Made by a program: the position numbers and the translations under genes. Source: an uncultured Coriobacteriia bacterium (GTDB taxonomy: Bacteria > Actinomycetota > Coriobacteriia > Anaerosomatales > PHET01). Taken from it: a stretch of DNA of 64,000 nucleotides. Of the stretch, positions 1 to 64,000 are shown piece by piece (the stretch's first letter is position 1; each line of letters starts with the position of its first letter). The notes beneath the pieces were generated by a model that saw nothing but the letters and a program-made list of their open reading frames with translations, searched no databases and was not told where the DNA came from. Location: NCBI GenBank assembly GCA_942493275.1, contig OW818687.1, forward strand, positions 176,743 through 240,742. Reading direction: 5' to 3'.

Positions 1-12
1 GATCGGTCATGG

Positions 13-372
13 CTAGCCCTCCTCGGAGCAGAGCGATCGGTAGAAACAGCTGCGCTCACCGGTGTGACAGGCCTTGCCCTCGCCCGCCTGATCGACGATG
101 ACGAGCAGGCAGTCGGCGTCACAGTCGTAGCGCACATCCGAGACGACCTGAACGTTGCCGGACTCCTCGCCCTTCATCCAGTACTTCTGGCGGCTGCGGC
201 TCCAAAACCACGTGCGCTTGGTCTCGCACGTCTTAGCGAGTGAGTCGACGTTCATCCACGCCAGCATCAGCACGTCGCCGGTCTCTCGGTCCTGGATGAT
301 GGCCGGAATGAGGCCGTTGGCGTCGTACGTGAGCTCGGGGATGGTGAGGGTGTCGTGTTCGCGGTCGCTCAT
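13..372 (-). CDS. hisI: phosphoribosyl-AMP cyclohydrolase
   Basis: Motifs [24 protein letters not shown] and [10 protein letters not shown]; lies in the his cluster; no fused HisE domain. Confidence 0.95.
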
Positions 373-387
373 GGGAGTCCTTCCGGT

Positions 388-1155
388 TCAGAGTCTGACG
401 GGTATGCCGTGCGCGGCCATGTGCTCTTTGACCTGGCGCACGGTGTAGGTACCGAAGTGGAACACGCTCGCCGCAAGTACCGCATCGGCGTCGGCCTCGA
501 TGACGACCTCGGCAAAGTGATCGAGCGTTCCGGCTCCACCGCTCGCGATGACGGGCACGTTGACCGCCCGGGTCACAGCGCGGGTGAGGTCGATGTCGTA
601 GCCGTCCTTCACGCCGTCGCAGTCCATGCTGGTGAGCAGGATCTCGCCCGAGCCGAGACGCTCGGCCTCAGCGGCCCACTGCACCGCGTCCATCTCGGTG
701 TTGATGCGCCCGCCATTGATGAAGACCTCCCAGCGCGCCGGGTTCGACCCGGGGATGCGCCGCGCGTCGATGGCCGTGACGATGCACTGCGAGCCATAGA
801 TGCGCGACGTGTGGGTTATGAGCTCGGGGTTGCGAACGGCCGCCGAGTTGAGCGAGATCTTGTCGCAACCCGCCTTGAGCATCTCTCGGATGTCCTCGGC
901 GGAGCGCATACCGCCGCCCACTGTGTAGGGGATGAAGCACTCCTCGGCGGTGCGGGAGGCGACCTCGAGCATCATCGGGCGCTCTTCGTGGCTCGCGGTG
1001 ATGTCGAGGAACACGACCTCGTCGGCCCCCTCGCGGTCGTATATTGCGGCCATCTCGACCGGGTCGCCCGCGTCCACCAGATTCACGAAGTTCACGCCTT
1101 TGACGACGCGGCCTTCGTGTACGTCGAGGCACGGTATGACGCGCTTGGTGAGCAC
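388..1155 (-). CDS. hisF: imidazole glycerol phosphate synthase cyclase subunit
   Basis: [44 protein letters not shown]. Confidence 0.98.
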
Positions 1156-1886
1156 TAGTACTCCCCTCGCGCCGCGCGGATGGCGTGCTTGAGCTTGAAC
1201 GCGCCCTCGTAGAGCGCGCGGCCTGTGATCGCGCCTTCGACCGTGTCGGGGCCGAGTGCCGCAAGCTGGCGGAAGTCGTCGAGCGTGGAAACGCCGCCGC
1301 TGGCGATGACCGGGAAGCCGGCCGTCTCGGCGATCTCTTCGTAGGCGTCGACGTTGACGCCGGTCTGCATACCGTCCCGGCTGATGTCGGTGTAGACGAG
1401 GTGACGGATACCGAGGTCCCGCAGCTCAGCGACCAGCTCGGCGGCAGGCGTCGAGGTGCCTTCGCGCCAGCCCTCCACCGCGACCATCCCGTCGCGAGCG
1501 TCGATGCCCGCGACGACCTTGTCGCCGAAGCGAGCGACCGCCTCGCGCACGAAGGCGTGGTCGGTCGCGAGCTTGGTGCCGAGCACCATGCGGCTCACGC
1601 CGGCCTCGGCAAGGCGCTCCATCGTCTCGAGCGTACGGATGCCGCCGCCGGTCTGCACCGGCAGCCCACTCTCGCGCGCGATGCGCTCGATGGTTTCGAT
1701 GTTGCCGGGAACGCCGGTGCGCGCGCCGTCCAGGTCGACGACGTGCACCCACTCGGCCCCGTCATCGGCGAATGCACGCGCCTGGGCGAGCGGATCCTCG
1801 TTGTAGACGGTCACCCGGTCGTAGTCACCCTGAGCGAGACGCACTGCGCGCCCGCCGAGGATATCGATTGCTGGAAAGACGATCAC
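1155..1886 (-). CDS. hisA: ProFAR isomerase
   Basis: [44 protein letters not shown]. Confidence 0.97.
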
Positions 1887-1915
1887 GTGAGATTCCCTTC
1901 TTCAGACGGCGCCCC

Positions 1916-2548
1916 CTACGAGGCGCGCGCCCCGTCGACGATCCGTCCGAAGTTGGCGAGCAGGTGCAGACCCATCGTCGAGGACTTCTCGGGATGGAAC
2001 TGCACCGCATAGATGTTGTCGCGCTGCACTGCGGCGGCGAATCGCACGCCGTACTCACAGCTGCCGATGATCGCAGCGTCGTGTGCCGGCGAGAGCCGGT
2101 AGCTGTGCACGAAGTAGAACGCGGTCGACTCGGGGATGCCGTCGAAAAGCAGCGAGTCGCGCGGGTACTCCACGGTGTTCCAGCCGATGTGGGGCACCTT
2201 CACGCCGCCAGGCAGCCGGTCGCAAACGCCATGGACGAGCCCGAGCCCCTGCCACTCCCCGTCTTCGAGCCCGCGATCCGCCAGCAGTTGCATGCCGAGG
2301 CAGATTCCGAGGAACGGCGTACCGTGGGCAGCCCGGTGGCGCATGGCCTCTTCGACGCCGGACTCCTTGAGGTTGGCGGCGGCATCGCGAAACGCGCCGA
2401 CACCCGGCAGCACGATGCCGTCGGCGGCCTCGATGATCGCCGGGTCATCGGTCACGACGACGTCTTCGACGCCAGCATGCTCGAAGCCCTTCTGCACACT
2501 TCGCAGGTTGCCCATGCGGTAATCGATGATGGCGATCCGAGGGCTCAC
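1916..2548 (-). CDS. hisH: imidazole glycerol phosphate synthase glutaminase subunit
   Basis: [33 protein letters not shown] glutamine amidotransferase motifs. Confidence 0.97.
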
Positions 2549-3132
2549 AGGCTCCCCTTCGTGCTCGGCACGCCACTCACACGCGGATCGAGCTCGACAG
2601 CGGTGCGAAGCGCGCGCGCCGCGGCCTTGAACGCCGCCTCGATGATGTGGTGGCTGTTGTCGCCGGCCAGCGAACGGACGTGGAGCGTGAGCCCGGCGTT
2701 GGTGGCCAGCGCGATGAGGAACTCCTTGGCGAGCGTGGTGTCAAACGTCCCGATCACCTCGATGGGCAGGTCGACGGCGTAGTGCAGCTGGCCCCGCCCG
2801 GAGATGTCGACCGCGGAGAGCACAAGCGCCTCATCCATCGGGATCGTCGCCGAGCCGAACCGCGTGATGCCGGCCTTGTCGCCGAGCGCCTGCGCGATGC
2901 ACTGACCGATCACGATTCCGACGTCCTCGACGGTGTGGTGCGCGTCCACGTCCAGGTCACCGGTCGCCGCGACCGTGAGATCGAACAGACCGTGGCGCCC
3001 AAAGGCGTCCAGCATGTGGTCGAAGAAGGGCACTCCGGTGGCGACGTCGGTGGCGCCCGACCCGTCCAGCTCCAGGCTGACGGTGATGTCGGTCTCACCG
3101 GTCGTTCGGGTGATCTGTGCCGATCGGCCCAT
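2545..3132 (-). CDS. hisB: imidazoleglycerol-phosphate dehydratase
   Basis: [43 protein letters not shown]; start moved to the ATG at 3132 (MGRSAQ). Confidence 0.96.
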
Positions 3133-3145
3133 CGGTACCCCTCTC

Positions 3146-4273
3146 TTACGCGGTGCGGTCGTGTCGCTTGGCGGTCGCCTGCGCGCCGAAGTGCTCGGAT
3201 GCGCGGCGCGTGGTGAGTACCTCGTCCACCGCCTCGATGAAGCGCTGGTTCTCGTCATGAGTTCCGACGGTCACCCGGAGGCAGTCCTCAAGACCCGGCG
3301 ATCGGGAGAAGTCGCGGATGAGCACCGAGTGTCCATGGAGCAGGTCACGCCACAATGCCGACGCGTGCTCGACTCTGAACAAGACGAAGTTCGCCTCGCT
3401 CGGAAAGACCTCGACTCCGTGTTGCAGTCGAAGGCCGTGCATCAGCTGGTCGCGCCCGCGCAGGATGTCTGAGATGCCCTGCTCGAAGACCATGCGGTCC
3501 TTGAACACCGCGCGTGCGACCCACTGGCTGAACGAGTTCACCGAGTAGGGCTGGCGCACCTTTTTGAGCTCGCTGACAACGTCCGCGTGACCAAGGAGGT
3601 AGCCAACGCGCATGCCAGCCATGGAGAACGCCTTTGAAAACGTCCGCAGAATGACCAGGTTTGGGTGGCGCGCCATGTGCGGGCGCATGGTGTGACGGCT
3701 GAACTCGAAGTACGCCTCGTCCACGAGCACGATCGCGTCCGTCGACTTGAGCAGGTCGATCAGGAAACCCTCGTCAGTCAGGTTGCCTGTCGGGTTGTTG
3801 GGGTTGGCGATCATGACGATGTCGATATCGCCCTCGGCGACTCGCGCGAGCACGGCGTCCTGGTCGATCGAGAAGTCCTCATGCCGAGGGATCCGCACGA
3901 TATCGGTCCCGGTGACTTCGGCATCGATCCCGTACATCGTGAAGGTCGGCGGCATGTCGATGAGCTTACGACCGGGGCCTCCCCACGCGAGCAGCAGGTC
4001 GAAGATGAGCTCGTCGCCGCCGTTGCCGACCAGCACGTTGTCAGCATCGAGGCCGTTGGCCTCGGCGATCATCTCGCGCAGCCGCGTTGCGGTGGGGTCC
4101 GGGTAGCGATTGAAGGCGAACTCCGGCAGGCGTGACGACAGCTTCGCCAACACCTCGCTGGGGAGGTTGTGCGGATGCTCGTTGCTCGCGAGGTTGACCT
4201 CGACCTTCATCTCCTTGGCGTCATACGGCGCCAGTGAGTCGAGTTCGGGCCGAGGTGCGCGAAAGTTGTCCAT
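3146..4273 (-). CDS. hisC: histidinol-phosphate aminotransferase
   Basis: [51 protein letters not shown]. Confidence 0.95.
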
Positions 4274-5589
4274 CAGGCGATCCCCTCGTCATCGCGGGCT
4301 TCCTCAAGGGCCTCAAGACGCAGGCTCACCGCACGGCCATGAGCCCACAGCCCCTCCTTGCCGGCAATCTCGAGGACGTTGGGGCCGTCCATCTCGAGCG
4401 CCTCGAAGCTGTATCCGAGCACGCTCGACTTCTTCACGAAGTCGTCGACCGACAGCGGCGAGCTGAAGCGTGCGGTACCGCCCGTGGGAAGCACGTGGTT
4501 AGGGCCGGCGACGTAGTCGCCCACACTCTCCGGCGTCCACGGGCCGAGGAAGATCGCGCCCGCATTGCGGATCGAGCCGAGCAGCTCATAGGGCTCGGCC
4601 ATCTGGATCTCGAGGTGCTCGGGAGCGATGAGGTCCGAGGTGTCGAGCGCGGCCACGATGTCCGGGCACACGACCACGACGCCGTTGTCGCTCAGCGAGC
4701 GGGCGGTGATGTCGCCGCGCGGCGACTCGGCGATGAGGATCTCGAGCGCGGCGTCGACGAGGTCGGGCAGCTCGGGATCGGTGGTGACGAGGTAGGTCGC
4801 GGCGCGCGGATCGTGCTCGGCCTGCGCCATGAGGTCGATGGCGACAAACGCGGGCACGGCGGTCTCATCGGCGAGGATGAGCACCTCGCTCGGGCCGGCG
4901 AGCATGTCGATACCCACGTCGCCCATGACGAGCTTCTTCGCCGCGGTGACGTAGGCGTTGCCGGGACCGGTGACCTTGTCGACACGCGGGATGGTCTCGG
5001 TGCCGTACGCGAGCGCCGCAACCGCCTGTGCGCCGCCCACCTTGTAGATCTCGGTGACTCCGGCCTCGGCAGCCGCCGCCAGGGTGTAGGGGTTGACCGA
5101 GCCGTCCTCGGCGGGCGGTACGACCATCGCGACCTCGGAGACGCCGGCGACCCATGCAGGAATCGCGTTCATGAGCACGCTCGACGGGTACTGCGCCCGG
5201 CCGCCCGGCACGTAGATGCCGACACGCTGCAGCGGCGTCACCTTCTGGCCGAGGAAGACGCCGCCCTCCTGCGCGGTGAACCAGCTCTGCGGCACCTGTC
5301 TGCGGTGGAAATCCTCGATGGCTCCGGCAGCCTCGGCGATGGCCTCGAGGAACGCGGGATCGCAGCTGTCGACGGCGGCCTGTATCTCGGCCTCGGTCAC
5401 CCGGAAGTCGTCGAGTTCGACGCGGTCGAACTGCGCAGTCAGCTCGCGAAGGGCGACGTCACCGCGGGTGCGGACGTCGTCGACGATTCGCGCCGCCACG
5501 CCGATGATCTCGGCGTCGACGCCGCCTGAGCGGGCGAGGTCGGCCTCGGTGAGCCGCTGACCGGGCTCGAGCACGATGCGACGCATCAT
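4273..5589 (-). CDS. hisD: histidinol dehydrogenase
   Basis: GIYVPGGRAQYPSSVLM, GGAQAVAALAYGT, GPGNAYV, AGPSEVL, APEHLE, GDYVAGPNHVLPT. Confidence 0.98.
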   Translation of the reverse strand: MMRRIVLEPGQRLTEADLARSGGVDAEIIGVAARIVDDVRTRGDVALRELTAQFDRVELDDFRVTEAEIQAAVDSCDPAFLEAIAEAAGAIEDFHRRQVPQSWFTAQEGGVFLGQKVTPLQRVGIYVPGGRAQYPSSVLMNAIPAWVAGVSEVAMVVPPAEDGSVNPYTLAAAAEAGVTEIYKVGGAQAVAALAYGTETIPRVDKVTGPGNAYVTAAKKLVMGDVGIDMLAGPSEVLILADETAVPAFVAIDLMAQAEHDPRAATYLVTTDPELPDLVDAALEILIAESPRGDITARSLSDNGVVVVCPDIVAALDTSDLIAPEHLEIQMAEPYELLGSIRNAGAIFLGPWTPESVGDYVAGPNHVLPTGGTARFSSPLSVDDFVKKSSVLGYSFEALEMDGPNVLEIAGKEGLWAHGRAVSLRLEALEEARDDEGIA

Positions 5590-6302
5590 GATGCGGGCTC
5601 CTTATCGATCGAGGATGCGGGGGCGTCCCCCGCGACTGGAGATTGTACCGACAGCTCTGACATCGCGTCGGCGAGTCGGGTCACGCGCGGGTCGGTTCGA
5701 ACCGCGACCGGATTGCCGACGAATCGCGCGGTGCTCGGCAAGACGTCCTCAACGATTCGCAGGCGGTTCTGACGCAGCGTTGTGCCCGTCGCGGTGATGT
5801 CGACGATGACGTCGGCCATGCCGATGAGCGGGGCCAGCTCGATGTTGCCGTTGAGCTTCACGATCTCGACCTGGATGCCCCGCGCGTCGAAGTGCGTCTG
5901 AGCGATGTTGGGATACTTGGTCGCGACCCGCAGCACGCCCAGGCGCGCGTAGCGCTCGCTGGCGTCCGGCGCGTCCTCTCGCTCGGCGACGACGAAGCGG
6001 CATCCGCCGAAGCCGAGGTCGACCAGCTCGACGACCTCGAGCGCGGCCTCGACGAGCACGTCCTTGCCCGCGATGCCGCAGTCCGCACCTCCGTAGGCAA
6101 CATAGATCGGCACGTCGGTGGGCTTGGCGATGATGTAGTCCGCATCGGTGCTCGACACGATCAGCTGGCGCCCGGGATCAGCGAGCCCGGTGACGTCGAG
6201 GCCAGCCGCCTCAAGCATTCGCACCGAGTCCGGGAAGAGCGCTCCCTTGGGGACGGCGATACGCAGACGCTCGCCGACGGATCCGCGCGAGGTCGCAATC
6301 AC
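5586..6302 (-). CDS. hisG: ATP phosphoribosyltransferase, short form
   Basis: IAVPKG, GKDVLVE, VATKYPN, GNIELAP, IVDITATGTTL; no C-terminal regulatory domain; hisZ adjacent. Confidence 0.95.
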   Translation of the reverse strand: MIATSRGSVGERLRIAVPKGALFPDSVRMLEAAGLDVTGLADPGRQLIVSSTDADYIIAKPTDVPIYVAYGGADCGIAGKDVLVEAALEVVELVDLGFGGCRFVVAEREDAPDASERYARLGVLRVATKYPNIAQTHFDARGIQVEIVKLNGNIELAPLIGMADVIVDITATGTTLRQNRLRIVEDVLPSTARFVGNPVAVRTDPRVTRLADAMSELSVQSPVAGDAPASSIDKEPAS

Positions 6303-7558
6303 GAACGCTCACCCCCTTCGGCCCACGACGTGGTGGGCGGGTACGGCACCGGCTCCTCAAGCGGCAACGCCGGCTCGCCAGCGCGGTCGAGCCGCACAAC
6401 GCGGCCGTTCTCGGCGACGAGAGCCTCCACCGCGTCCAGCCGCTCGGCCTCGCGAACGAGCTCGAGGCCCGCACGCGACGACAGGGACACTCGCCAGCCG
6501 CCTGCCCGCAGCCGCGTGGCCGCAGCGAGCGCAAGGGCGGGCTGTCCGCCGAGCACGGCGTCGAGGCGTCGGACCGCCGGCGCGGCGTCCTGCTCGACGA
6601 GCGCGATGGTGAGGCGCTCGAGGCCCAGGGCGAAGCCGGCGGCGGGCATCGGCGAATCGAACGCCGCGAGCACGCCGTCATAGCGTCCTCCGCCTCCGAG
6701 AGGTACGCCGAGCCCGGGCGCGTATGCCTCGAGGACGAGGCCCGTGTAGTAGTCGAAACTGCGCATCACGCTGAAGTCCACCGAGACGCGCTCGGCGACG
6801 CCGGATGCTTCGAGGAGTGCCCACGTGCGAGCGAGCCCGTCGAGCGCCGGACCGCACGCGCAGCCCTCGGTGGCGACGCGACAGCGTTCGATAGCGTCGG
6901 CGCCGCCACGGATACGGGGCACGGAGCGCAACGCCCTTGCAGCCGCGGGTGCGACTCCCTCTGCCGCAGCCAGCCTGTCGAGCTCGACGAGGTTGCGGTC
7001 GTGCGCTGCCGAGAGCACCGCGCTCCCCCACGCCTCGGGCATTCCCGCAGCAGCCACCACCGCCGAGAGGACCTCGACGGTGCCCATGCCCACGCTGAAG
7101 TCGGGCAGCCCGCTGGCGAGCAACGCCTCGACCAGCAGGGAGACCACCTCGGCGTCGGCTGCAGGACCGCTCGCGTCCACCAACTCGACGCCGATCTGCG
7201 TAAACTGGCGCGCCTGGCCGCGAAGCGACTCGTGCTCGCGGAACGCCTCCGAGACGTACCGGAGCCGATACGGGCCCGGTTCCGATGACAGCCGGGAGGA
7301 CACAAGCCGCGCGATTGGCACGGTGACGTCCGGGCGCAGCGCAAGAAGGTGCCCGTCCAGGTCGACGAAGCGAAACGCCGTGCTCTCCATGGAGCCGGCG
7401 GCGGCTTCGAGTGCGTCGAGGCGCTCGACGACGGGCGTCTCCACGCGTCCATAACCCCACGCCGAGAACACGTCAGCCAGGCGGGACGCGAGCACTTCGC
7501 GCTCGGCCGCCTCGGCGGGCAATACATCACGAAAACCCCGAGGGGTGACAGGTCTCAT
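6299..7558 (-). CDS. hisZ: ATP phosphoribosyltransferase regulatory subunit
   Basis: HisRS-like motifs TPRGFRD, LRPDVTVPIAR, QFTQIGVEL, DYYTG, GGGRYD; adjacent to short hisG. Confidence 0.93.
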   Translation of the reverse strand: MRPVTPRGFRDVLPAEAAEREVLASRLADVFSAWGYGRVETPVVERLDALEAAAGSMESTAFRFVDLDGHLLALRPDVTVPIARLVSSRLSSEPGPYRLRYVSEAFREHESLRGQARQFTQIGVELVDASGPAADAEVVSLLVEALLASGLPDFSVGMGTVEVLSAVVAAAGMPEAWGSAVLSAAHDRNLVELDRLAAAEGVAPAAARALRSVPRIRGGADAIERCRVATEGCACGPALDGLARTWALLEASGVAERVSVDFSVMRSFDYYTGLVLEAYAPGLGVPLGGGGRYDGVLAAFDSPMPAAGFALGLERLTIALVEQDAAPAVRRLDAVLGGQPALALAAATRLRAGGWRVSLSSRAGLELVREAERLDAVEALVAENGRVVRLDRAGEPALPLEEPVPYPPTTSWAEGGERS

Positions 7559-7607
7559 CAGGTTGGCTCTCCGGTTAAGTTGTACCCGCGACCGTCTGTC
7601 GCAAGCG

Positions 7608-7639
7608 GCACTCTATCACAGTAGAGTGCTAGAGTGCAA
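7608..7639 (-). promoter_or_regulatory. his operon promoter (-35 TTGCAC, extended -10 TGA-TAGAGT) overlapped by a palindromic/tandem TrpR-like operator
   Basis: + strand GCACTCTA(7608-7615)-tcacag-TAGAGTGC(7622-7629)-TAGAGTGC(7630-7637); on the minus strand -35 is 7639-7634 and -10 is 7615-7610, with an 18-bp spacer. Confidence 0.7.
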
Positions 7640-7681
7640 CACGGGCACCGCCGGGCAGATGCCGCATGTTGCGGGGCCCTC

Positions 7682-10600
7682 TCAGGCCGCGCTCACCGCA
7701 TCCCCGCCGAAGACCTCCATGAGCTCGGCATGCAGACCGTTGGCGGCAGCATTCACGCGCTCCTGCATGGCGCAGATCAGCGTGCGCTTGTTGGCCTCGT
7801 CCCACACGTGCAGCTCGACGGTGTCACGTCCCGGGAAGTGACCCAGGATCCGCTTGAGCGCCTCGTGACGACCGTTCACCAGGGCGCTGGCGTCCGCCTT
7901 CACGACCAGCTTCATCGGCGGCTCTGCAAACTCCTCGCCGTCGAACTCCTGCACCTCGTGCACGATCAGCTTCTTGCCCCGGTCCGAGTCCTCGAGCTTC
8001 GCCTTGAAGCGCAGGACCGCGTCGACCGCAATGAGGTCGCGCACCTTGTCGTAGGTCTGCGGGAAGACGACCGCCTCAATCGAGCCCTCCAGGTCCTCGA
8101 GGGTGACGATCGCCATCATCGTGCCCTTGCGGGTAGGCCGGCGATCCACGCTCGCAACCAGGCCTGCGAACCAACCGGTCGTCCCGTCCGAGAGCTCGTC
8201 GATCTCGCCGAGAGAATGGGAGGCGGCACGTCGCACGGCGTCCGCTATCTCGTTGAGCGGGTGGTCCGACACGTAGATGCCGAGCATCTCCTTCTCGAAG
8301 CCGAGCCGCATCTTCTTGTCCCACTCGTCGCCGTCGGGCGGCGGGACCTCATCCGAGAACCCGTGGTCCTCCTCGGCGAACATATCGAACATCGAGACTT
8401 GGCCCGAGTCACGATCCTTCTGGCGCTTCGATGCGGCCTCGACGCAGCCGTCCATCAGTGAGATCAGGTGCTTGCGGGTGTAGCCGGTCGAATCGAACGC
8501 GCCGGCCTTGATGAGCGCGTCGAGCGTCTTCTTGTTCGCCTGCTTGAGGTCCACGCGATCGCAGAAGTCGTGCAGCGACGTGAACGGTCCGCCAGCCTCG
8601 CGCGCCTTGACGATGGTGTCGACGACGGCGTCGCCCACCCCGCGAATGCCCGCAAGACCGAAGCGGATGCCCTCGCCGGGAACCGCGGTGAAGTCGCGCT
8701 TCGACGAGTTCACGTCCGGCGGCAGGACCTTGTATCCCGCACGATTGCACTCGGCGACGTACTTGACGATCGACTCGGTCTTACCGGTGTAGCTCGTGAG
8801 CACCGCCGCCATGTACTCCAGCGGGTAGTGTGCCTTCAGGTACGCGGTCTGCATGGTGAGCAGGCCATACGCGGCCGAGTGGCTCTTGTTGAAGGCGTAC
8901 TCGGCGAAGGGCAGGATGTCTGCCCACAGGCTCTTGGCGAGCTGCGGGTCGTAGTCGTTCGCCTTGGCGCCCTCGACCCAGTCGTTCTCGAGCGCCGAAA
9001 GCACACTGAGGTCCTTCTTGCCCATCGCCTTACGGAGCTTGTCGGCCTTGGCTGCCGAGAATCCGCTCATCTCCATGGAGATCCGCATGACCTGCTCCTG
9101 GTATACGATCGCGCCGTAGGTATCCTCGAGGATGCCCTTGAGCCGGTCGTCGTAGTACGTGACCTCGCGTTTGCCCGCCTTGCGCTCGACGAAGTCCTTC
9201 ACCATGCCCGAGCCGAGCGGGCCCGGACGGTAGAGCGCGAGGACGGCGACGATGTCGGGGAAGACCGTGGGCTTGAGGTCGCGAAGCAGAGCGCGCATAC
9301 CCGGCGACTCCACCTGGAACACGCCAGCGGTGTCTCCGCGCTGCAGCAGCGCGAACTGCTCGGGATCATCGAGCGGTATGTCGTCGGGGTTGATGCAAAT
9401 GCCGTGGTTGGCCTCGATGTTCTTCACGGCGTCGGCGATGACGGTAAGCGTCCTCAGGCCGAGGAAGTCCATCTTGAGCAGGCCGAGATCGGCGACGGTG
9501 GGGCCGTCGTACTGCGTGATGACGACGCCGCCCTTGGTGTCGCGCTTGACGGGCACGTGCTCGTGCAGCGGATCGCGACAGATGACGACACCCGCGGCGT
9601 GCACGCCTTCACCGCGTACGATGCCCTCGAGCGAGGACGCAGCGTCGACGATCTTCTTGGTGTCGGCGTTGGCCTTGTAGTCCGCGTCGAACTCGGCGTT
9701 TTGCTCGAGCGAGGACTTGATGGTCGCCTTGAGGTCCTCGACGATCATCTTGCTGATGCGGTCCGGCACGCCGTAGGGGTAACCGAGCACGCGTCCCGCG
9801 TCGCGGACCGCCGCTCTCGCCTTCATGGTGCCGAACGTGATGATCTGCGCGACCTTGTCCTGACCGTACTGCTCGCGCACGTAGTCGATGACCTCGCTGC
9901 GACGAGCGTCATCGAAGTCCATATCGATATCGGGCATCTCCGAACGCTCGGGGTTCAGGAACCGCTCGAACAGCAGGCCATTCTCGATCGGATCGAGATT
10001 GGTGATGCCGAGTGAGTACGCGATGATCGAACCGGCAGCGGAGCCTCGGCCCGGACCTACGCCGATCTCGTTGGCCTTCGCCCACCGCGTGAAGTCCGCG
10101 ACGATGAGGAAGTACGCCGCGAACCCCTTGTCGTTGACGATCGACAGCTCGTAGTCGAGGCGCTCGATGATCTCGGCGGGCAGCGGGTCGCCGTAGCGAA
10201 CCTTGAGCCCCTCTATGCACTCAGCTCGCAGGAAGCTCTCGACCGTGTGCTCCTCGGGAACCTTGAAGACCGGCAGGATGATCTTGCCGAACTCCATCGA
10301 CACGTCGCAGCGCTCCGCGATCGCGAGCGTGTTGGAAAGCGCCTCGGGATACTCTCCGAGACGACCGGCCATCTCCTCGGCGGACTTCATGTAGAACTCG
10401 TCGCAACTGAACTTCATTCGACCCGGCTGGTCGACCGTGGAGTTGGTGCCGATGCACAGCAACAGATCCTGGGTGGCGGCGTCCTCGCGAGTGAGGTAGT
10501 GGATGTCGTTGGTCGCGACTGTGGGGAGCCCGACCTCAGCCGCGAGCGAGGAGAGCTGCTGGTTGAGCTGCTTTTGGGACACGCCGTTATCGGCGACGAT

Positions 10601-11128
10601 CCCCTGCTCCTGCAGCTCGATGAAGAAGTCGCCTGAATCGAAGATGCCCGCGTAGGTCTCGGCCCACTTGCGCGCCTCCTCGGGCTGGCCGCGCTCGATG
10701 GACTTGCTGACGATGCCGCTCATACAAGCGGACGTGCCGATCAGGCCCTTCGAGTGTGCCCTGAGCAACTCAAGGTCGACCTGAGGCTTGTAGTAGAACC
10801 CTTCGACGGCCGCGTTGGAGACGAGCGCCATCAGGTTGCGGTAACCCTCGTTGTCCTTCGCCAGAAGAAGCAAGTGGAAGAGGTTCGGTTTTCCGTCGCG
10901 CTTGAAACGCGAGTCCGGGGTGAAGTAGACCTCGCAGCCTATGATCGGCTTCACGCCGGCCTTGATCGCCTGACGGTAGAAGTCGACCGCGCCATACATG
11001 TAGCCATGGTCGGTGATCGCCAGCGCGGGCATCTCGAAGGCCTTGGCCTGCTCGATGAGCTTGCCTACGCGCGCTGCACCGTCGAGCATCGAGTACTCGG
11101 TATGGGTGTGAAGGTGGACGAAGGACAC
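7682..11128 (-). CDS. dnaE: DNA polymerase III alpha subunit
   Basis: PHP domain (HLHTHTEYSMLDGA, TDHG), GRGSAAGS, PDIDMDF, YRPGP, YAFNKSHSAAY, OB fold; 1148 aa, no intein evident. Confidence 0.99.
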   Translation of the reverse strand: MSFVHLHTHTEYSMLDGAARVGKLIEQAKAFEMPALAITDHGYMYGAVDFYRQAIKAGVKPIIGCEVYFTPDSRFKRDGKPNLFHLLLLAKDNEGYRNLMALVSNAAVEGFYYKPQVDLELLRAHSKGLIGTSACMSGIVSKSIERGQPEEARKWAETYAGIFDSGDFFIELQEQGIVADNGVSQKQLNQQLSSLAAEVGLPTVATNDIHYLTREDAATQDLLLCIGTNSTVDQPGRMKFSCDEFYMKSAEEMAGRLGEYPEALSNTLAIAERCDVSMEFGKIILPVFKVPEEHTVESFLRAECIEGLKVRYGDPLPAEIIERLDYELSIVNDKGFAAYFLIVADFTRWAKANEIGVGPGRGSAAGSIIAYSLGITNLDPIENGLLFERFLNPERSEMPDIDMDFDDARRSEVIDYVREQYGQDKVAQIITFGTMKARAAVRDAGRVLGYPYGVPDRISKMIVEDLKATIKSSLEQNAEFDADYKANADTKKIVDAASSLEGIVRGEGVHAAGVVICRDPLHEHVPVKRDTKGGVVITQYDGPTVADLGLLKMDFLGLRTLTVIADAVKNIEANHGICINPDDIPLDDPEQFALLQRGDTAGVFQVESPGMRALLRDLKPTVFPDIVAVLALYRPGPLGSGMVKDFVERKAGKREVTYYDDRLKGILEDTYGAIVYQEQVMRISMEMSGFSAAKADKLRKAMGKKDLSVLSALENDWVEGAKANDYDPQLAKSLWADILPFAEYAFNKSHSAAYGLLTMQTAYLKAHYPLEYMAAVLTSYTGKTESIVKYVAECNRAGYKVLPPDVNSSKRDFTAVPGEGIRFGLAGIRGVGDAVVDTIVKAREAGGPFTSLHDFCDRVDLKQANKKTLDALIKAGAFDSTGYTRKHLISLMDGCVEAASKRQKDRDSGQVSMFDMFAEEDHGFSDEVPPPDGDEWDKKMRLGFEKEMLGIYVSDHPLNEIADAVRRAASHSLGEIDELSDGTTGWFAGLVASVDRRPTRKGTMMAIVTLEDLEGSIEAVVFPQTYDKVRDLIAVDAVLRFKAKLEDSDRGKKLIVHEVQEFDGEEFAEPPMKLVVKADASALVNGRHEALKRILGHFPGRDTVELHVWDEANKRTLICAMQERVNAAANGLHAELMEVFGGDAVSAA

Positions 11129-11137
11129 TGCGCTCCC

Positions 11138-11434
11138 CTAACGATCTGCGGAGAGGCGGTCGAGCGCGCGGCGATAGCCGTCAGCTCCGTAGTTGAGCGC
11201 CTTGCTCACACGCGAAATGGTGGTGGCCGATGCGCCGGTCGACTCCTGGATGGCCGAGTAGTGCCCGCCCTCCGAAAGCAGTCGCGCAACCTCGAGACGC
11301 TGGGCCATCTCCTGGATCTCCCGGACCGTACACAGGTCCACCAGCAGCGCGTATGCGTCATCGGGGCTTTCGAGGGTCAGCAGGGCTCGCAGGAGCTCTT
11401 CGACTTCAGGAGTACGAAGGCGGTCTTCAGGCAT
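11138..11434 (-). CDS. yerC: YerC/YecD family TrpR-related helix-turn-helix regulator (candidate HisR)
   Basis: DLCTVREIQEMAQRLEVARLL...YSAIQESTGASATTISRVSKALNYGADGY is typical of this family. Confidence 0.88.
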   Translation of the reverse strand: MPEDRLRTPEVEELLRALLTLESPDDAYALLVDLCTVREIQEMAQRLEVARLLSEGGHYSAIQESTGASATTISRVSKALNYGADGYRRALDRLSADR

Positions 11435-11591
11435 GAATTAACGACTCCCCCTGAGTCGGCGTGAACCACTATATGTCGGGGTCAGGATAGCACGGAGGAC
11501 CGACATGATGTGCCTGTGGATAGCCGAACGGCTGTTCGTCGATGACGAACGGCGGGGCCTGCCCAGAAGGGTGCGCGGCACCCTCCGTCCG

Positions 11592-12854
11592 TCAGGTTAT
11601 GGGCGATATCGGCTCGTCCGGCGGCAGCGCGTCACCGAGCTTTACCGGGCCGTGTTCGCGGTGCCCGTCGCGGTCGATCGAGGCAGCGTATCCGAGAGTC
11701 GAAAGCGCGACGATGGCGGCAATCACGCCTCCCCCGATCATCACCGCCTGCACCCCGAAGACCGCTGCCAGACCCGGCGCGACCATCAGCGGCACGAGTT
11801 CGCCTCCGGACCGATGCAGATGAGCCGTGCCCATCACGCGTCCCACGTACTCCGGCGGCGCGTCCAGCTGCAGCAGAGTACGCAGCAGTGGCTCCGTCAC
11901 GCCGATGACACCACCGAGGAACAGCGAGCCGGCCGCGATCAACGGCAACTTGTCACTGCCCACGTAGGCACCGACGGACAGCCCGATCATCGCCACTCCG
12001 GCTGCCAGAGCGCGCGCCGAGGTGGCCTTGGCCGACAGCCTCGTCAGCAGGAAGGCGCCCGCGCCGATGCCGATGCCGAACAGCGAGTTCATCCAGCCGA
12101 TCCACTCCACGCCCACGCCGACCACGTCTCGGTAGAACAAGGGTTCCAACGCCGAGAAGGCCCCGAAGGTGAACCAGATGAGCGTGCCCATGAGGATGTA
12201 GTAGCGCACGCTGCGCAGCCCGTACGACAGCTTGATGCCATCTACGAGCTCCGTGAACGGGTGCCCGTGCTCGCCATGTCCGAGCGGCTTCGTCTTCACG
12301 GGGAGGACCAGCAATGCGCCGATTCCGGTCAGGACGGCATCGACGTAGAACACCGCCTCCGTGTTCCAGGTCGATGCGACCGCGGCACCCATCGCGGGGC
12401 CCAGCACGAACGCAAGCGCCCCGGCGCCCTCGAGCAGGGCGTTGACACTCTCGATCTTCTCGGGATCGTCATGTCCGAGGTAGGGCGCGAACGAACCGGT
12501 GGCGGTCATTATCGGCGCGGTCACGAGGCCGAAGAGGCCGCATGCGCCGATGAGCCACGGCAGCGAGGTGACAAAGGGCACCATGAGGGCGATGGGAATG
12601 TAGAGCGCCTGGGCGCCGACCATCACGTTTCGCGGCCCGAAGCGGTCGATGAAGACGCCTGAGATCGCCGAGCCGATCATCGAGGCGACCGCAAGGACCC
12701 CCATGAGCAGCGCGATCTGCGACGGCGTTGCGTCGAACTTGTAGGCCGCGAGGCCCCATACGCCTATGAAGAATGCCGCCTCACCACCCGCACGGGCGAC
12801 GAAGCGGGCGACGACGACGAGAGTCGTGTCGCGATCGCGGAAGAACATGCCCAC
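11592..12854 (-). CDS. MFS transporter
   Basis: About 12 hydrophobic segments; MFS motif A-like SGVFIDRFGPRNVM. Confidence 0.85.
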   Translation of the reverse strand: MGMFFRDRDTTLVVVARFVARAGGEAAFFIGVWGLAAYKFDATPSQIALLMGVLAVASMIGSAISGVFIDRFGPRNVMVGAQALYIPIALMVPFVTSLPWLIGACGLFGLVTAPIMTATGSFAPYLGHDDPEKIESVNALLEGAGALAFVLGPAMGAAVASTWNTEAVFYVDAVLTGIGALLVLPVKTKPLGHGEHGHPFTELVDGIKLSYGLRSVRYYILMGTLIWFTFGAFSALEPLFYRDVVGVGVEWIGWMNSLFGIGIGAGAFLLTRLSAKATSARALAAGVAMIGLSVGAYVGSDKLPLIAAGSLFLGGVIGVTEPLLRTLLQLDAPPEYVGRVMGTAHLHRSGGELVPLMVAPGLAAVFGVQAVMIGGGVIAAIVALSTLGYAASIDRDGHREHGPVKLGDALPPDEPISPIT

Positions 12855-12952
12855 CCCTACAACGCGAGCACCCTGATATTCAGGCGCCCTGAGTATGCAA
12901 CAAAGAGATGATTCTATGCGCTAAGCGGACGTATTGCCAGAGCGCTGCGGAG

Positions 12953-13711
12953 TCAGGCGAGCACGGAGACCGGGTTCTCCAGTGAGCCGACGCCCTGGAT
13001 CCTCACCTCGACGGAGTCGCCATCGGAAATCGGCCCGATCCCGCCCGGCGTCCCGGTCAGAATCACGTCACCGGGCACGAGCGTCATGACCTGGCTCACG
13101 AAACTGATTATCTCGAAGGGATCGAACAGCATCTCGCTCGTCCGAGCTCTCTGGCGCACCTCGCCGTTCACCCGGCACTCGAGCGCGACGTCCGAGACGT
13201 CGATGTCGGTTGCCACCCAAGGACCGAGGGGGCAGAACCCGTCGAACCCTTTCGCCCGGGACCACTGGCCGTCGCGCTTCTGCAGGTCGCGGGCGGTCAC
13301 GTCGTTTGCGCAGGTGAATCCGAGCACGTTGTGTGCGGCCATCTCGGGAGTGACCCGGTGCGTCCGCCGCCCGATGACGACGGCAAGCTCGGCCTCATGG
13401 TCGACCCTCCCCACACCCGGGGGGAGAGGAATCGGCTGCCCGGGACCGATGACTGCGGTCGACGGTTTCAGGAAGATGACCGGCTCGTCCGGAAACGCGT
13501 GTCCCATCTCGGCGATGTGCGGCCGGTAGTTGAGACCGACGCACACGACTTTGGTGGGAACGCAGGGAGCAAGGAGCGTGGCAGCCGCCAGTGGCATCTC
13601 GCCATCGGGCTCCCAGGCCGCAAAAGGCTCTTCACTCAGGAGGGTGATCGTTTCCGCGTCTGCGAGTCCGTATCGGCAGTCGCCCTCGAAGAGCACGCGT
13701 ACTACGCGCAT
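12953..13711 (-). CDS. fumarylacetoacetate hydrolase family protein
   Basis: KVVCVGLNY, PVIFLKP, DHEAELAVVIG, ANDVTARD, RAKGFDGFCPLGP, GDVILTGTP; start at 13711 after an AGGAG RBS. Confidence 0.92.
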   Translation of the reverse strand: MRVVRVLFEGDCRYGLADAETITLLSEEPFAAWEPDGEMPLAAATLLAPCVPTKVVCVGLNYRPHIAEMGHAFPDEPVIFLKPSTAVIGPGQPIPLPPGVGRVDHEAELAVVIGRRTHRVTPEMAAHNVLGFTCANDVTARDLQKRDGQWSRAKGFDGFCPLGPWVATDIDVSDVALECRVNGEVRQRARTSEMLFDPFEIISFVSQVMTLVPGDVILTGTPGGIGPISDGDSVEVRIQGVGSLENPVSVLA

Positions 13712-13797
13712 TCCGCTCTCCTTGATACGTGTCAGACCATCGCCGTTCACTTCGACGCTCATATGCTCGCTCCTCTATTGCAAATCGGTCTCTCACG

Positions 13798-15636
13798 CTA
13801 GTTCCCGGCCTCTGCCTCACGCAGCATCCGCTCGTAGACCGGCACCTCGGGCACCACGTCCCGCCACTTCTCGGTAACCAGGGCCGCACGACGGGCCGCG
13901 TCGAGATCTCCGGCAGCCAGCTCGAGATGCAGCACCTCGGCATCCAGCTCGGGCAGCGAGGGGCTCAACGCAGCGGCATGCACGAGACGGGCGCGCTCCC
14001 AGGTGACGTCGGTGCGTCCCGTTCTCATCGCGTCATCCAGGCTGAGCCGAACCAACTCGACCAGATAAGGAGCGTATTCCCTGACGCCGAAGGGCGCCGC
14101 ATCCACGGAAGCCTGGTAGCGCCGAAACCCTTCCGGCTCACTCGACCGAGCGAGCAGCCGGCCCTCCTGCCAGAGGCTGACGAAACGGTAGAAGGCGACC
14201 TGGGGCTGGTGTGCCTGGGCCCGAGACGCCTGGTCGAGTGCACCGCCGGTGCCCGTGGTGGGCGCAGAGAACTCCACCCACGCCGCGACGGAGTGAAAGC
14301 CGAGGTATGCCGCGAGAATCACGGCGAACAACGCCGCGGCCCAGCGAGGATTGGCCAGCGCTATCCTCTCGGACGTCTCCTCGGTGGACGGCCCCACCAG
14401 CGCGAGCCCTGCGATGAAGACTGGGAATGCGCCGTACACCAACGGAAACGGGACAAAGAGGGCGGCGTACCCGAAGCCAAGCGCGGAGACCGCGTAGCTC
14501 CACCGCACGAGCCTGCCTCTGTCTGTAGCGAACGTGCCTCCGAAGACGTCTCGCGCCCACGACCACGAGATGACCAGCAGCGCTGCCAGACCGAGAAGGC
14601 CGAAGTCGACGAACAGGAGTACCAGGAGGGAGTGCGGATCAAGCGGAAGCTCCTGATCCGGGTCCGGGTAGTGCTCTGTCAGGTAGAGGTTGTGCGAGAA
14701 GTACTTCTGCCCCTCGAACGCATATTGGTCGGGACCGACACCGAACCAGGGGTGGGTCCGAATCTCCTGCACGGCCGCTTTCCACATCTCAACTCGCGTC
14801 ACGGCGCTACGACCGAAGAACGTGTCGGAAGCCAACCCTTCGCCCTGGGGCGGAAGTGAATCGGTCACGTACAGCGTGCCGACCAGCATGAATACGAGGG
14901 CGCCGGCGGAAAGGACTCCGATAATCCATCGTCGTGCCGTACTGCCCCGCCGCATGCCGAGGAGCCCGGGCGCCAGCCACGCAGCGATGAGCACTTCGGC
15001 GGCCAGTCCGACGAAACCCGCCATCGTGCGCGTGGCGAGCACCGCGGCCACAAAGAGCGCCGCGGCGCCGACCCACGCGCCACGGAGACGCGGACGTGAC
15101 TCCGCAACAGCGAAGCCGAGCGCGAGAGGCGCGAACAGAAGCATCATCGGCGCGAACAGGTCGACGTTCTCGTAAGCCACCGTCACGTGTCCCGTGGCGA
15201 TAGCCTGCACGAGACCGATCGCCGCTATCGGCAGCGCCCACGCAAACTGCCACTTCACGACGTGACTGGTCGCGTGACTGAGAGTGACTCTGGTCGCGGC
15301 GCCCATCACGCAGATAAGCGCAAGCCAGTAGGCGCCCGAGACTCCCGTTGCGCCGCCATACGAGACGGCGAGGTCCGGGAAGCGCGACAGCAGAGACGAG
15401 GCGACCACAGCGGCGATTGCGATGCTCAGGCCGAGGAAGAACGGCCGCCTTCTACGATCGAGGCGCTGAAGCCCACCGTACGCCCATACGCACAGCCACG
15501 CGGCGCCGGCCAGCAGCGTGAGGCCGAATCTGGGGTAGTACACGCCCGCTCCCGGAAGCCACGCGAAGGAAGAGAGCCCGGTGATGACGATCGCTATGCT
15601 CTGGGCCCGGGCCGCGGCTGAAGGGGAACGCCTCAT
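13798..15636 (-). CDS. O-antigen ligase (Wzy_C) family membrane protein with C-terminal helical domain; candidate O-oligosaccharyltransferase
   Basis: Many TM helices; RVEMWKAAVQEIRTHPWFGVGPDQY...DPHSLLV Wzy_C signature; ATGA overlap with the cimA stop. Confidence 0.8.
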   Translation of the reverse strand: MRRSPSAAARAQSIAIVITGLSSFAWLPGAGVYYPRFGLTLLAGAAWLCVWAYGGLQRLDRRRRPFFLGLSIAIAAVVASSLLSRFPDLAVSYGGATGVSGAYWLALICVMGAATRVTLSHATSHVVKWQFAWALPIAAIGLVQAIATGHVTVAYENVDLFAPMMLLFAPLALGFAVAESRPRLRGAWVGAAALFVAAVLATRTMAGFVGLAAEVLIAAWLAPGLLGMRRGSTARRWIIGVLSAGALVFMLVGTLYVTDSLPPQGEGLASDTFFGRSAVTRVEMWKAAVQEIRTHPWFGVGPDQYAFEGQKYFSHNLYLTEHYPDPDQELPLDPHSLLVLLFVDFGLLGLAALLVISWSWARDVFGGTFATDRGRLVRWSYAVSALGFGYAALFVPFPLVYGAFPVFIAGLALVGPSTEETSERIALANPRWAAALFAVILAAYLGFHSVAAWVEFSAPTTGTGGALDQASRAQAHQPQVAFYRFVSLWQEGRLLARSSEPEGFRRYQASVDAAPFGVREYAPYLVELVRLSLDDAMRTGRTDVTWERARLVHAAALSPSLPELDAEVLHLELAAGDLDAARRAALVTEKWRDVVPEVPVYERMLREAEAGN

Positions 15637-17216
15637 TGCCCCGAGCCGTCACCCGATCCGTGCGTGAGGCCGTACTCGACCGCGTCGACGAGCGCTTCCC
15701 ACGACGCCTCGATGATGTTCTCCGAGACGCCCACGGTGCCCCAGCTGTTCTCGTGGTCGCCGGTCTCGATGAGCACTCGGGTGACCGCCTCGGTGCCCTT
15801 CTTCTCCTCGAGCACGCGCACCTTGAAGTCGATGAGCGACATCGTGTCGAGCGCGGGGTAGAAGCGCCCGATCGCGATGCGCAGCGCCCGATCGAGAGCG
15901 TTGACGGGGCCGTTGCCCTCGGCAGTGGCGATGTAGCGATGCCCGCCGACATGAACCTTGATCGTGGCCTCGGTCGCCACACGGCCATCCTCGCGCTTCT
16001 CGGCGATTACGCGGAAACTCTCGAGGCGGAACAGCGGCTCGTACGTACCGAGCTTCTTCTTCAGCATCATCTCGAGGCTGCCGTCGGCCGCCTCGAAGCT
16101 ATAGCCCTGGTACTCGAGGTCCTTGATTGCGTCGAGCACCTCGCCGGCGGTCTCGCCCGACAGTTCGATGCCCATCTGCTGGGCCTTCATGGCGATGGAT
16201 GCGCGTCCCGCCAGCTCGCTGACGACCACGCGAGCCAGGTTGCCCACCGAGGCCGGATCGATGTGCTCGTAGGCCTCGGGCAGACGCGCCGCCGCGCTCG
16301 CGTGAACGCCGCCCTTGTGCGCGAATGCGCTGGAGCCCACGTAAGGGTGGTGCGGATTGGGGCTGATGTTCGCCGTCTCGGCGACGAAGTGGCTCACCTC
16401 GGTAAGGAGTTTGAGCTGCTCGCGCGAGATGCACTCCTCCTCCATCTTGAGGACGAGCGACGGGATGATCCCTACCAGGTCGGCGTTGCCGGCGCGCTCG
16501 CCGTAGCCGTTAATGGTGCCTTGCACGTGGACACAGCCCGCGTCGACAGCTACGAGCGAGTTGGCGACCGCGCACGCCGCATCGTTGTGCGCGTGCATCC
16601 CGAGCGGCACGACGATCTCCTGCGCGACCTCGCGCACCACGCGCGCGACGACGTGCGGCAGGGTTCCACCGTTGGTGTCGCACAGCACGATCGCGTCCGC
16701 GCCCGCATCAGCGGCCGCTCGACACACCTCGAGAGCGTAGTCGGCGTTGGCTGCGTAGCCGTCGAAGAAGTGCTCGGCGTCGAAGAACACGGTGCGGCCA
16801 GCCGCTTTCAGGTACGCGACCGAGTCCCGAACCATCGCCACGTTCTCGTCGAGCGTGGTCTGAAGGGTCTCGGTCACGTGAACGTCCCACGCCTTGCCAA
16901 AGATGCACAGCGCCGAGCAGCCCGTATCGAGAAGCGCCTGGAGCCCGGCGTCATCCTCGGGCGCGACGTTCTTGCGCCGAGTCGATCCGAACGCCGAGAC
17001 GATGGCGTGCTCGAGTTTCAGGTCGCGCGCGCGCTCGAAGAACTCGATGTCCTTGGGGTTGGACCCCGGGAAACCGCCCTCGATGTAGTCCACGCCGAGC
17101 ACGTCGAGCTTGGCCGCAATGCGCAGTTTGTCGTCGACCGACAGCGAGAGGCCCTCTCGCTGAGTCCCGTCGCGGAGGGTGGTGTCATAGATGGTGACCA
17201 CTGGGGCTCCCGTCAC
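15633..17216 (-). CDS. cimA: citramalate synthase
   Basis: YDTTLRDGTQREG, IEGGFPGSNPKD, GNGPVNALD and WGTVGVSENIIEASWEAL match the CimA clade, distinct from the separate leuA. Confidence 0.88.
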   Translation of the reverse strand: MTGAPVVTIYDTTLRDGTQREGLSLSVDDKLRIAAKLDVLGVDYIEGGFPGSNPKDIEFFERARDLKLEHAIVSAFGSTRRKNVAPEDDAGLQALLDTGCSALCIFGKAWDVHVTETLQTTLDENVAMVRDSVAYLKAAGRTVFFDAEHFFDGYAANADYALEVCRAAADAGADAIVLCDTNGGTLPHVVARVVREVAQEIVVPLGMHAHNDAACAVANSLVAVDAGCVHVQGTINGYGERAGNADLVGIIPSLVLKMEEECISREQLKLLTEVSHFVAETANISPNPHHPYVGSSAFAHKGGVHASAAARLPEAYEHIDPASVGNLARVVVSELAGRASIAMKAQQMGIELSGETAGEVLDAIKDLEYQGYSFEAADGSLEMMLKKKLGTYEPLFRLESFRVIAEKREDGRVATEATIKVHVGGHRYIATAEGNGPVNALDRALRIAIGRFYPALDTMSLIDFKVRVLEEKKGTEAVTRVLIETGDHENSWGTVGVSENIIEASWEALVDAVEYGLTHGSGDGSGQ

Positions 17217-17227
17217 ACGGTCTGAGA

Positions 17228-18142
17228 TCAGAGTCGGTCGAGCCACTCCTCGTACGCCGGCTCCTCGCCATGTACCACGCGGAAGAACGTCTCCTGCAGG
17301 TCCTTGGTGATGGGGCCGGGGTCGCCGATCTCGTGACCGTCGATGGAGCGAACAGGGACCAACTCGGCGGCGGAGCCCGTCATGAAGAACTCATCAGCCG
17401 AGTACAGGTCGGTGCGGACCAGCGACTCCTCGAGAACCGGGTAGCCGAGGTCGTCGGCGATGATCATGATCGAATCGCGGGTGATGCCCTCGAGCAGACC
17501 GTCCGAGACGGGCGGAGTCGAGATCACGCCGTCGCGCACGATGAAGAGGTTCTCGCCGGTACCCTCACAGACCTTGCCTTCTTCGTTGAGCAGGACCGCC
17601 TCGGCATAGCCATGACGGTTTGCCTCGATGCGCGCGAACGAGCTGTTGAGGTACTGGCCGGTCGCCTTGACCGCCGGCGGCGTCGAGTTGATGCCGCGCT
17701 GGCGCCAGCTGGACACGCCAACGGCAACGCCCTTGGTGAGACCGTCCTCGCCCAGATAGGTGTCCCACGGCCATGCAGCGATGGAGATGCTGACCGGGGC
17801 GGGAATCGGGTCGAGACCCATGACGCCGTAACCCCGAAACGCGATGGGGCGGATGTAGCACGAAGTCAACCCGTTGACCCGGATGGTCTCCTTGACGGCC
17901 TCGACCATCTCGTCCACCGAGTATCCCAGGTCCATGTAGAGCATCTTGGCCGAGCGCTCGAAGCGCTCCATGTGATCGCGAAGGCGGAAGACCGCCGGAC
18001 CATCGGGGGTCTCGTAGCAGCGGATACCTTCGAAGACGCCGGAGCCGTAGTGGAGCGCGTGAGTGAGTACGTGCACCTGGGCCTTATCCCAGTCGACGAG
18101 CTCGCCGTCCATCCAGATCTTGTCCACGGTCGGAAGCGACAT
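17228..18142 (-). CDS. ilvE: branched-chain amino acid aminotransferase
   Basis: HALHYGSGVFEGIRCY, VKATGQYLNS, EGTGENLF, LEGITRDS, FMTGSAAE. Confidence 0.96.
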   Translation of the reverse strand: MSLPTVDKIWMDGELVDWDKAQVHVLTHALHYGSGVFEGIRCYETPDGPAVFRLRDHMERFERSAKMLYMDLGYSVDEMVEAVKETIRVNGLTSCYIRPIAFRGYGVMGLDPIPAPVSISIAAWPWDTYLGEDGLTKGVAVGVSSWRQRGINSTPPAVKATGQYLNSSFARIEANRHGYAEAVLLNEEGKVCEGTGENLFIVRDGVISTPPVSDGLLEGITRDSIMIIADDLGYPVLEESLVRTDLYSADEFFMTGSAAELVPVRSIDGHEIGDPGPITKDLQETFFRVVHGEEPAYEEWLDRL

Positions 18143-18252
18143 CGCGTACACACCCCTTTCAGCGTAATCGGCTATGTAGGCACATTAGTGTACGCGAGCG
18201 CGCCCCACTATGCACCGCAGTGAATCGGTGCGGAATCCGCGAACTGCGTCGA

Positions 18253-19365
18253 TCAGCCGAGCAGCTCCACCACGAGGTCGCCCATGCGCGACGTCCCAAC
18301 GACCTTGTCCGCATCGGTATCCGCGGCGGCGATGTCTTTGGTGCGCCAGCCGGCGTCGAGCACGCGCTCGATTGCGGCGGCGAGCTCATCGGCAGCGCCG
18401 TGCATGTCGAAGCTGTAGCGCAGCATCAGCTCGACCGAGAGGAGCATGGCAAGCGGATTCGCAATCCCCTGCCCGGCGATATCGGGGGCCGACCCGTGAC
18501 TCGGCTCGTAGAGCGCCGTGCCATCGCCGAGCGACGCAGACGCCAGCATCCCGAGCGAACCCGTGAGCATCGACGCCTCGTCGGAGAGGATGTCGCCAAA
18601 CATGTTCTCAGTCACCATCACGTCGAACTGAGCGGGCCAGCGGATAAGCTGCATCGCCGAGTTGTCGACGAGCTGGTCGACGAGTTCGACGTCGGAGTAC
18701 TCGGCCTCGTGCAGACGATGCACGACCTCACGCCAGAGCCGGGACGACTCGAGGACGTTGGCCTTGTCGACGCTGTGAACCTTGTTGCCGCGCGTACGCG
18801 CCGCCTCGAACGCGGTGCGGGCGATCCGCGCAATCTCAAACTCGCGATAGTCCATCGTGTCGTAGGCGCGCATGCCGACCGCGCCGTTCTCGCCAGCGCC
18901 CTCGACGTCGGTCTCGCGAGCCCTGTCTCCGAAGTACAGGCCACCGGTGAGCTCGCGCACGATGAGCATGTCGACACCCTCGAGGAACTCGGGCTTCAGG
19001 GTCGACGCATCGCGAAGCGAATCGAAGATCTTGACCGGGCGCAGGTTCGCGAAGAGCCCGAGCGCCTTGCGGATGCCGAGGAGCCCCTGTTCAGGACGAG
19101 GCTTGGCGGGATCGGTGGTGTCCCACTTGGGGCCGCCGATCGCTGCGAGAAGGACAGCATCAGAGCGGTGGGCGACCTCGAGGGTTTCATCGGGAAGCGC
19201 GGTACCCGTGGCGTCGATGGCCGCCCCGCCGAGCAGCGCCTCCTCGAACACGAAGGTCACGCCATGGCGCTCGCCGATCGCGCCGAGGACCTTCACGGCC
19301 TCAGCGGTGATCTCGGGACCGATCCCGTCGCCGGGAAGCAGGCAGATGCTCTTGTGGACAGGCAA
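18253..19365 (-). CDS. leuB: 3-isopropylmalate dehydrogenase
   Basis: [52 protein letters not shown]; TTG start after AGGAGG. Confidence 0.97.
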
Positions 19366-19434
19366 CGGTTCCTCCTGAGGGTCGAGTGTGCGCATCATTC
19401 TATCGCACCACCACGACGCCACAATCGGTCTCGT

Positions 19435-21419
<1,985 letters not shown>

Positions 21420-22880
21420 CTAGTGATCGCGGTCGTAGTCATCTTCGAGACGAACGATGTCGTCCTCACCAAGGTACTCTCCCACCTGGACCTCGATGAC
21501 CTTCAGCAGTACCTTCCCGCAGTTCTCGATCCTATGTACCGAGCCCACGGGGATGTAGGCGCTCTCGTTCACGTGGACCTCGAGCCGCTCGTCGTCTCGC
21601 GTGACGATCGCGGTGCCCGAGACGACGATCCAGTGCTCGGAACGGTGATGGTGTCTCTGCATGCTGGGCTTGGCGCCCGGCTTGATCTCAAGGAGCTTGA
21701 TCTGGAATCCCGGGCCCTTGAGCAGGCTCGTCCACGAGCCCCAGGGACGCAGGCTGACCTTGGGCTGAACGACCTCCTCGGCACCTATGGCCTTGAGGCT
21801 CTCGACGATCAGGCGGACGTCCTGAGCCCTGTCCTTGGGCGCGACGAGTGTCGCATCGGCGGTGTCGACGACCAGCAGGTCCTTGATGCCGAGTGTCGCC
21901 ACAAGGCGGTCGGTGCTGAAGATGATGCTGTCTGAGCTGTCGATGTCCACGCCCCTGCCCACGCGCACGATACCGTGCCCGTCGGCGGCCGTGATCTCCT
22001 CGAGCGCAAGCAGCGAACCCACGTCGCTCCAGTCCAGCTCGGCGGGGATCGTGACGACGCGGTCGGACCGCTCCATGACGGCGTAGTCGATCGAGATGCT
22101 CGGCAGGGCCGAGAAGCGGAGACGCGCCTCGTCGGCGTCCAGGGTCTTTGCTTTGGCTTCCGACGCGAACCAACGTGCGGTCTCGGCGATCAGAGCGGTG
22201 TCCTCGTGGGCCGCCAGCTCGTCGAGCACCTGCGACGCCTTCATCACGAACACGCCCGCATTCCAGGAGTACTCGCCACTGGCCACGTACTCCTCGGCGA
22301 CCTTGAGTTCGGGCTTCTCGACGAACCGCAACGCGCGGTGAGGGACGGCTTCACCAACGGCGAACTCGGACATCTCCTCGCCGCTCTGGATGTAGCCGTA
22401 GCCCGTCTCCGGCCTCGATGGCGCGATGCCGATCGTGACCAGGTAGTCCGCACGTGCGAGCTCGATGCCGCTCTCCAGGCATGCCTTCCAGAGGGCGCCA
22501 CCGTCCAGGAGATGGTCGGAGGGCAACACCACCATCACCGCATCGGGGCTCTCGACCTCGAGCGTGGCGGCCGCCAGCGCGATTGCGGGAGCGGTGTTTC
22601 TCGGAGTCGGCTCTACGAGGTATCGCAGGTGGTGGAGGGCGACGTCGGGCTGCGCGGTGAGGTGGTTGCGCATCTCGTCGAAGAGACGCTCATTGGTCAC
22701 GATGTAGACCGCCTCGCACTGGGCTGCACCGTCAACCCGGTGAACCGCCTGGGCGATCAGAGACTCCTGCCCAAAGACCGAAAGAAGCTGCTTTGGGGAC
22801 AGTTCTCGAGACAGCGGCCAGAACCTCGTGCCGCTACCTCCCGCAAGGATGACGGCGTATACCGGCTCGGAAACGCTCAC
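21420..22880 (-). CDS. manC: mannose-1-phosphate guanylyltransferase / mannose-6-phosphate isomerase
   Basis: ILAGGSGTRFWPLSR..PKQLL, RNTAPAI, FVEKP, SIDYAVME, WSDVGS; C-terminal cupin RPWG...HHHRSEHW. Confidence 0.95.
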   Translation of the reverse strand: MSVSEPVYAVILAGGSGTRFWPLSRELSPKQLLSVFGQESLIAQAVHRVDGAAQCEAVYIVTNERLFDEMRNHLTAQPDVALHHLRYLVEPTPRNTAPAIALAAATLEVESPDAVMVVLPSDHLLDGGALWKACLESGIELARADYLVTIGIAPSRPETGYGYIQSGEEMSEFAVGEAVPHRALRFVEKPELKVAEEYVASGEYSWNAGVFVMKASQVLDELAAHEDTALIAETARWFASEAKAKTLDADEARLRFSALPSISIDYAVMERSDRVVTIPAELDWSDVGSLLALEEITAADGHGIVRVGRGVDIDSSDSIIFSTDRLVATLGIKDLLVVDTADATLVAPKDRAQDVRLIVESLKAIGAEEVVQPKVSLRPWGSWTSLLKGPGFQIKLLEIKPGAKPSMQRHHHRSEHWIVVSGTAIVTRDDERLEVHVNESAYIPVGSVHRIENCGKVLLKVIEVQVGEYLGEDDIVRLEDDYDRDH

Positions 22881-22919
22881 TCGACACTCCTTCTAGCCTC
22901 AGCGGACGGTACCTGCGCG

Positions 22920-23417
<498 letters not shown>

Positions 23418-23454
23418 GCGGAGCTCCTTATGCACACGGAATCACGGACGTATA

Positions 23455-23463
23455 ACTATATCA
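23455..23463 (-). promoter_or_regulatory. extended -10 promoter element (TGATATAGT) upstream of leuD
   Basis: TGn-TAnnnT motif about 40 nt upstream of the leuD start. Confidence 0.45.
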
Positions 23464-23495
23464 GGTGACGTGCGGGCGGCGGCGCTCCCACTGGG

Positions 23496-24452
23496 TCACG
23501 ACTCGGTGAACAGTCCCTTGAGAATCCTGGGCCGAGAAGCCAGGAAGGCCCACCCGATCCCGACCCCCCACCACAGGGTCGCCACGCGCACCAGCAGAGT
23601 CGCCGCCGACGCGTCCGGCGCGCTCATGCCCGTGGCGATGAGAAGCCCGGCCATCGACGCCTCGGTGAGGCCGATGCCGCCCGGAAGGAACGTGAACGCG
23701 CCGAGTATCGTCGAGACCGCGTACACAGAGACGGTGGCGAGGATGCTCAGCTCGTCGAATCCAAGGGCGCGGACGCACAGCCACATCCCCACGCCCTCGA
23801 GCCCCCACGCAATCACCGATGCAGGAACGGACCACGACAGCGTCCTCCACGAGAGCGCGGACTTGATCGTCTCCGAGATCACCGCAGCCGACGCCTGGTG
23901 GGACCGTGCCCACGCCTGCTTCTCCACCGCGCGCAACGCCACTCGATGGAACCATTCGGAGCCGGCGATCAGAACACCCACCCCTATGAGGACCGCGACG
24001 GACGAGACGACCCATTCGCCGTTGCGGATCAAAGCTGCGCCCCCGAGTGACAGAATCGCCACCGCGATCAGGTCCGCAACGCGCTCGCAAAACACCAGGG
24101 CCACGCCGGCAGCCATCGGCAGCCCGCCGACCTCCTTGGCCAGCGTGGCCTTGAGCACCTCGCCAACCCGACCGGGCGTCACCGTCATAGTCTGTCCCGA
24201 CAGCTGCAGGTACAGGCTGTCGGCGAAGCTAACCGGGTGACCAACGAGCCTCATCAGCCCACCCCACCGGATCGAGCGCACCAGAAAGCAGCCAAGGCTG
24301 AGCAGGAGCATGCCGAGAAACACGTCGAGCGGGAACTCGCGAAGAGTCGCGCCCACGGTATCGGCATCGGTGACGACGGCGAGCACGATGTAGACCGCTG
24401 CGCTCGCGATTGCCGCGACGATCAGACCCCGGATGACTCTTCTCTGGTTCAA
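23496..24452 (-). CDS. lysylphosphatidylglycerol-synthase-TM (UPF0104) flippase-like membrane protein
   Basis: RSIRW, TPGRVGEVLKA, ERVAD, LPGGIGLTEASM, LVRVATLW motifs; multiple TM helices. Confidence 0.82.
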   Translation of the reverse strand: MNQRRVIRGLIVAAIASAAVYIVLAVVTDADTVGATLREFPLDVFLGMLLLSLGCFLVRSIRWGGLMRLVGHPVSFADSLYLQLSGQTMTVTPGRVGEVLKATLAKEVGGLPMAAGVALVFCERVADLIAVAILSLGGAALIRNGEWVVSSVAVLIGVGVLIAGSEWFHRVALRAVEKQAWARSHQASAAVISETIKSALSWRTLSWSVPASVIAWGLEGVGMWLCVRALGFDELSILATVSVYAVSTILGAFTFLPGGIGLTEASMAGLLIATGMSAPDASAATLLVRVATLWWGVGIGWAFLASRPRILKGLFTES

Positions 24453-24528
24453 TCTACGCCCATCTGGTCTACTCTTAACGTGCCTGACGGGTATTCAGGC
24501 ACACTGGACATCAACCTCAGAGGGGATT

Positions 24529-25416
24529 ATGGCACGCACCCGCGCTAGCGACGTCATAGAACTCATGCGTCCGCGACAGTGGACCAAGAACCTGGCGGTC
24601 TTTGCCGCCGTGCTGTTCTCGGGCAGTCTGGGTGACGTGGGTATGCTCGTGACGGTGGCGGCTGCGTTCGCCGCACTGTGCCTGGTCTCGAGCGGACTTT
24701 ACGCGCTCAACGACTCGATCGACGCCGAGCGCGACAAACTGCACCCCATCAAGAAGAACCGGCCCGTCGCGAGCGGTCGCGTGAGCCGTCAGGGTGCTTT
24801 GGCGATCGGCACCGCGTTGATCATCACCGGCACCGCCCTGTCTGCAGCGCTCGGCGCGCCGTTCCTCGCGTGCGTTGCCGGGTACCTCACCATCCAGGCG
24901 CTGTACTCCGTGTGGCTCAAGAACATCTCCGTAGTCGACATGCTGGTGATCGCTACCGGCTTCGTGATTCGAGCCGTGTCCGGCGCGCTTGTCATCGACG
25001 TGGCCGTCTCGCCGTGGCTGGTGCTCTGCACGGGGCTTCTGGCCCTGTTCCTTGCTTCCGCGAAGCGGAGGCACGAGCTGGTACTGCTGCGCGAGGGGTC
25101 ATCCGGTCACAGGCCCGTCCTCGATACCTACTCGGCCGAGCTGCTCGACAGCTTCATGGTCACCCTGTCGGCGGCCACGGTCACGTCGTACTCGCTCTAC
25201 ACGTTCTTCGAGCAGGGCGCGCCCGGCTACACGATGATGCTCACGATCCCGTTCGTGATCTACGGCATCCTGCGCTATCAGTCTCTCGTGCTGCGTGATG
25301 CGCGCGGCGGGCGTCCCGAGGAAGTGCTTCTGGGAGACCGTCCGATCATGCTCGACATCGCGCTATGGGCAGCCTCGGCCGTGGTCATACTCTACGTCCT
25401 CCCCCGGTTCATCTAG
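24529..25416 (+). CDS. UbiA-family polyprenyl-phosphate phosphoribosyltransferase (DPPR-synthase-like)
   Basis: MRPRQWTKN, YALNDSIDAERDKLHPIKKNRPVASG, LASAKRRHE; start at 24529. Confidence 0.88.
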   Translation: MARTRASDVIELMRPRQWTKNLAVFAAVLFSGSLGDVGMLVTVAAAFAALCLVSSGLYALNDSIDAERDKLHPIKKNRPVASGRVSRQGALAIGTALIITGTALSAALGAPFLACVAGYLTIQALYSVWLKNISVVDMLVIATGFVIRAVSGALVIDVAVSPWLVLCTGLLALFLASAKRRHELVLLREGSSGHRPVLDTYSAELLDSFMVTLSAATVTSYSLYTFFEQGAPGYTMMLTIPFVIYGILRYQSLVLRDARGGRPEEVLLGDRPIMLDIALWAASAVVILYVLPRFI

Positions 25417-25438
25417 CAACCCGTCTCAAGGAGCCATC

Positions 25439-26611
25439 ATGTCCCGTTCCAAGGTCGCCATCGTCCGTGCCGACGCGTCTCGTGCGCTCGAAGACGTGAG
25501 CCGCGTGATGGATCTGGGGGGCTACCGAGAAGCGCTCGACCCCTCGGCCACGACGATTCTCAAAGACAACATCTCGTGGCACATGCCGTACCTCTCGGCG
25601 AACACGACACCGTGGCAACTCGAAGGAGTCATCCGGGAGCTGAGAAGCGGCGGTTTCCGCGACGTGGTCTCGGTGCACAACAACACCGTGGTCACCGACC
25701 CCTTCAAGGGCGAGCGCCTCAACAAGCTGTCCCCGCTCTACGAGGGCTACTGCGTCGACGAACTTTTCAACTTCGACCCCAAGCACATGGGGTGGCAGCA
25801 CTACACCCCCAAAGCCGAGATGCTCGCACTCGACAAGGTCTTCCCCGACGGCATCCACATCCCCGACTACTTCCCGGGGAAGAACGTGGTTCACCTGCCC
25901 ACCGTGAAGTGCCACATCTACACCACCACGACCGGTTCTATGAAGAACGCCTTCGGCGGCCTGCTCAACACGCGTCGCCACTACACGCACACGTGGATTC
26001 ACGAGACGCTCGTCGACCTGCTCGCAATCCAGCAGGAGATCCATCCGGGCATCTTCGCGGTCATGGACGGCACGATCGCAGGCAACGGCCCCGGCCCGCG
26101 CACGATGGAGCCTATCGAGAAGAACGTCATGCTCGCGAGCTCGGACCAGGTCGCGATCGACGCGGTGGCTGCCAAGCTGATGGGCTTCGACCCGATGTCG
26201 ATCAAGTACATCCGTCTGGCGCATGAGCGCGGCCTCGGCTGCGGCGACGTACGCGACATCGAGATCGTGGGTGACACCGAGATCGCCGAGGAGAACTGGC
26301 ACTTTCACGTCGGTCACAACACGGCGTCCCGGGTGGGACACGGACTGTGGTTCGGACCGCTGGGAGCGCTCCAGAAGCTGTTCTTCCACACGCCGCTCGT
26401 CTACATGTTCATCATGGGATCGTTCGTCTACCACGACTACGTCTGGTGGCCGATGAAGGGGCGCGGGATCCAGAAGACGGTCCGAGAAGAGACCGCGTGG
26501 GGCCGCCTCTTCGACACGTACAGCATCGCGCCTGACGCGCACGACTTCACGCCCGAGGCGTGCGACCGCCGCTCACTGCCCGACGACGCGCCCCGCTTTG
26601 CTGCCGATTAG
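25439..26611 (+). CDS. DUF362 family (putative Fe-S) protein
   Basis: LKDNISWH, LPTVKCH...TGSMKNAFG, VMDG, DQVAIDAVAAKLMG; start after AAGGAG. Confidence 0.8.
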   Translation: MSRSKVAIVRADASRALEDVSRVMDLGGYREALDPSATTILKDNISWHMPYLSANTTPWQLEGVIRELRSGGFRDVVSVHNNTVVTDPFKGERLNKLSPLYEGYCVDELFNFDPKHMGWQHYTPKAEMLALDKVFPDGIHIPDYFPGKNVVHLPTVKCHIYTTTTGSMKNAFGGLLNTRRHYTHTWIHETLVDLLAIQQEIHPGIFAVMDGTIAGNGPGPRTMEPIEKNVMLASSDQVAIDAVAAKLMGFDPMSIKYIRLAHERGLGCGDVRDIEIVGDTEIAEENWHFHVGHNTASRVGHGLWFGPLGALQKLFFHTPLVYMFIMGSFVYHDYVWWPMKGRGIQKTVREETAWGRLFDTYSIAPDAHDFTPEACDRRSLPDDAPRFAAD

Positions 26612-26626
26612 GCGGCGAAACGCAGG

Positions 26627-28282
26627 CTAACGAGCGACGACCTCGGGCAGGACGGTCTGAGGAAGCGATCCCGCAATGTATGACTCCAGCGCGCTGGCGA
26701 GTTCAGCGGGATCGGTAGGCGGAATCGCGTAGAAGACCACCGTATCTTTGGCTGCGACCAGGTTCGCCGCGATGCGCCACGAGCCTACCTCCACCCAATC
26801 CTCGGGCGTGTCGAAGTAGCCCGGGAAGACAACGGCGATCTGCGCTTCATTCTCCTTCGCAAGCGCGGCGATTTCCTTGGCATCCAGGTTGTAGCGCCCC
26901 AGACGCTCGAGAGGCTGACCGTTCTCTGCAAGACCCTCGAGATCGAGAATACGCAGATCATCGTTGTAGAACGAGATTGCACCCAGGTCTCCGATAGCCA
27001 CCGAGTCGAACTGGGTGTTCGCCTTGAGGAACTGGGCCATCTGATACTGCTGCTCGTACACGTTCTTCATGGCGTACGGCACGCTCGTCATTGCGACCCA
27101 GCCTCGCCACCCGCCTGCAATCAGAGTGATCGCACACAACGCGACCGCAACGGTCAGCGCTGCGTCACGCCGCCCGTCCACGACGGTCCGGATCGGCGCG
27201 ATGGCGGCGAACTGGATCACCGCACTCATCCCGAGCAACACCATCATGTAGTTCTCGTATCGGTAGAACCACCCGACGTCGCCAAAGACCAGATGCACCA
27301 CGGTAACCGCCAGTGAAGCCCAGGCGAAGATGTTTGCAGGCTCCCACAATGAAGCGCCCCGAGTGCGTCCTATGTAGAGAAACAGCCCCACCAGCGCCGC
27401 GAGGAACAGAAGGGGGTAGACGGTCGGCACGACAACCTGAGCGAAACGCTCACCGTACCCGACGGGGTCTGTGATGAGCGCTGTGACCCCGGACGATGGA
27501 GCGGTGCCCTTCACGAGAACGGGGTTAGGCAGGAAGAACCCGCCTTGCGACCGCGAGTAGAGTCCCCAGGCGATCACAGGCAGTACTCCCGCCGCCGCGA
27601 GGGCCGCCGCATGCCGGAATCGTCTCCTCAACACGAAGAGCGCGGCGACGACTCCGACGAGCAAGAGCCCCTCGTAGCGAATCGCAGACACGGCGAAGGC
27701 AAGGCCCACCAAGACCCAGGCAGAGCGATCCCAGGCCGCGTCGTCAGATGCCAGCGCGAATGAAGCGGCGGTCAGGAACGCGACGTCGGCCAGCAGCTGC
27801 GCCGGGTGCTCCATGCCCCCGAACACGATGGGAGCGAGCGGCGCGGCGAGCACGATCCAGAGGAGGCCCACGAAACGCGGCAACGGGGGAACCCGAAAAC
27901 GCACAAGCGCCTCATCTGCCACGAAGAGCAGCGATACCGAGATGACCAGCGTGAACACGATGGGCAGATGCGCCTGCACACCCATCACCTTGAATCCCAC
28001 CGCGAGCAGCAAGGTCCATAGCGGTGAGGATGAGGCCGACGTGAATTCGAATGGGGTCGCGCCGAAGACCCCGTGCACCGCCAGGTTCTTCGCCAGCGCC
28101 ATGTGGATGTAGGCGTCATCAAGGGCGTAGGTGAAGGTCCCACCGGTCAGGTAGGTGCCCCCGGCCCACATCGCGGCCATGACCAACAGAAACGCGCCGA
28201 CCGCCGCCAAGAAGGGCCACAATGCCTCCTTGGGCTGGGCCTGCTTCACCGGCTTACTCGGCGTCTTCTTCGACTTGCCCAT
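26627..28282 (-). CDS. GT-C fold integral membrane glycosyltransferase using a polyprenyl-phosphate-sugar donor (AftB/PMT-like)
   Basis: One N-terminal TM, then DDAYIH...TSASSSPLW loop; RYEG motif; about 12 TM helices; C-terminal extracellular domain. Confidence 0.65.
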   Translation of the reverse strand: MGKSKKTPSKPVKQAQPKEALWPFLAAVGAFLLVMAAMWAGGTYLTGGTFTYALDDAYIHMALAKNLAVHGVFGATPFEFTSASSSPLWTLLLAVGFKVMGVQAHLPIVFTLVISVSLLFVADEALVRFRVPPLPRFVGLLWIVLAAPLAPIVFGGMEHPAQLLADVAFLTAASFALASDDAAWDRSAWVLVGLAFAVSAIRYEGLLLVGVVAALFVLRRRFRHAAALAAAGVLPVIAWGLYSRSQGGFFLPNPVLVKGTAPSSGVTALITDPVGYGERFAQVVVPTVYPLLFLAALVGLFLYIGRTRGASLWEPANIFAWASLAVTVVHLVFGDVGWFYRYENYMMVLLGMSAVIQFAAIAPIRTVVDGRRDAALTVAVALCAITLIAGGWRGWVAMTSVPYAMKNVYEQQYQMAQFLKANTQFDSVAIGDLGAISFYNDDLRILDLEGLAENGQPLERLGRYNLDAKEIAALAKENEAQIAVVFPGYFDTPEDWVEVGSWRIAANLVAAKDTVVFYAIPPTDPAELASALESYIAGSLPQTVLPEVVAR

Positions 28283-29388
28283 CAGCGACTCCCCTGCTCA
28301 ACAGCACTCTCGATGATCTCGGCGCGCTGCCTCGCCCGCGCCCGCCAGGAGTACCGCTCGACCGCGGCTTCCCTGCCGCGCCGCCCCATGGCTGCGGCAC
28401 CCTCGGGGTCGGATAGCACCCGCTTCGTCGCCTCCACCACGGCTGCGGCATCTCCCGGAGGAACCAGAATCCCACACCGCTCGGCGTTCACGACCTCGGA
28501 GATGCCGATGGTGTCTGACGCTATCACCGGGACCCCGCACGCCATCGACTCGTAGAGCTTGAGCGGCGAAAACTTCGCTTCTCGCTCGGGCATTACCATC
28601 GGGACGTACGAGACCACCGCGGCCGCGACCACCTGCGCCACCTCAAGATACGGCAGCCGCCCGAGGAAGTGAACGCGCTCGGGCATATCCCGAACCGCTT
28701 CTTCGACCGCCGGACGCATCGCGCCGTCGCCGACGAAGACCAGGGCCAGATCACTCGGCCAATCAGGTCGTCGGACAGCCTCAAGCAGGGTCCCGATTCC
28801 CTGCCACGCAGGGAACTGGCCAAAGAACACGGCGAACCGACTGGGAAGCCCTGCGCGGGGCATGGCATCCGGAGTGAACGCATCGACGTTCGCACCGTTG
28901 CCGTTGGTGATGACGCGGTCGTGACGCGCCTCAGCTTTGAGCCATTCCGTAAGCCCATCGGCCACTGATATGACGACCGAAGCGTCGCGGTACTGGGACC
29001 GCTGCACGTGCTCGAACCACGGACGGCCGAGTCGCGTGACCGGCCAGGCGATGAACAGGTCCTCGTAGGGGCCGTTGCACTCCTGGACGACCGGGATCCC
29101 GGCGTCTCGTGCAGCTCGCGCAACGGTTCTCGCCAGAGGATGCGAGCGGATGTAGACCGCGTCGTACTCAGTGAGCCGGGCGATCAGACGGCGCTGCACT
29201 CTGGCCATCTCGGACAGGCGCGCCAGTCCCCCGGGCGCCTCGCCGGGCGGGTAGTCGGGGAAGTACCGGTCCACGACCCATCCCTCGGACTCGAACCCCC
29301 CGATTATCTCGGTGACCGCCGCCCAGGTGTCCTGACCGTCGACGACAGCCTGCAGGCTCAGGTATGCGATCTTGAGGTTACGGTGCAT
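28282..29388 (-). CDS. GT4 family glycosyltransferase
   Basis: FSPLKLYESMACGVPVIASD GT-B motif; start set at MHRNLK. Confidence 0.88.
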   Translation of the reverse strand: MHRNLKIAYLSLQAVVDGQDTWAAVTEIIGGFESEGWVVDRYFPDYPPGEAPGGLARLSEMARVQRRLIARLTEYDAVYIRSHPLARTVARAARDAGIPVVQECNGPYEDLFIAWPVTRLGRPWFEHVQRSQYRDASVVISVADGLTEWLKAEARHDRVITNGNGANVDAFTPDAMPRAGLPSRFAVFFGQFPAWQGIGTLLEAVRRPDWPSDLALVFVGDGAMRPAVEEAVRDMPERVHFLGRLPYLEVAQVVAAAVVSYVPMVMPEREAKFSPLKLYESMACGVPVIASDTIGISEVVNAERCGILVPPGDAAAVVEATKRVLSDPEGAAAMGRRGREAAVERYSWRARARQRAEIIESAVEQGSR

Positions 29389-29522
29389 CTGACCGAGTGT
29401 CCGATCCGAGACGGCTGCTTCCAAGCGATATGCTACACGAGCGAAGAGTCCGAATCGCACCTTCCGCGCGGATGCTTGGCATACTGTTGTGAGCAGATCT
29501 CGGCACCACGCCGAACGGAGGT

Positions 29523-30284
29523 ATGACAACGATGCCATCGACGCCGCGCGCGGCCCTGAGCAAGACGGCACAAGCGGCCCGCGCCGCCCTCGCCAAGGCA
29601 CTTCCCAAGAAGGTGTCCCCGCCGCTCGGGAGCGTCGACCTCGGCGACCTCCGACGCACCACGCCCATCAGCCGGGTCTTTGGACTCGATCGCGGCACTC
29701 CCGTCGACCGCTACTACATCGAGGCGTTCCTCGCCCGCCACGCGGACGCGATTCACGGCAGGGTGCTCGAAATCGGCGATAGAACCTACACCGAGCAGTT
29801 CGGAGGAGACGCTGTCGAACACAGCGACGTGCTGCACGTGACCGGAGACTCGCCCGAGGCGACGATCATCGCCGACCTCACCGATGCTCCGCAGATCCCC
29901 TCGGACACATTCGACTGCATCATCCTGACGCAGACGCTCCAGTTCACCTATCGGATGGAGTCGACCGTCTCGGAACTCCATCGCATCCTGAAGCCCGGTG
30001 GCTGCGTCCTGTGCACGGTGCCGGGAATCAGCCAGATCAGCCGATACGACATGGACCGGTGGGGCGACTACTGGCGACTGACCTCGCTGGCCGGGCGCGA
30101 GCTGTTCGAGACGGCTTTCGAGCCCGCGCGAATCGAAGTCGCGACGTACGGCAACGTGCTCACGAGCATCGCGTTCCTGCACGGGCTGGCCGTGAGCGAG
30201 CTGACCACCGAGGAACTCGACGTCTGCGACGACGACTTCCAGCTGATCGTCGCCGTGAAGGCCACGAAGGCTGTCACGGCGTGA
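29523..30284 (+). CDS. class I SAM-dependent methyltransferase
   Basis: GRVLEIGD, FDCIILTQTLQF, LKPGGCVL. Confidence 0.82.
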   Translation: MTTMPSTPRAALSKTAQAARAALAKALPKKVSPPLGSVDLGDLRRTTPISRVFGLDRGTPVDRYYIEAFLARHADAIHGRVLEIGDRTYTEQFGGDAVEHSDVLHVTGDSPEATIIADLTDAPQIPSDTFDCIILTQTLQFTYRMESTVSELHRILKPGGCVLCTVPGISQISRYDMDRWGDYWRLTSLAGRELFETAFEPARIEVATYGNVLTSIAFLHGLAVSELTTEELDVCDDDFQLIVAVKATKAVTA

Positions 30285-31306
30285 CCGGCGCCCGCTCACA
30301 CCTGCGACGCGCGGTCTACCGCCTGGGCCCGACCGCCCTGGTTCTGATCTACCACCGCGTCGCACAGCTGGGCAGCGATCCGCAACTGCTGGCCGTCACC
30401 CCGTCGAACTTCGACCGCCAGATGGCGCTTCTCGCACGTGACTATCACCCTCAGCCGCTCGGCGCCCTCATCGGCGATCTGCGGGGTCGACGCGTGAAGA
30501 ACCGGGCCGTCGCGGTCACCTTCGACGACGGATACGCGGACAACCTCGTCGAGGCGCTCCCGATCCTCGCCACGCACGGCGTCCCGGCCACAGTGTTCGT
30601 GAGCAGCGGATACCTGGGCGGCGAGCGCGAGTTCTGGTGGGACGACCTCGAGCGAATCGTGCTGTCGCCCACCCCTCTGCCCGAGACGATCGAGCTGAAT
30701 TCAGGCTCGGGCGCGTTTCGCTTCGAACTCGGTTCCGAGGGCCCCCGGCCAGAGGCGAACGACCGTGAGCCATGGGACGTCACCAAGCCTCCGATCACGC
30801 AGCGCCAGCGCCTGTACTTCGAACTCGCGGCGTACGTGCGGCCCTGCGCGGCTCACGACCGGGAGGCGATACTCGAGCAACTGCGGCCCGCTTCAGTGCC
30901 GCAAGCGGCGCGTCGGTCCCATCGCCAGCTCGATTCCGCTGAAGTCACGGAGCTCGCGTCGCACGCGCTCATGACCGTAGGCGGCCATACGTCGACCCAC
31001 CAGGTCCTCTCCGCGCGAGCCGGGACCGAGCAGGCACGCGAGATTCAAGACGACCGGCAGGCGCTCACCGAGATGTGCCCCCGACCGGTCTCGCTGTTCT
31101 CGTACCCGTACGGCGCGCTCAGCGACTACACGGATGAGTCAGTGGAGCTGGTGCGGCAGGCGGGCTACGCGGGAGCATGCTCCAACCATCCGGGCGTTGT
31201 GAAGCCGTGGACCGATCCGTATCGCGTCCCGCGACAGCTCGTACGGGACTGGGACGCTTCCGAGTTCGGGTCCCAGCTCGAGGGGTGGTTCCATGACCCC
31301 GCGTAG
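30281..31306 (+). CDS. polysaccharide deacetylase (NodB/CE4)
   Basis: LIYHRV, VTFDDGYADN, GGHTSTHQVL, FSYPYG; GTGA overlap with the upstream gene. Confidence 0.88.
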   Translation: MTGARSHLRRAVYRLGPTALVLIYHRVAQLGSDPQLLAVTPSNFDRQMALLARDYHPQPLGALIGDLRGRRVKNRAVAVTFDDGYADNLVEALPILATHGVPATVFVSSGYLGGEREFWWDDLERIVLSPTPLPETIELNSGSGAFRFELGSEGPRPEANDREPWDVTKPPITQRQRLYFELAAYVRPCAAHDREAILEQLRPASVPQAARRSHRQLDSAEVTELASHALMTVGGHTSTHQVLSARAGTEQAREIQDDRQALTEMCPRPVSLFSYPYGALSDYTDESVELVRQAGYAGACSNHPGVVKPWTDPYRVPRQLVRDWDASEFGSQLEGWFHDPA

Positions 31307-32540
31307 CGCAGGCCTGGGCCAACGCATTCACGCGGCCGCGCCCTGGCTCTTCTCGGCACTCGACGCGGGCCGGCGGGCGGGGGTTGGCTCGGTAGCCGCG
31401 ATCCAGTCGGTCGCTTTCGGACTACGGCAGCATCGTCGCGCGAGTGGTGAGCCCCCGCTCGTTGTCCTCGACGGCTGCGCGTTTCAGCTCCCTCACAGCG
31501 GCATCGCGCGGCTGTGGGATGCCATCATGGCCGAGTGGACGGCGTCCGGGTTCGCACGCCAGGTGCTCGTTCTGGATCGCGCGGGCACCGCACCGCGTCA
31601 CGAAGGCTTCGGATACCTCCGCGTGCCGGAGCTTCGCGTGCATGACTGGTCGGCGCAGGCATGGATGCTCGGCCGGATCTGTCGTCAGAGCGGGGCACGC
31701 GCCTTCATCTCGACGAACTACACGCGTGCGAGCGGCTGCCGCTCGGCGCTGTACCTCTACGACATGACTCCCGAGGTGCTGGGCTGGGACCTCAATCGTC
31801 CCGAGTGGCGGGAGAAGCGTCACGCCATCGAGTCCGCCGATGCGCTGATCTGCCTGTCGCAGAGCACCGCTGACGATCTTGAGACGACGTTTCCCGCGCA
31901 GGCGACGACTCGCCCGGTGTCCATCGCACTGCCCGGACTCGACTCGTCATTCGAGCCTGCCGATGCCGAGGAGGTCGCGCGTCTCGTCGATCGTCTCGGC
32001 CTCCCGCAGACCTACTACGTCTTCATCGGCCACAGGGAGGGCTACAAGAACGCCGACCTCGTCTTTCGTGCAATCGAGGGCATGCAGGCCGATTCACCAT
32101 TCGGTCTCCTGCTACTCGGTGGGCAACCATCACTTGAACCGGGCTTCGCGCGGCTGGCCGGCGACGTTCCCGTCACCATCGCCCGCCTGCCCGACGACGA
32201 GCTACGGGCAGCGTATTCCGGGGCGGCGGCGCTGCTCTACGTCTCGCGCTACGAGGGGTTCGGACTCCCGATCATCGAGGCGATGGCCTGCGGCTGTCCG
32301 GTGATCACGTGCCGGAACTCGTCGCTTCCCGAAGCCGCCGGCGATGCGGCGCTGTTCGTCGACGAGTCCGACGCGTCGCAGCTCCGCGACGCGATGCGCC
32401 GCGTACGCGAACCGGCGATACGCGTGGACCTGCTCGAACGCGGGCTCGAGTGGAGCGCAGGCTTCGACTGGGCCAAGACCGCCGAGCAGATCGAGCGCGT
32501 GCTCGAGGCCGTGTCCGCACGCCCGGAGGGACCCCAGTGA
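31293..32540 (+). CDS. GT4 family glycosyltransferase
   Basis: GHREGYKNA, SRYEGFGLPIIEAMACGCPVI. Confidence 0.88.
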   Translation: MTPRSAGLGQRIHAAAPWLFSALDAGRRAGVGSVAAIQSVAFGLRQHRRASGEPPLVVLDGCAFQLPHSGIARLWDAIMAEWTASGFARQVLVLDRAGTAPRHEGFGYLRVPELRVHDWSAQAWMLGRICRQSGARAFISTNYTRASGCRSALYLYDMTPEVLGWDLNRPEWREKRHAIESADALICLSQSTADDLETTFPAQATTRPVSIALPGLDSSFEPADAEEVARLVDRLGLPQTYYVFIGHREGYKNADLVFRAIEGMQADSPFGLLLLGGQPSLEPGFARLAGDVPVTIARLPDDELRAAYSGAAALLYVSRYEGFGLPIIEAMACGCPVITCRNSSLPEAAGDAALFVDESDASQLRDAMRRVREPAIRVDLLERGLEWSAGFDWAKTAEQIERVLEAVSARPEGPQ

Positions 32541-33865
32541 GCGCGGAACCGCTCCACATCGCCCAAGTCAACACGAGCGACAGAGGCGGCGGCGCCGAGC
32601 GGGTCGCCTCCGACCTGCATGCGGAGTACCTGAGGCGCGGGCACGACGCGTGGATGCTCGTCGGAGATCGCCGTGGTGACGATTCACGCGTGCTCGAAAT
32701 CGATAGCGACGCGCGTCGTTCACGGTGGCAGCGGTCACTTCGCGCTACATCACAGCGGCTGGACCGAGATGCGCGCGGCCCGCTGAAACGGCTCGCGTCG
32801 CGTGCGGCGCTCGTCGCGGCGGGGCCGCGCCACGCACTCGACGTCTACCGCGGCGTCGAGGACTTCGATTACCCGGGGACGGCTCAGATAGCCCAGGCTC
32901 TTTCCCACCGGCCCGACGTCTGGCAGTTCCACAACCTGCACGGCTACTACTTCGACATCCGGGCACTGCCGGCACTGACGAGCGAAACGCCCGGAGTGCT
33001 GACCATGCACGACGCATGGGCACTCACGGGCCACTGCGCGCACCCGTTCGAGTGCGAACGCTGGCTCACGGGCTGCGGCGACTGCCCCGACCTCGGGATG
33101 TACGTCCCGATCCGTGCGGACGCGAGCGCGACCTCGTACAGCATCAAGCACGACTCGCTTTCTCGGTCGCGCCTGGTCTTTTGCACGCCGTCGCGCTGGC
33201 TCATGTCGATGGTCGAGCGCTCCGGGCTCCTCGAGCACGCACTGGGAGCCCACGTGGTTCCCAACGGCGTCCGCCACGATATCTTCAAGCCCGGCGATCG
33301 ACTGCAGGCGCGGCGCCGGCTCGGTCTACCCCCGGATGCGAAACTCGTGCTCTTCGCCGCCAATGCGCTCCAGGCCAACCCGTTCAAGGACTACGCGACC
33401 CTCGAGCGTGCCCTCAGCGCGCTCGCGGACGCGGGGCAGTCGGCTCCCACCCTGATCGCGCTCGGTGTTACCGAGACGGTCGAGGCGATCCCCAACGTCA
33501 TCGCCGTGCCCTACGTGAGTGATCCGGCCGAGGTGGCCGACTACTACCGCGCCGCGGACGTCTACGTCCACGCATCGCTGGCGGAGAACCATCCGCTTGC
33601 GGTCATCGAGGCGATGGCGTGCGGTACGCCCGTCGTGGCGAGCGACGTGGGAGGCGTGTCCGAGATAGCCGAGCACGGCGTATCGGGGCTGCTGGTACCA
33701 CCGGGCGATGCGGACGCGCTCACGCGCGCGATCGGCTCGCTCCTCGGCGACGCCGACCTCCGGGACCGCTTCTCACGCGCCGGGCTGTTGGTCGCGCGGG
33801 AGCTGACGGTGGAGCGCCAGGCCGACGCCTATCTCGGCATTTTCAGTGAGATTGCGGCGCGCTAG
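32537..33865 (+). CDS. GT4 family glycosyltransferase (WcaC-like)
   Basis: NTSDRGGGAERV, HNLHGYY, TMHDAWALTGHCAH, ENHPLAVIEAMACGTPVV. Confidence 0.88.
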   Translation: MSAEPLHIAQVNTSDRGGGAERVASDLHAEYLRRGHDAWMLVGDRRGDDSRVLEIDSDARRSRWQRSLRATSQRLDRDARGPLKRLASRAALVAAGPRHALDVYRGVEDFDYPGTAQIAQALSHRPDVWQFHNLHGYYFDIRALPALTSETPGVLTMHDAWALTGHCAHPFECERWLTGCGDCPDLGMYVPIRADASATSYSIKHDSLSRSRLVFCTPSRWLMSMVERSGLLEHALGAHVVPNGVRHDIFKPGDRLQARRRLGLPPDAKLVLFAANALQANPFKDYATLERALSALADAGQSAPTLIALGVTETVEAIPNVIAVPYVSDPAEVADYYRAADVYVHASLAENHPLAVIEAMACGTPVVASDVGGVSEIAEHGVSGLLVPPGDADALTRAIGSLLGDADLRDRFSRAGLLVARELTVERQADAYLGIFSEIAAR

Positions 33866-34812
33866 GACTTCATCCACTCCTCGGGCTTTCGCTCCGAGCG
33901 GCCCCACGTGTAGAACTCGCGCGACGTCATGTCGCAGTTGCCGCACCAGGGAATCGGATTCCGCAGGAACTCGATCACCTTCTCGTGATCGGTCTCGTGC
34001 CTGACGTCGACGTAGTCATCCGGCGTGACCTCAAGACCGGGGATGTCGAACCGATCCCGGAACACGTCGGCGAACGCCGCATAGGCGCACGGATAGAGCT
34101 TCCCGTCACGAACGATGGGACAGTTGTTGAAGCCCTGGCAGCGATGGAACGACAGCTCGGTATCGTGCCCGCCAGCCGGATCGATCGGCACCTTGAAGAA
34201 CTCCTCGCGCTGCTCGGTCCACTCGACCTTCGCACCGTGCACCCGGCCGAGCCGGTTGATCTCATCGACGGGCAGTCCGATCGGGTACGAGTCGCACAGC
34301 AAGATGACGCCCGTGTCGGCAAGCGCCTTCCAGAACTCCTCATCCATGCGAGTCACCATGGTGCCGTTGGTCATGAGGTAGATCCGGGTCTTGGGAAACA
34401 CCTCGCGAGCCACCCTGACAAAGTCCGCAACTCGCGGATGGAGCAACGGCTCCCCGCCCAGCAGGTATATCTGCCGAACCGCCGAGAAGTGGCCCGCCAT
34501 CGCGCGCATATCCGTCTCGAACTCGCCGAGGTCTGCAAAGGTGGGCTTACATAGGTTCGAGAAGTGCGCACAGCCCTTGCAGTTCAGGTTGCAGTGATCG
34601 GTGATGTGGATCTCGAAGTGATACAGGACCGGCTTCTTGTGCAGCACGTACCTGCGCGCCCACACCACGGCCTTGGGCTCCCGGGACACCATGCTCTTGA
34701 GATAGACGGTGCGCAGGAATACATCCTTCACGCCGTCGACGAACCGGCCGGGAAGCAGCCGGCGGGCGGTGCGTCTCACGGAAGCAGGTACTCTGTCGAG
34801 AACCGACATCAT
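33862..34812 (-). CDS. radical SAM protein
   Basis: CNLNCKGC (CxxxCxxC), LLGGEPLLHP, TNG; C-terminal Cys residues C..FNNC...YPC...CGNC; start at 34812 after AAGGGAG. Confidence 0.88.
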   Translation of the reverse strand: MMSVLDRVPASVRRTARRLLPGRFVDGVKDVFLRTVYLKSMVSREPKAVVWARRYVLHKKPVLYHFEIHITDHCNLNCKGCAHFSNLCKPTFADLGEFETDMRAMAGHFSAVRQIYLLGGEPLLHPRVADFVRVAREVFPKTRIYLMTNGTMVTRMDEEFWKALADTGVILLCDSYPIGLPVDEINRLGRVHGAKVEWTEQREEFFKVPIDPAGGHDTELSFHRCQGFNNCPIVRDGKLYPCAYAAFADVFRDRFDIPGLEVTPDDYVDVRHETDHEKVIEFLRNPIPWCGNCDMTSREFYTWGRSERKPEEWMKS

Positions 34813-34966
34813 TCTCCCTTGGCGCTCGGGTTCAAGCGCGTCGACTTCAACTACACTCCATAGAGCAACTACGGTGCTCACCCGATGCAACATGGCACCG
34901 AGGCACTGGACAGTATACGGTGTCGCGGGTGTTCTGATGCGTTCGACCCGAAGGAGTTCTCGAAAG

Positions 34967-35833
34967 ATGGCGCCTGCTCGTCCGCTCGTCTCCATATTGA
35001 CGCCGTCTTTCAACCAGGCGGCCTGGCTCGGCGACAACCTACGCTCGGTCGCCTGCCAGACGTACACTCACATCGAGCACATCGTGATGGACGGCGGCTC
35101 GACCGACGGCAGCGTCGAGATTCTCGAGGCGGCGGACGGCATCACCTGGCGCAGTGAGTCCGACGACGGGCAGTCGGACGCGATCAACAAGGCGTTCGCG
35201 GTCTCCACCGGCGAGATCATCGGCTGGATCAACTCCGATGACGCCTACTTCGACTGCCGAGTCATCGAAGACGTGGTCGCATTCTTCGAGCGCCACCCTG
35301 ACGTCGACGTGGTCTACGGGCACGCCGCCCAGATCGCCGAGGACGGAACGATTATCCAGCTTCTGTGGACTCCCCCGTACGACCGGAACCTTCTCGGCGC
35401 GCTGTGCTTCATCGTGCAGCCGGCCGCGTTCATCCGACGCCGGGTGCTCGACGATCCGATGCTCGACCGGAGCTTCCACTTCGCGATGGACTACGAACTG
35501 TGGCTGAGGCTCGACGCGAAGGGAGCGCAGATCGATCGTATCGACCGCGTCACGGCGATCGACCGGCACCAGCCCGCGAGGAAGTCATCGACGATCCACG
35601 ACGTCTACCACGAGAATCTGTCCCGGCTCGAGTCGATGTACCCCATGCGCCTTACGGCCGAGTTCGACGCGCAGCGCTCGGCCTACTACCGCCGTCAGCG
35701 GCTCGCCGGTGCGCTGGTGATTCCCCGCATGGGACGCGACTTCGCGTTCAGCACGCCTGATGACCCGACACGCGGACTGTGGCGGCGCCAAATCGGCTCA
35801 CGCAAAAGCACGTGGCCCAAGGAGTACCGATGA
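34967..35833 (+). CDS. GT2 family glycosyltransferase (copy 1)
   Basis: VSILTPSFNQ, MDGGSTDGS, GQSDAINK, WINSDD, AMDYELWLR. Confidence 0.92.
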   Translation: MAPARPLVSILTPSFNQAAWLGDNLRSVACQTYTHIEHIVMDGGSTDGSVEILEAADGITWRSESDDGQSDAINKAFAVSTGEIIGWINSDDAYFDCRVIEDVVAFFERHPDVDVVYGHAAQIAEDGTIIQLLWTPPYDRNLLGALCFIVQPAAFIRRRVLDDPMLDRSFHFAMDYELWLRLDAKGAQIDRIDRVTAIDRHQPARKSSTIHDVYHENLSRLESMYPMRLTAEFDAQRSAYYRRQRLAGALVIPRMGRDFAFSTPDDPTRGLWRRQIGSRKSTWPKEYR

Positions 35834-36394
35834 TCGCCTCGGAAGGACCGCTCGTCTCCATATTGACGCCGTCTTTCAACCAGGCGACGTGGCTCGGCGA
35901 CAACCTGCGCTCGGTCGCCTGCCAGACATACCCTCACATCGAACACATCGTGATGGACGGCGGCTCGACCGACGGCAGCGTCGAGATTCTCGAGGCGGCA
36001 GACGGCATCACCTGGCGCAGCGAGGCCGACGACGGGCAGTCGGACGCGATCAACAAGGCGTTCGCGGTCTCCACAGGCGAGATCATCGGCTGGATCAACT
36101 CCGATGACGCCTACTTCGACTGCCGGGTCATCGAAGATGTGGTCGCGTTTTTCGAGCGCCACCCTGACGTCGACGTGGTCTACGGGCACGCCGCCCAGAT
36201 CGCCGAGGACGGAACGATCATCTGGATGATCTGGACTCCCCCGTTCTGGCGCCGCGTCCTGCGGATCACCAACTTCATCGGCCAGCCGGTCGCCTTCATC
36301 CGACGCCGCGTGCTCGACGATCCCATGCTCGACCGGAGCTTCCACTTCGCGATGGACTACGAGTTGTGGCTGAGACTCGATGCGAAGGGGGCCC
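34982..36394 (+). repeat. near-identical direct repeats from tandem GT2 duplication (34982-35352 vs 35848-36218; second block about 35429-35528 vs 36295-36394)
   Basis: Constant 866-bp offset; 14 mismatches in about 370 bp in the first block by manual count. Confidence 0.9.
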
Positions 36395-36726
36395 GGTTCA
36401 GGCGCATCAACCGCATCACCGCGGTCGACCGCCACCAGAAGGACCGCAAGTCGGTCACCATCGAGCACGTGATGCACGAGGACTATGACCGGCTCGCGGA
36501 CTCCCACGGCCGGGGCTACCCACGCGGCAAGCGCGTCCTCTCCCGAATCTTCTACGCGTGGCGCCGCGCCATGGGGGCCTTGCTCATCCCCGGAATCCCC
36601 GAGGAACTCGCGTTCACGCCCGTGCGCACGGGTCGAGGGGACCTGTTCAGGCGTCAGGCGCTGTCGTGGAACAAGGCGTGGCCGTACGACTACGTCGATA
36701 GCAGCGACGAGCCCGGAAAGGGCTAA
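35830..36726 (+). CDS. GT2 family glycosyltransferase (copy 2)
   Basis: Same motifs as copy 1; ATGA overlap with copy 1. Confidence 0.92.
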   Translation: MIASEGPLVSILTPSFNQATWLGDNLRSVACQTYPHIEHIVMDGGSTDGSVEILEAADGITWRSEADDGQSDAINKAFAVSTGEIIGWINSDDAYFDCRVIEDVVAFFERHPDVDVVYGHAAQIAEDGTIIWMIWTPPFWRRVLRITNFIGQPVAFIRRRVLDDPMLDRSFHFAMDYELWLRLDAKGARFRRINRITAVDRHQKDRKSVTIEHVMHEDYDRLADSHGRGYPRGKRVLSRIFYAWRRAMGALLIPGIPEELAFTPVRTGRGDLFRRQALSWNKAWPYDYVDSSDEPGKG

Positions 36727-38258
36727 CCGTCGCGCAGTACCCGCTTGCGCCTCCGCCACACGGCGACCGAAGTGATGAGGTCGGCACGCTCGTCCCGGCC
36801 AAGGCCGACGCCGGCGAACGCGAGCCAGTATGCCGCCGCCGAGACACCCGCGCCGATCAGGCACCCGATCAGCGATCCTGACAGCGGCGAGACGACGAGG
36901 GCGCCTGCGACGGCCGCCGGAACCAGCAGCAGCGGGTAGACCGGCAGCACGATCGAACGCAGCGCATCCGACCAGCTGAGTCCCGTTTCCTGCGCGAGGA
37001 ACCGCATGTGGAACGGGAAGTCCACGAGATGGGCCACCGACGTGCCGATGGCCACGCCCAGCACGCCGATCCGGGGGATCAGCAGCGCGCTCAGGCCCAC
37101 GTTGAGCACCGCCTGCATCACGATGTAGGGCACGCGGCGTCCGAGCCGCCCCTTGCTTATGACGATCGAATCCCCGACGAGCCCAAGCGCCATCAGGATG
37201 TGGGGGAAGATGAGTACCCGGGCCACGAGCGCCTGATCGGCGAACTCCTCCCCGAGCCACAGCACGATCACGGGCCCGACGAACACCATCGTCACGACCG
37301 TGATCGGTGCGATGAGGGCGGTCACGTACTTCGTGCCCCGCGTCAGCAGCGAACGCAGCGACGCCTCCCGCCCTTGTGCGCCCATGCTCGAGGCGAGCGG
37401 GAGAACGGCCGAGACCGACATGCCGGAGACGTAGGTGATCAGCGCGTTGAACTTCGACGCGGCCTCGTAGAGCGCAACGGCCGTCCCCCCCATGAACACG
37501 CCGAGCAACAGCCGATCGGTCTGCTGATAGAACAGCAGGTCGGAGAGCTGAACGACGAAGACCGCCCAGCTGAAGGTGAAGATCGAGCGCGCCGAGGCGC
37601 GACCCATGCCCTGGAACCGAACTGACGGGAGACCTGCGAGAATGCGCGAGGCGATCAGGTTCCCCGCCGAAACGACGACCATCACGACGCCGTTCAGCAC
37701 GACGAGCATGAGCGGTCCGGAGCCGGAGACGAGCACGTACCAGGTCGCGCCGATACTCAGCACCGTCGACGCGACACTCGAAGCTGCGAGAACGTCGTAG
37801 CGCTGCAACCCGCCGAGGATGTAGCGCGCCGCCGAAGACGGCCAGTACCACAACTGGAACAGTGCGCCGACCAGCAGCATGTCCTTGAGCAGCTCGGCGT
37901 CGGCAGCCGAGATGTCGAAGATGCGGCCCGCATAGACGCCTACGAGCGCCATGGCGATCGCCGCAACCACGCCGATTCCGGCATAGATAACCGTGGCGGT
38001 CGAAGCGGCCCCCACGAGGGCTGACCGGTCCTTCTTGGCGTGGTGCTCGGCCACGAGTGTCGTGAGTGCGGCGCCGATGCCCAGATCGAGCAGCACCGCG
38101 TAAGCCGACACGGAGGTTGCCAGCATGTAGATGCCGTAGTGCTCGAGCCCGAACGCCTCGATGAGCAGCGGCATGAACACGAGCGACGCAAGCATCGCAA
38201 CGACCTGAGACGAGCCGTTCGCGAGCGTGTTGAGTACGAGCCGCCGCTTCTCGTTCAT
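36723..38258 (-). CDS. wzx: Wzx-type oligosaccharide flippase (MOP family)
   Basis: About 14 TM helices; LGLEHYGIY, LDLGIGAAL, QTDRLLLG..G..AVALYEAA. Confidence 0.85.
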   Translation of the reverse strand: MNEKRRLVLNTLANGSSQVVAMLASLVFMPLLIEAFGLEHYGIYMLATSVSAYAVLLDLGIGAALTTLVAEHHAKKDRSALVGAASTATVIYAGIGVVAAIAMALVGVYAGRIFDISAADAELLKDMLLVGALFQLWYWPSSAARYILGGLQRYDVLAASSVASTVLSIGATWYVLVSGSGPLMLVVLNGVVMVVVSAGNLIASRILAGLPSVRFQGMGRASARSIFTFSWAVFVVQLSDLLFYQQTDRLLLGVFMGGTAVALYEAASKFNALITYVSGMSVSAVLPLASSMGAQGREASLRSLLTRGTKYVTALIAPITVVTMVFVGPVIVLWLGEEFADQALVARVLIFPHILMALGLVGDSIVISKGRLGRRVPYIVMQAVLNVGLSALLIPRIGVLGVAIGTSVAHLVDFPFHMRFLAQETGLSWSDALRSIVLPVYPLLLVPAAVAGALVVSPLSGSLIGCLIGAGVSAAAYWLAFAGVGLGRDERADLITSVAVWRRRKRVLRDG

Positions 38259-38297
38259 CGCGTCACGCGGCCCGCACGCGACATTCGACGACTGCGA

Positions 38298-40512
<2,215 letters not shown>

Positions 40513-40520
<8 letters not shown>

Positions 40521-41148
40521 CGCCGTGAAGCGTGTCATAGACGTGGCCATCTCCGCCGCGGCCCTGCTCCTGCTGAGCCCGGTGCTCGCGGGCATCGCGA
40601 TAGCCGTGCGCGTCAAGCTCGGTGCACCCGTGTTGTTCCAGCAGCCGCGCCCGGGGAGAAACGCCCGCATCTTCACGCTGTATAAGTTCCGCTCGATGCG
40701 TGATCTACCGGCGCACACCACGGCGGTCGACGCCGTGGCAACCGATGCCGAGCGGCTGACGCCTTTCGGCCGGAGACTTCGTTCCACCTCGCTCGACGAG
40801 CTGCCGTCGTTCGTCAACGTACTCAAGGGCGACATGAGCCTCGTCGGCCCACGCCCCCTGCTCCCCGAGTACGTTCCTCGGTACAATGAGGCGCAGGCGA
40901 GAAGGCACGAGGTCCGTCCGGGTATCACGGGATGGGCGCAGGTCAACGGCAGAAACGCCACCAGTTGGGAGGAGCGGTTCGAGATGGACGTGTGGTACGT
41001 CGATCACCGCTCGGTGTGGCTGGACCTGAAGATCGCCTACATGACGATAGCAACTGTCTTTGGCCGCTCGGGAGTCTCCGCGCCGGGTGAGGCCACCATG
41101 GCACCGTTCGACCCGGCAGCGCAGCGAAAGGACGACCACGCATCGTGA
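40513..41148 (+). CDS. initiating phosphoglycosyltransferase (PglC-like, monotopic)
   Basis: KRVIDV, LYKFRSM, LRSTSLDELP, GDMSLVGPRP, RPGITGWAQVNGRN, DVWYV. Confidence 0.92.
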
Positions 41149-41762
41149 AACGGCTACTCATCATCGGCTCGGGTGGTCACGCCAAGGTCGTCACCGCCGC
41201 AGCCGAAGCAGCGGGGTGGTCCATCGCCGGCATCGTCGATGCGACCACCGACCGCACCGAGCTGCTCGGACACCCGATCAGCGCTTCGTGCGACACCGCT
41301 GAAGCGGATGCGTTCATCATCGCGGTCGGAGACAACAGGACGCGTCGGGCCCGTTTCGAGGAGTGGAGCGGCTGTGGACTGGCTGCCGCCACCGTGATTC
41401 ACCCTTCCGCGATCGTGGCTAGCACAGCGTCGATCGGCGCGGGCACGTTCGTCTCGGCGGGCGTGATCGTCAACCCGGATGCGCGCATCGGTGACAACGT
41501 GATCCTCAACACCGGCTGCATCGTGGAACACGACTGCGTCGTCGCCGACCACGCCCACGTGGGCCCCGCCTCGAGCCTGTGCGGAAACGTGTCGGTGGGC
41601 AGCGGCGCGCTCCTCGGTACGGGCGTCAACGCGATTCCCGGTATCAGCATCGGCACGTGGAGCGTGTGCGGAGCCGGTGCCGCGGTGGTCAAGGACATTC
41701 CGGCCGACTGCGTGTGCGCCGGCGTGCCCGCGCGCATCGTACGTGCCGTCGAGGAGCTTTGA
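41145..41762 (+). CDS. sugar N-acetyltransferase (PglD/NeuD-like)
   Basis: IGSGGHAKVV, AVGDNRTR, hexapeptide repeats, EHDC..HV, AGVPAR. Confidence 0.9.
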   Translation: MKRLLIIGSGGHAKVVTAAAEAAGWSIAGIVDATTDRTELLGHPISASCDTAEADAFIIAVGDNRTRRARFEEWSGCGLAAATVIHPSAIVASTASIGAGTFVSAGVIVNPDARIGDNVILNTGCIVEHDCVVADHAHVGPASSLCGNVSVGSGALLGTGVNAIPGISIGTWSVCGAGAAVVKDIPADCVCAGVPARIVRAVEEL

Positions 41763-42985
41763 TGAGGTCGGGACTGTCGATCGACGGCGGCTCGCCGGTG
41801 CGAACCCTCCCCCTCCCCGGATGGCCATCCCCCGGCGACGCGGAGGCGGCGGCGGTCGAGTCGGTCGTGCGATCGGGCCGGCTCAACTACTGGGTCGGTG
41901 ACCAGGGACGCGATCTCGAGGCGTCGTACGCCGAGACACTCGGGCGTGCACACGCGATCGCCGTCGCGAACGGGACTCTGGCGCTCGAGCTCGCGCTTAG
42001 GGCCTTCCTGATCGGGCCCGGTGACGACGTCGTGGTCCCCGCGCGCACGTTCATCGCGACCGCCAGCGCGGTCGTGGCCGTGGGCGCCCGACCGGTGATC
42101 GCCGACATCGACCCGGACTCCGGCAACATGACGGCCACGACGCTCGAAGCCGCGCTTACCCCGGCGACGCGCGCCGTGATACCCGTGCATCTTGGCGGCT
42201 GGCCCGTCGACATGGAGCCGCTGCTCGCGATCGCCCGAAAGCACCGGCTGACGGTCATCGAGGATGCGGCACAGGCCCACGGGGGCCGATATCAGGGCCG
42301 TCCTGTGGGCGGGCTCGGCAGTCACGCGGCGGCGTTCTCCTTCTGCCAGGACAAGATCATCCCCGCGGGCGAAGGCGGCATCCTCGTGCTGGACGACGAC
42401 GATGCCTACCAGCGCGCGTGGGCGTACAAGGATCACGGCAAGTCGCTTGAGAAGGTGACGGCCATGGCTCAGGCGGGCGGCGGATCGACCTCCTACCAGT
42501 GGCTGGTCGACGGGTTTGGCACCAACTGGCGACTCAGCGAGTTGCCGGCCGCTCTCGTCCGTGTCGGACTCGAACGCCTGGACGAGTGGCACGGCGTGCG
42601 GACACGCAACGCCCTGAGCCTCGCCGAAGGCCTTGCCGATGTTCCGGGACTCACGATCCCGCTTCCGCCGGCAGGCACCGAGCACGCCTTCTACCGGCTG
42701 TACGGGCGAATCCGACTCGAGGAGCTGTCGAGCGGGTGGACGCGCGACCGGATCACCTCGGCCATCGGCGCCGAAGGCGTTCCCGTGCAGTACGGCACGT
42801 GCGCCGAGATCTACCGAGAGCGTGCGTTCCTCACAGCGGGACTCGGTCCCGAGACACGGTTGGCCGGCGCGTGCGCCGCTCACGAGAGTTCCATTGCGTT
42901 CTTCGTCCACCCCACGTTGTCGGAGTCAGACATCCAAGACACGGTCACCGCAACCCGCAAGGTGATGGAGGCAGCCACATCGTGA
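41762..42985 (+). CDS. DegT/DnrJ/EryC1/StrS sugar aminotransferase (PglE-like)
   Basis: ANGTLALELAL, PVHLGG, EDAAQAHG, SFCQDKII..GEGG, GTNWRL. Confidence 0.9.
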   Translation: MRSGLSIDGGSPVRTLPLPGWPSPGDAEAAAVESVVRSGRLNYWVGDQGRDLEASYAETLGRAHAIAVANGTLALELALRAFLIGPGDDVVVPARTFIATASAVVAVGARPVIADIDPDSGNMTATTLEAALTPATRAVIPVHLGGWPVDMEPLLAIARKHRLTVIEDAAQAHGGRYQGRPVGGLGSHAAAFSFCQDKIIPAGEGGILVLDDDDAYQRAWAYKDHGKSLEKVTAMAQAGGGSTSYQWLVDGFGTNWRLSELPAALVRVGLERLDEWHGVRTRNALSLAEGLADVPGLTIPLPPAGTEHAFYRLYGRIRLEELSSGWTRDRITSAIGAEGVPVQYGTCAEIYRERAFLTAGLGPETRLAGACAAHESSIAFFVHPTLSESDIQDTVTATRKVMEAATS

Positions 42986-44847
42986 CGCCTACAGAGATGT
43001 TCAGACGCGTTCGGGCCACCGGGCGGCTGTGGAACTCCGCGCTCGTGGTGCTTGATGCGGCGATCGTGGTCATGGCGACGGTCGCGGCCTACTACGCGCG
43101 CTTCGAAGGCGTCGTACCCGACGTGTTCGCCCAGTGGACCATGCCGCTGATGTGGCTCTCGGTGTTCCTCTACGGATCCTTGTTCGCGGCGTTCGGGCTT
43201 TACCGCCTGGTTCTGCGATTTGTCAGCATCGACACGCTCATTCGGCTCTTCGGCGCGACCATCATCGCCGTCTCGGTGCTTCTGGCGATCGATGTCCTAC
43301 TGCCGCAAGAAGCCGGGACGCGCGCCGTCCCGTTCGGCGTGCTGTTCATCCAGGCGGTGCTCGTGTTCCTTGGCGCCGCAGGTATCCGTGTTGCCGCCCG
43401 CATCCTCATCCACATCAGGGCGGCGCGGCCGATTGGACGGCGCGTGTTGATCGTCGGCGCGGGCAATGCCGGCTCCCTGCTTCTGCGTGAAATACAGAAC
43501 CGCCCTGACCTCAACCTGTCCGTGATCTGCTTCCTCGACGACGACCGGCGCCTTACCGGTCGGACCATCAACGGGGTACCGGTCCTGGGCACCACCGACA
43601 AGCTCGCCGAAACGGTAGCCAAGAAGGCGATCCAAGAGGTCATGGTCGCGCTTCCCTCGGCCTCCCAAGACGCCGTGAGAGCCATTCTGAACGCCGCAGC
43701 TGACGCAGACGTGCAGACACGCGTCATGCCCAAGATCGTGGTGGAGACGGGCTCTGTGAGCCTGCGCGACCTGAGGCCGGTCGACGTCGAGGACCTGCTC
43801 GGAAGAGATCCGGCTGCAATCGACATCGAGCAGGTGCGCGAAACGATCACCGGCAAGTCGGTTGCCGTCACCGGAGCGGCGGGCTCGATCGGCTCGGAAC
43901 TGTGCCGCCAGGTCATGCAGCTTGCACCCGCGCGCCTCATACTGATCGAGATCGACGAGAGCCGGCTCTACGAACTGTGGCTCGAGCTGTCACAGATCGA
44001 CCCGGACGTCCCGGTCATGTGCCTGTGCGACATCAGAGACCCGCGAACCTTGGACGCGGCCTTCGAACGCTACCGACCGGAGTTGGTTCTCCACGCCGCG
44101 GCCTATAAGCACGTGCCACTCATCGAGGTTGCCCCCGCCGAGGCGGTCAAGACCAACGTGATGGGAACTCTGCAACTCATGGAGGCATGTGAGAGACACG
44201 GCGTCGCCCGCTTCGTCCTCATATCGACGGACAAGGCGGTCGCGCCCGCCAATATGATGGGCCTGACCAAGTCACTCGCCGAGCGCATCATGCTGGCCGA
44301 GACGCGCGACAACGCACTGCACGCGGTCGCGGTCCGCTTCGGCAACGTCCTCGGAAGCCGCGGCTCCGTGGTGCCGATCTTCGAGGAGCAACTGCGCCAC
44401 GGCGGACCGGTGACCGTCACCGATCCGGAGGTCACGCGCTACTTCATGACGATTCCGGAGGCGGCACGGCTGGTTCTCCAGGCGCAGGCGATCGGTGCAC
44501 CTGGCGACATCTTCGTGCTCGAGATGGGCGAACCGGTGCGAATCGTGGACCTCGCTCGCAAGATGATCGCGCTGTCCGGCGTGCCCGCCGAGGTGCGTTT
44601 CACGGGGCTGAGACCCGGCGAGAAGCTGCACGAGCGCCTCATCACAGAGACCGAGTCGCTCCTCCCCACCCAGTGCGACCGCATCCTCCGAGTCGACCGC
44701 GTTCACGTCCTCGAGCCCGACTTCGATGAAGCCATCGACGCACTCGTGGATGCAGCGATCGTCCTCGACGAGGCGGCGTTGGCGGGTGCAGTGGATCGGC
44801 TCGAGCCCGGCTTCGCGGAGCGCGCCTCCCGAATGGCAGCCGGCTAG
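42982..44847 (+). CDS. membrane-bound UDP-GlcNAc 4,6-dehydratase (PglF/CapD/WbpM-like)
   Basis: Four N-terminal TMs; TGAAGSIGSEL, HAAAYKHVP, STDKAV, RFGNVLGSRGSV, VTRYFMTIPEA, LRPGEKLHE. Confidence 0.93.
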   Translation: MTPTEMFRRVRATGRLWNSALVVLDAAIVVMATVAAYYARFEGVVPDVFAQWTMPLMWLSVFLYGSLFAAFGLYRLVLRFVSIDTLIRLFGATIIAVSVLLAIDVLLPQEAGTRAVPFGVLFIQAVLVFLGAAGIRVAARILIHIRAARPIGRRVLIVGAGNAGSLLLREIQNRPDLNLSVICFLDDDRRLTGRTINGVPVLGTTDKLAETVAKKAIQEVMVALPSASQDAVRAILNAAADADVQTRVMPKIVVETGSVSLRDLRPVDVEDLLGRDPAAIDIEQVRETITGKSVAVTGAAGSIGSELCRQVMQLAPARLILIEIDESRLYELWLELSQIDPDVPVMCLCDIRDPRTLDAAFERYRPELVLHAAAYKHVPLIEVAPAEAVKTNVMGTLQLMEACERHGVARFVLISTDKAVAPANMMGLTKSLAERIMLAETRDNALHAVAVRFGNVLGSRGSVVPIFEEQLRHGGPVTVTDPEVTRYFMTIPEAARLVLQAQAIGAPGDIFVLEMGEPVRIVDLARKMIALSGVPAEVRFTGLRPGEKLHERLITETESLLPTQCDRILRVDRVHVLEPDFDEAIDALVDAAIVLDEAALAGAVDRLEPGFAERASRMAAG

Positions 44848-46679
44848 AAGGTCCCCGAGTCCCGAATCGCCTGCGCCTTCGCCTCGTACTCGGCGGCCTT
44901 CTCGGCGTTCCCTGCTTCACGCCAGTACGTGGCCTCGATGTCGATGGTTGCGATGGTCTCGCCAAGCTCGGCGGCCCTGTCGAGCATCTCGCGAGCACCT
45001 TCCTGGTCACCCTTTGCCAGGCGGTACTGAGCCAGAGCGGCCCACGCGTTGGGCGAGCCCGGTATCAGTTCGGCAGCCCGCGTGAAGGCTTCTTCCACCG
45101 CCTGCGGCTCAGCCTGATAGCCCGCCAGCGTGAGCGCGTACTCCATCGCGTACGCAGGGTTCGAAGGATCGAGTTCGACCGCCCTCTTCGCTGCGACGAG
45201 GTCCGGTTGATCCGCCGCGAGCGTGGGGTCCTCCTGCACCGCAAAGCCCCAGTCCAGCGACGAGCGCCAGTACAGGAACGGGTCAAAACCCCATGCGTCC
45301 GCAAGCGCCGTGGTCGTGCGAGCGTCGGCGAAGGTCGGCTCGTCCACCCGCGCGAGCACGAACCGGGTGAGACCGGACATGCCCAGGACCAGAGCGACAA
45401 GACTCGCGAACACCGTGACGGCAACCCGAGCGCCCCTGGAGCTGCCGACAGCCGACGCTTCCCCATGCGGTTTCGGCACCCGCAATGATGCGCCGAGCAC
45501 CAGTGCCGCAATCGGCAGGGACTGGAGCGCGGCGGGGGCGATGAGGCACAGAGCGCCATAGAGCACGATTCCCTGGACGAAGGGCTCGACGTCACCAAAG
45601 GAACCCGCCTTGGCCTGATGCACCCAGTTGCGCACGACCTCGAACGCAACCCAGCCGGCGAGGGCCAGTCCCACGACTCCGGTCGAGACCAGGATCCAGA
45701 CGAGCGCGTTGTGCGGGTCAGCGCTCACGCCTGCGAGCGCGTACGGCCCCCATATGTGATCGCCCGTGACGACCTGCCACGCCCCTGAAACGTAGCCGTC
45801 CGGTCCCCACCCCTGAACGGGTCGCATCAGGAATCCGAGCCAGCCGTCGTAGGCGAGCGTGTAACGTTCGGTCACGAACTCGGTAGCAGCCGTCCTCAGC
45901 GGGCTGAGCAGCAACCCGGCAAACGCTACGACCCACAGTCCTACGCCGAGGGCCACGGTGGTCAGCTTCGACCAGCCCGCGCGCAACAGCGCACGTGCCC
46001 CCTCGAAGGTGAGCCACAGGAGCAAGAAGGCCGTCGCTGCAAGTGCGTATCCACCGAGCAGGGCAACGAACACGGCCGCCACGAGCGTCGCGCGCCACAG
46101 CAGCGGGCGATCACGCAGGGACATCAGAGCAATCGGGAGCAGCAGGACCAGCACCTGCCCCAGGATGGTGGAGTTCGAAGTGGAGCCCGACACGTGAACG
46201 CGGGCAGAGAGCTCGTAGACCGCCGCAAGGACTTCGACGATGACGATGGCCAGGGCCGCCGTGCCCAGCAGCTTCCGACCCTGTGCACCCATCTCCACAC
46301 CCGAGATCACCACGAAACCAACCGCGGCCAGCGTCACCCAACCGATGTGACTGCCGTAGACACCGAAGAGCCCGCGCGCCAGCGACGGCGCGGTTACGGT
46401 ACCGATCACGGCCCACGCAAGCCATCCGGTCCACGCCCACATGAGCGGCCAGCGTACATAGGCGCCCAGTACGTCTTCGCGCGGCAGGAACACCAGACCC
46501 GTCGCAACAGCGGCTGCCAGCGCGATGACGGGCCAGTCGGTGGCTTGGCTCGCGCCGAACGGCACGAAGCCGACGAACAACGCCGCGGCGGCTATCGAGA
46601 CAAGAGCAATCGCGTATGGGCGATGCTGCTCCATCTCGACCCTGACCTTTGCTGCCTGCGCCTTCTTCTTAGCCACCAC
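44844..46679 (-). CDS. O-antigen ligase (Wzy_C) family protein with C-terminal TPR repeats; candidate O-oligosaccharyltransferase
   Basis: RPVQGWGPDGY...DPHNALV; TPR-like AVELDPSNPAY..AAELIPGSPNAW. Confidence 0.8.
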   Translation of the reverse strand: MVAKKKAQAAKVRVEMEQHRPYAIALVSIAAAALFVGFVPFGASQATDWPVIALAAAVATGLVFLPREDVLGAYVRWPLMWAWTGWLAWAVIGTVTAPSLARGLFGVYGSHIGWVTLAAVGFVVISGVEMGAQGRKLLGTAALAIVIVEVLAAVYELSARVHVSGSTSNSTILGQVLVLLLPIALMSLRDRPLLWRATLVAAVFVALLGGYALAATAFLLLWLTFEGARALLRAGWSKLTTVALGVGLWVVAFAGLLLSPLRTAATEFVTERYTLAYDGWLGFLMRPVQGWGPDGYVSGAWQVVTGDHIWGPYALAGVSADPHNALVWILVSTGVVGLALAGWVAFEVVRNWVHQAKAGSFGDVEPFVQGIVLYGALCLIAPAALQSLPIAALVLGASLRVPKPHGEASAVGSSRGARVAVTVFASLVALVLGMSGLTRFVLARVDEPTFADARTTTALADAWGFDPFLYWRSSLDWGFAVQEDPTLAADQPDLVAAKRAVELDPSNPAYAMEYALTLAGYQAEPQAVEEAFTRAAELIPGSPNAWAALAQYRLAKGDQEGAREMLDRAAELGETIATIDIEATYWREAGNAEKAAEYEAKAQAIRDSGTF

Positions 46680-46724
46680 TGCACCCTTCTACTGCGCGAA
46701 CCGACGACTCGGGCTCGGCGTGCG

Positions 46725-48749
46725 TCACTGCGCGGTCGCGCTCTCAACCAGGGAGCGAAGGTTCGCGACTCCCTGATCGCGGTCGGTGAACCGCTCCACC
46801 AGCAGGCCGGACACAACGGATGCGTCCTGCGTACGCCCCACTTCCAACAGCAACTCGCCGTAGAGAACGCCCGGGTACACCTGGGTGGGATCGATGTCCC
46901 ACCAGTCTTCGAGCGCGGTTATCGCCTCGGCGGTACGACCCGCGTTTGAGAGCGCAAGCGCGGCCTCGACGCGGGCAGCCAAGCCGGTCGGCGACGTCGT
47001 GTAGGCCGCAATCGCCAGATCGGCCGCTTCAGGCAGATACGACGGCCCTCCGACCAGCGCCGCCTTGTTCAGGAACGCGGCAAACGCCGTCTGCGCCTCA
47101 TATGACCGAGGGACGAAATCCAGGTATTCCCGATACGATGCGCGCGCAGCCTCGATTCCGGAAAGGTCGCCGGCCGACGCCATCGCCAAGGCGACTTCGG
47201 CCCGGGACTCGGCGAGCCGAGCCCGATAGCGCGTCTGCCACGGCGCAAGCGAGACTGCTGTCTCAGCATGCGACAGAGCCTCGGAGGGTCCCTGCGCCGC
47301 GTACGAACGAAGCAGCGCAGCATCGGCGGCCCACACTCTACCCGCAAAGACCAGCAGCCCGACGGCCGAGATGACGGCGATGCCCATCAATGAAGCGCGC
47401 AGCACCTTTGACAGCTCAACCGTGCGACACAGCGGAGCGCACACGACGCCCAGACCGACCCACAGCAGTGTGGAGCTTGCCACACTGGTGACACCCAGCA
47501 TCAGGAACGCGAGATAGGCAACGACGGCAGCCAGGAACGCCGCCGACGGCAGGCCCTCGGCGGATGTGGTCGCGCTCTTCGCGAACCAGCGCCATCCGCG
47601 CCACGCTACGTAGCCAAACCAGCCCACGAGCAGAATCGCCGCAGGGATGCCCAAGGTGGCAGCGAGGGTGAGCGGGTAGTTGTGCGCGTCCTGGGTGTAG
47701 GCGGCGAACCCTGAGGACGCAACGTCCTCCACGCTCCTGACCGGCCACCAACCTAGAAGGTAGGTGTCCGGACCCGTTCCGAGAATCGGACGCTGCGCGA
47801 TCATCGCCGCGGTGTCTTGCCAGATCAGAAGCCGCGAGTTGGACGCCGCCACGAACGCGTCCAGGCCGGCTACCCCGACCCGTCGGAGGGTGGCACCGCC
47901 AGTCGCGCTCACGCTCCACGCGAACGCAAGGGCGACCACCACCGCAGCGGCGATCCACACGATGCGGGCGCTCCCTCGCGGGACCTTCCCCGCCAACCGC
48001 GCCGAATAGGCCAGGAGCGCCAATCCGACGACCGCGGCGATCCAGGCGCCTCTGACGGCACTGACCGTGAGTGCGGCGAGTACCACCCCGGTGCAGACCC
48101 ACCACACCCACCGGCGCTCGATCTTCGTGTCGCTCAGCGCCAGTCCTCCCCCTGCGAGCAGCGGAAACAGCAGATATCCGCCCAGCATGTCGGGGTTGCC
48201 GATCGTCCCCAGCCCTCGCTCCAGCATCCACTCCGGCACCGCGGACCATGCCGCAGCATCGAGTCCCGCCGACTGCATCAGGCCGTAGATCGCCACAATC
48301 ACGCCGGGAATCGTAACGGCCATGAGCAGACGGCGGACCATACCCGTCGACCGCACCAGCTGAATCGTAGCCAGGAACAGGAGCAGCCACGCTGCCCATG
48401 ACACGAGCCCGCTGCGATACTCTTCACTGCCGAACAGCGCCGTGGGAACGTGGAGCCCGAAGATGGTCGACACGACGGCCAGCAACGCGAATGCGAGCAA
48501 CGGCCACGCGAGAGACTTCGGGAGCACTCTCGCCTTCGCAGGGCGAGACCACGCAAGGGCCGCGAGGACCAGCGCGGTGCCTGCGCACAGCACCGCAAGC
48601 TTGGGCGTCTGGAACACGTCGTAGGTGAGCAAGCCCCCTCCGAGGCTTGCCAGGTTAGTCATGGCCAACGGAACGATTGCGACCAGCGCCACCAGAATCC
48701 ATCCGGCAACGCTCGTCGCGCGCTCCTGATTCGCGAGCGGGCTCCCCAT
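46725..48749 (-). CDS. O-antigen ligase (Wzy_C) family protein with C-terminal TPR-like domain; candidate O-oligosaccharyltransferase
   Basis: GTIGNPDMLGGYL, RLLIWQDTAAMIAQRPILGTGPDTY, DAHNYPL; N-terminal YDVFQTPK; start at 48749. Confidence 0.85.
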   Translation of the reverse strand: MGSPLANQERATSVAGWILVALVAIVPLAMTNLASLGGGLLTYDVFQTPKLAVLCAGTALVLAALAWSRPAKARVLPKSLAWPLLAFALLAVVSTIFGLHVPTALFGSEEYRSGLVSWAAWLLLFLATIQLVRSTGMVRRLLMAVTIPGVIVAIYGLMQSAGLDAAAWSAVPEWMLERGLGTIGNPDMLGGYLLFPLLAGGGLALSDTKIERRWVWWVCTGVVLAALTVSAVRGAWIAAVVGLALLAYSARLAGKVPRGSARIVWIAAAVVVALAFAWSVSATGGATLRRVGVAGLDAFVAASNSRLLIWQDTAAMIAQRPILGTGPDTYLLGWWPVRSVEDVASSGFAAYTQDAHNYPLTLAATLGIPAAILLVGWFGYVAWRGWRWFAKSATTSAEGLPSAAFLAAVVAYLAFLMLGVTSVASSTLLWVGLGVVCAPLCRTVELSKVLRASLMGIAVISAVGLLVFAGRVWAADAALLRSYAAQGPSEALSHAETAVSLAPWQTRYRARLAESRAEVALAMASAGDLSGIEAARASYREYLDFVPRSYEAQTAFAAFLNKAALVGGPSYLPEAADLAIAAYTTSPTGLAARVEAALALSNAGRTAEAITALEDWWDIDPTQVYPGVLYGELLLEVGRTQDASVVSGLLVERFTDRDQGVANLRSLVESATAQ

Positions 48750-48786
48750 CAACGCATCCCCTTCATCCACCCGCCGAGAGAGCGCC

Positions 48787-49968
48787 TTACGGAAGGGCGC
48801 CCGGCGGCCGCGTGTCATGGCAGACCGTGCACCACGGCTGCTCCTTGTCGTACCTCAGCTTCTCGTGACACGCGCACGACGACGCGAAACTCCGGTTCAC
48901 ACCATGCCCCTGAATCCAGATAGTCGAGTGCGCGAGGAACGGCTCGTGACACTCCCCGCAGTCATTGTGGTCCTGGTAGTGACACTTGCCGCAACGCTTG
49001 CCCCCGTTTGACCACAGATCGACGGTCGCCTCTCGCGCGTGACCGGTCGCCTTGAACTGGTCTGAGTGAGGCAAACGAAGTCCGTGGCAGGAGTCGCACT
49101 CGCTCTGGTCCGAGTGACACCCATCGCACTTGGGATTCGAGACGAGGCGGGTGCCGCCGTTCTTTGGCTTCGCGCGGTCGGCTCTGACCGCGCCCGCCGG
49201 ATCGCCGATGTGGCACACGCTGCACTCGATCGACGCGATCTCGCCGTCATGACACCTCGTGCACGGCGCCATCCCGGCCACGTGGTCGGAGACCACGCCA
49301 CCATCAAGACGATGGCAGTCAATGCACTCGGCGCCAGCCTCAAGCGGCTCCTTGTGGGAGACTTTGAGTGAGCGATCCGTGACGGTCGCCGTACCGGTGA
49401 TCTGCTGCCGGTGACACGACGCGCACCCCTGCGAAGAGACCACGCCTGACAGGCCCTTGGTGTCACCCTGAAGCCCGGCGACGATGTGCACCGCCCGACC
49501 GGGGACGTCCGTGAAGATCCTGCCGATGTAGGTGCCGGTCTCATGACACGACACGCAGTCGGCCTTCTTGTGGGGATCTTTCTTGTCAGCCTGGACGTGC
49601 GCGGTGCGCACGTGACAACTGCTGCACAGCTCGTTAGTGGAGGACGCGACTCCGACCGCCACGTAGACGGCCATGAGCGCAAACACCCAAAAGGCGACCG
49701 AGTAGACCCAGCCGCGGGGATTGCGCGGTTCCGGCTCCTTTGCTGTCTCCTGGGGCACTGGAATGCTCTCAGCGGCCTCCCCGCCCTCCTCCGACTCTTC
49801 GCCGGAGCCCGTGAGCAGCAAGATGGCGGCGACCATGACGATCAGCAGCAGCAGGCTGGCGACCACCAGCAGCAGGATGGCAGCGGTCAGGTTGGTCGCG
49901 GGCTCCTGGATGATCTCGCGAAGCACGTTGGGCAGTGCAGCCCAGTCGTAGTTGAGGAGTGCCTCCAT
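48787..49968 (-). CDS. membrane-anchored multiheme cytochrome c, NapC/NirT-like N-terminus, 11 CxxCH plus one CxCH
   Basis: Two TM helices, then CSSCH, CVSCH, CASCH, CIDCH, CTRCH, CSVCH, CDGCH, CDSCH, CGKCH, CGECH, (CACH), CTVCH. Confidence 0.9.
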   Translation of the reverse strand: MEALLNYDWAALPNVLREIIQEPATNLTAAILLLVVASLLLLIVMVAAILLLTGSGEESEEGGEAAESIPVPQETAKEPEPRNPRGWVYSVAFWVFALMAVYVAVGVASSTNELCSSCHVRTAHVQADKKDPHKKADCVSCHETGTYIGRIFTDVPGRAVHIVAGLQGDTKGLSGVVSSQGCASCHRQQITGTATVTDRSLKVSHKEPLEAGAECIDCHRLDGGVVSDHVAGMAPCTRCHDGEIASIECSVCHIGDPAGAVRADRAKPKNGGTRLVSNPKCDGCHSDQSECDSCHGLRLPHSDQFKATGHAREATVDLWSNGGKRCGKCHYQDHNDCGECHEPFLAHSTIWIQGHGVNRSFASSCACHEKLRYDKEQPWCTVCHDTRPPGALP

Positions 49969-50942
49969 CAGGGCGTCACCTCCACGCCCTGTTCGATGGT
50001 GCTGTTGTTCATGGGGCCGGTGCCGCCGGGATGTGCATGGTACTCGTGGCAGTCCAGACAGTCCCGGATAGCATGGCATCGCAGGCACGCAGGATCCTGA
50101 TAGCCCTTGGTCTTCTGGGGGTGCTCGTCGATGAAGTCGCGCGGATGCGGAACCTCAACCTGATGACAGTCGCTGCAGAACTTCTTGGGGTGGCAGGATT
50201 CGCAGTCGGCATCAGCCTGCAACGAGACCGCGCCGTGCTGCGCAAGGAACTGCACGTCGTGCGGCACCCCAGCGCCGTGACAGCGGCTGCAGTAATCATC
50301 CGGGTGGCAACTCACGCACGTACGCGTGTCTCCCATGCCGTGCGCCTGCTCCCAGTTCTTCCCATGCGTGACGCGCCAGGCGCCTTGGGAGAGTCTGTCT
50401 TTGGTGAGCTTGCCGTTGTGGCACGTGTCGCATTCGACAGGCCCGTTGTTGTCTTCGTGACAGGCGATGCACGCCTGCATCTCGGGCTCTCGCGCCCAAG
50501 CAACCTCCGAGCCGTGCGCGGTCCCCGAATGACACTCCGTGCACTGGCCCACCGCCGCGCAGCTCTTGTGGTTGATCCGCAGCCCCGCTGTGTCAGTGGG
50601 CGCACTCATGACCTGCTCGTGACAGCTCAGGCATGCCTCACGAGGAACCGCCGATGAGAAGCGCCCGGACGTCTCTGTCACGCGAAGCCACATCGCGAAC
50701 ACCTGTTGCCCGGCGAATCGCGAACGGGCGGCGACGCCGGACTGGCCATGGCACGCCACACACTCGATTGAGGCGTGAGCTGAACCTTTGGTAGCCGCGA
50801 CAAAGGACTCCGACGAGTGGCAGGACTCACAGCCGGGTTGGGCCACGTACGCGGTTGCGTATACCGACGCGAAGGCGACAGCGACGACGAGGAACGTCGC
50901 GACCACAACGAACGCGATCAGGGCTGGTCTCTTGCTCTGCAC
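49968..50942 (-). CDS. membrane-anchored dodecaheme cytochrome c, NapC/NirT-like N-terminus
   Basis: One TM, then CESCH, CVACH, CLSCH, CTECH, CIACH, CDTCH, CVSCH, CSRCH, CESCH, CSDCH, CLRCH, CLDCH; GTG start after GAGAGG preferred over the ATG at 50987. Confidence 0.9.
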   Translation of the reverse strand: MQSKRPALIAFVVVATFLVVAVAFASVYATAYVAQPGCESCHSSESFVAATKGSAHASIECVACHGQSGVAARSRFAGQQVFAMWLRVTETSGRFSSAVPREACLSCHEQVMSAPTDTAGLRINHKSCAAVGQCTECHSGTAHGSEVAWAREPEMQACIACHEDNNGPVECDTCHNGKLTKDRLSQGAWRVTHGKNWEQAHGMGDTRTCVSCHPDDYCSRCHGAGVPHDVQFLAQHGAVSLQADADCESCHPKKFCSDCHQVEVPHPRDFIDEHPQKTKGYQDPACLRCHAIRDCLDCHEYHAHPGGTGPMNNSTIEQGVEVTP

Positions 50943-50980
50943 GGGGCCTCTCGGGGTCGGGTTAACGCTGCATTGCATCA

Positions 50981-50998
50981 ATGCCATATTCGTGCCAA
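50981..50998 (-). promoter_or_regulatory. sigma54-type -24/-12 promoter
   Basis: TTGGCACGAATATGGCAT = GG-N10-GC; one mismatch to TGGCACG-N4-TTGCW. Confidence 0.6.
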
Positions 50999-51054
50999 GT
51001 GGCTCGATGAGTGAACATGAAGATGATAGAGCATTTCTGCTTCACGACCAGCGG

Positions 51055-51093
51055 AAAAAAGGAATCGGGCCGGTCCCCTGAGGGACCGGCCCG
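51055..51093 (-). terminator. intrinsic terminator after the secreted cytochrome gene
   Basis: Perfect 12-bp stem CGGGCCGGTCCC-TCAG-GGGACCGGCCCG (51093-51066) followed after 5 nt by TTTTTT on the minus strand. Confidence 0.85.
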
Positions 51094-51127
51094 AAGACCG
51101 TCTTACGGCTAGCTCACGAAGAGTGAA

Positions 51128-52165
51128 CTAGTAGGACTGACCAACACCGGAACCGGTGCCGTCACGGTGGCACTTGAGGCAGACGCCATCAGACAGCGTC
51201 TTGCTCACAGCGTTGCCGTAGGTCAGCGGCACTGCAGGCTCGGCACCAACAGCGACCGTGGTCGACTGGGTGGTGTTCTCCGAGGACTGAGCGGAAGCGC
51301 CAGGCGTGGTCAGGGCTGCGCCAGCGTCGGCGGCAACCATGAGGAAGCGAGGAGCCTCGGGGGTGTAGTGCGGGAACGAGTAGCCGTCGCCGTCAACAGC
51401 CCAGCGCTCTTCAGCGTCGTGGCAGCTCTTGCACGTGGCGGACGACTTGAACGCGATCGGCAGACCGGTCTTGGTGGCACCGGAGCCGGCACCGTTCCAC
51501 GACGCGGTGTTGGCGCGCATCGGGTGAGTCTTGTTGGTGGCATAGCCAGCGCCACCAGCCGGCAGGCCGGCGATGTTGACACCAGTCGAGCTGGTGGCAA
51601 CGTAGTACGAGTTGTGGCAACCGCCACGGGCACAAGTCAGCGCAACGGCGTCATCGTAGCTCGCGGTAGCGGCAGTGTCGCCCTGGGCGATCGTGCCGGT
51701 GAAGGTGCCAGCGGTGTTCGGGAGCTTCAGGATCAGCGAAGCAGCGCCGACGCCGGTGAACGTGCCAGCACCGTGGACCGAGTGGCAGTTGCCACAGGTC
51801 GAGGTGTGGTGGGCGTTCGAGTCGAGCGTCAGGTAGGCGGGGTTCTCGCCATAGACCTGCGAGTACACGCTGGTCGCGCTCACGTGGCAGTAGTTGCACG
51901 AGTCGCTGACCGAGGTCTTGAGGAGGATCTCACCAGTGCTCGAGGCCTGGTGGACCGCGTGGCAAACAGCACACTTAACGGTGGTCGTGGTGTAGTTGCC
52001 GTGCGGCGAGGTATCCGTGCCGTTCAGTGCGGTGCTCCACGCGATGTAGGAGCCAGCGGTCGAACCGGCGTTGGTGACGAACGAGCCCTTGTCGGCGAAC
52101 GCCGGAGCGGCGATGGCCATGAGAGCGATCGCGGCGACAACCGCGATGAACAGCATCTTCTTCAT
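51128..52165 (-). CDS. secreted multiheme cytochrome c (5 CxxCH plus 1 CX4CH); OmcS-like filament candidate
   Basis: Sec signal MKKMLFIAVVAAIALMAIAAPAFA|D after AAGGAG; CAVCHAVH, CNYCH, CGNCHSVH, CARGGCH, CKSCH, CLKCH; no lipobox, TM anchor or LPxTG. Confidence 0.88.
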   Translation of the reverse strand: MKKMLFIAVVAAIALMAIAAPAFADKGSFVTNAGSTAGSYIAWSTALNGTDTSPHGNYTTTTVKCAVCHAVHQASSTGEILLKTSVSDSCNYCHVSATSVYSQVYGENPAYLTLDSNAHHTSTCGNCHSVHGAGTFTGVGAASLILKLPNTAGTFTGTIAQGDTAATASYDDAVALTCARGGCHNSYYVATSSTGVNIAGLPAGGAGYATNKTHPMRANTASWNGAGSGATKTGLPIAFKSSATCKSCHDAEERWAVDGDGYSFPHYTPEAPRFLMVAADAGAALTTPGASAQSSENTTQSTTVAVGAEPAVPLTYGNAVSKTLSDGVCLKCHRDGTGSGVGQSY

Positions 52166-52266
52166 GAATTTCTCCTTGTTATATGCAGTGTTCGTATTCA
52201 TCTCTTTAACAACACCTCCTTTCCGAGATGGGGTCCCTGACCGGGGGCCAGGGTCTTGCGACTCAA

Positions 52267-52295
52267 ACAGTATCAGGATGCGGAACACTTATCAA
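52267..52295 (-). promoter_or_regulatory. sigma70/sigmaA promoter of the secreted cytochrome gene
   Basis: -35 TTGATA (52295-52290), 17-bp spacer, -10 TACTGT (52272-52267) preceded by TGA; AT-rich upstream sequence. Confidence 0.65.
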
Positions 52296-52345
52296 TACTT
52301 AATGCCGTCTTGAGGGCCTGTTTTCGCCCGAGTTTCGGTGAACGG

Positions 52346-53629
52346 TCAGGGGGTCTCCTCCACCGCAACGTCAATCGGCGCTGTTGCTGCGGCGGCAGCC
52401 TCAGCACGGCGCTGCTTACGCCGCTTCATCCAGCGCGAAACCACCCATGCGACGATAAGCGCGAGGAGCAGGATCAGAGGGAAGAGGAGCGCTCTCAGCG
52501 GACCGGCGAGCGTGCTTCGCAGGAAGGTGACCGGAGTGCCGCCGGAGTCCGGCAGGCGCACGATCTGGATGCGATCGTTGTAGGTGTCTGCGACCGCAAA
52601 CCAGTCACGCGCGGGATCGTAGGCGATTCCGGAGGGGTACACGAACTCGCCGTCCGTGGTGCCGTAGGTACCGTACTCGGCGATGATCTTGCCATCCTCG
52701 GGATCGAGAACGGTGAGCTCGAAATCGAACGGATCTGCGACGACCGGACGGTTGTTGCCATCCACGGTGATGCCCGACGGCAGAATCATCGTGCCGGCCC
52801 CGCCAGCCTGCTCGGCCGCCATGTTGCCGCCGAGATTCGCCTGGTTGGACGGCTTACCCATCTCCCTGATCCACTTCCTGTCACCGTCAGTGGTGTAGGC
52901 GCTCACCCGGTTGTTGTGACGGTCCGTCACGTAGATGGTGCCGTCGGGCGCGATCGCCACGCCGTACACGACGTCGAACTGGTCGTCGTCCTTGCCCTTC
53001 GACCCGATCAGCTTGATGAGGTTGCCATCCGCGTCAAGGATCACAAAGCCCGCGTCGGCACCGACGACGATGCGGTCATCTGAGACGGCAACCGCGATCG
53101 GCTTCTCCACATTGATCTGCTCAGAGAGGTTGTTGTCGGCGTCGCTGATGATCACGGCGTTCTTCTTCTTGTCAGCGATGTAGATCCGGCCGTCCTCGGC
53201 AACGGCCACCGCGGTCGGCGAGCCGTAAGCATTGGGCGACATTCCCGCAGGACCGTGGTGCAACAGCGCGCTGAAGGTTCCATCGGGGTTGAAGCCCATG
53301 ACGCGCGCCTTGATTCCCTCGGGAACCCAGATAACGCCATCGGGGCCGATGCCGACGCCATACGGCTGTTGGAGCTGGTTGTCCGCGATCTTCCCGTAGC
53401 CATAGATGGAGCGGACCCATACCATCCCGCCCCCGGAATCGCTCGGGGCCCCACCCACGGGGCGAAGCAGCGAGATCACGAATGCGGAAACGCCCATGAG
53501 CAGGAGCACCAGGATGATCAGGACCACGATCAGGACGCGACGCGCCCGCGAGTTCTTGACTTCTTTGGATTCGGCCTTCGGCTGCGCCGCCGAATCCGCG
53601 AGGGCTGCTGTGTCGGTAGTGTCGGTCAT
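52346..53629 (-). CDS. NHL-repeat (six-bladed beta-propeller) protein with N- and C-terminal TM anchors
   Basis: QPYGVGIGPDG, SPTAVAVAEDGRIYIAD, FDVVYGVAIAPDGTIYVTD, PSGITVD, FVYPSGIAYD; hydrophobic ends followed by KRRKQRR. Confidence 0.88.
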   Translation of the reverse strand: MTDTTDTAALADSAAQPKAESKEVKNSRARRVLIVVLIILVLLLMGVSAFVISLLRPVGGAPSDSGGGMVWVRSIYGYGKIADNQLQQPYGVGIGPDGVIWVPEGIKARVMGFNPDGTFSALLHHGPAGMSPNAYGSPTAVAVAEDGRIYIADKKKNAVIISDADNNLSEQINVEKPIAVAVSDDRIVVGADAGFVILDADGNLIKLIGSKGKDDDQFDVVYGVAIAPDGTIYVTDRHNNRVSAYTTDGDRKWIREMGKPSNQANLGGNMAAEQAGGAGTMILPSGITVDGNNRPVVADPFDFELTVLDPEDGKIIAEYGTYGTTDGEFVYPSGIAYDPARDWFAVADTYNDRIQIVRLPDSGGTPVTFLRSTLAGPLRALLFPLILLLALIVAWVVSRWMKRRKQRRAEAAAAATAPIDVAVEETP

Positions 53630-54421
53630 CTACTCACTGACTCCCATCGTCTTCAGTCCCTCAAGTGCGGACTTCATATCGGGAACGAATTTGAGGGCGG
53701 CACGGAAATCCTCTTCCGCCTTCTTCTCATCACCCAGGGCCAGATACGCCTCGCCACGCGATGCGATGACATCGGCCGCGTTGGGCTTCTTCTCCAGGTA
53801 CTTGGTGTAGGCGTCTACCGCGTCCTGCCACTTCTTCTGCTCGGCGTAGATATTCGCCTTCAGCAGGTAGGCACCCTCGAGCGCAGGCGACTCAACCTGG
53901 GGATCGTTAAGGTCAGGTACTCGCTTCTTGTAGTCCGCGAGCTTGGCCTTGATCTCCTTGTCGGCTTCCTTGAGCGTCAGGTCCGCCTTCTTAAGCGCCT
54001 CCGCGTCATCGTCACGCGCGGCCGAAAGCCGAGCGTCGGCGAGAAGAATGAGAGCGCGGTCGGCGTTCGCGTTGCGAAGCCCGGCCTCAATCTGAACCTC
54101 AGCCTGAGCATACTGCTTCGTCTCGACCAAAATGCTGGCGTAGCGAGCCCACAACCTGCCGTCCTTGGGCGCCGCCTTGGTGGCGTCCGCCAGCAGATAG
54201 AGCTCCTTCTCAGCGTAGGTTCGGGGCGCCTCAGGAGACAGGAGGCCGAGAACCAGCGCTGACACTACCGTCGCAAGCCAGAGGGCGACGATCGCGAGGC
54301 ATGCGAAGATCAGCCTGCGGACGACCTTGTCGTCAAGTAGCCGAGGGCTTGCCTTCTCGGCCGGAGCCTGTGCTTCGGGCTCCCCCGTCGACGGGCTCGT
54401 CGGTGTTTCCAGATCGGACAT
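53630..54421 (-). CDS. membrane-anchored tetratricopeptide repeat protein
   Basis: N-terminal TM; TPR-like AVDAYTKYLEKKPNAADVIASRGEAYLALGDEKKAEEDFRAALKFVPD; start after GGAGGT. Confidence 0.85.
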   Translation of the reverse strand: MSDLETPTSPSTGEPEAQAPAEKASPRLLDDKVVRRLIFACLAIVALWLATVVSALVLGLLSPEAPRTYAEKELYLLADATKAAPKDGRLWARYASILVETKQYAQAEVQIEAGLRNANADRALILLADARLSAARDDDAEALKKADLTLKEADKEIKAKLADYKKRVPDLNDPQVESPALEGAYLLKANIYAEQKKWQDAVDAYTKYLEKKPNAADVIASRGEAYLALGDEKKAEEDFRAALKFVPDMKSALEGLKTMGVSE

Positions 54422-54469
54422 CTTACCTCCACGTGGGTGAACCACCGGTATCGGAATCGCTCGTATCCG

Positions 54470-54486
54470 AGCAATCGTCACGCCAA
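54470..54486 (-). promoter_or_regulatory. sigma54-type -24/-12 promoter
   Basis: TTGGCGTGACGATTGCT = GG-N10-GC with intact TTGCT, about 50 nt upstream of the TPR gene start. Confidence 0.62.
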
Positions 54487-54604
54487 GATATCGTAAGGTT
54501 AACGGGCAACGCCAGCGAATCCACAGAACCTGCGGAAACGGCGGCGCGAAGTACCGCCTCCGCCTGTCGCCGCGGCAGTGAACGCACGAGTATTGCGGGC
54601 TGCG

Positions 54605-55879
<1,275 letters not shown>

Positions 55880-55911
55880 GTGCTCCTTCTGTCAGTGACG
55901 ACTTCCGTCGC

Positions 55912-57456
55912 CTAGAGTTCGTCTTCCACGATGCGCTTGTTCGCGACGAGCAAGCGGTTGAGTGCGTTTGTGTAGGCCTTGGCCGACGCCACGATGATAT
56001 CGGAGTGGGCGCCTCGGCCGGTGAATACCTCGCCGTCGGCGTTGGTCACGCGAATGGTCACCTCGCCGAGAGCGTCGATGCCGCGGGTGACCGCTTCGAC
56101 TCGGAACTCCGTGAGGTCGTTCTCAACGTCGATCATGCGGTTGATGGCCTTGTACACCGCGTCCACGGGACCGGTGCCGTGACTCGAGTCGATGAGGTGG
56201 TTGCCGTCGGCGTCGACGAGCTCGACCGTGGCGGTCGGGATGCCGGGCTCACCGCTCGTGACCTGAACCTTCTCGAGATGATAGACCTCGTGAAGCGTGC
56301 GTTCGCTCTCTCCGACGAGTGCCTCGAGGTCCTCGTCGTAGACTTCCTTCTTCTTGTCGGCGAGCGCAAGGAACTGCTCGTGAACGCGCTCGAACTCCTG
56401 GTCCGGGAGCGCGAAGCCGAGCTCCTCGAGGCGGTGCCTCAGCGCGTGACGACCGCTGCGGGCCGTGAGCACGATGCTCGAGCCGCCCGCCCCGACGTCC
56501 GCGGGGTCGATGATCTCGTAGGTGCTGCGCTCCTTGAGCACGCCGTCCTGGTGGATGCCGCTGGAGTGCGCGAACGCGTTGGCTCCCACGATCGCCTTGT
56601 TCGGCTGCACGAGGATGCCCGTGATCGACGAGACCAGCCGCGAAGCGCGCGTGATCTCCCTGGTGTTGATCCTCGTGTCGACGCCAAACACGTCCGGGCG
56701 CTGCTTGAGCGCCATGACGACCTCTTCCATCGCCGTGTTGCCGGCGCGCTCGCCGAGCCCGTTGATGGTGCACTCGATCTGCCGCGCTCCGTTACGAACG
56801 CCCGCCAGTGAGTTCGCCGTCGCCATGCCCAGGTCGTTGTGGCAGTGAACGGAGATGATCGCGTTCTCGATACCTGCAACGTTGTTCACAAGTCCGGCGA
56901 TGAGCTCGCCGAAGACCTCAGGGTAGGAGTACCCGGTGGTATCCGGGATGTTGACCACCGTGGCGCCGGCGGCGACCACGGCCTCGACCATCCGGTAGAG
57001 GAACTCCGGGTTGGCGCGTCCCGCATCCTCGGCGTAGAACTCGACGTCCTCGACGAACGTGCGCGCGTACGTGACCGCTTTGACGGCCCGCGCCATCGCC
57101 TCTTCGCCGCTGATGCGCAGCTTGTCGCGCAGGTGGCTTTCCGAGACGCCGATGCCGGTGTGGATGCGCGGGCGTGATGCGGTCTTGAGCGCGTCGGCCG
57201 CCACCTCGATGTCTTTGGGTACCGCGCGGGTCAGGCCGCAGACCACCGCGGCGTCCCCCACCTCGGCACCGATCCTGCGGACGCTCTCGAAGTCGCCGGG
57301 GCTCGAGACGGGAAAGCCCGCCTCGATCACGTCGACGCCGAGTCGGACCAGCTGACGCGCGATCTCGAGTTTCTCGTCGGTGTTCATCGACGCGCCCGGC
57401 GACTGCTCGCCGTCGCGAAGAGTGGTGTCGAATATGTAGACGCGATCTGTAGTCAC
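55912..57456 (-). CDS. leuA: 2-isopropylmalate synthase
   Basis: [51 protein letters not shown]; GTG start after GGAGGTG. Confidence 0.96.
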
Positions 57457-57573
57457 GTGACTCACCTCCAGGGAACCGGAACGGGATTGGGCGGCCGACG
57501 ACCCCACGCGGGGTCGCCGGCTACCTAAGTCGCTCCATGCGGAGGTATGCCCGATTCGATGCGTTGCGCACGC

Positions 57574-59151
57574 TTACAGCTCCACGCTCCACGCGGTGGA
57601 AATGCCCGCCTCGGCCTTGATGAGGTCGAGGACGTCGGCCGGCACGGGGATGTCGACGTTGATGCCCATGAGGGCCTCGCCGGCCTTCTTGGTACGCCCG
57701 ACCTGCATCGACCCGATGTTGATCTTGTGGGCGCCGAGCATCGTGCCCACCTTGCCGATCATGCCCGGGCGATCGTCGTAGCGGAAGAACGACATGTACT
57801 TGGTCGGAAGCATGTCGAGGTCGAACCCGTACAGAGACACCAGGCGCGGCTCGTTCTTCTTACCGATGACCGTGCCGCCGATCTCGATCTGCCCGTCAGG
57901 CGTATCGGCGGTGACCAGGATGAGGTTCACGTAGTCGAGAGCCTCGGAGCTGCGGCGCTCGGTGATCTCGATGCCGCGCTGCTCGGCGTAGTACTCGGCG
58001 TTGACGAAGTTCACGGACTCCGCCGAGACGCGCGAGAGCATGCCCTTGAGCACCGCGGTGCGCAGAATGCGGGTGTCGGTGTCGGCGATGTGGCCCTTGA
58101 AGTGGACCTCGATCTTGTCGACGCCGTGAGCCATCTGGGCGACCATCGCGCCGAGACCCTCGGCGATCGGCAGGTACGGGCCGACCTTCTCCAGCACGTC
58201 GGGCGAGACCGGCGCGATGTTGACGGCGGTCGGCACCATCTTGCCGAGGAGGCCATCAGCGACGAAGTCGGCGATCTGCTCGCCCGCGCGATCCTGAGCC
58301 TCGCTCGTGGACGCGCCGAGGTGCGGCGTGAGGATGACGTTGTCGAACTCCGCAAGCGGCGAGTCGGTACACGGCTCGATCTCGAACACGTCGATCGCGG
58401 CGCCGGCCACCTTGCCGGAGCGGATGGCGTCGGCGAGTGCCTCAACCTGGTAGATTCCGCCGCGGGCGGTGTTGATGATGCGCACGCCGTCCTTCATCTT
58501 CGCGAACTGCTCGGCGCCGAACATGCCGATGGTCTCCTTGCTTTTGGGCAGGTGGACCGTGATGAAGTCGGCCTGGGCCAGGATGTCGTCCACGGACTCG
58601 ACGAGCTCCACGCCCATCGCCTGGGCGCGCTCGGGCGTCGTGTAGGGGTCGTATCCGATGATGCGCATACCGAAGCCGCGTGCACGCTCGCACACGAGCC
58701 CGCCGATACGGCCGAGGCCGAAGACCGCGAGCGTCTTCTCGTAGAGCTCAGCGCCGGTGAACTTCGAGCGCTCCCACTTGCACTGGTGCATGGACGCGCT
58801 CGCCTGCGGGATGTTGCGCGACATCGACAGCATGAGCGCCATGGTGTGCTCGGCGGCTGAGACGATGTTGGAGGTCGGCGCGTTGCACACGATGATGCCG
58901 CGCTCGGTGGCGGCGTCCACGTCGACGTTGTCGACGCCCACGCCCGCGCGACCGATGACCTTGAGGTTGTGCCCGGCCTCGATGACCTCGCGAGTGGCGC
59001 GCGTCGCGGAGCGAACGATCAGCGCGTCGTACACGCCGATCTCGGCAACCAGCTGCTCGGGAGTCAGGTCGGTCTTGACGTCGACGTCGAACTGCTCGCG
59101 CAGCTTCTCGATGCCGCTCGCCGCGATGCTTTCAGCTACCAGAACCTTCAT
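57574..59151 (-). CDS. serA: D-3-phosphoglycerate dehydrogenase (with ASB and ACT domains)
   Basis: IGRAGVGVDNVD, SAAEHT, GLGRIG, INTARGG, TPHLGASTSEAQ, DRPGMIG. Confidence 0.96.
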   Translation of the reverse strand: MKVLVAESIAASGIEKLREQFDVDVKTDLTPEQLVAEIGVYDALIVRSATRATREVIEAGHNLKVIGRAGVGVDNVDVDAATERGIIVCNAPTSNIVSAAEHTMALMLSMSRNIPQASASMHQCKWERSKFTGAELYEKTLAVFGLGRIGGLVCERARGFGMRIIGYDPYTTPERAQAMGVELVESVDDILAQADFITVHLPKSKETIGMFGAEQFAKMKDGVRIINTARGGIYQVEALADAIRSGKVAGAAIDVFEIEPCTDSPLAEFDNVILTPHLGASTSEAQDRAGEQIADFVADGLLGKMVPTAVNIAPVSPDVLEKVGPYLPIAEGLGAMVAQMAHGVDKIEVHFKGHIADTDTRILRTAVLKGMLSRVSAESVNFVNAEYYAEQRGIEITERRSSEALDYVNLILVTADTPDGQIEIGGTVIGKKNEPRLVSLYGFDLDMLPTKYMSFFRYDDRPGMIGKVGTMLGAHKINIGSMQVGRTKKAGEALMGINVDIPVPADVLDLIKAEAGISTAWSVEL

Positions 59152-59157
59152 CGTCCC

Positions 59158-60303
59158 CTACCCTTCCATGAACACGGACTCGGCGGCCTTGATACCGGCG
59201 CCGCGCTCGAACTCGTAGCCGAGTTCGGTGAGCGTCATCTCGAGCGCCGCCAGCGTGGTGATGATGTCGAACGGACCGAAGTAGCCCAGGTGACCGATGC
59301 GGAAGATGCGACCGGTGTAGTCGTCCTGGCCGCCCGCGATGGTCACGCCGTACTTGTCCTTGAGGATTTTGACGATCGCCTTGCCGTCGATGCCCTCGGG
59401 TACCCACACCGGGGTCACGGCCGAGCCGCGGCCCTCGGGCGGCGCAAAGAGCCTGAGACCGAGCGCCTCACAGCCCTGTCGAGTTGCCTCGGCGAGCTTG
59501 GTGTGGCGCGCGATCGTGTTCTCGATTCCCTCTTCGCGGATCATGTTGAGAGCCACGTTGAGGCCGAGCACCAGCGAGACTGCCGGCGTGAACGGCGTGG
59601 TGTCCTTCTCGACGTTCTTCTTGTACTTCATCCAGTCGAAGTAGAACTTCGGCAGAGTAGAACGCTCGTAGGCCTTCCAGGCCTTCGCGCTCACGGTGCA
59701 TGCGGCCAGACCAGGCGGGAGCATGAGCCCCTTCTGCGAGCCGGTCATGACGACGTCGAGCCCCCACTCGTCGGTCTTGCACTCGACGGCACCGATGCCG
59801 GTGATCGAGTCGACGATGAGGATGCACTCGTCGTAGGCCTTCACGATCTCGCCGATCGCCTTCACGTCGTTCAACACGCCGGTCGAGGTCTCGGACTGCG
59901 TGACGATGACGCCGCGCACTCCGGGGTTCTCGGACAGGGCCTTTGCGACGTCGGCGGGGCGCACGACCTCTTCCCAACCGTAGGCCAGATCGATGACGTT
60001 GACGCCGTAGGCCTCGCAGATGTTCTTCTGGCGGTCGCCGAACTTGCCGTTGCGCGTGACGATGACCGTGTCGCCCGCAGAGAAGCAGTTCGCGATCGCC
60101 GACTCCATCACGCCGGTACCCGAACAGGCGAACAGCAGCGCGTCGCCCTCGGTCTGAAAGACGTACTTGAGGTTGTCGATGGCCGCCTTGAACGCCGCCG
60201 AGAAGTCCGGCGTGCGGTGGTGGATCATCGGCGCCGCCATGGTGAGCATGACCTCGGCGGGTACCGGGGTCGGTCCCGGAGTCATGAGGTACTTCTTCTG
60301 CAT
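59158..60303 (-). CDS. class V PLP aminotransferase (alanine-glyoxylate type; probable phosphoserine aminotransferase)
   Basis: TPGPTPVP, HHRT, SGTGVME, SETSTGV, TGSQKGLMLPPG, FRIGHLG; adjacent to serA; start at 60303. Confidence 0.85.
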   Translation of the reverse strand: MQKKYLMTPGPTPVPAEVMLTMAAPMIHHRTPDFSAAFKAAIDNLKYVFQTEGDALLFACSGTGVMESAIANCFSAGDTVIVTRNGKFGDRQKNICEAYGVNVIDLAYGWEEVVRPADVAKALSENPGVRGVIVTQSETSTGVLNDVKAIGEIVKAYDECILIVDSITGIGAVECKTDEWGLDVVMTGSQKGLMLPPGLAACTVSAKAWKAYERSTLPKFYFDWMKYKKNVEKDTTPFTPAVSLVLGLNVALNMIREEGIENTIARHTKLAEATRQGCEALGLRLFAPPEGRGSAVTPVWVPEGIDGKAIVKILKDKYGVTIAGGQDDYTGRIFRIGHLGYFGPFDIITTLAALEMTLTELGYEFERGAGIKAAESVFMEG

Positions 60304-60344
60304 CAGAGCGCTCCCTTGAGCTGGAAGGTGTCCGTACGGGTTCT

Positions 60345-61897
<1,553 letters not shown>

Positions 61898-63658
61898 CTA
61901 CTCCCACACCTCCTCGAGCAGCTCGTCGTCGAGCATCTCGGAAACCGGACATCCCGGGACCCCGCCGAGCATCTCGTCGATGCTGCCTCCGGGAGCGACC
62001 ATCGGGAACACGCACTCCTCGCCCACGACCCGGCAGTCCACGATCGCGGGGCCGTCGTGCTCGAACGCCGCGGTGAGCGCTGCGTCGACCTCGGCGGGCG
62101 TCGTCGCCCGGACGCCGAGGCAACCGTAGGCCTCGGCAAGCTTGACGAAGTCCGGGCAGTCCTGCGGCAGCACGCTCGAGGCGTAGCGGCGCCCGTAGAA
62201 GAGTTCCTGCCACTGCCGGACCATGCCGAGATAACCGTTGTTGAGGATGACGACCTTGACCGGCAGGTTGTTGATCTCCGCGGTAGCCAACTCCTGAAGG
62301 TTCATCTGGAACGAGCCGTCGCCTGCGATGTCGATGACGAGCGCCCCGGGACGGCCGACCTGGGCGCCGATCGCCGCCGGGAAGCCGAAGCCCATCGTGC
62401 CCAGGCCGCCCGAGGACACCCATGAGCGCGGGTGCCGCAGCGTGTAGTACTGGCACGACCACATCTGGTTCTGGCCGACTTCGGTGCAGATGACGGTCTC
62501 GCGATCCTTCGTGAGCTCGCTCACCCGCTGGACGACGTACTGCGGGAACAGCTGGTCAGGCGCCGCCTCGGCACCGTAGTGCAGCGGGAAGCGCTGTCGC
62601 CACTCGTCGACGACTCGCACCCACGCCTCGGTTCGCGGCTCGGCGCCGGTCTTGCGCAACTCGGCGACGACGCCCGCGAGGACGTTCTTGGCGTCGCCCA
62701 CGATCGGCACGTCGACCGCCTTGTTCTTGCCGATCTCGGCCGGGTCGACGTCGACGTGGATGATCTTGGCCTTGCTCGCGAACGCCGAGAGCTTGCCGGT
62801 CACGCGGTCGTCGAAGCGCACGCCCACCGAGATGAGCAGGTCCGTCTCGGTGATCGCGTAGTTGGTGTACTTCGCTCCGTGCATGCCCGGCATGCCGATC
62901 CAGAGGTGATGGTCTTCCGGGAACGAGCCCTTGCCCATCATCGTGGTGATGACCGGGATCTGCATGAGCTCCGCGAGCTCCTTGACCTCCTTGGAGGCGC
63001 CGGAGGCCAGGATGCCGCCGCCGATGTAGAGCAGCGGCTTGCGCGCCTTGGTGATGAACGACACGGCCTGCTTGATCTGCTTGCTGTGGCCCTTGAACGT
63101 GGGCTTGTAGCCCGGCAGGTTCACGGTGGTGGGGTACTCGAAGTCGAGCTCACCCTTGCTCACGTCGACCGGCAGGTCGATGAGCACCGGCCCCGGACGG
63201 CCGGTCGTGGCGATGTGGAACGCCTCTTTCACGACTTCGGGCAGGTCCGCGGGATCCGTGAGCAGGTAGCTGTGCTTGGTGATCGGCAGGGTGATGCCGG
63301 TGATGTCGGACTCCTGGAAGGCGTCGGTACCGAGTACCGCCTGTGCGACCTGGGCGGTGAAGACGACCATCGGGATCGAGTCCATGTACGCGTTGGCGAG
63401 CCCTGTGATGGTGTTGGTCGCGCCGGGGCCGCTCGTCACGACGACCGGGGCGACCCGGCCGGTGGCACGAGCGTAACCGTCGCCCATGTGCATGGCCCCC
63501 TGCTCGTGGCGCGGCAGGATCGTGGTGATCTGCTCTGAGTCATAGAGCGCGTCGAAGATCGGCAACGCGACGCCGCCCGGGTAGCCGAAGACGGTGTCTA
63601 CACCCTCGGCCTCCAGACAGCGCACGAGCGCTTCTGCGCCGGTGATCCGGTCGGTCAT
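61898..63658 (-). CDS. ilvB: acetolactate synthase large subunit
   Basis: [52 protein letters not shown]. Confidence 0.97.
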
Positions 63659-64000
63659 GACAGCACCGCCCCCTTGTCGGCTGAGGTGACGAGCTTGGCG
63701 TAGCGGGCGAGGACGCCGGTCTTGACCCGCGGCTCAGGCTGCTGCCTCGTCGCCCGGCGGGCGGCGAGCTCGTCGTCGGACACGTGCAGGGTCAGAGTCG
63801 CCGAGTCGATGTCGACGGTGATCGAGTCGCCCTCGGCGACAAGACCGATGGGGCCGCCGGCGGCGGCTTCAGGGGCGACGTGGCCGACCGCCGGGCCCTT
63901 GGTGGCGCCGGAGAAGCGGCCGTCGGTGATGAGAGCGCAGCTGGTGGAGAGGCCCATGCCGCTGATCGCGCTCGTGGGCGTGAGCATCTCGCGCATGCCC
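63655..64000 (-). CDS. ilvD: dihydroxy-acid dehydratase, C-terminal part (truncated by window edge)
   Basis: [43 protein letters not shown]. Confidence 0.93.

Follow-up and report, generated by a model that had tools for sequence, protein, structure and literature searches.

Our preferred, though tentative, reading of the stretch analysed here (64,000 nt of an uncultured Coriobacteriia bacterium, GCA_942493275.1, contig OW818687.1, positions 176,743-240,742 of the forward strand; hereafter the window) is that it joins an extracellular-electron-transfer (EET) module to a lipid-linked-oligosaccharide pathway in a monoderm member of the Coriobacteriia, and that two of its membrane proteins, OT1 and OT2, glycosylate exported EET proteins. 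The PglF/E/D-like enzymes would make a 2,4-diamino-2,4,6-trideoxyhexose (bacillosamine-type) nucleotide sugar, which the PglC-like transferase would load onto polyprenyl phosphate; GT4 and GT2 enzymes would extend the glycan and Wzx would flip it across the membrane to the outer face. There OT1 and OT2, using a conserved loop His/Arg and gripping the protein acceptor by an external TPR domain, would transfer the glycan en bloc onto Ser/Thr of exported proteins. The acceptors would be wall-exposed EET parts, Cyt3 first, possibly with the NHL propeller and Cyt1/Cyt2; the NrfH-like Cyt1 and Cyt2 would take up electrons at the membrane and hand them outward. We infer the identity of the sugar, the protein nature of the acceptor and the place of cytochromes among the acceptors.

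Organization of the locus

On the minus strand the genes run Cyt1, Cyt2, OT1, OT2 (Table 1). The Cyt2 ATG at 49968 lies within TGATG, giving a 1-base overlap with the Cyt1 stop, with GGAGG 7 nt 5' of the start; 37 nt separate the Cyt2 stop from the OT1 ATG (48749), which is preceded by GAAGGGG, and 45 nt separate OT1 from OT2, the latter preceded by GAAGGG. No terminator-like site was found in the 37- or 45-nt gap, weak matches falling solely inside coding sequence. The order, overlap and spacing given in the first-pass annotation, and its statement that no terminator separates the genes, are thus all borne out. A strong terminator hairpin upstream of Cyt1 (13-bp stem with 11 GC pairs, then a U-run; the 91-nt fold has -48.2 kcal/mol and z = -5.5, a stability reached by 0 of 200 shuffles) marks the start of the unit; this hairpin, and the third cytochrome, NHL propeller and TPR protein upstream of it, had been overlooked. 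The arrangement suggests that the four genes are co-transcribed. Short intergenic gaps in these compact genomes are, however, weak evidence of shared function, because Wzy_C genes lie equally tight against leu genes.

The PglF-like gene converges on OT2, the two stop codons sharing CTAG (44844-44847). The PglD-like protein scores 203.9 bits against TIGR03570 (NeuD/PglB/VioB; cut-off 160.8), and in one related locus, L026, the PglC-like transferase is fused to a GT4. At least six further glycosyltransferases lie near the Pgl-like genes, and leuD (22920-23435) is embedded in the glycan island, which separates it from leuC. The annotations support a complete PglF/E/D/C-like pathway which, together with Wzx, adjoins and converges on the OT1/OT2 genes.

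Table 1. Features of the window (positions count from its first nucleotide)
Feature	Position	Strand	Basis or remark
Third Wzy_C protein, 612 aa	13798..15636	-	Pfam Wzy_C 1.2e-17; adjoins leuA2/ilvE/leuB
Rest of glycan island	19435..36726	.	By annotation: two GDP-mannose dehydratase-family genes, ManC, three GT4, two GT2, methyltransferase, polysaccharide deacetylase, radical SAM protein, LPG_synthase_TM, UbiA, DUF362, unassigned 551-aa membrane protein
Wzx-type flippase	36723-38258	-	Pfam Polysacc_synt/MatE
NAD-dependent sugar epimerase/dehydratase	38298 to ~39215	-	Pfam Epimerase
Wzx and epimerase, listed as one block	36723..39740	-	Divergent from GT4-Pgl genes
GT4 glycosyltransferase	39378..40520	+	
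PglC-like small polyprenyl-phosphate sugar-phosphate transferase	40441..41148	+	Initiating enzyme; Pfam Bac_transf 217 bits
PglD-like sugar N-acetyltransferase	41145..41762	+	PglD_N + Hexapep
PglE-like sugar aminotransferase	41579..42985	+	Pfam DegT_DnrJ_EryC1 283 bits; true start probably near 41760
PglF-like membrane UDP-GlcNAc 4,6-dehydratase	42994..44847	+	Pfam Polysacc_synt_2 354 bits + CoA_binding_3; start placed at 42994 from where the domains begin
OT2, divergent full-length OT1 paralog, 611 aa	44844..46679	-	Wzy_C core + TPR
OT1, Wzy_C-superfamily membrane glycan transferase, 674 aa	46725..48749	-	Pfam Wzy_C + C-terminal TPR
Cyt2, 11-heme cytochrome	48787..49968	-	11 CxxCH + one CxCH
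Cyt1, membrane-anchored 12-heme cytochrome, 339 aa	49968..50987	-	12 CxxCH; single N-terminal TM segment
Intrinsic terminator hairpin, then UUCCUUUUUU	51065..51094	-	Between Cyt3 and Cyt1
Cyt3, secreted multiheme cytochrome	51128..52165	-	5 CxxCH + one Cx4CH; signal peptide
NHL-repeat beta-propeller protein, 427 aa	52346..53629	-	Pfam NHL 6.6e-17
Membrane-anchored TPR protein, 283 aa	53630..54481	-	Pfam TPR_1/TPR_2/TPR_19; first gene of unit TPR-NHL-Cyt3

The Wzy_C proteins

OT1 matches Pfam Wzy_C at 58 bits (cut-off 31.7; E = 1e-15), and the profile of its family hits TPR proteins at 1e-43 and 7TPG, a WaaL structure, at 5e-10; R233, R290, R306 and H356 are invariant in 43 family members. OT2 itself has no Pfam Wzy_C match at E < 0.01, but its homologs carry PF04932 and TPR, its family aligns with that of OT1 (hhalign, 99.9% probability, E = 3e-31, 532 columns) and its profile matches TPR structures; R272, D321-P322-H323, G334 and G337 are invariant, and the motif HN-x9-G-xx-G is present. 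The earlier assignment of Wzy_C plus TPR to both proteins therefore holds directly for OT1 and, for OT2, by way of its relatives rather than by a domain match of its own. Both keep the loop His/Arg of ligases and OTases, and H-x10-G.

A loop motif is common to all three Wzy_C proteins of the window. The third, which the first reading had missed, contains an H-x10-G motif and clusters with neither OT1 nor OT2; no TPR was detected in it, and it may be a polymerase or an additional ligase. Neither OT1 nor OT2 is picked up by curated O-OTase models (TfpM gives 16 bits, the cut-off being 600). A Wzy_C protein in a monoderm need not be a protein OTase, since polymerases and non-protein ligases belong to the family as well, and OT1 and OT2 may have either of these roles.

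A 13-TM model of OT1, in which K+R number 16 in the inside loops and 2 in the short outside loops, in keeping with the positive-inside rule, predicts that the C-terminal TPR domain lies outside the membrane, a feature of known protein OTases: WsfB, PglL and TfpW are such enzymes with TPR, periplasmic in TfpW (PMC2943079; bioRxiv 10.1101/2020.04.19.049825). The initial comparison with WsaB and WsfB needs amending, in that WsfB, like PglL, does combine Wzy_C with a C-terminal TPR, whereas WsaB is without TPR; the adjacent gene codes for a distinct TPR protein, WsaA (PMC2943079). Candidate OTase genes often adjoin their own substrates (PMC3643930), and tfpW directly follows pilA, which encodes the acceptor pilin (PMC2943079; bioRxiv 10.1101/2020.04.19.049825).

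Candidate acceptors

The cytochromes had been described as extracellular; both of those in the operon with OT1 and OT2 are instead membrane-anchored. The Cyt1 family profile matches NrfH (2J7A, 7.5e-10) in its N-terminal part and Hmc (1H29, 3e-10) in its C-terminal part, and by these similarities Cyt1 is an NrfH/NapC-like quinol-dehydrogenase module fused to an Hmc-like domain. The N terminus of Cyt2 has two hydrophobic segments with an acidic linker between them. No clear low-complexity, acceptor-like region was seen in Cyt1 or Cyt2.

The signal peptide of Cyt3 ends AFA/D, and GGAG lies 7 nt before its ATG at 52165. The mature protein is 24% Ser+Thr, the highest content in the window (z = 4.2 against the 51 window proteins, Cyt3 included), and it has a Ser/Thr/Ala-rich insert lacking in all 21 other aligned family members. 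The only PDB matches of the family profile are OmcE (7TFS, 1.2e-6, not collinear), OmcS (6EF8, 3.6e-5, with the six OmcS heme motifs all in the same order and a large composition-bias correction) and one further multiheme filament-like entry (9YUQ, 1e-4), and the similarity to OmcS/OmcE is modest. Because it is secreted, Ser/Thr-rich and OmcE/OmcS-like, Cyt3 is a likelier target than Cyt1 or Cyt2, and its sequence makes it the most plausible candidate for O-glycosylation. It lies outside the four-gene unit, upstream of the OT genes and behind the strong terminator. The neighbouring NHL protein has N- and C-terminal hydrophobic segments (24-61 and 372-403) and homologs at 32 of 63 related loci; the TPR protein has one hydrophobic segment (residues ~51-85), and in relatives such as L002 its gene likewise precedes the NHL gene.

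The OmcE and OmcS filaments of Geobacter are glycosylated; OmcE clusters comprise two multiheme cytochromes, beta-propellers and the subunit, and are adjoined by glycosylation clusters with GT2/GT4/GT39 and TPR proteins (PMC9473688; bioRxiv 10.1101/2025.10.22.684050). These systems provide a precedent for the Coriobacteriia locus.

Linkage in relatives and alternative roles

In many relatives, too, Wzy_C/TPR genes are linked to multiheme cytochrome genes, and they occur in several different orders. A phosphoglycosyltransferase gene lies directly upstream of the OT1 homolog at 49 of 63 loci, and of the 43 loci for which 6 kb or more of downstream sequence is available, 32 have same-strand cytochromes (at least four CxxCH) within 10 kb downstream. 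The chance expectation is ~9% if a 2-Mb genome has 17-18 such multiheme genes dispersed along it (a number taken from PMC9686372). Because the loci share ancestry, these counts are not independent. The cytochrome gene is wedged between the phosphoglycosyltransferase and OT1 in L023 and L048, follows OT1 in L042, and flanks an OT1-like gene on both sides in L071, while two cytochrome genes precede Wzy_C genes in the window, L026 and L065.

It is possible, though on balance doubtful, that one or more Wzy_C proteins instead serve an envelope glycopolymer, polymerising Wzx-flipped units or ligating them to something other than protein, for instance a glycolipid anchor or a wall polymer; the product would be a polysaccharide matrix through the thick wall, in which cytochromes, themselves unglycosylated, are embedded or anchored. 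The full Wzx-type pathway of the window, which includes a methyltransferase and a deacetylase besides many glycosyltransferases, exceeds the needs of a short protein glycan, and three Wzy_C paralogs would fit split polymerase and ligase roles. Pfam Wzy_C spans polymerases and ligases, and 7TPG, the best solved match of OT1, is annotated as a 'cell surface polysaccharide polymerase/ligase'. The exopolysaccharide Xap of Geobacter is needed to anchor c-type cytochromes, and the OT1 cassette is kept in lineages without nearby cytochromes: beside ilv genes in Thermoleophilia, OT1 homologs and the phosphoglycosyltransferase have no cytochrome gene within 10 kb. Against this reading, neither a Wzz/PCP chain-length regulator nor an LCP-type wall ligase was detected across the window and the annotated portions of L002 and L026, typical relative loci are limited to GT4 genes, one phosphoglycosyltransferase and a single Wzy_C/TPR gene, and both the invariant loop His and the external TPR domain are those of transferases discussed above, the former typical of ligases and OTases and the latter known from protein OTases.

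Less probable still, and in our view unlikely, is that the neighbourhood is merely historical. OT1 and OT2 would then be part of a housekeeping system, for the envelope or for glycosylation in general, that has its seat in the ilv/leu region of these genomes; the cytochrome cluster and the glycan island would have come to lie in one variable region, and the transcription unit that OT1 and OT2 share with Cyt1 and Cyt2 would carry no functional significance specific to the cytochromes. The split of leuC from leuD is consistent with this, as is the tight interleaving of Wzy_C genes with leuB/ilvE/leuA2 (L064, L065 and L067-L070, at equally short gaps) and, in Thermoleophilia, with ilvD/ilvB; OT2-type genes lie mostly between leuB and ilvE. 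In the close relative L069, Cyt1-Cyt2 is followed directly by leuD, with no Wzy_C gene there, and the partner Wzy_C subfamily varies (OT1+OT2 in the window, an unrelated 601-aa Wzy_C with OT1 in L026, OT2 in L065). Such an account sits poorly, however, with the frequency of downstream cytochromes, with a link kept by at least five gene orders, L023, L048 and L071 included, and with the Desulfuromonadia, in which a cytochrome-filament cluster, the filament being glycosylated, is independently paired with a glycosylation cluster (bioRxiv 10.1101/2025.10.22.684050).

Envelope type of the host

The host DnaE is 73-79% identical to those of Coriobacteriia/Anaerosomatales MAGs, and most of the MAGs holding the 63 loci bear an Actinomycetota label (Coriobacteriia, Thermoleophilia or Actinomycetes), while about a dozen are 'uncultured Eubacteriales' and one is just 'uncultured bacterium'; no diderm-group label occurs among the 63. 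Wall ultrastructure in cultured Anaerosomatales is Gram-positive (PMC9686372). In the 64-kb window, neither lpx genes nor genes for outer-membrane biogenesis were seen, and lipid A is not known from Actinomycetota. The available evidence thus supports a monoderm-type host, as initially proposed, and identifies it as an actinobacterium, a member of the Coriobacteriia near Anaerosomatales. Because the host is of this type and its cultured relatives have Gram-positive walls, a lipid-A ligase role for OT1/OT2 is unlikely, and it is very improbable that they are WaaL-type O-antigen ligases putting glycan on lipid A-core in a diderm, notwithstanding their Wzy_C family membership and the match of the OT1 profile to WaaL.

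Implications

The first-pass annotation had proposed transferases dedicated to the cytochromes. That part of the proposal is weakened by the cytochrome-free OT1 loci, the leu-embedded OT2 genes and L069; the presence of a third Wzy_C gene, the membrane anchoring of Cyt1 and Cyt2 and the position of Cyt3 outside the unit are further points against it. Under the preferred reading, protein glycosylation, OT1 and OT2 probably belong to a general system for glycosylating the envelope that was recruited beside EET genes, rather than serving cytochromes exclusively. If this is correct, a Gram-positive-type cell may sugar-coat its own electron-export machinery.

Results

Arrangement of the cytochrome and transferase genes

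The arrangement described in the first-pass annotation, in which genes for two membrane cytochromes (Cyt1 and Cyt2) are followed by two Wzy_C+TPR genes for candidate glycan transferases (OT1 and OT2), was confirmed in its coordinates, in the overlap of the cytochrome genes, and in the 37- and 45-nt gaps, in which a consensus scan found no terminator. The Cyt2 start ATG sits within TGATG at 49968, overlapping the Cyt1 stop by 1 base, with GGAGG 7 nt 5' of it. Between the gene for a secreted cytochrome, Cyt3, and Cyt1 there is a terminator with a 13-bp GC-rich stem and a U-run, the calculated folding energy of which is -48 kcal/mol (z = -5.5); the G+C content of the window is 65%. Given the strong terminator ahead of Cyt1 and the lack of terminators in the gaps, Cyt1, Cyt2, OT1 and OT2 appear to form a single transcription unit that starts separately from the genes upstream. 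A very strong terminator directly after a gene, as here after Cyt3, is a common pattern where a highly expressed structural subunit is encoded ahead of accessory genes that are reached by read-through. The stops of OT2 and the convergent PglF-like gene overlap in the palindrome CTAG, leaving neither intergenic space nor a terminator, so both transcription units must run into each other. An Rfam search of the window returned no RNA family.

Features of the cytochrome, glycan and ilv/leu regions, ordered by position in the window
Feature	Position	Strand	Remarks
Third Wzy_C gene	13798-15636	minus	612 aa, no TPR detected; adjoins leuA2/ilvE/leuB
ilv/leu supercluster, two parts	15633-23435 and 54605-63658		interrupted by an island of ~31 kb
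LPG_synthase_TM, UbiA prenyltransferase, DUF362 and radical SAM genes	23496-26611 and 33862-35067		in glycan island
Polytopic membrane protein	26627-28282	minus	551 aa, C-terminal soluble domain; in glycan island
Epimerase and Wzx flippase	39740-36723		divergent from GT4-Pgl genes
GT4, then PglC-, PglD-, PglE- and PglF-like genes	39378-44847	plus	converge on OT2
CTAG palindrome	44844-44847		shared by OT2 and PglF stops
OT2	46679-44844	minus	45 nt past OT1; GAAGGG ahead of start
OT1	48749-46725	minus	37 nt past Cyt2; GAAGGGG ahead of start
Cyt2	49968-48787	minus	11 CxxCH and one CxCH
Cyt1	50987-49968	minus	339 aa, 12 CxxCH
Terminator	51094-51065	minus	between Cyt3 and Cyt1
Cyt3	52165-51128	minus	signal peptide ends AFA|D
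NHL beta-propeller	53629-52346	minus	upstream of terminator
Membrane-anchored TPR protein	54481-53630	minus	upstream of terminator

The Wzy_C proteins

OT1 matches Pfam Wzy_C with 58.3 bits against a cut-off of 31.7 (E = 1e-15). OT2 has no direct Pfam Wzy_C match; its database homologs bear PF04932 and TPR, and the OT1 and OT2 family profiles align over 532 columns (99.9% probability, E = 3e-31), so that, by profile comparison, OT2 is a full-length paralog of OT1 in the Wzy_C superfamily. The TPRs of both are weak by Pfam, and TPR structures are matched by the family profiles at 1e-43 (OT1) and 8e-15 (OT2). The OT1 family profile also matches the WaaL structure 7TPG (5e-10), which was reached by family profile only, single-sequence phmmer searches of the PDB with the OT1 and OT2 membrane domains giving no match. 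Neither protein is recognised by the curated O-OTase model TfpM of NCBIfam: OT2 reaches 16 bits where 600 are required, and OT1 gives no match, its best NCBIfam hit being the IctB family (36 bits, cut-off 366).

Ligase/OTase-type Wzy_C proteins such as WaaL and PglL are marked by conserved Arg and His residues (H-x10-G) in a large loop on the extracytoplasmic side. Such loop Arg and His residues are present in both families: G184-N-P-D187, R233, R290, R306, G324/G326/D328 and H356 are invariant in 43 aligned OT1-family sequences, as are R272, D321-P-H323, G334 and G337 in the OT2 family. A 13-helix model of OT1 is consistent with the positive-inside rule (the seven inside loops hold 16 Lys+Arg, the five short outside loops 2) and predicts that the loop with the conserved Arg and His, like the TPR domain at the C terminus, lies outside the membrane; a single-sequence AF2 model of OT1 has a pLDDT of 49.1, exceeding 70 in the TPR part only. 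H-x10-G occurs in all three Wzy_C paralogs of the window (3/3), and therefore confirms family membership while leaving roles unassignable by motif; as a separator of OTases from polymerases it was rejected on the same ground. The third Wzy_C protein falls outside the clusters of both OT1 and OT2.

The cytochromes

The Cyt1 family profile (A4) matches NrfH (2J7A, 7.5e-10) at positions 21-168, i.e. the TM-anchored N-terminal part, and Hmc (3e-10) over the rest. Cyt1 itself has a single N-terminal TM segment, which together with the NrfH match fits the pattern of NapC/NirT/NrfH quinol dehydrogenases, an N-terminal TM helix followed by a tetraheme module; it is not an NrfH equivalog (TIGR03153, 27 bits versus 134). 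Respiratory quinones were undetected in cultured Anaerosomatales (PMC9686372). The N terminus of Cyt2 has hydrophobic segments as well. The first-pass annotation took the co-operonic pair to be extracellular, a description that does not suit an NrfH-like, TM-anchored Cyt1 and a Cyt2 with N-terminal hydrophobic segments; on these predicted features both sit at the membrane, where electrons enter a transfer chain, rather than outside the cell. In Cyt2 and its orthologs (e.g. at the related genome loci L008 and L069) there are two N-terminal hydrophobic segments with a very acidic linker between them, an arrangement whose topology fits poorly with a heme domain on the outside. Non-canonical heme motifs occur in Cyt2 (SCACH, CxCH) and Cyt3 (CARGGCH, Cx4CH).

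Neither Cyt1 nor Cyt2 has an obvious low-complexity acceptor region, and in the Cyt1 family no Ser/Thr/Pro/Ala-rich, acceptor-like regions were found beyond short tails in a few members. Mature Cyt3, at 24% Ser+Thr and 11% charged residues, is the Ser/Thr-richest of 51 window proteins (z = 4.2), and has a Ser/Thr/Ala-rich insert, TTPGASAQSSENTTQSTT, that is missing from all 21 other aligned family members. When the Cyt3 family profile (A2, 22 members) was compared with the PDB, the only matches below 1e-3 were the OmcE filament 7TFS (1.2e-6), the OmcS filament 6EF8 (3.6e-5) and 9YUQ (1e-4), a 16-chain multiheme entry; no other PDB cytochrome fell below 0.01. In the 6EF8 alignment, all six OmcS CxxCH motifs are matched in order, but with a heavy composition-bias correction, and the OmcE match is not collinear. 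Since the similarity is modest, the OmcS score heavily corrected and the single-sequence AF2 model (pLDDT 29.9) of no use, an OmcS/OmcE-like nature of Cyt3 is probable, not established.

The glycan island and its ilv/leu surroundings

The PglF/E/D/C-like genes are contiguous on one strand (Polysacc_synt_2, 354 bits; DegT, 283; PglD_N and TIGR03570, above cut-off; Bac_transf, 217), and by these family matches a bacillosamine-type (PglF/E/D/C) pathway gene set is present, the identity of the sugar being assigned at family level. The glycan island further left holds two GT2, three more GT4, methyltransferase, deacetylase, radical SAM and ManC genes and two GDP-mannose-dehydratase-family genes. 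The GT4 and the PglC-like phosphoglycosyltransferase (PGT) occupy separate overlapping frames at 39378-41148, and in the closest syntenic locus (L026, 16184-17998) they form one fused 604-aa protein; the separation in the window may be genuine or the result of a frameshift. The 551-aa membrane protein of the island, for which no Pfam match was found even at E = 0.05, may be an unclassified GT-C-like transferase.

The cytochrome and glycan block splits an ilv/leu supercluster, such that leuC lies at 54605 and leuD at 22920, with leuB, ilvE and leuA2 at 19.4-15.6 kb, ilvBNC at 60-63.6 kb, and the his operon and dnaE at the left end. In relatives (L005, L029, L052, L064, L065, L067-L070), Wzy_C paralogs are recurrently interleaved at short spacing with leuB/ilvE/leuA2 or ilvD/ilvB.

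Gene order in related genomes

Across 63 OT1-homolog loci, drawn like all of the synteny counts from related lineages, a Bac_transf PGT directly precedes the Wzy_C/TPR gene in 49. In 32 of the 43 loci that offer at least 6 kb of downstream sequence, one or more genes with at least four CxxCH motifs lie no further than 10 kb away, without exception on the same strand; the chance expectation, for ~18 such genes scattered in a 2-Mb genome, is about 9%. Among the gene orders the most frequent, for which L002 provides the annotation, is GT4-PGT-Wzy_C/TPR-Rex-TPR-NHL-14-heme-11-heme-ResB-CcsA, and in many other loci a 7-heme gene of the Cyt3 family directly follows NHL. In typical relative loci such as L002 (12075-12710 and 17832-20017), the redox-sensing repressor gene Rex lies between Wzy_C/TPR and the TPR-NHL-cytochrome genes, and the ResB/CcsA cytochrome-maturation genes come after the cytochromes; neither Rex nor ResB/CcsA is present in the cytochrome/OT region of the window.

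Other orders involving multiheme cytochromes (MHC) are PGT-MHC-OT1 (L023, L048), OT1-MHC with a 34-nt gap (L042), MHC-MHC-Wzy_C (the window, L026, L065) and MHC-OT1-MHC (L071). The last is a metagenome contig (1298-7227) on which an OT1-like gene sits between 21-heme and 9-heme cytochrome genes on the same strand, and is another independent Wzy_C-cytochrome arrangement. Downstream of the cytochromes, different Wzy_C subfamilies occur: OT1 and OT2 in the window, an unrelated 601-aa Wzy_C and OT1 in L026, and OT2 in L065.

In Thermoleophilia loci, ilvD/ilvB come after GT4-PGT-OT1 and the 10 kb retrieved contain no cytochrome gene, OT2-type genes usually lie between leuB and ilvE (L067, L069, L070), and L064 has several Wzy_C paralogs among leu genes. 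In L069, the LeuB of which is 85% identical to that of the window, NHL-Cyt3-Cyt1-Cyt2 is followed directly by leuD. Thus, Wzy_C adjacency recurs for both cytochrome and leu/ilv genes, and is lacking for the cytochromes of L069. The OT1 cassette is thus widespread in these Actinomycetota in general, and its link to cytochromes, though frequent, is not obligatory, which argues against transferases dedicated to cytochromes as first proposed, as do the position of OT2-type genes among leu genes and the L069 cytochromes without a following Wzy_C gene.

Discussion

Possible roles of the transferases

The reading that we tentatively prefer, and infer throughout, is that a lipid-linked glycan pathway supplies Wzy_C/TPR transferases that would O-glycosylate proteins outside the membrane, some components of the neighbouring electron-transfer module among them; the prime candidate acceptor would be Cyt3, rather than the co-operonic Cyt1 and Cyt2. 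The first-pass proposal is partly supported: the operon, the monoderm host and the OTase-like architecture are retained, and the extracellular co-operonic targets and the dedicated role are not supported or are weakened.

A somewhat doubtful, albeit serious, competitor is that the same enzymes make a wall or matrix glycopolymer. A polymerase role is conceivable from sequence, especially for the third Wzy_C protein. Wzy polymerases are usually accompanied by a chain-length regulator, and no Wzz/PCP gene was found in the window. It is rather unlikely that the locus represents a gene neighbourhood without specific coupling. Since Wzy_C genes are also separated by short gaps from leu genes, with which they share no function, close spacing says little about a common function in genomes of this small size; on the other side is the frequency with which same-strand multiheme cytochrome genes accompany OT1 homologs.

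A WaaL-type lipid A-core ligase is extremely improbable, and the O-antigen ligase reading was rejected on taxonomy: DnaE is 73-79% identical to Coriobacteriia/Anaerosomatales MAG proteins, and the MAGs with the 63 OT1-relative loci are mostly labelled Actinomycetota (about a dozen being 'uncultured Eubacteriales' and one 'uncultured bacterium'). Two cultured Anaerosomatales have Gram-positive wall ultrastructure and 17-18 multiheme cytochrome genes (PMC9686372), and with a Coriobacteriia host a lipid A-core acceptor is therefore very unlikely, so that the objection that a diderm host would make these proteins WaaL ligases largely falls away; within the 64-kb window, no lpx genes occur.

Comparison with known glycosylation systems

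WsfB and PglL combine Wzy_C with C-terminal TPR; the WsaB/WsfB type named in the first-pass annotation fits in the case of WsfB but not of WsaB, which has no TPR, a separate TPR protein, WsaA, being encoded beside it (PMC2943079). Compared by descriptions of architecture, Paenibacillus alvei WsfB and Geobacillus stearothermophilus WsaB/WsaA share with the present proteins a monoderm host, a Wzy_C core and a lipid-linked glycan begun by a Bac_transf-type transferase; their genes lie in a glycosylation cluster near the acceptor gene, as those of OT1/OT2 may do. By contrast, their acceptor is an S-layer protein, whereas the neighbours here are multiheme cytochromes and an NHL propeller, and their hosts are firmicute, whereas here tandem paralogs, with a third elsewhere, occur in an actinobacterial host. 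The Neisseria pgl system (PglL/PglO, with a diNAcBac-based glycan) similarly has a TPR-bearing Wzy_C OTase (PMC2943079), a dehydratase/aminotransferase/acetyltransferase/PGT set and a flippase, but is a general system in a diderm, its genes are unlinked to cytochrome operons, and the sugar here is assigned at family level only.

The gene for Pseudomonas aeruginosa TfpW, which has a periplasmic C-terminal TPR domain, lies immediately downstream of the substrate pilin gene (bioRxiv 10.1101/2020.04.19.049825). TfpW resembles OT1/OT2 in being a polytopic membrane transferase with TPR, and its gene, like that of TfpO/PilO, comes after the gene for the filament subunit that it glycosylates; however, TfpW is modelled on ArnT, of another family than Wzy_C, and OT1/OT2 directly follow membrane-anchored cytochromes, the filament-like candidate Cyt3 being one terminator further upstream, unlike the adjacent pilin of TfpW. 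Candidate O-OTase genes often adjoin substrate genes (PMC3643930). Thus, the architecture favours a protein acceptor for OT1/OT2, which is not proof of one.

In Geobacter, cryo-EM maps of OmcE and OmcS filaments reveal surface glycosylation, with none on OmcZ (PMC9473688). Every OmcE cluster is reported to contain, besides the subunit itself, a beta-barrel, two beta-propeller lipoproteins and another two multiheme cytochromes. In Geobacter/Geomonas, 15-70 more genes come next, which encode GT2/GT4/GT39 enzymes, exporters, methyltransferases, TPR proteins and functions in sugar modification; one species without this glycosylation extension makes unglycosylated OmcE, and OmcE homologs occur in five phyla, Actinomycetota not among them (bioRxiv 10.1101/2025.10.22.684050). 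The transferase acting in Geobacter filament glycosylation is named in neither report (PMC9473688; bioRxiv 10.1101/2025.10.22.684050). The window parallels the OmcE cluster in having two further multiheme cytochromes, beta-propeller(s), a small secreted cytochrome and TPR proteins, and in the GT2/GT4, sugar-modifying, methyltransferase and exporter genes that follow; it differs in having no barrel, a monoderm host and an NHL-type propeller with TM anchors, and the similarity is weak (E = 1e-6 to 4e-5). By this analogy, it looks like a monoderm parallel of the OmcE cluster layout, minus the barrel.

A typical relative locus (Rex-TPR-NHL-MHCs-ResB-CcsA, L002) fits the Rex/cytochrome/cytochrome-maturation cluster MCL4079323-32 of Parvivirga hydrogeniphila, a member of the same bacterial order, Anaerosomatales, for which a role as candidate Fe(III)-reduction determinant has been proposed (PMC9686372); the window differs in its gene order and in lacking Rex and ccs genes. 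The main text of that report does not contain the string 'glycos' and does not discuss glycosyltransferases or Wzy_C beside the cluster (PMC9686372). A literature search found no paper joining OmcS and Coriobacteriia, and none on multiheme cytochromes with NHL in Actinobacteria or on O-antigen ligase with multiheme proteins; the publications cited here on Anaerosomatales cytochrome clusters and nanowire clusters make no mention of a Wzy_C-cytochrome link.

Implications for extracellular electron transfer

A bolder proposal, which we regard as improbable as a whole, is that the locus encodes what would correspond, in a Gram-positive member of the Actinomycetota, to the glycosylated cytochrome nanowires of Geobacter, with Cyt3 as the subunit glycosylated by OT1/OT2. 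Cyt3, as an OmcS/OmcE-like hexaheme protein, would be exported, O-glycosylated by OT1/OT2 with a bacillosamine-initiated glycan and assembled through the thick wall with the assistance of the NHL propeller and the TPR protein, and would be fed electrons by the membrane NrfH-like Cyt1/Cyt2. If so, OT1 and OT2 would be the first named transferases glycosylating an electron-conducting cytochrome filament, and the proposal might explain the pili-like appendages that an Fe(III)-respiring Anaerosomatales strain (Parvivirga) forms with ferrihydrite only (PMC9686372).

What we infer to be new is a putative case of two known arrangements, an O-OTase beside its substrate and a cytochrome-filament cluster with a glycosylation cluster, in a phylum and a type of envelope for which there is no description of either. 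How electrons pass through a thick Gram-positive wall to minerals, and the role of the OmcE/OmcS filament glycans, are poorly understood; the compact gene set connects two candidate transferases, along with a defined pathway for a lipid-linked glycan, with an electron-transfer module of a cosmopolitan subsurface Coriobacteriia lineage, OPB41/Anaerosomatales and relatives. If the cytochromes are not modified, the recurrent Wzy_C/TPR and PGT cassette would still be an uncharacterised, widely conserved envelope system of Actinomycetota. If they are, cytochrome glycosylation would for the first time have enzymes assigned to it, in OT1 and OT2, biology of the cytochrome-filament type would reach past the five phyla known for OmcE homologs, all of them generally regarded as diderm, and the enzymes would provide tools for glyco-engineering of conductive proteins.
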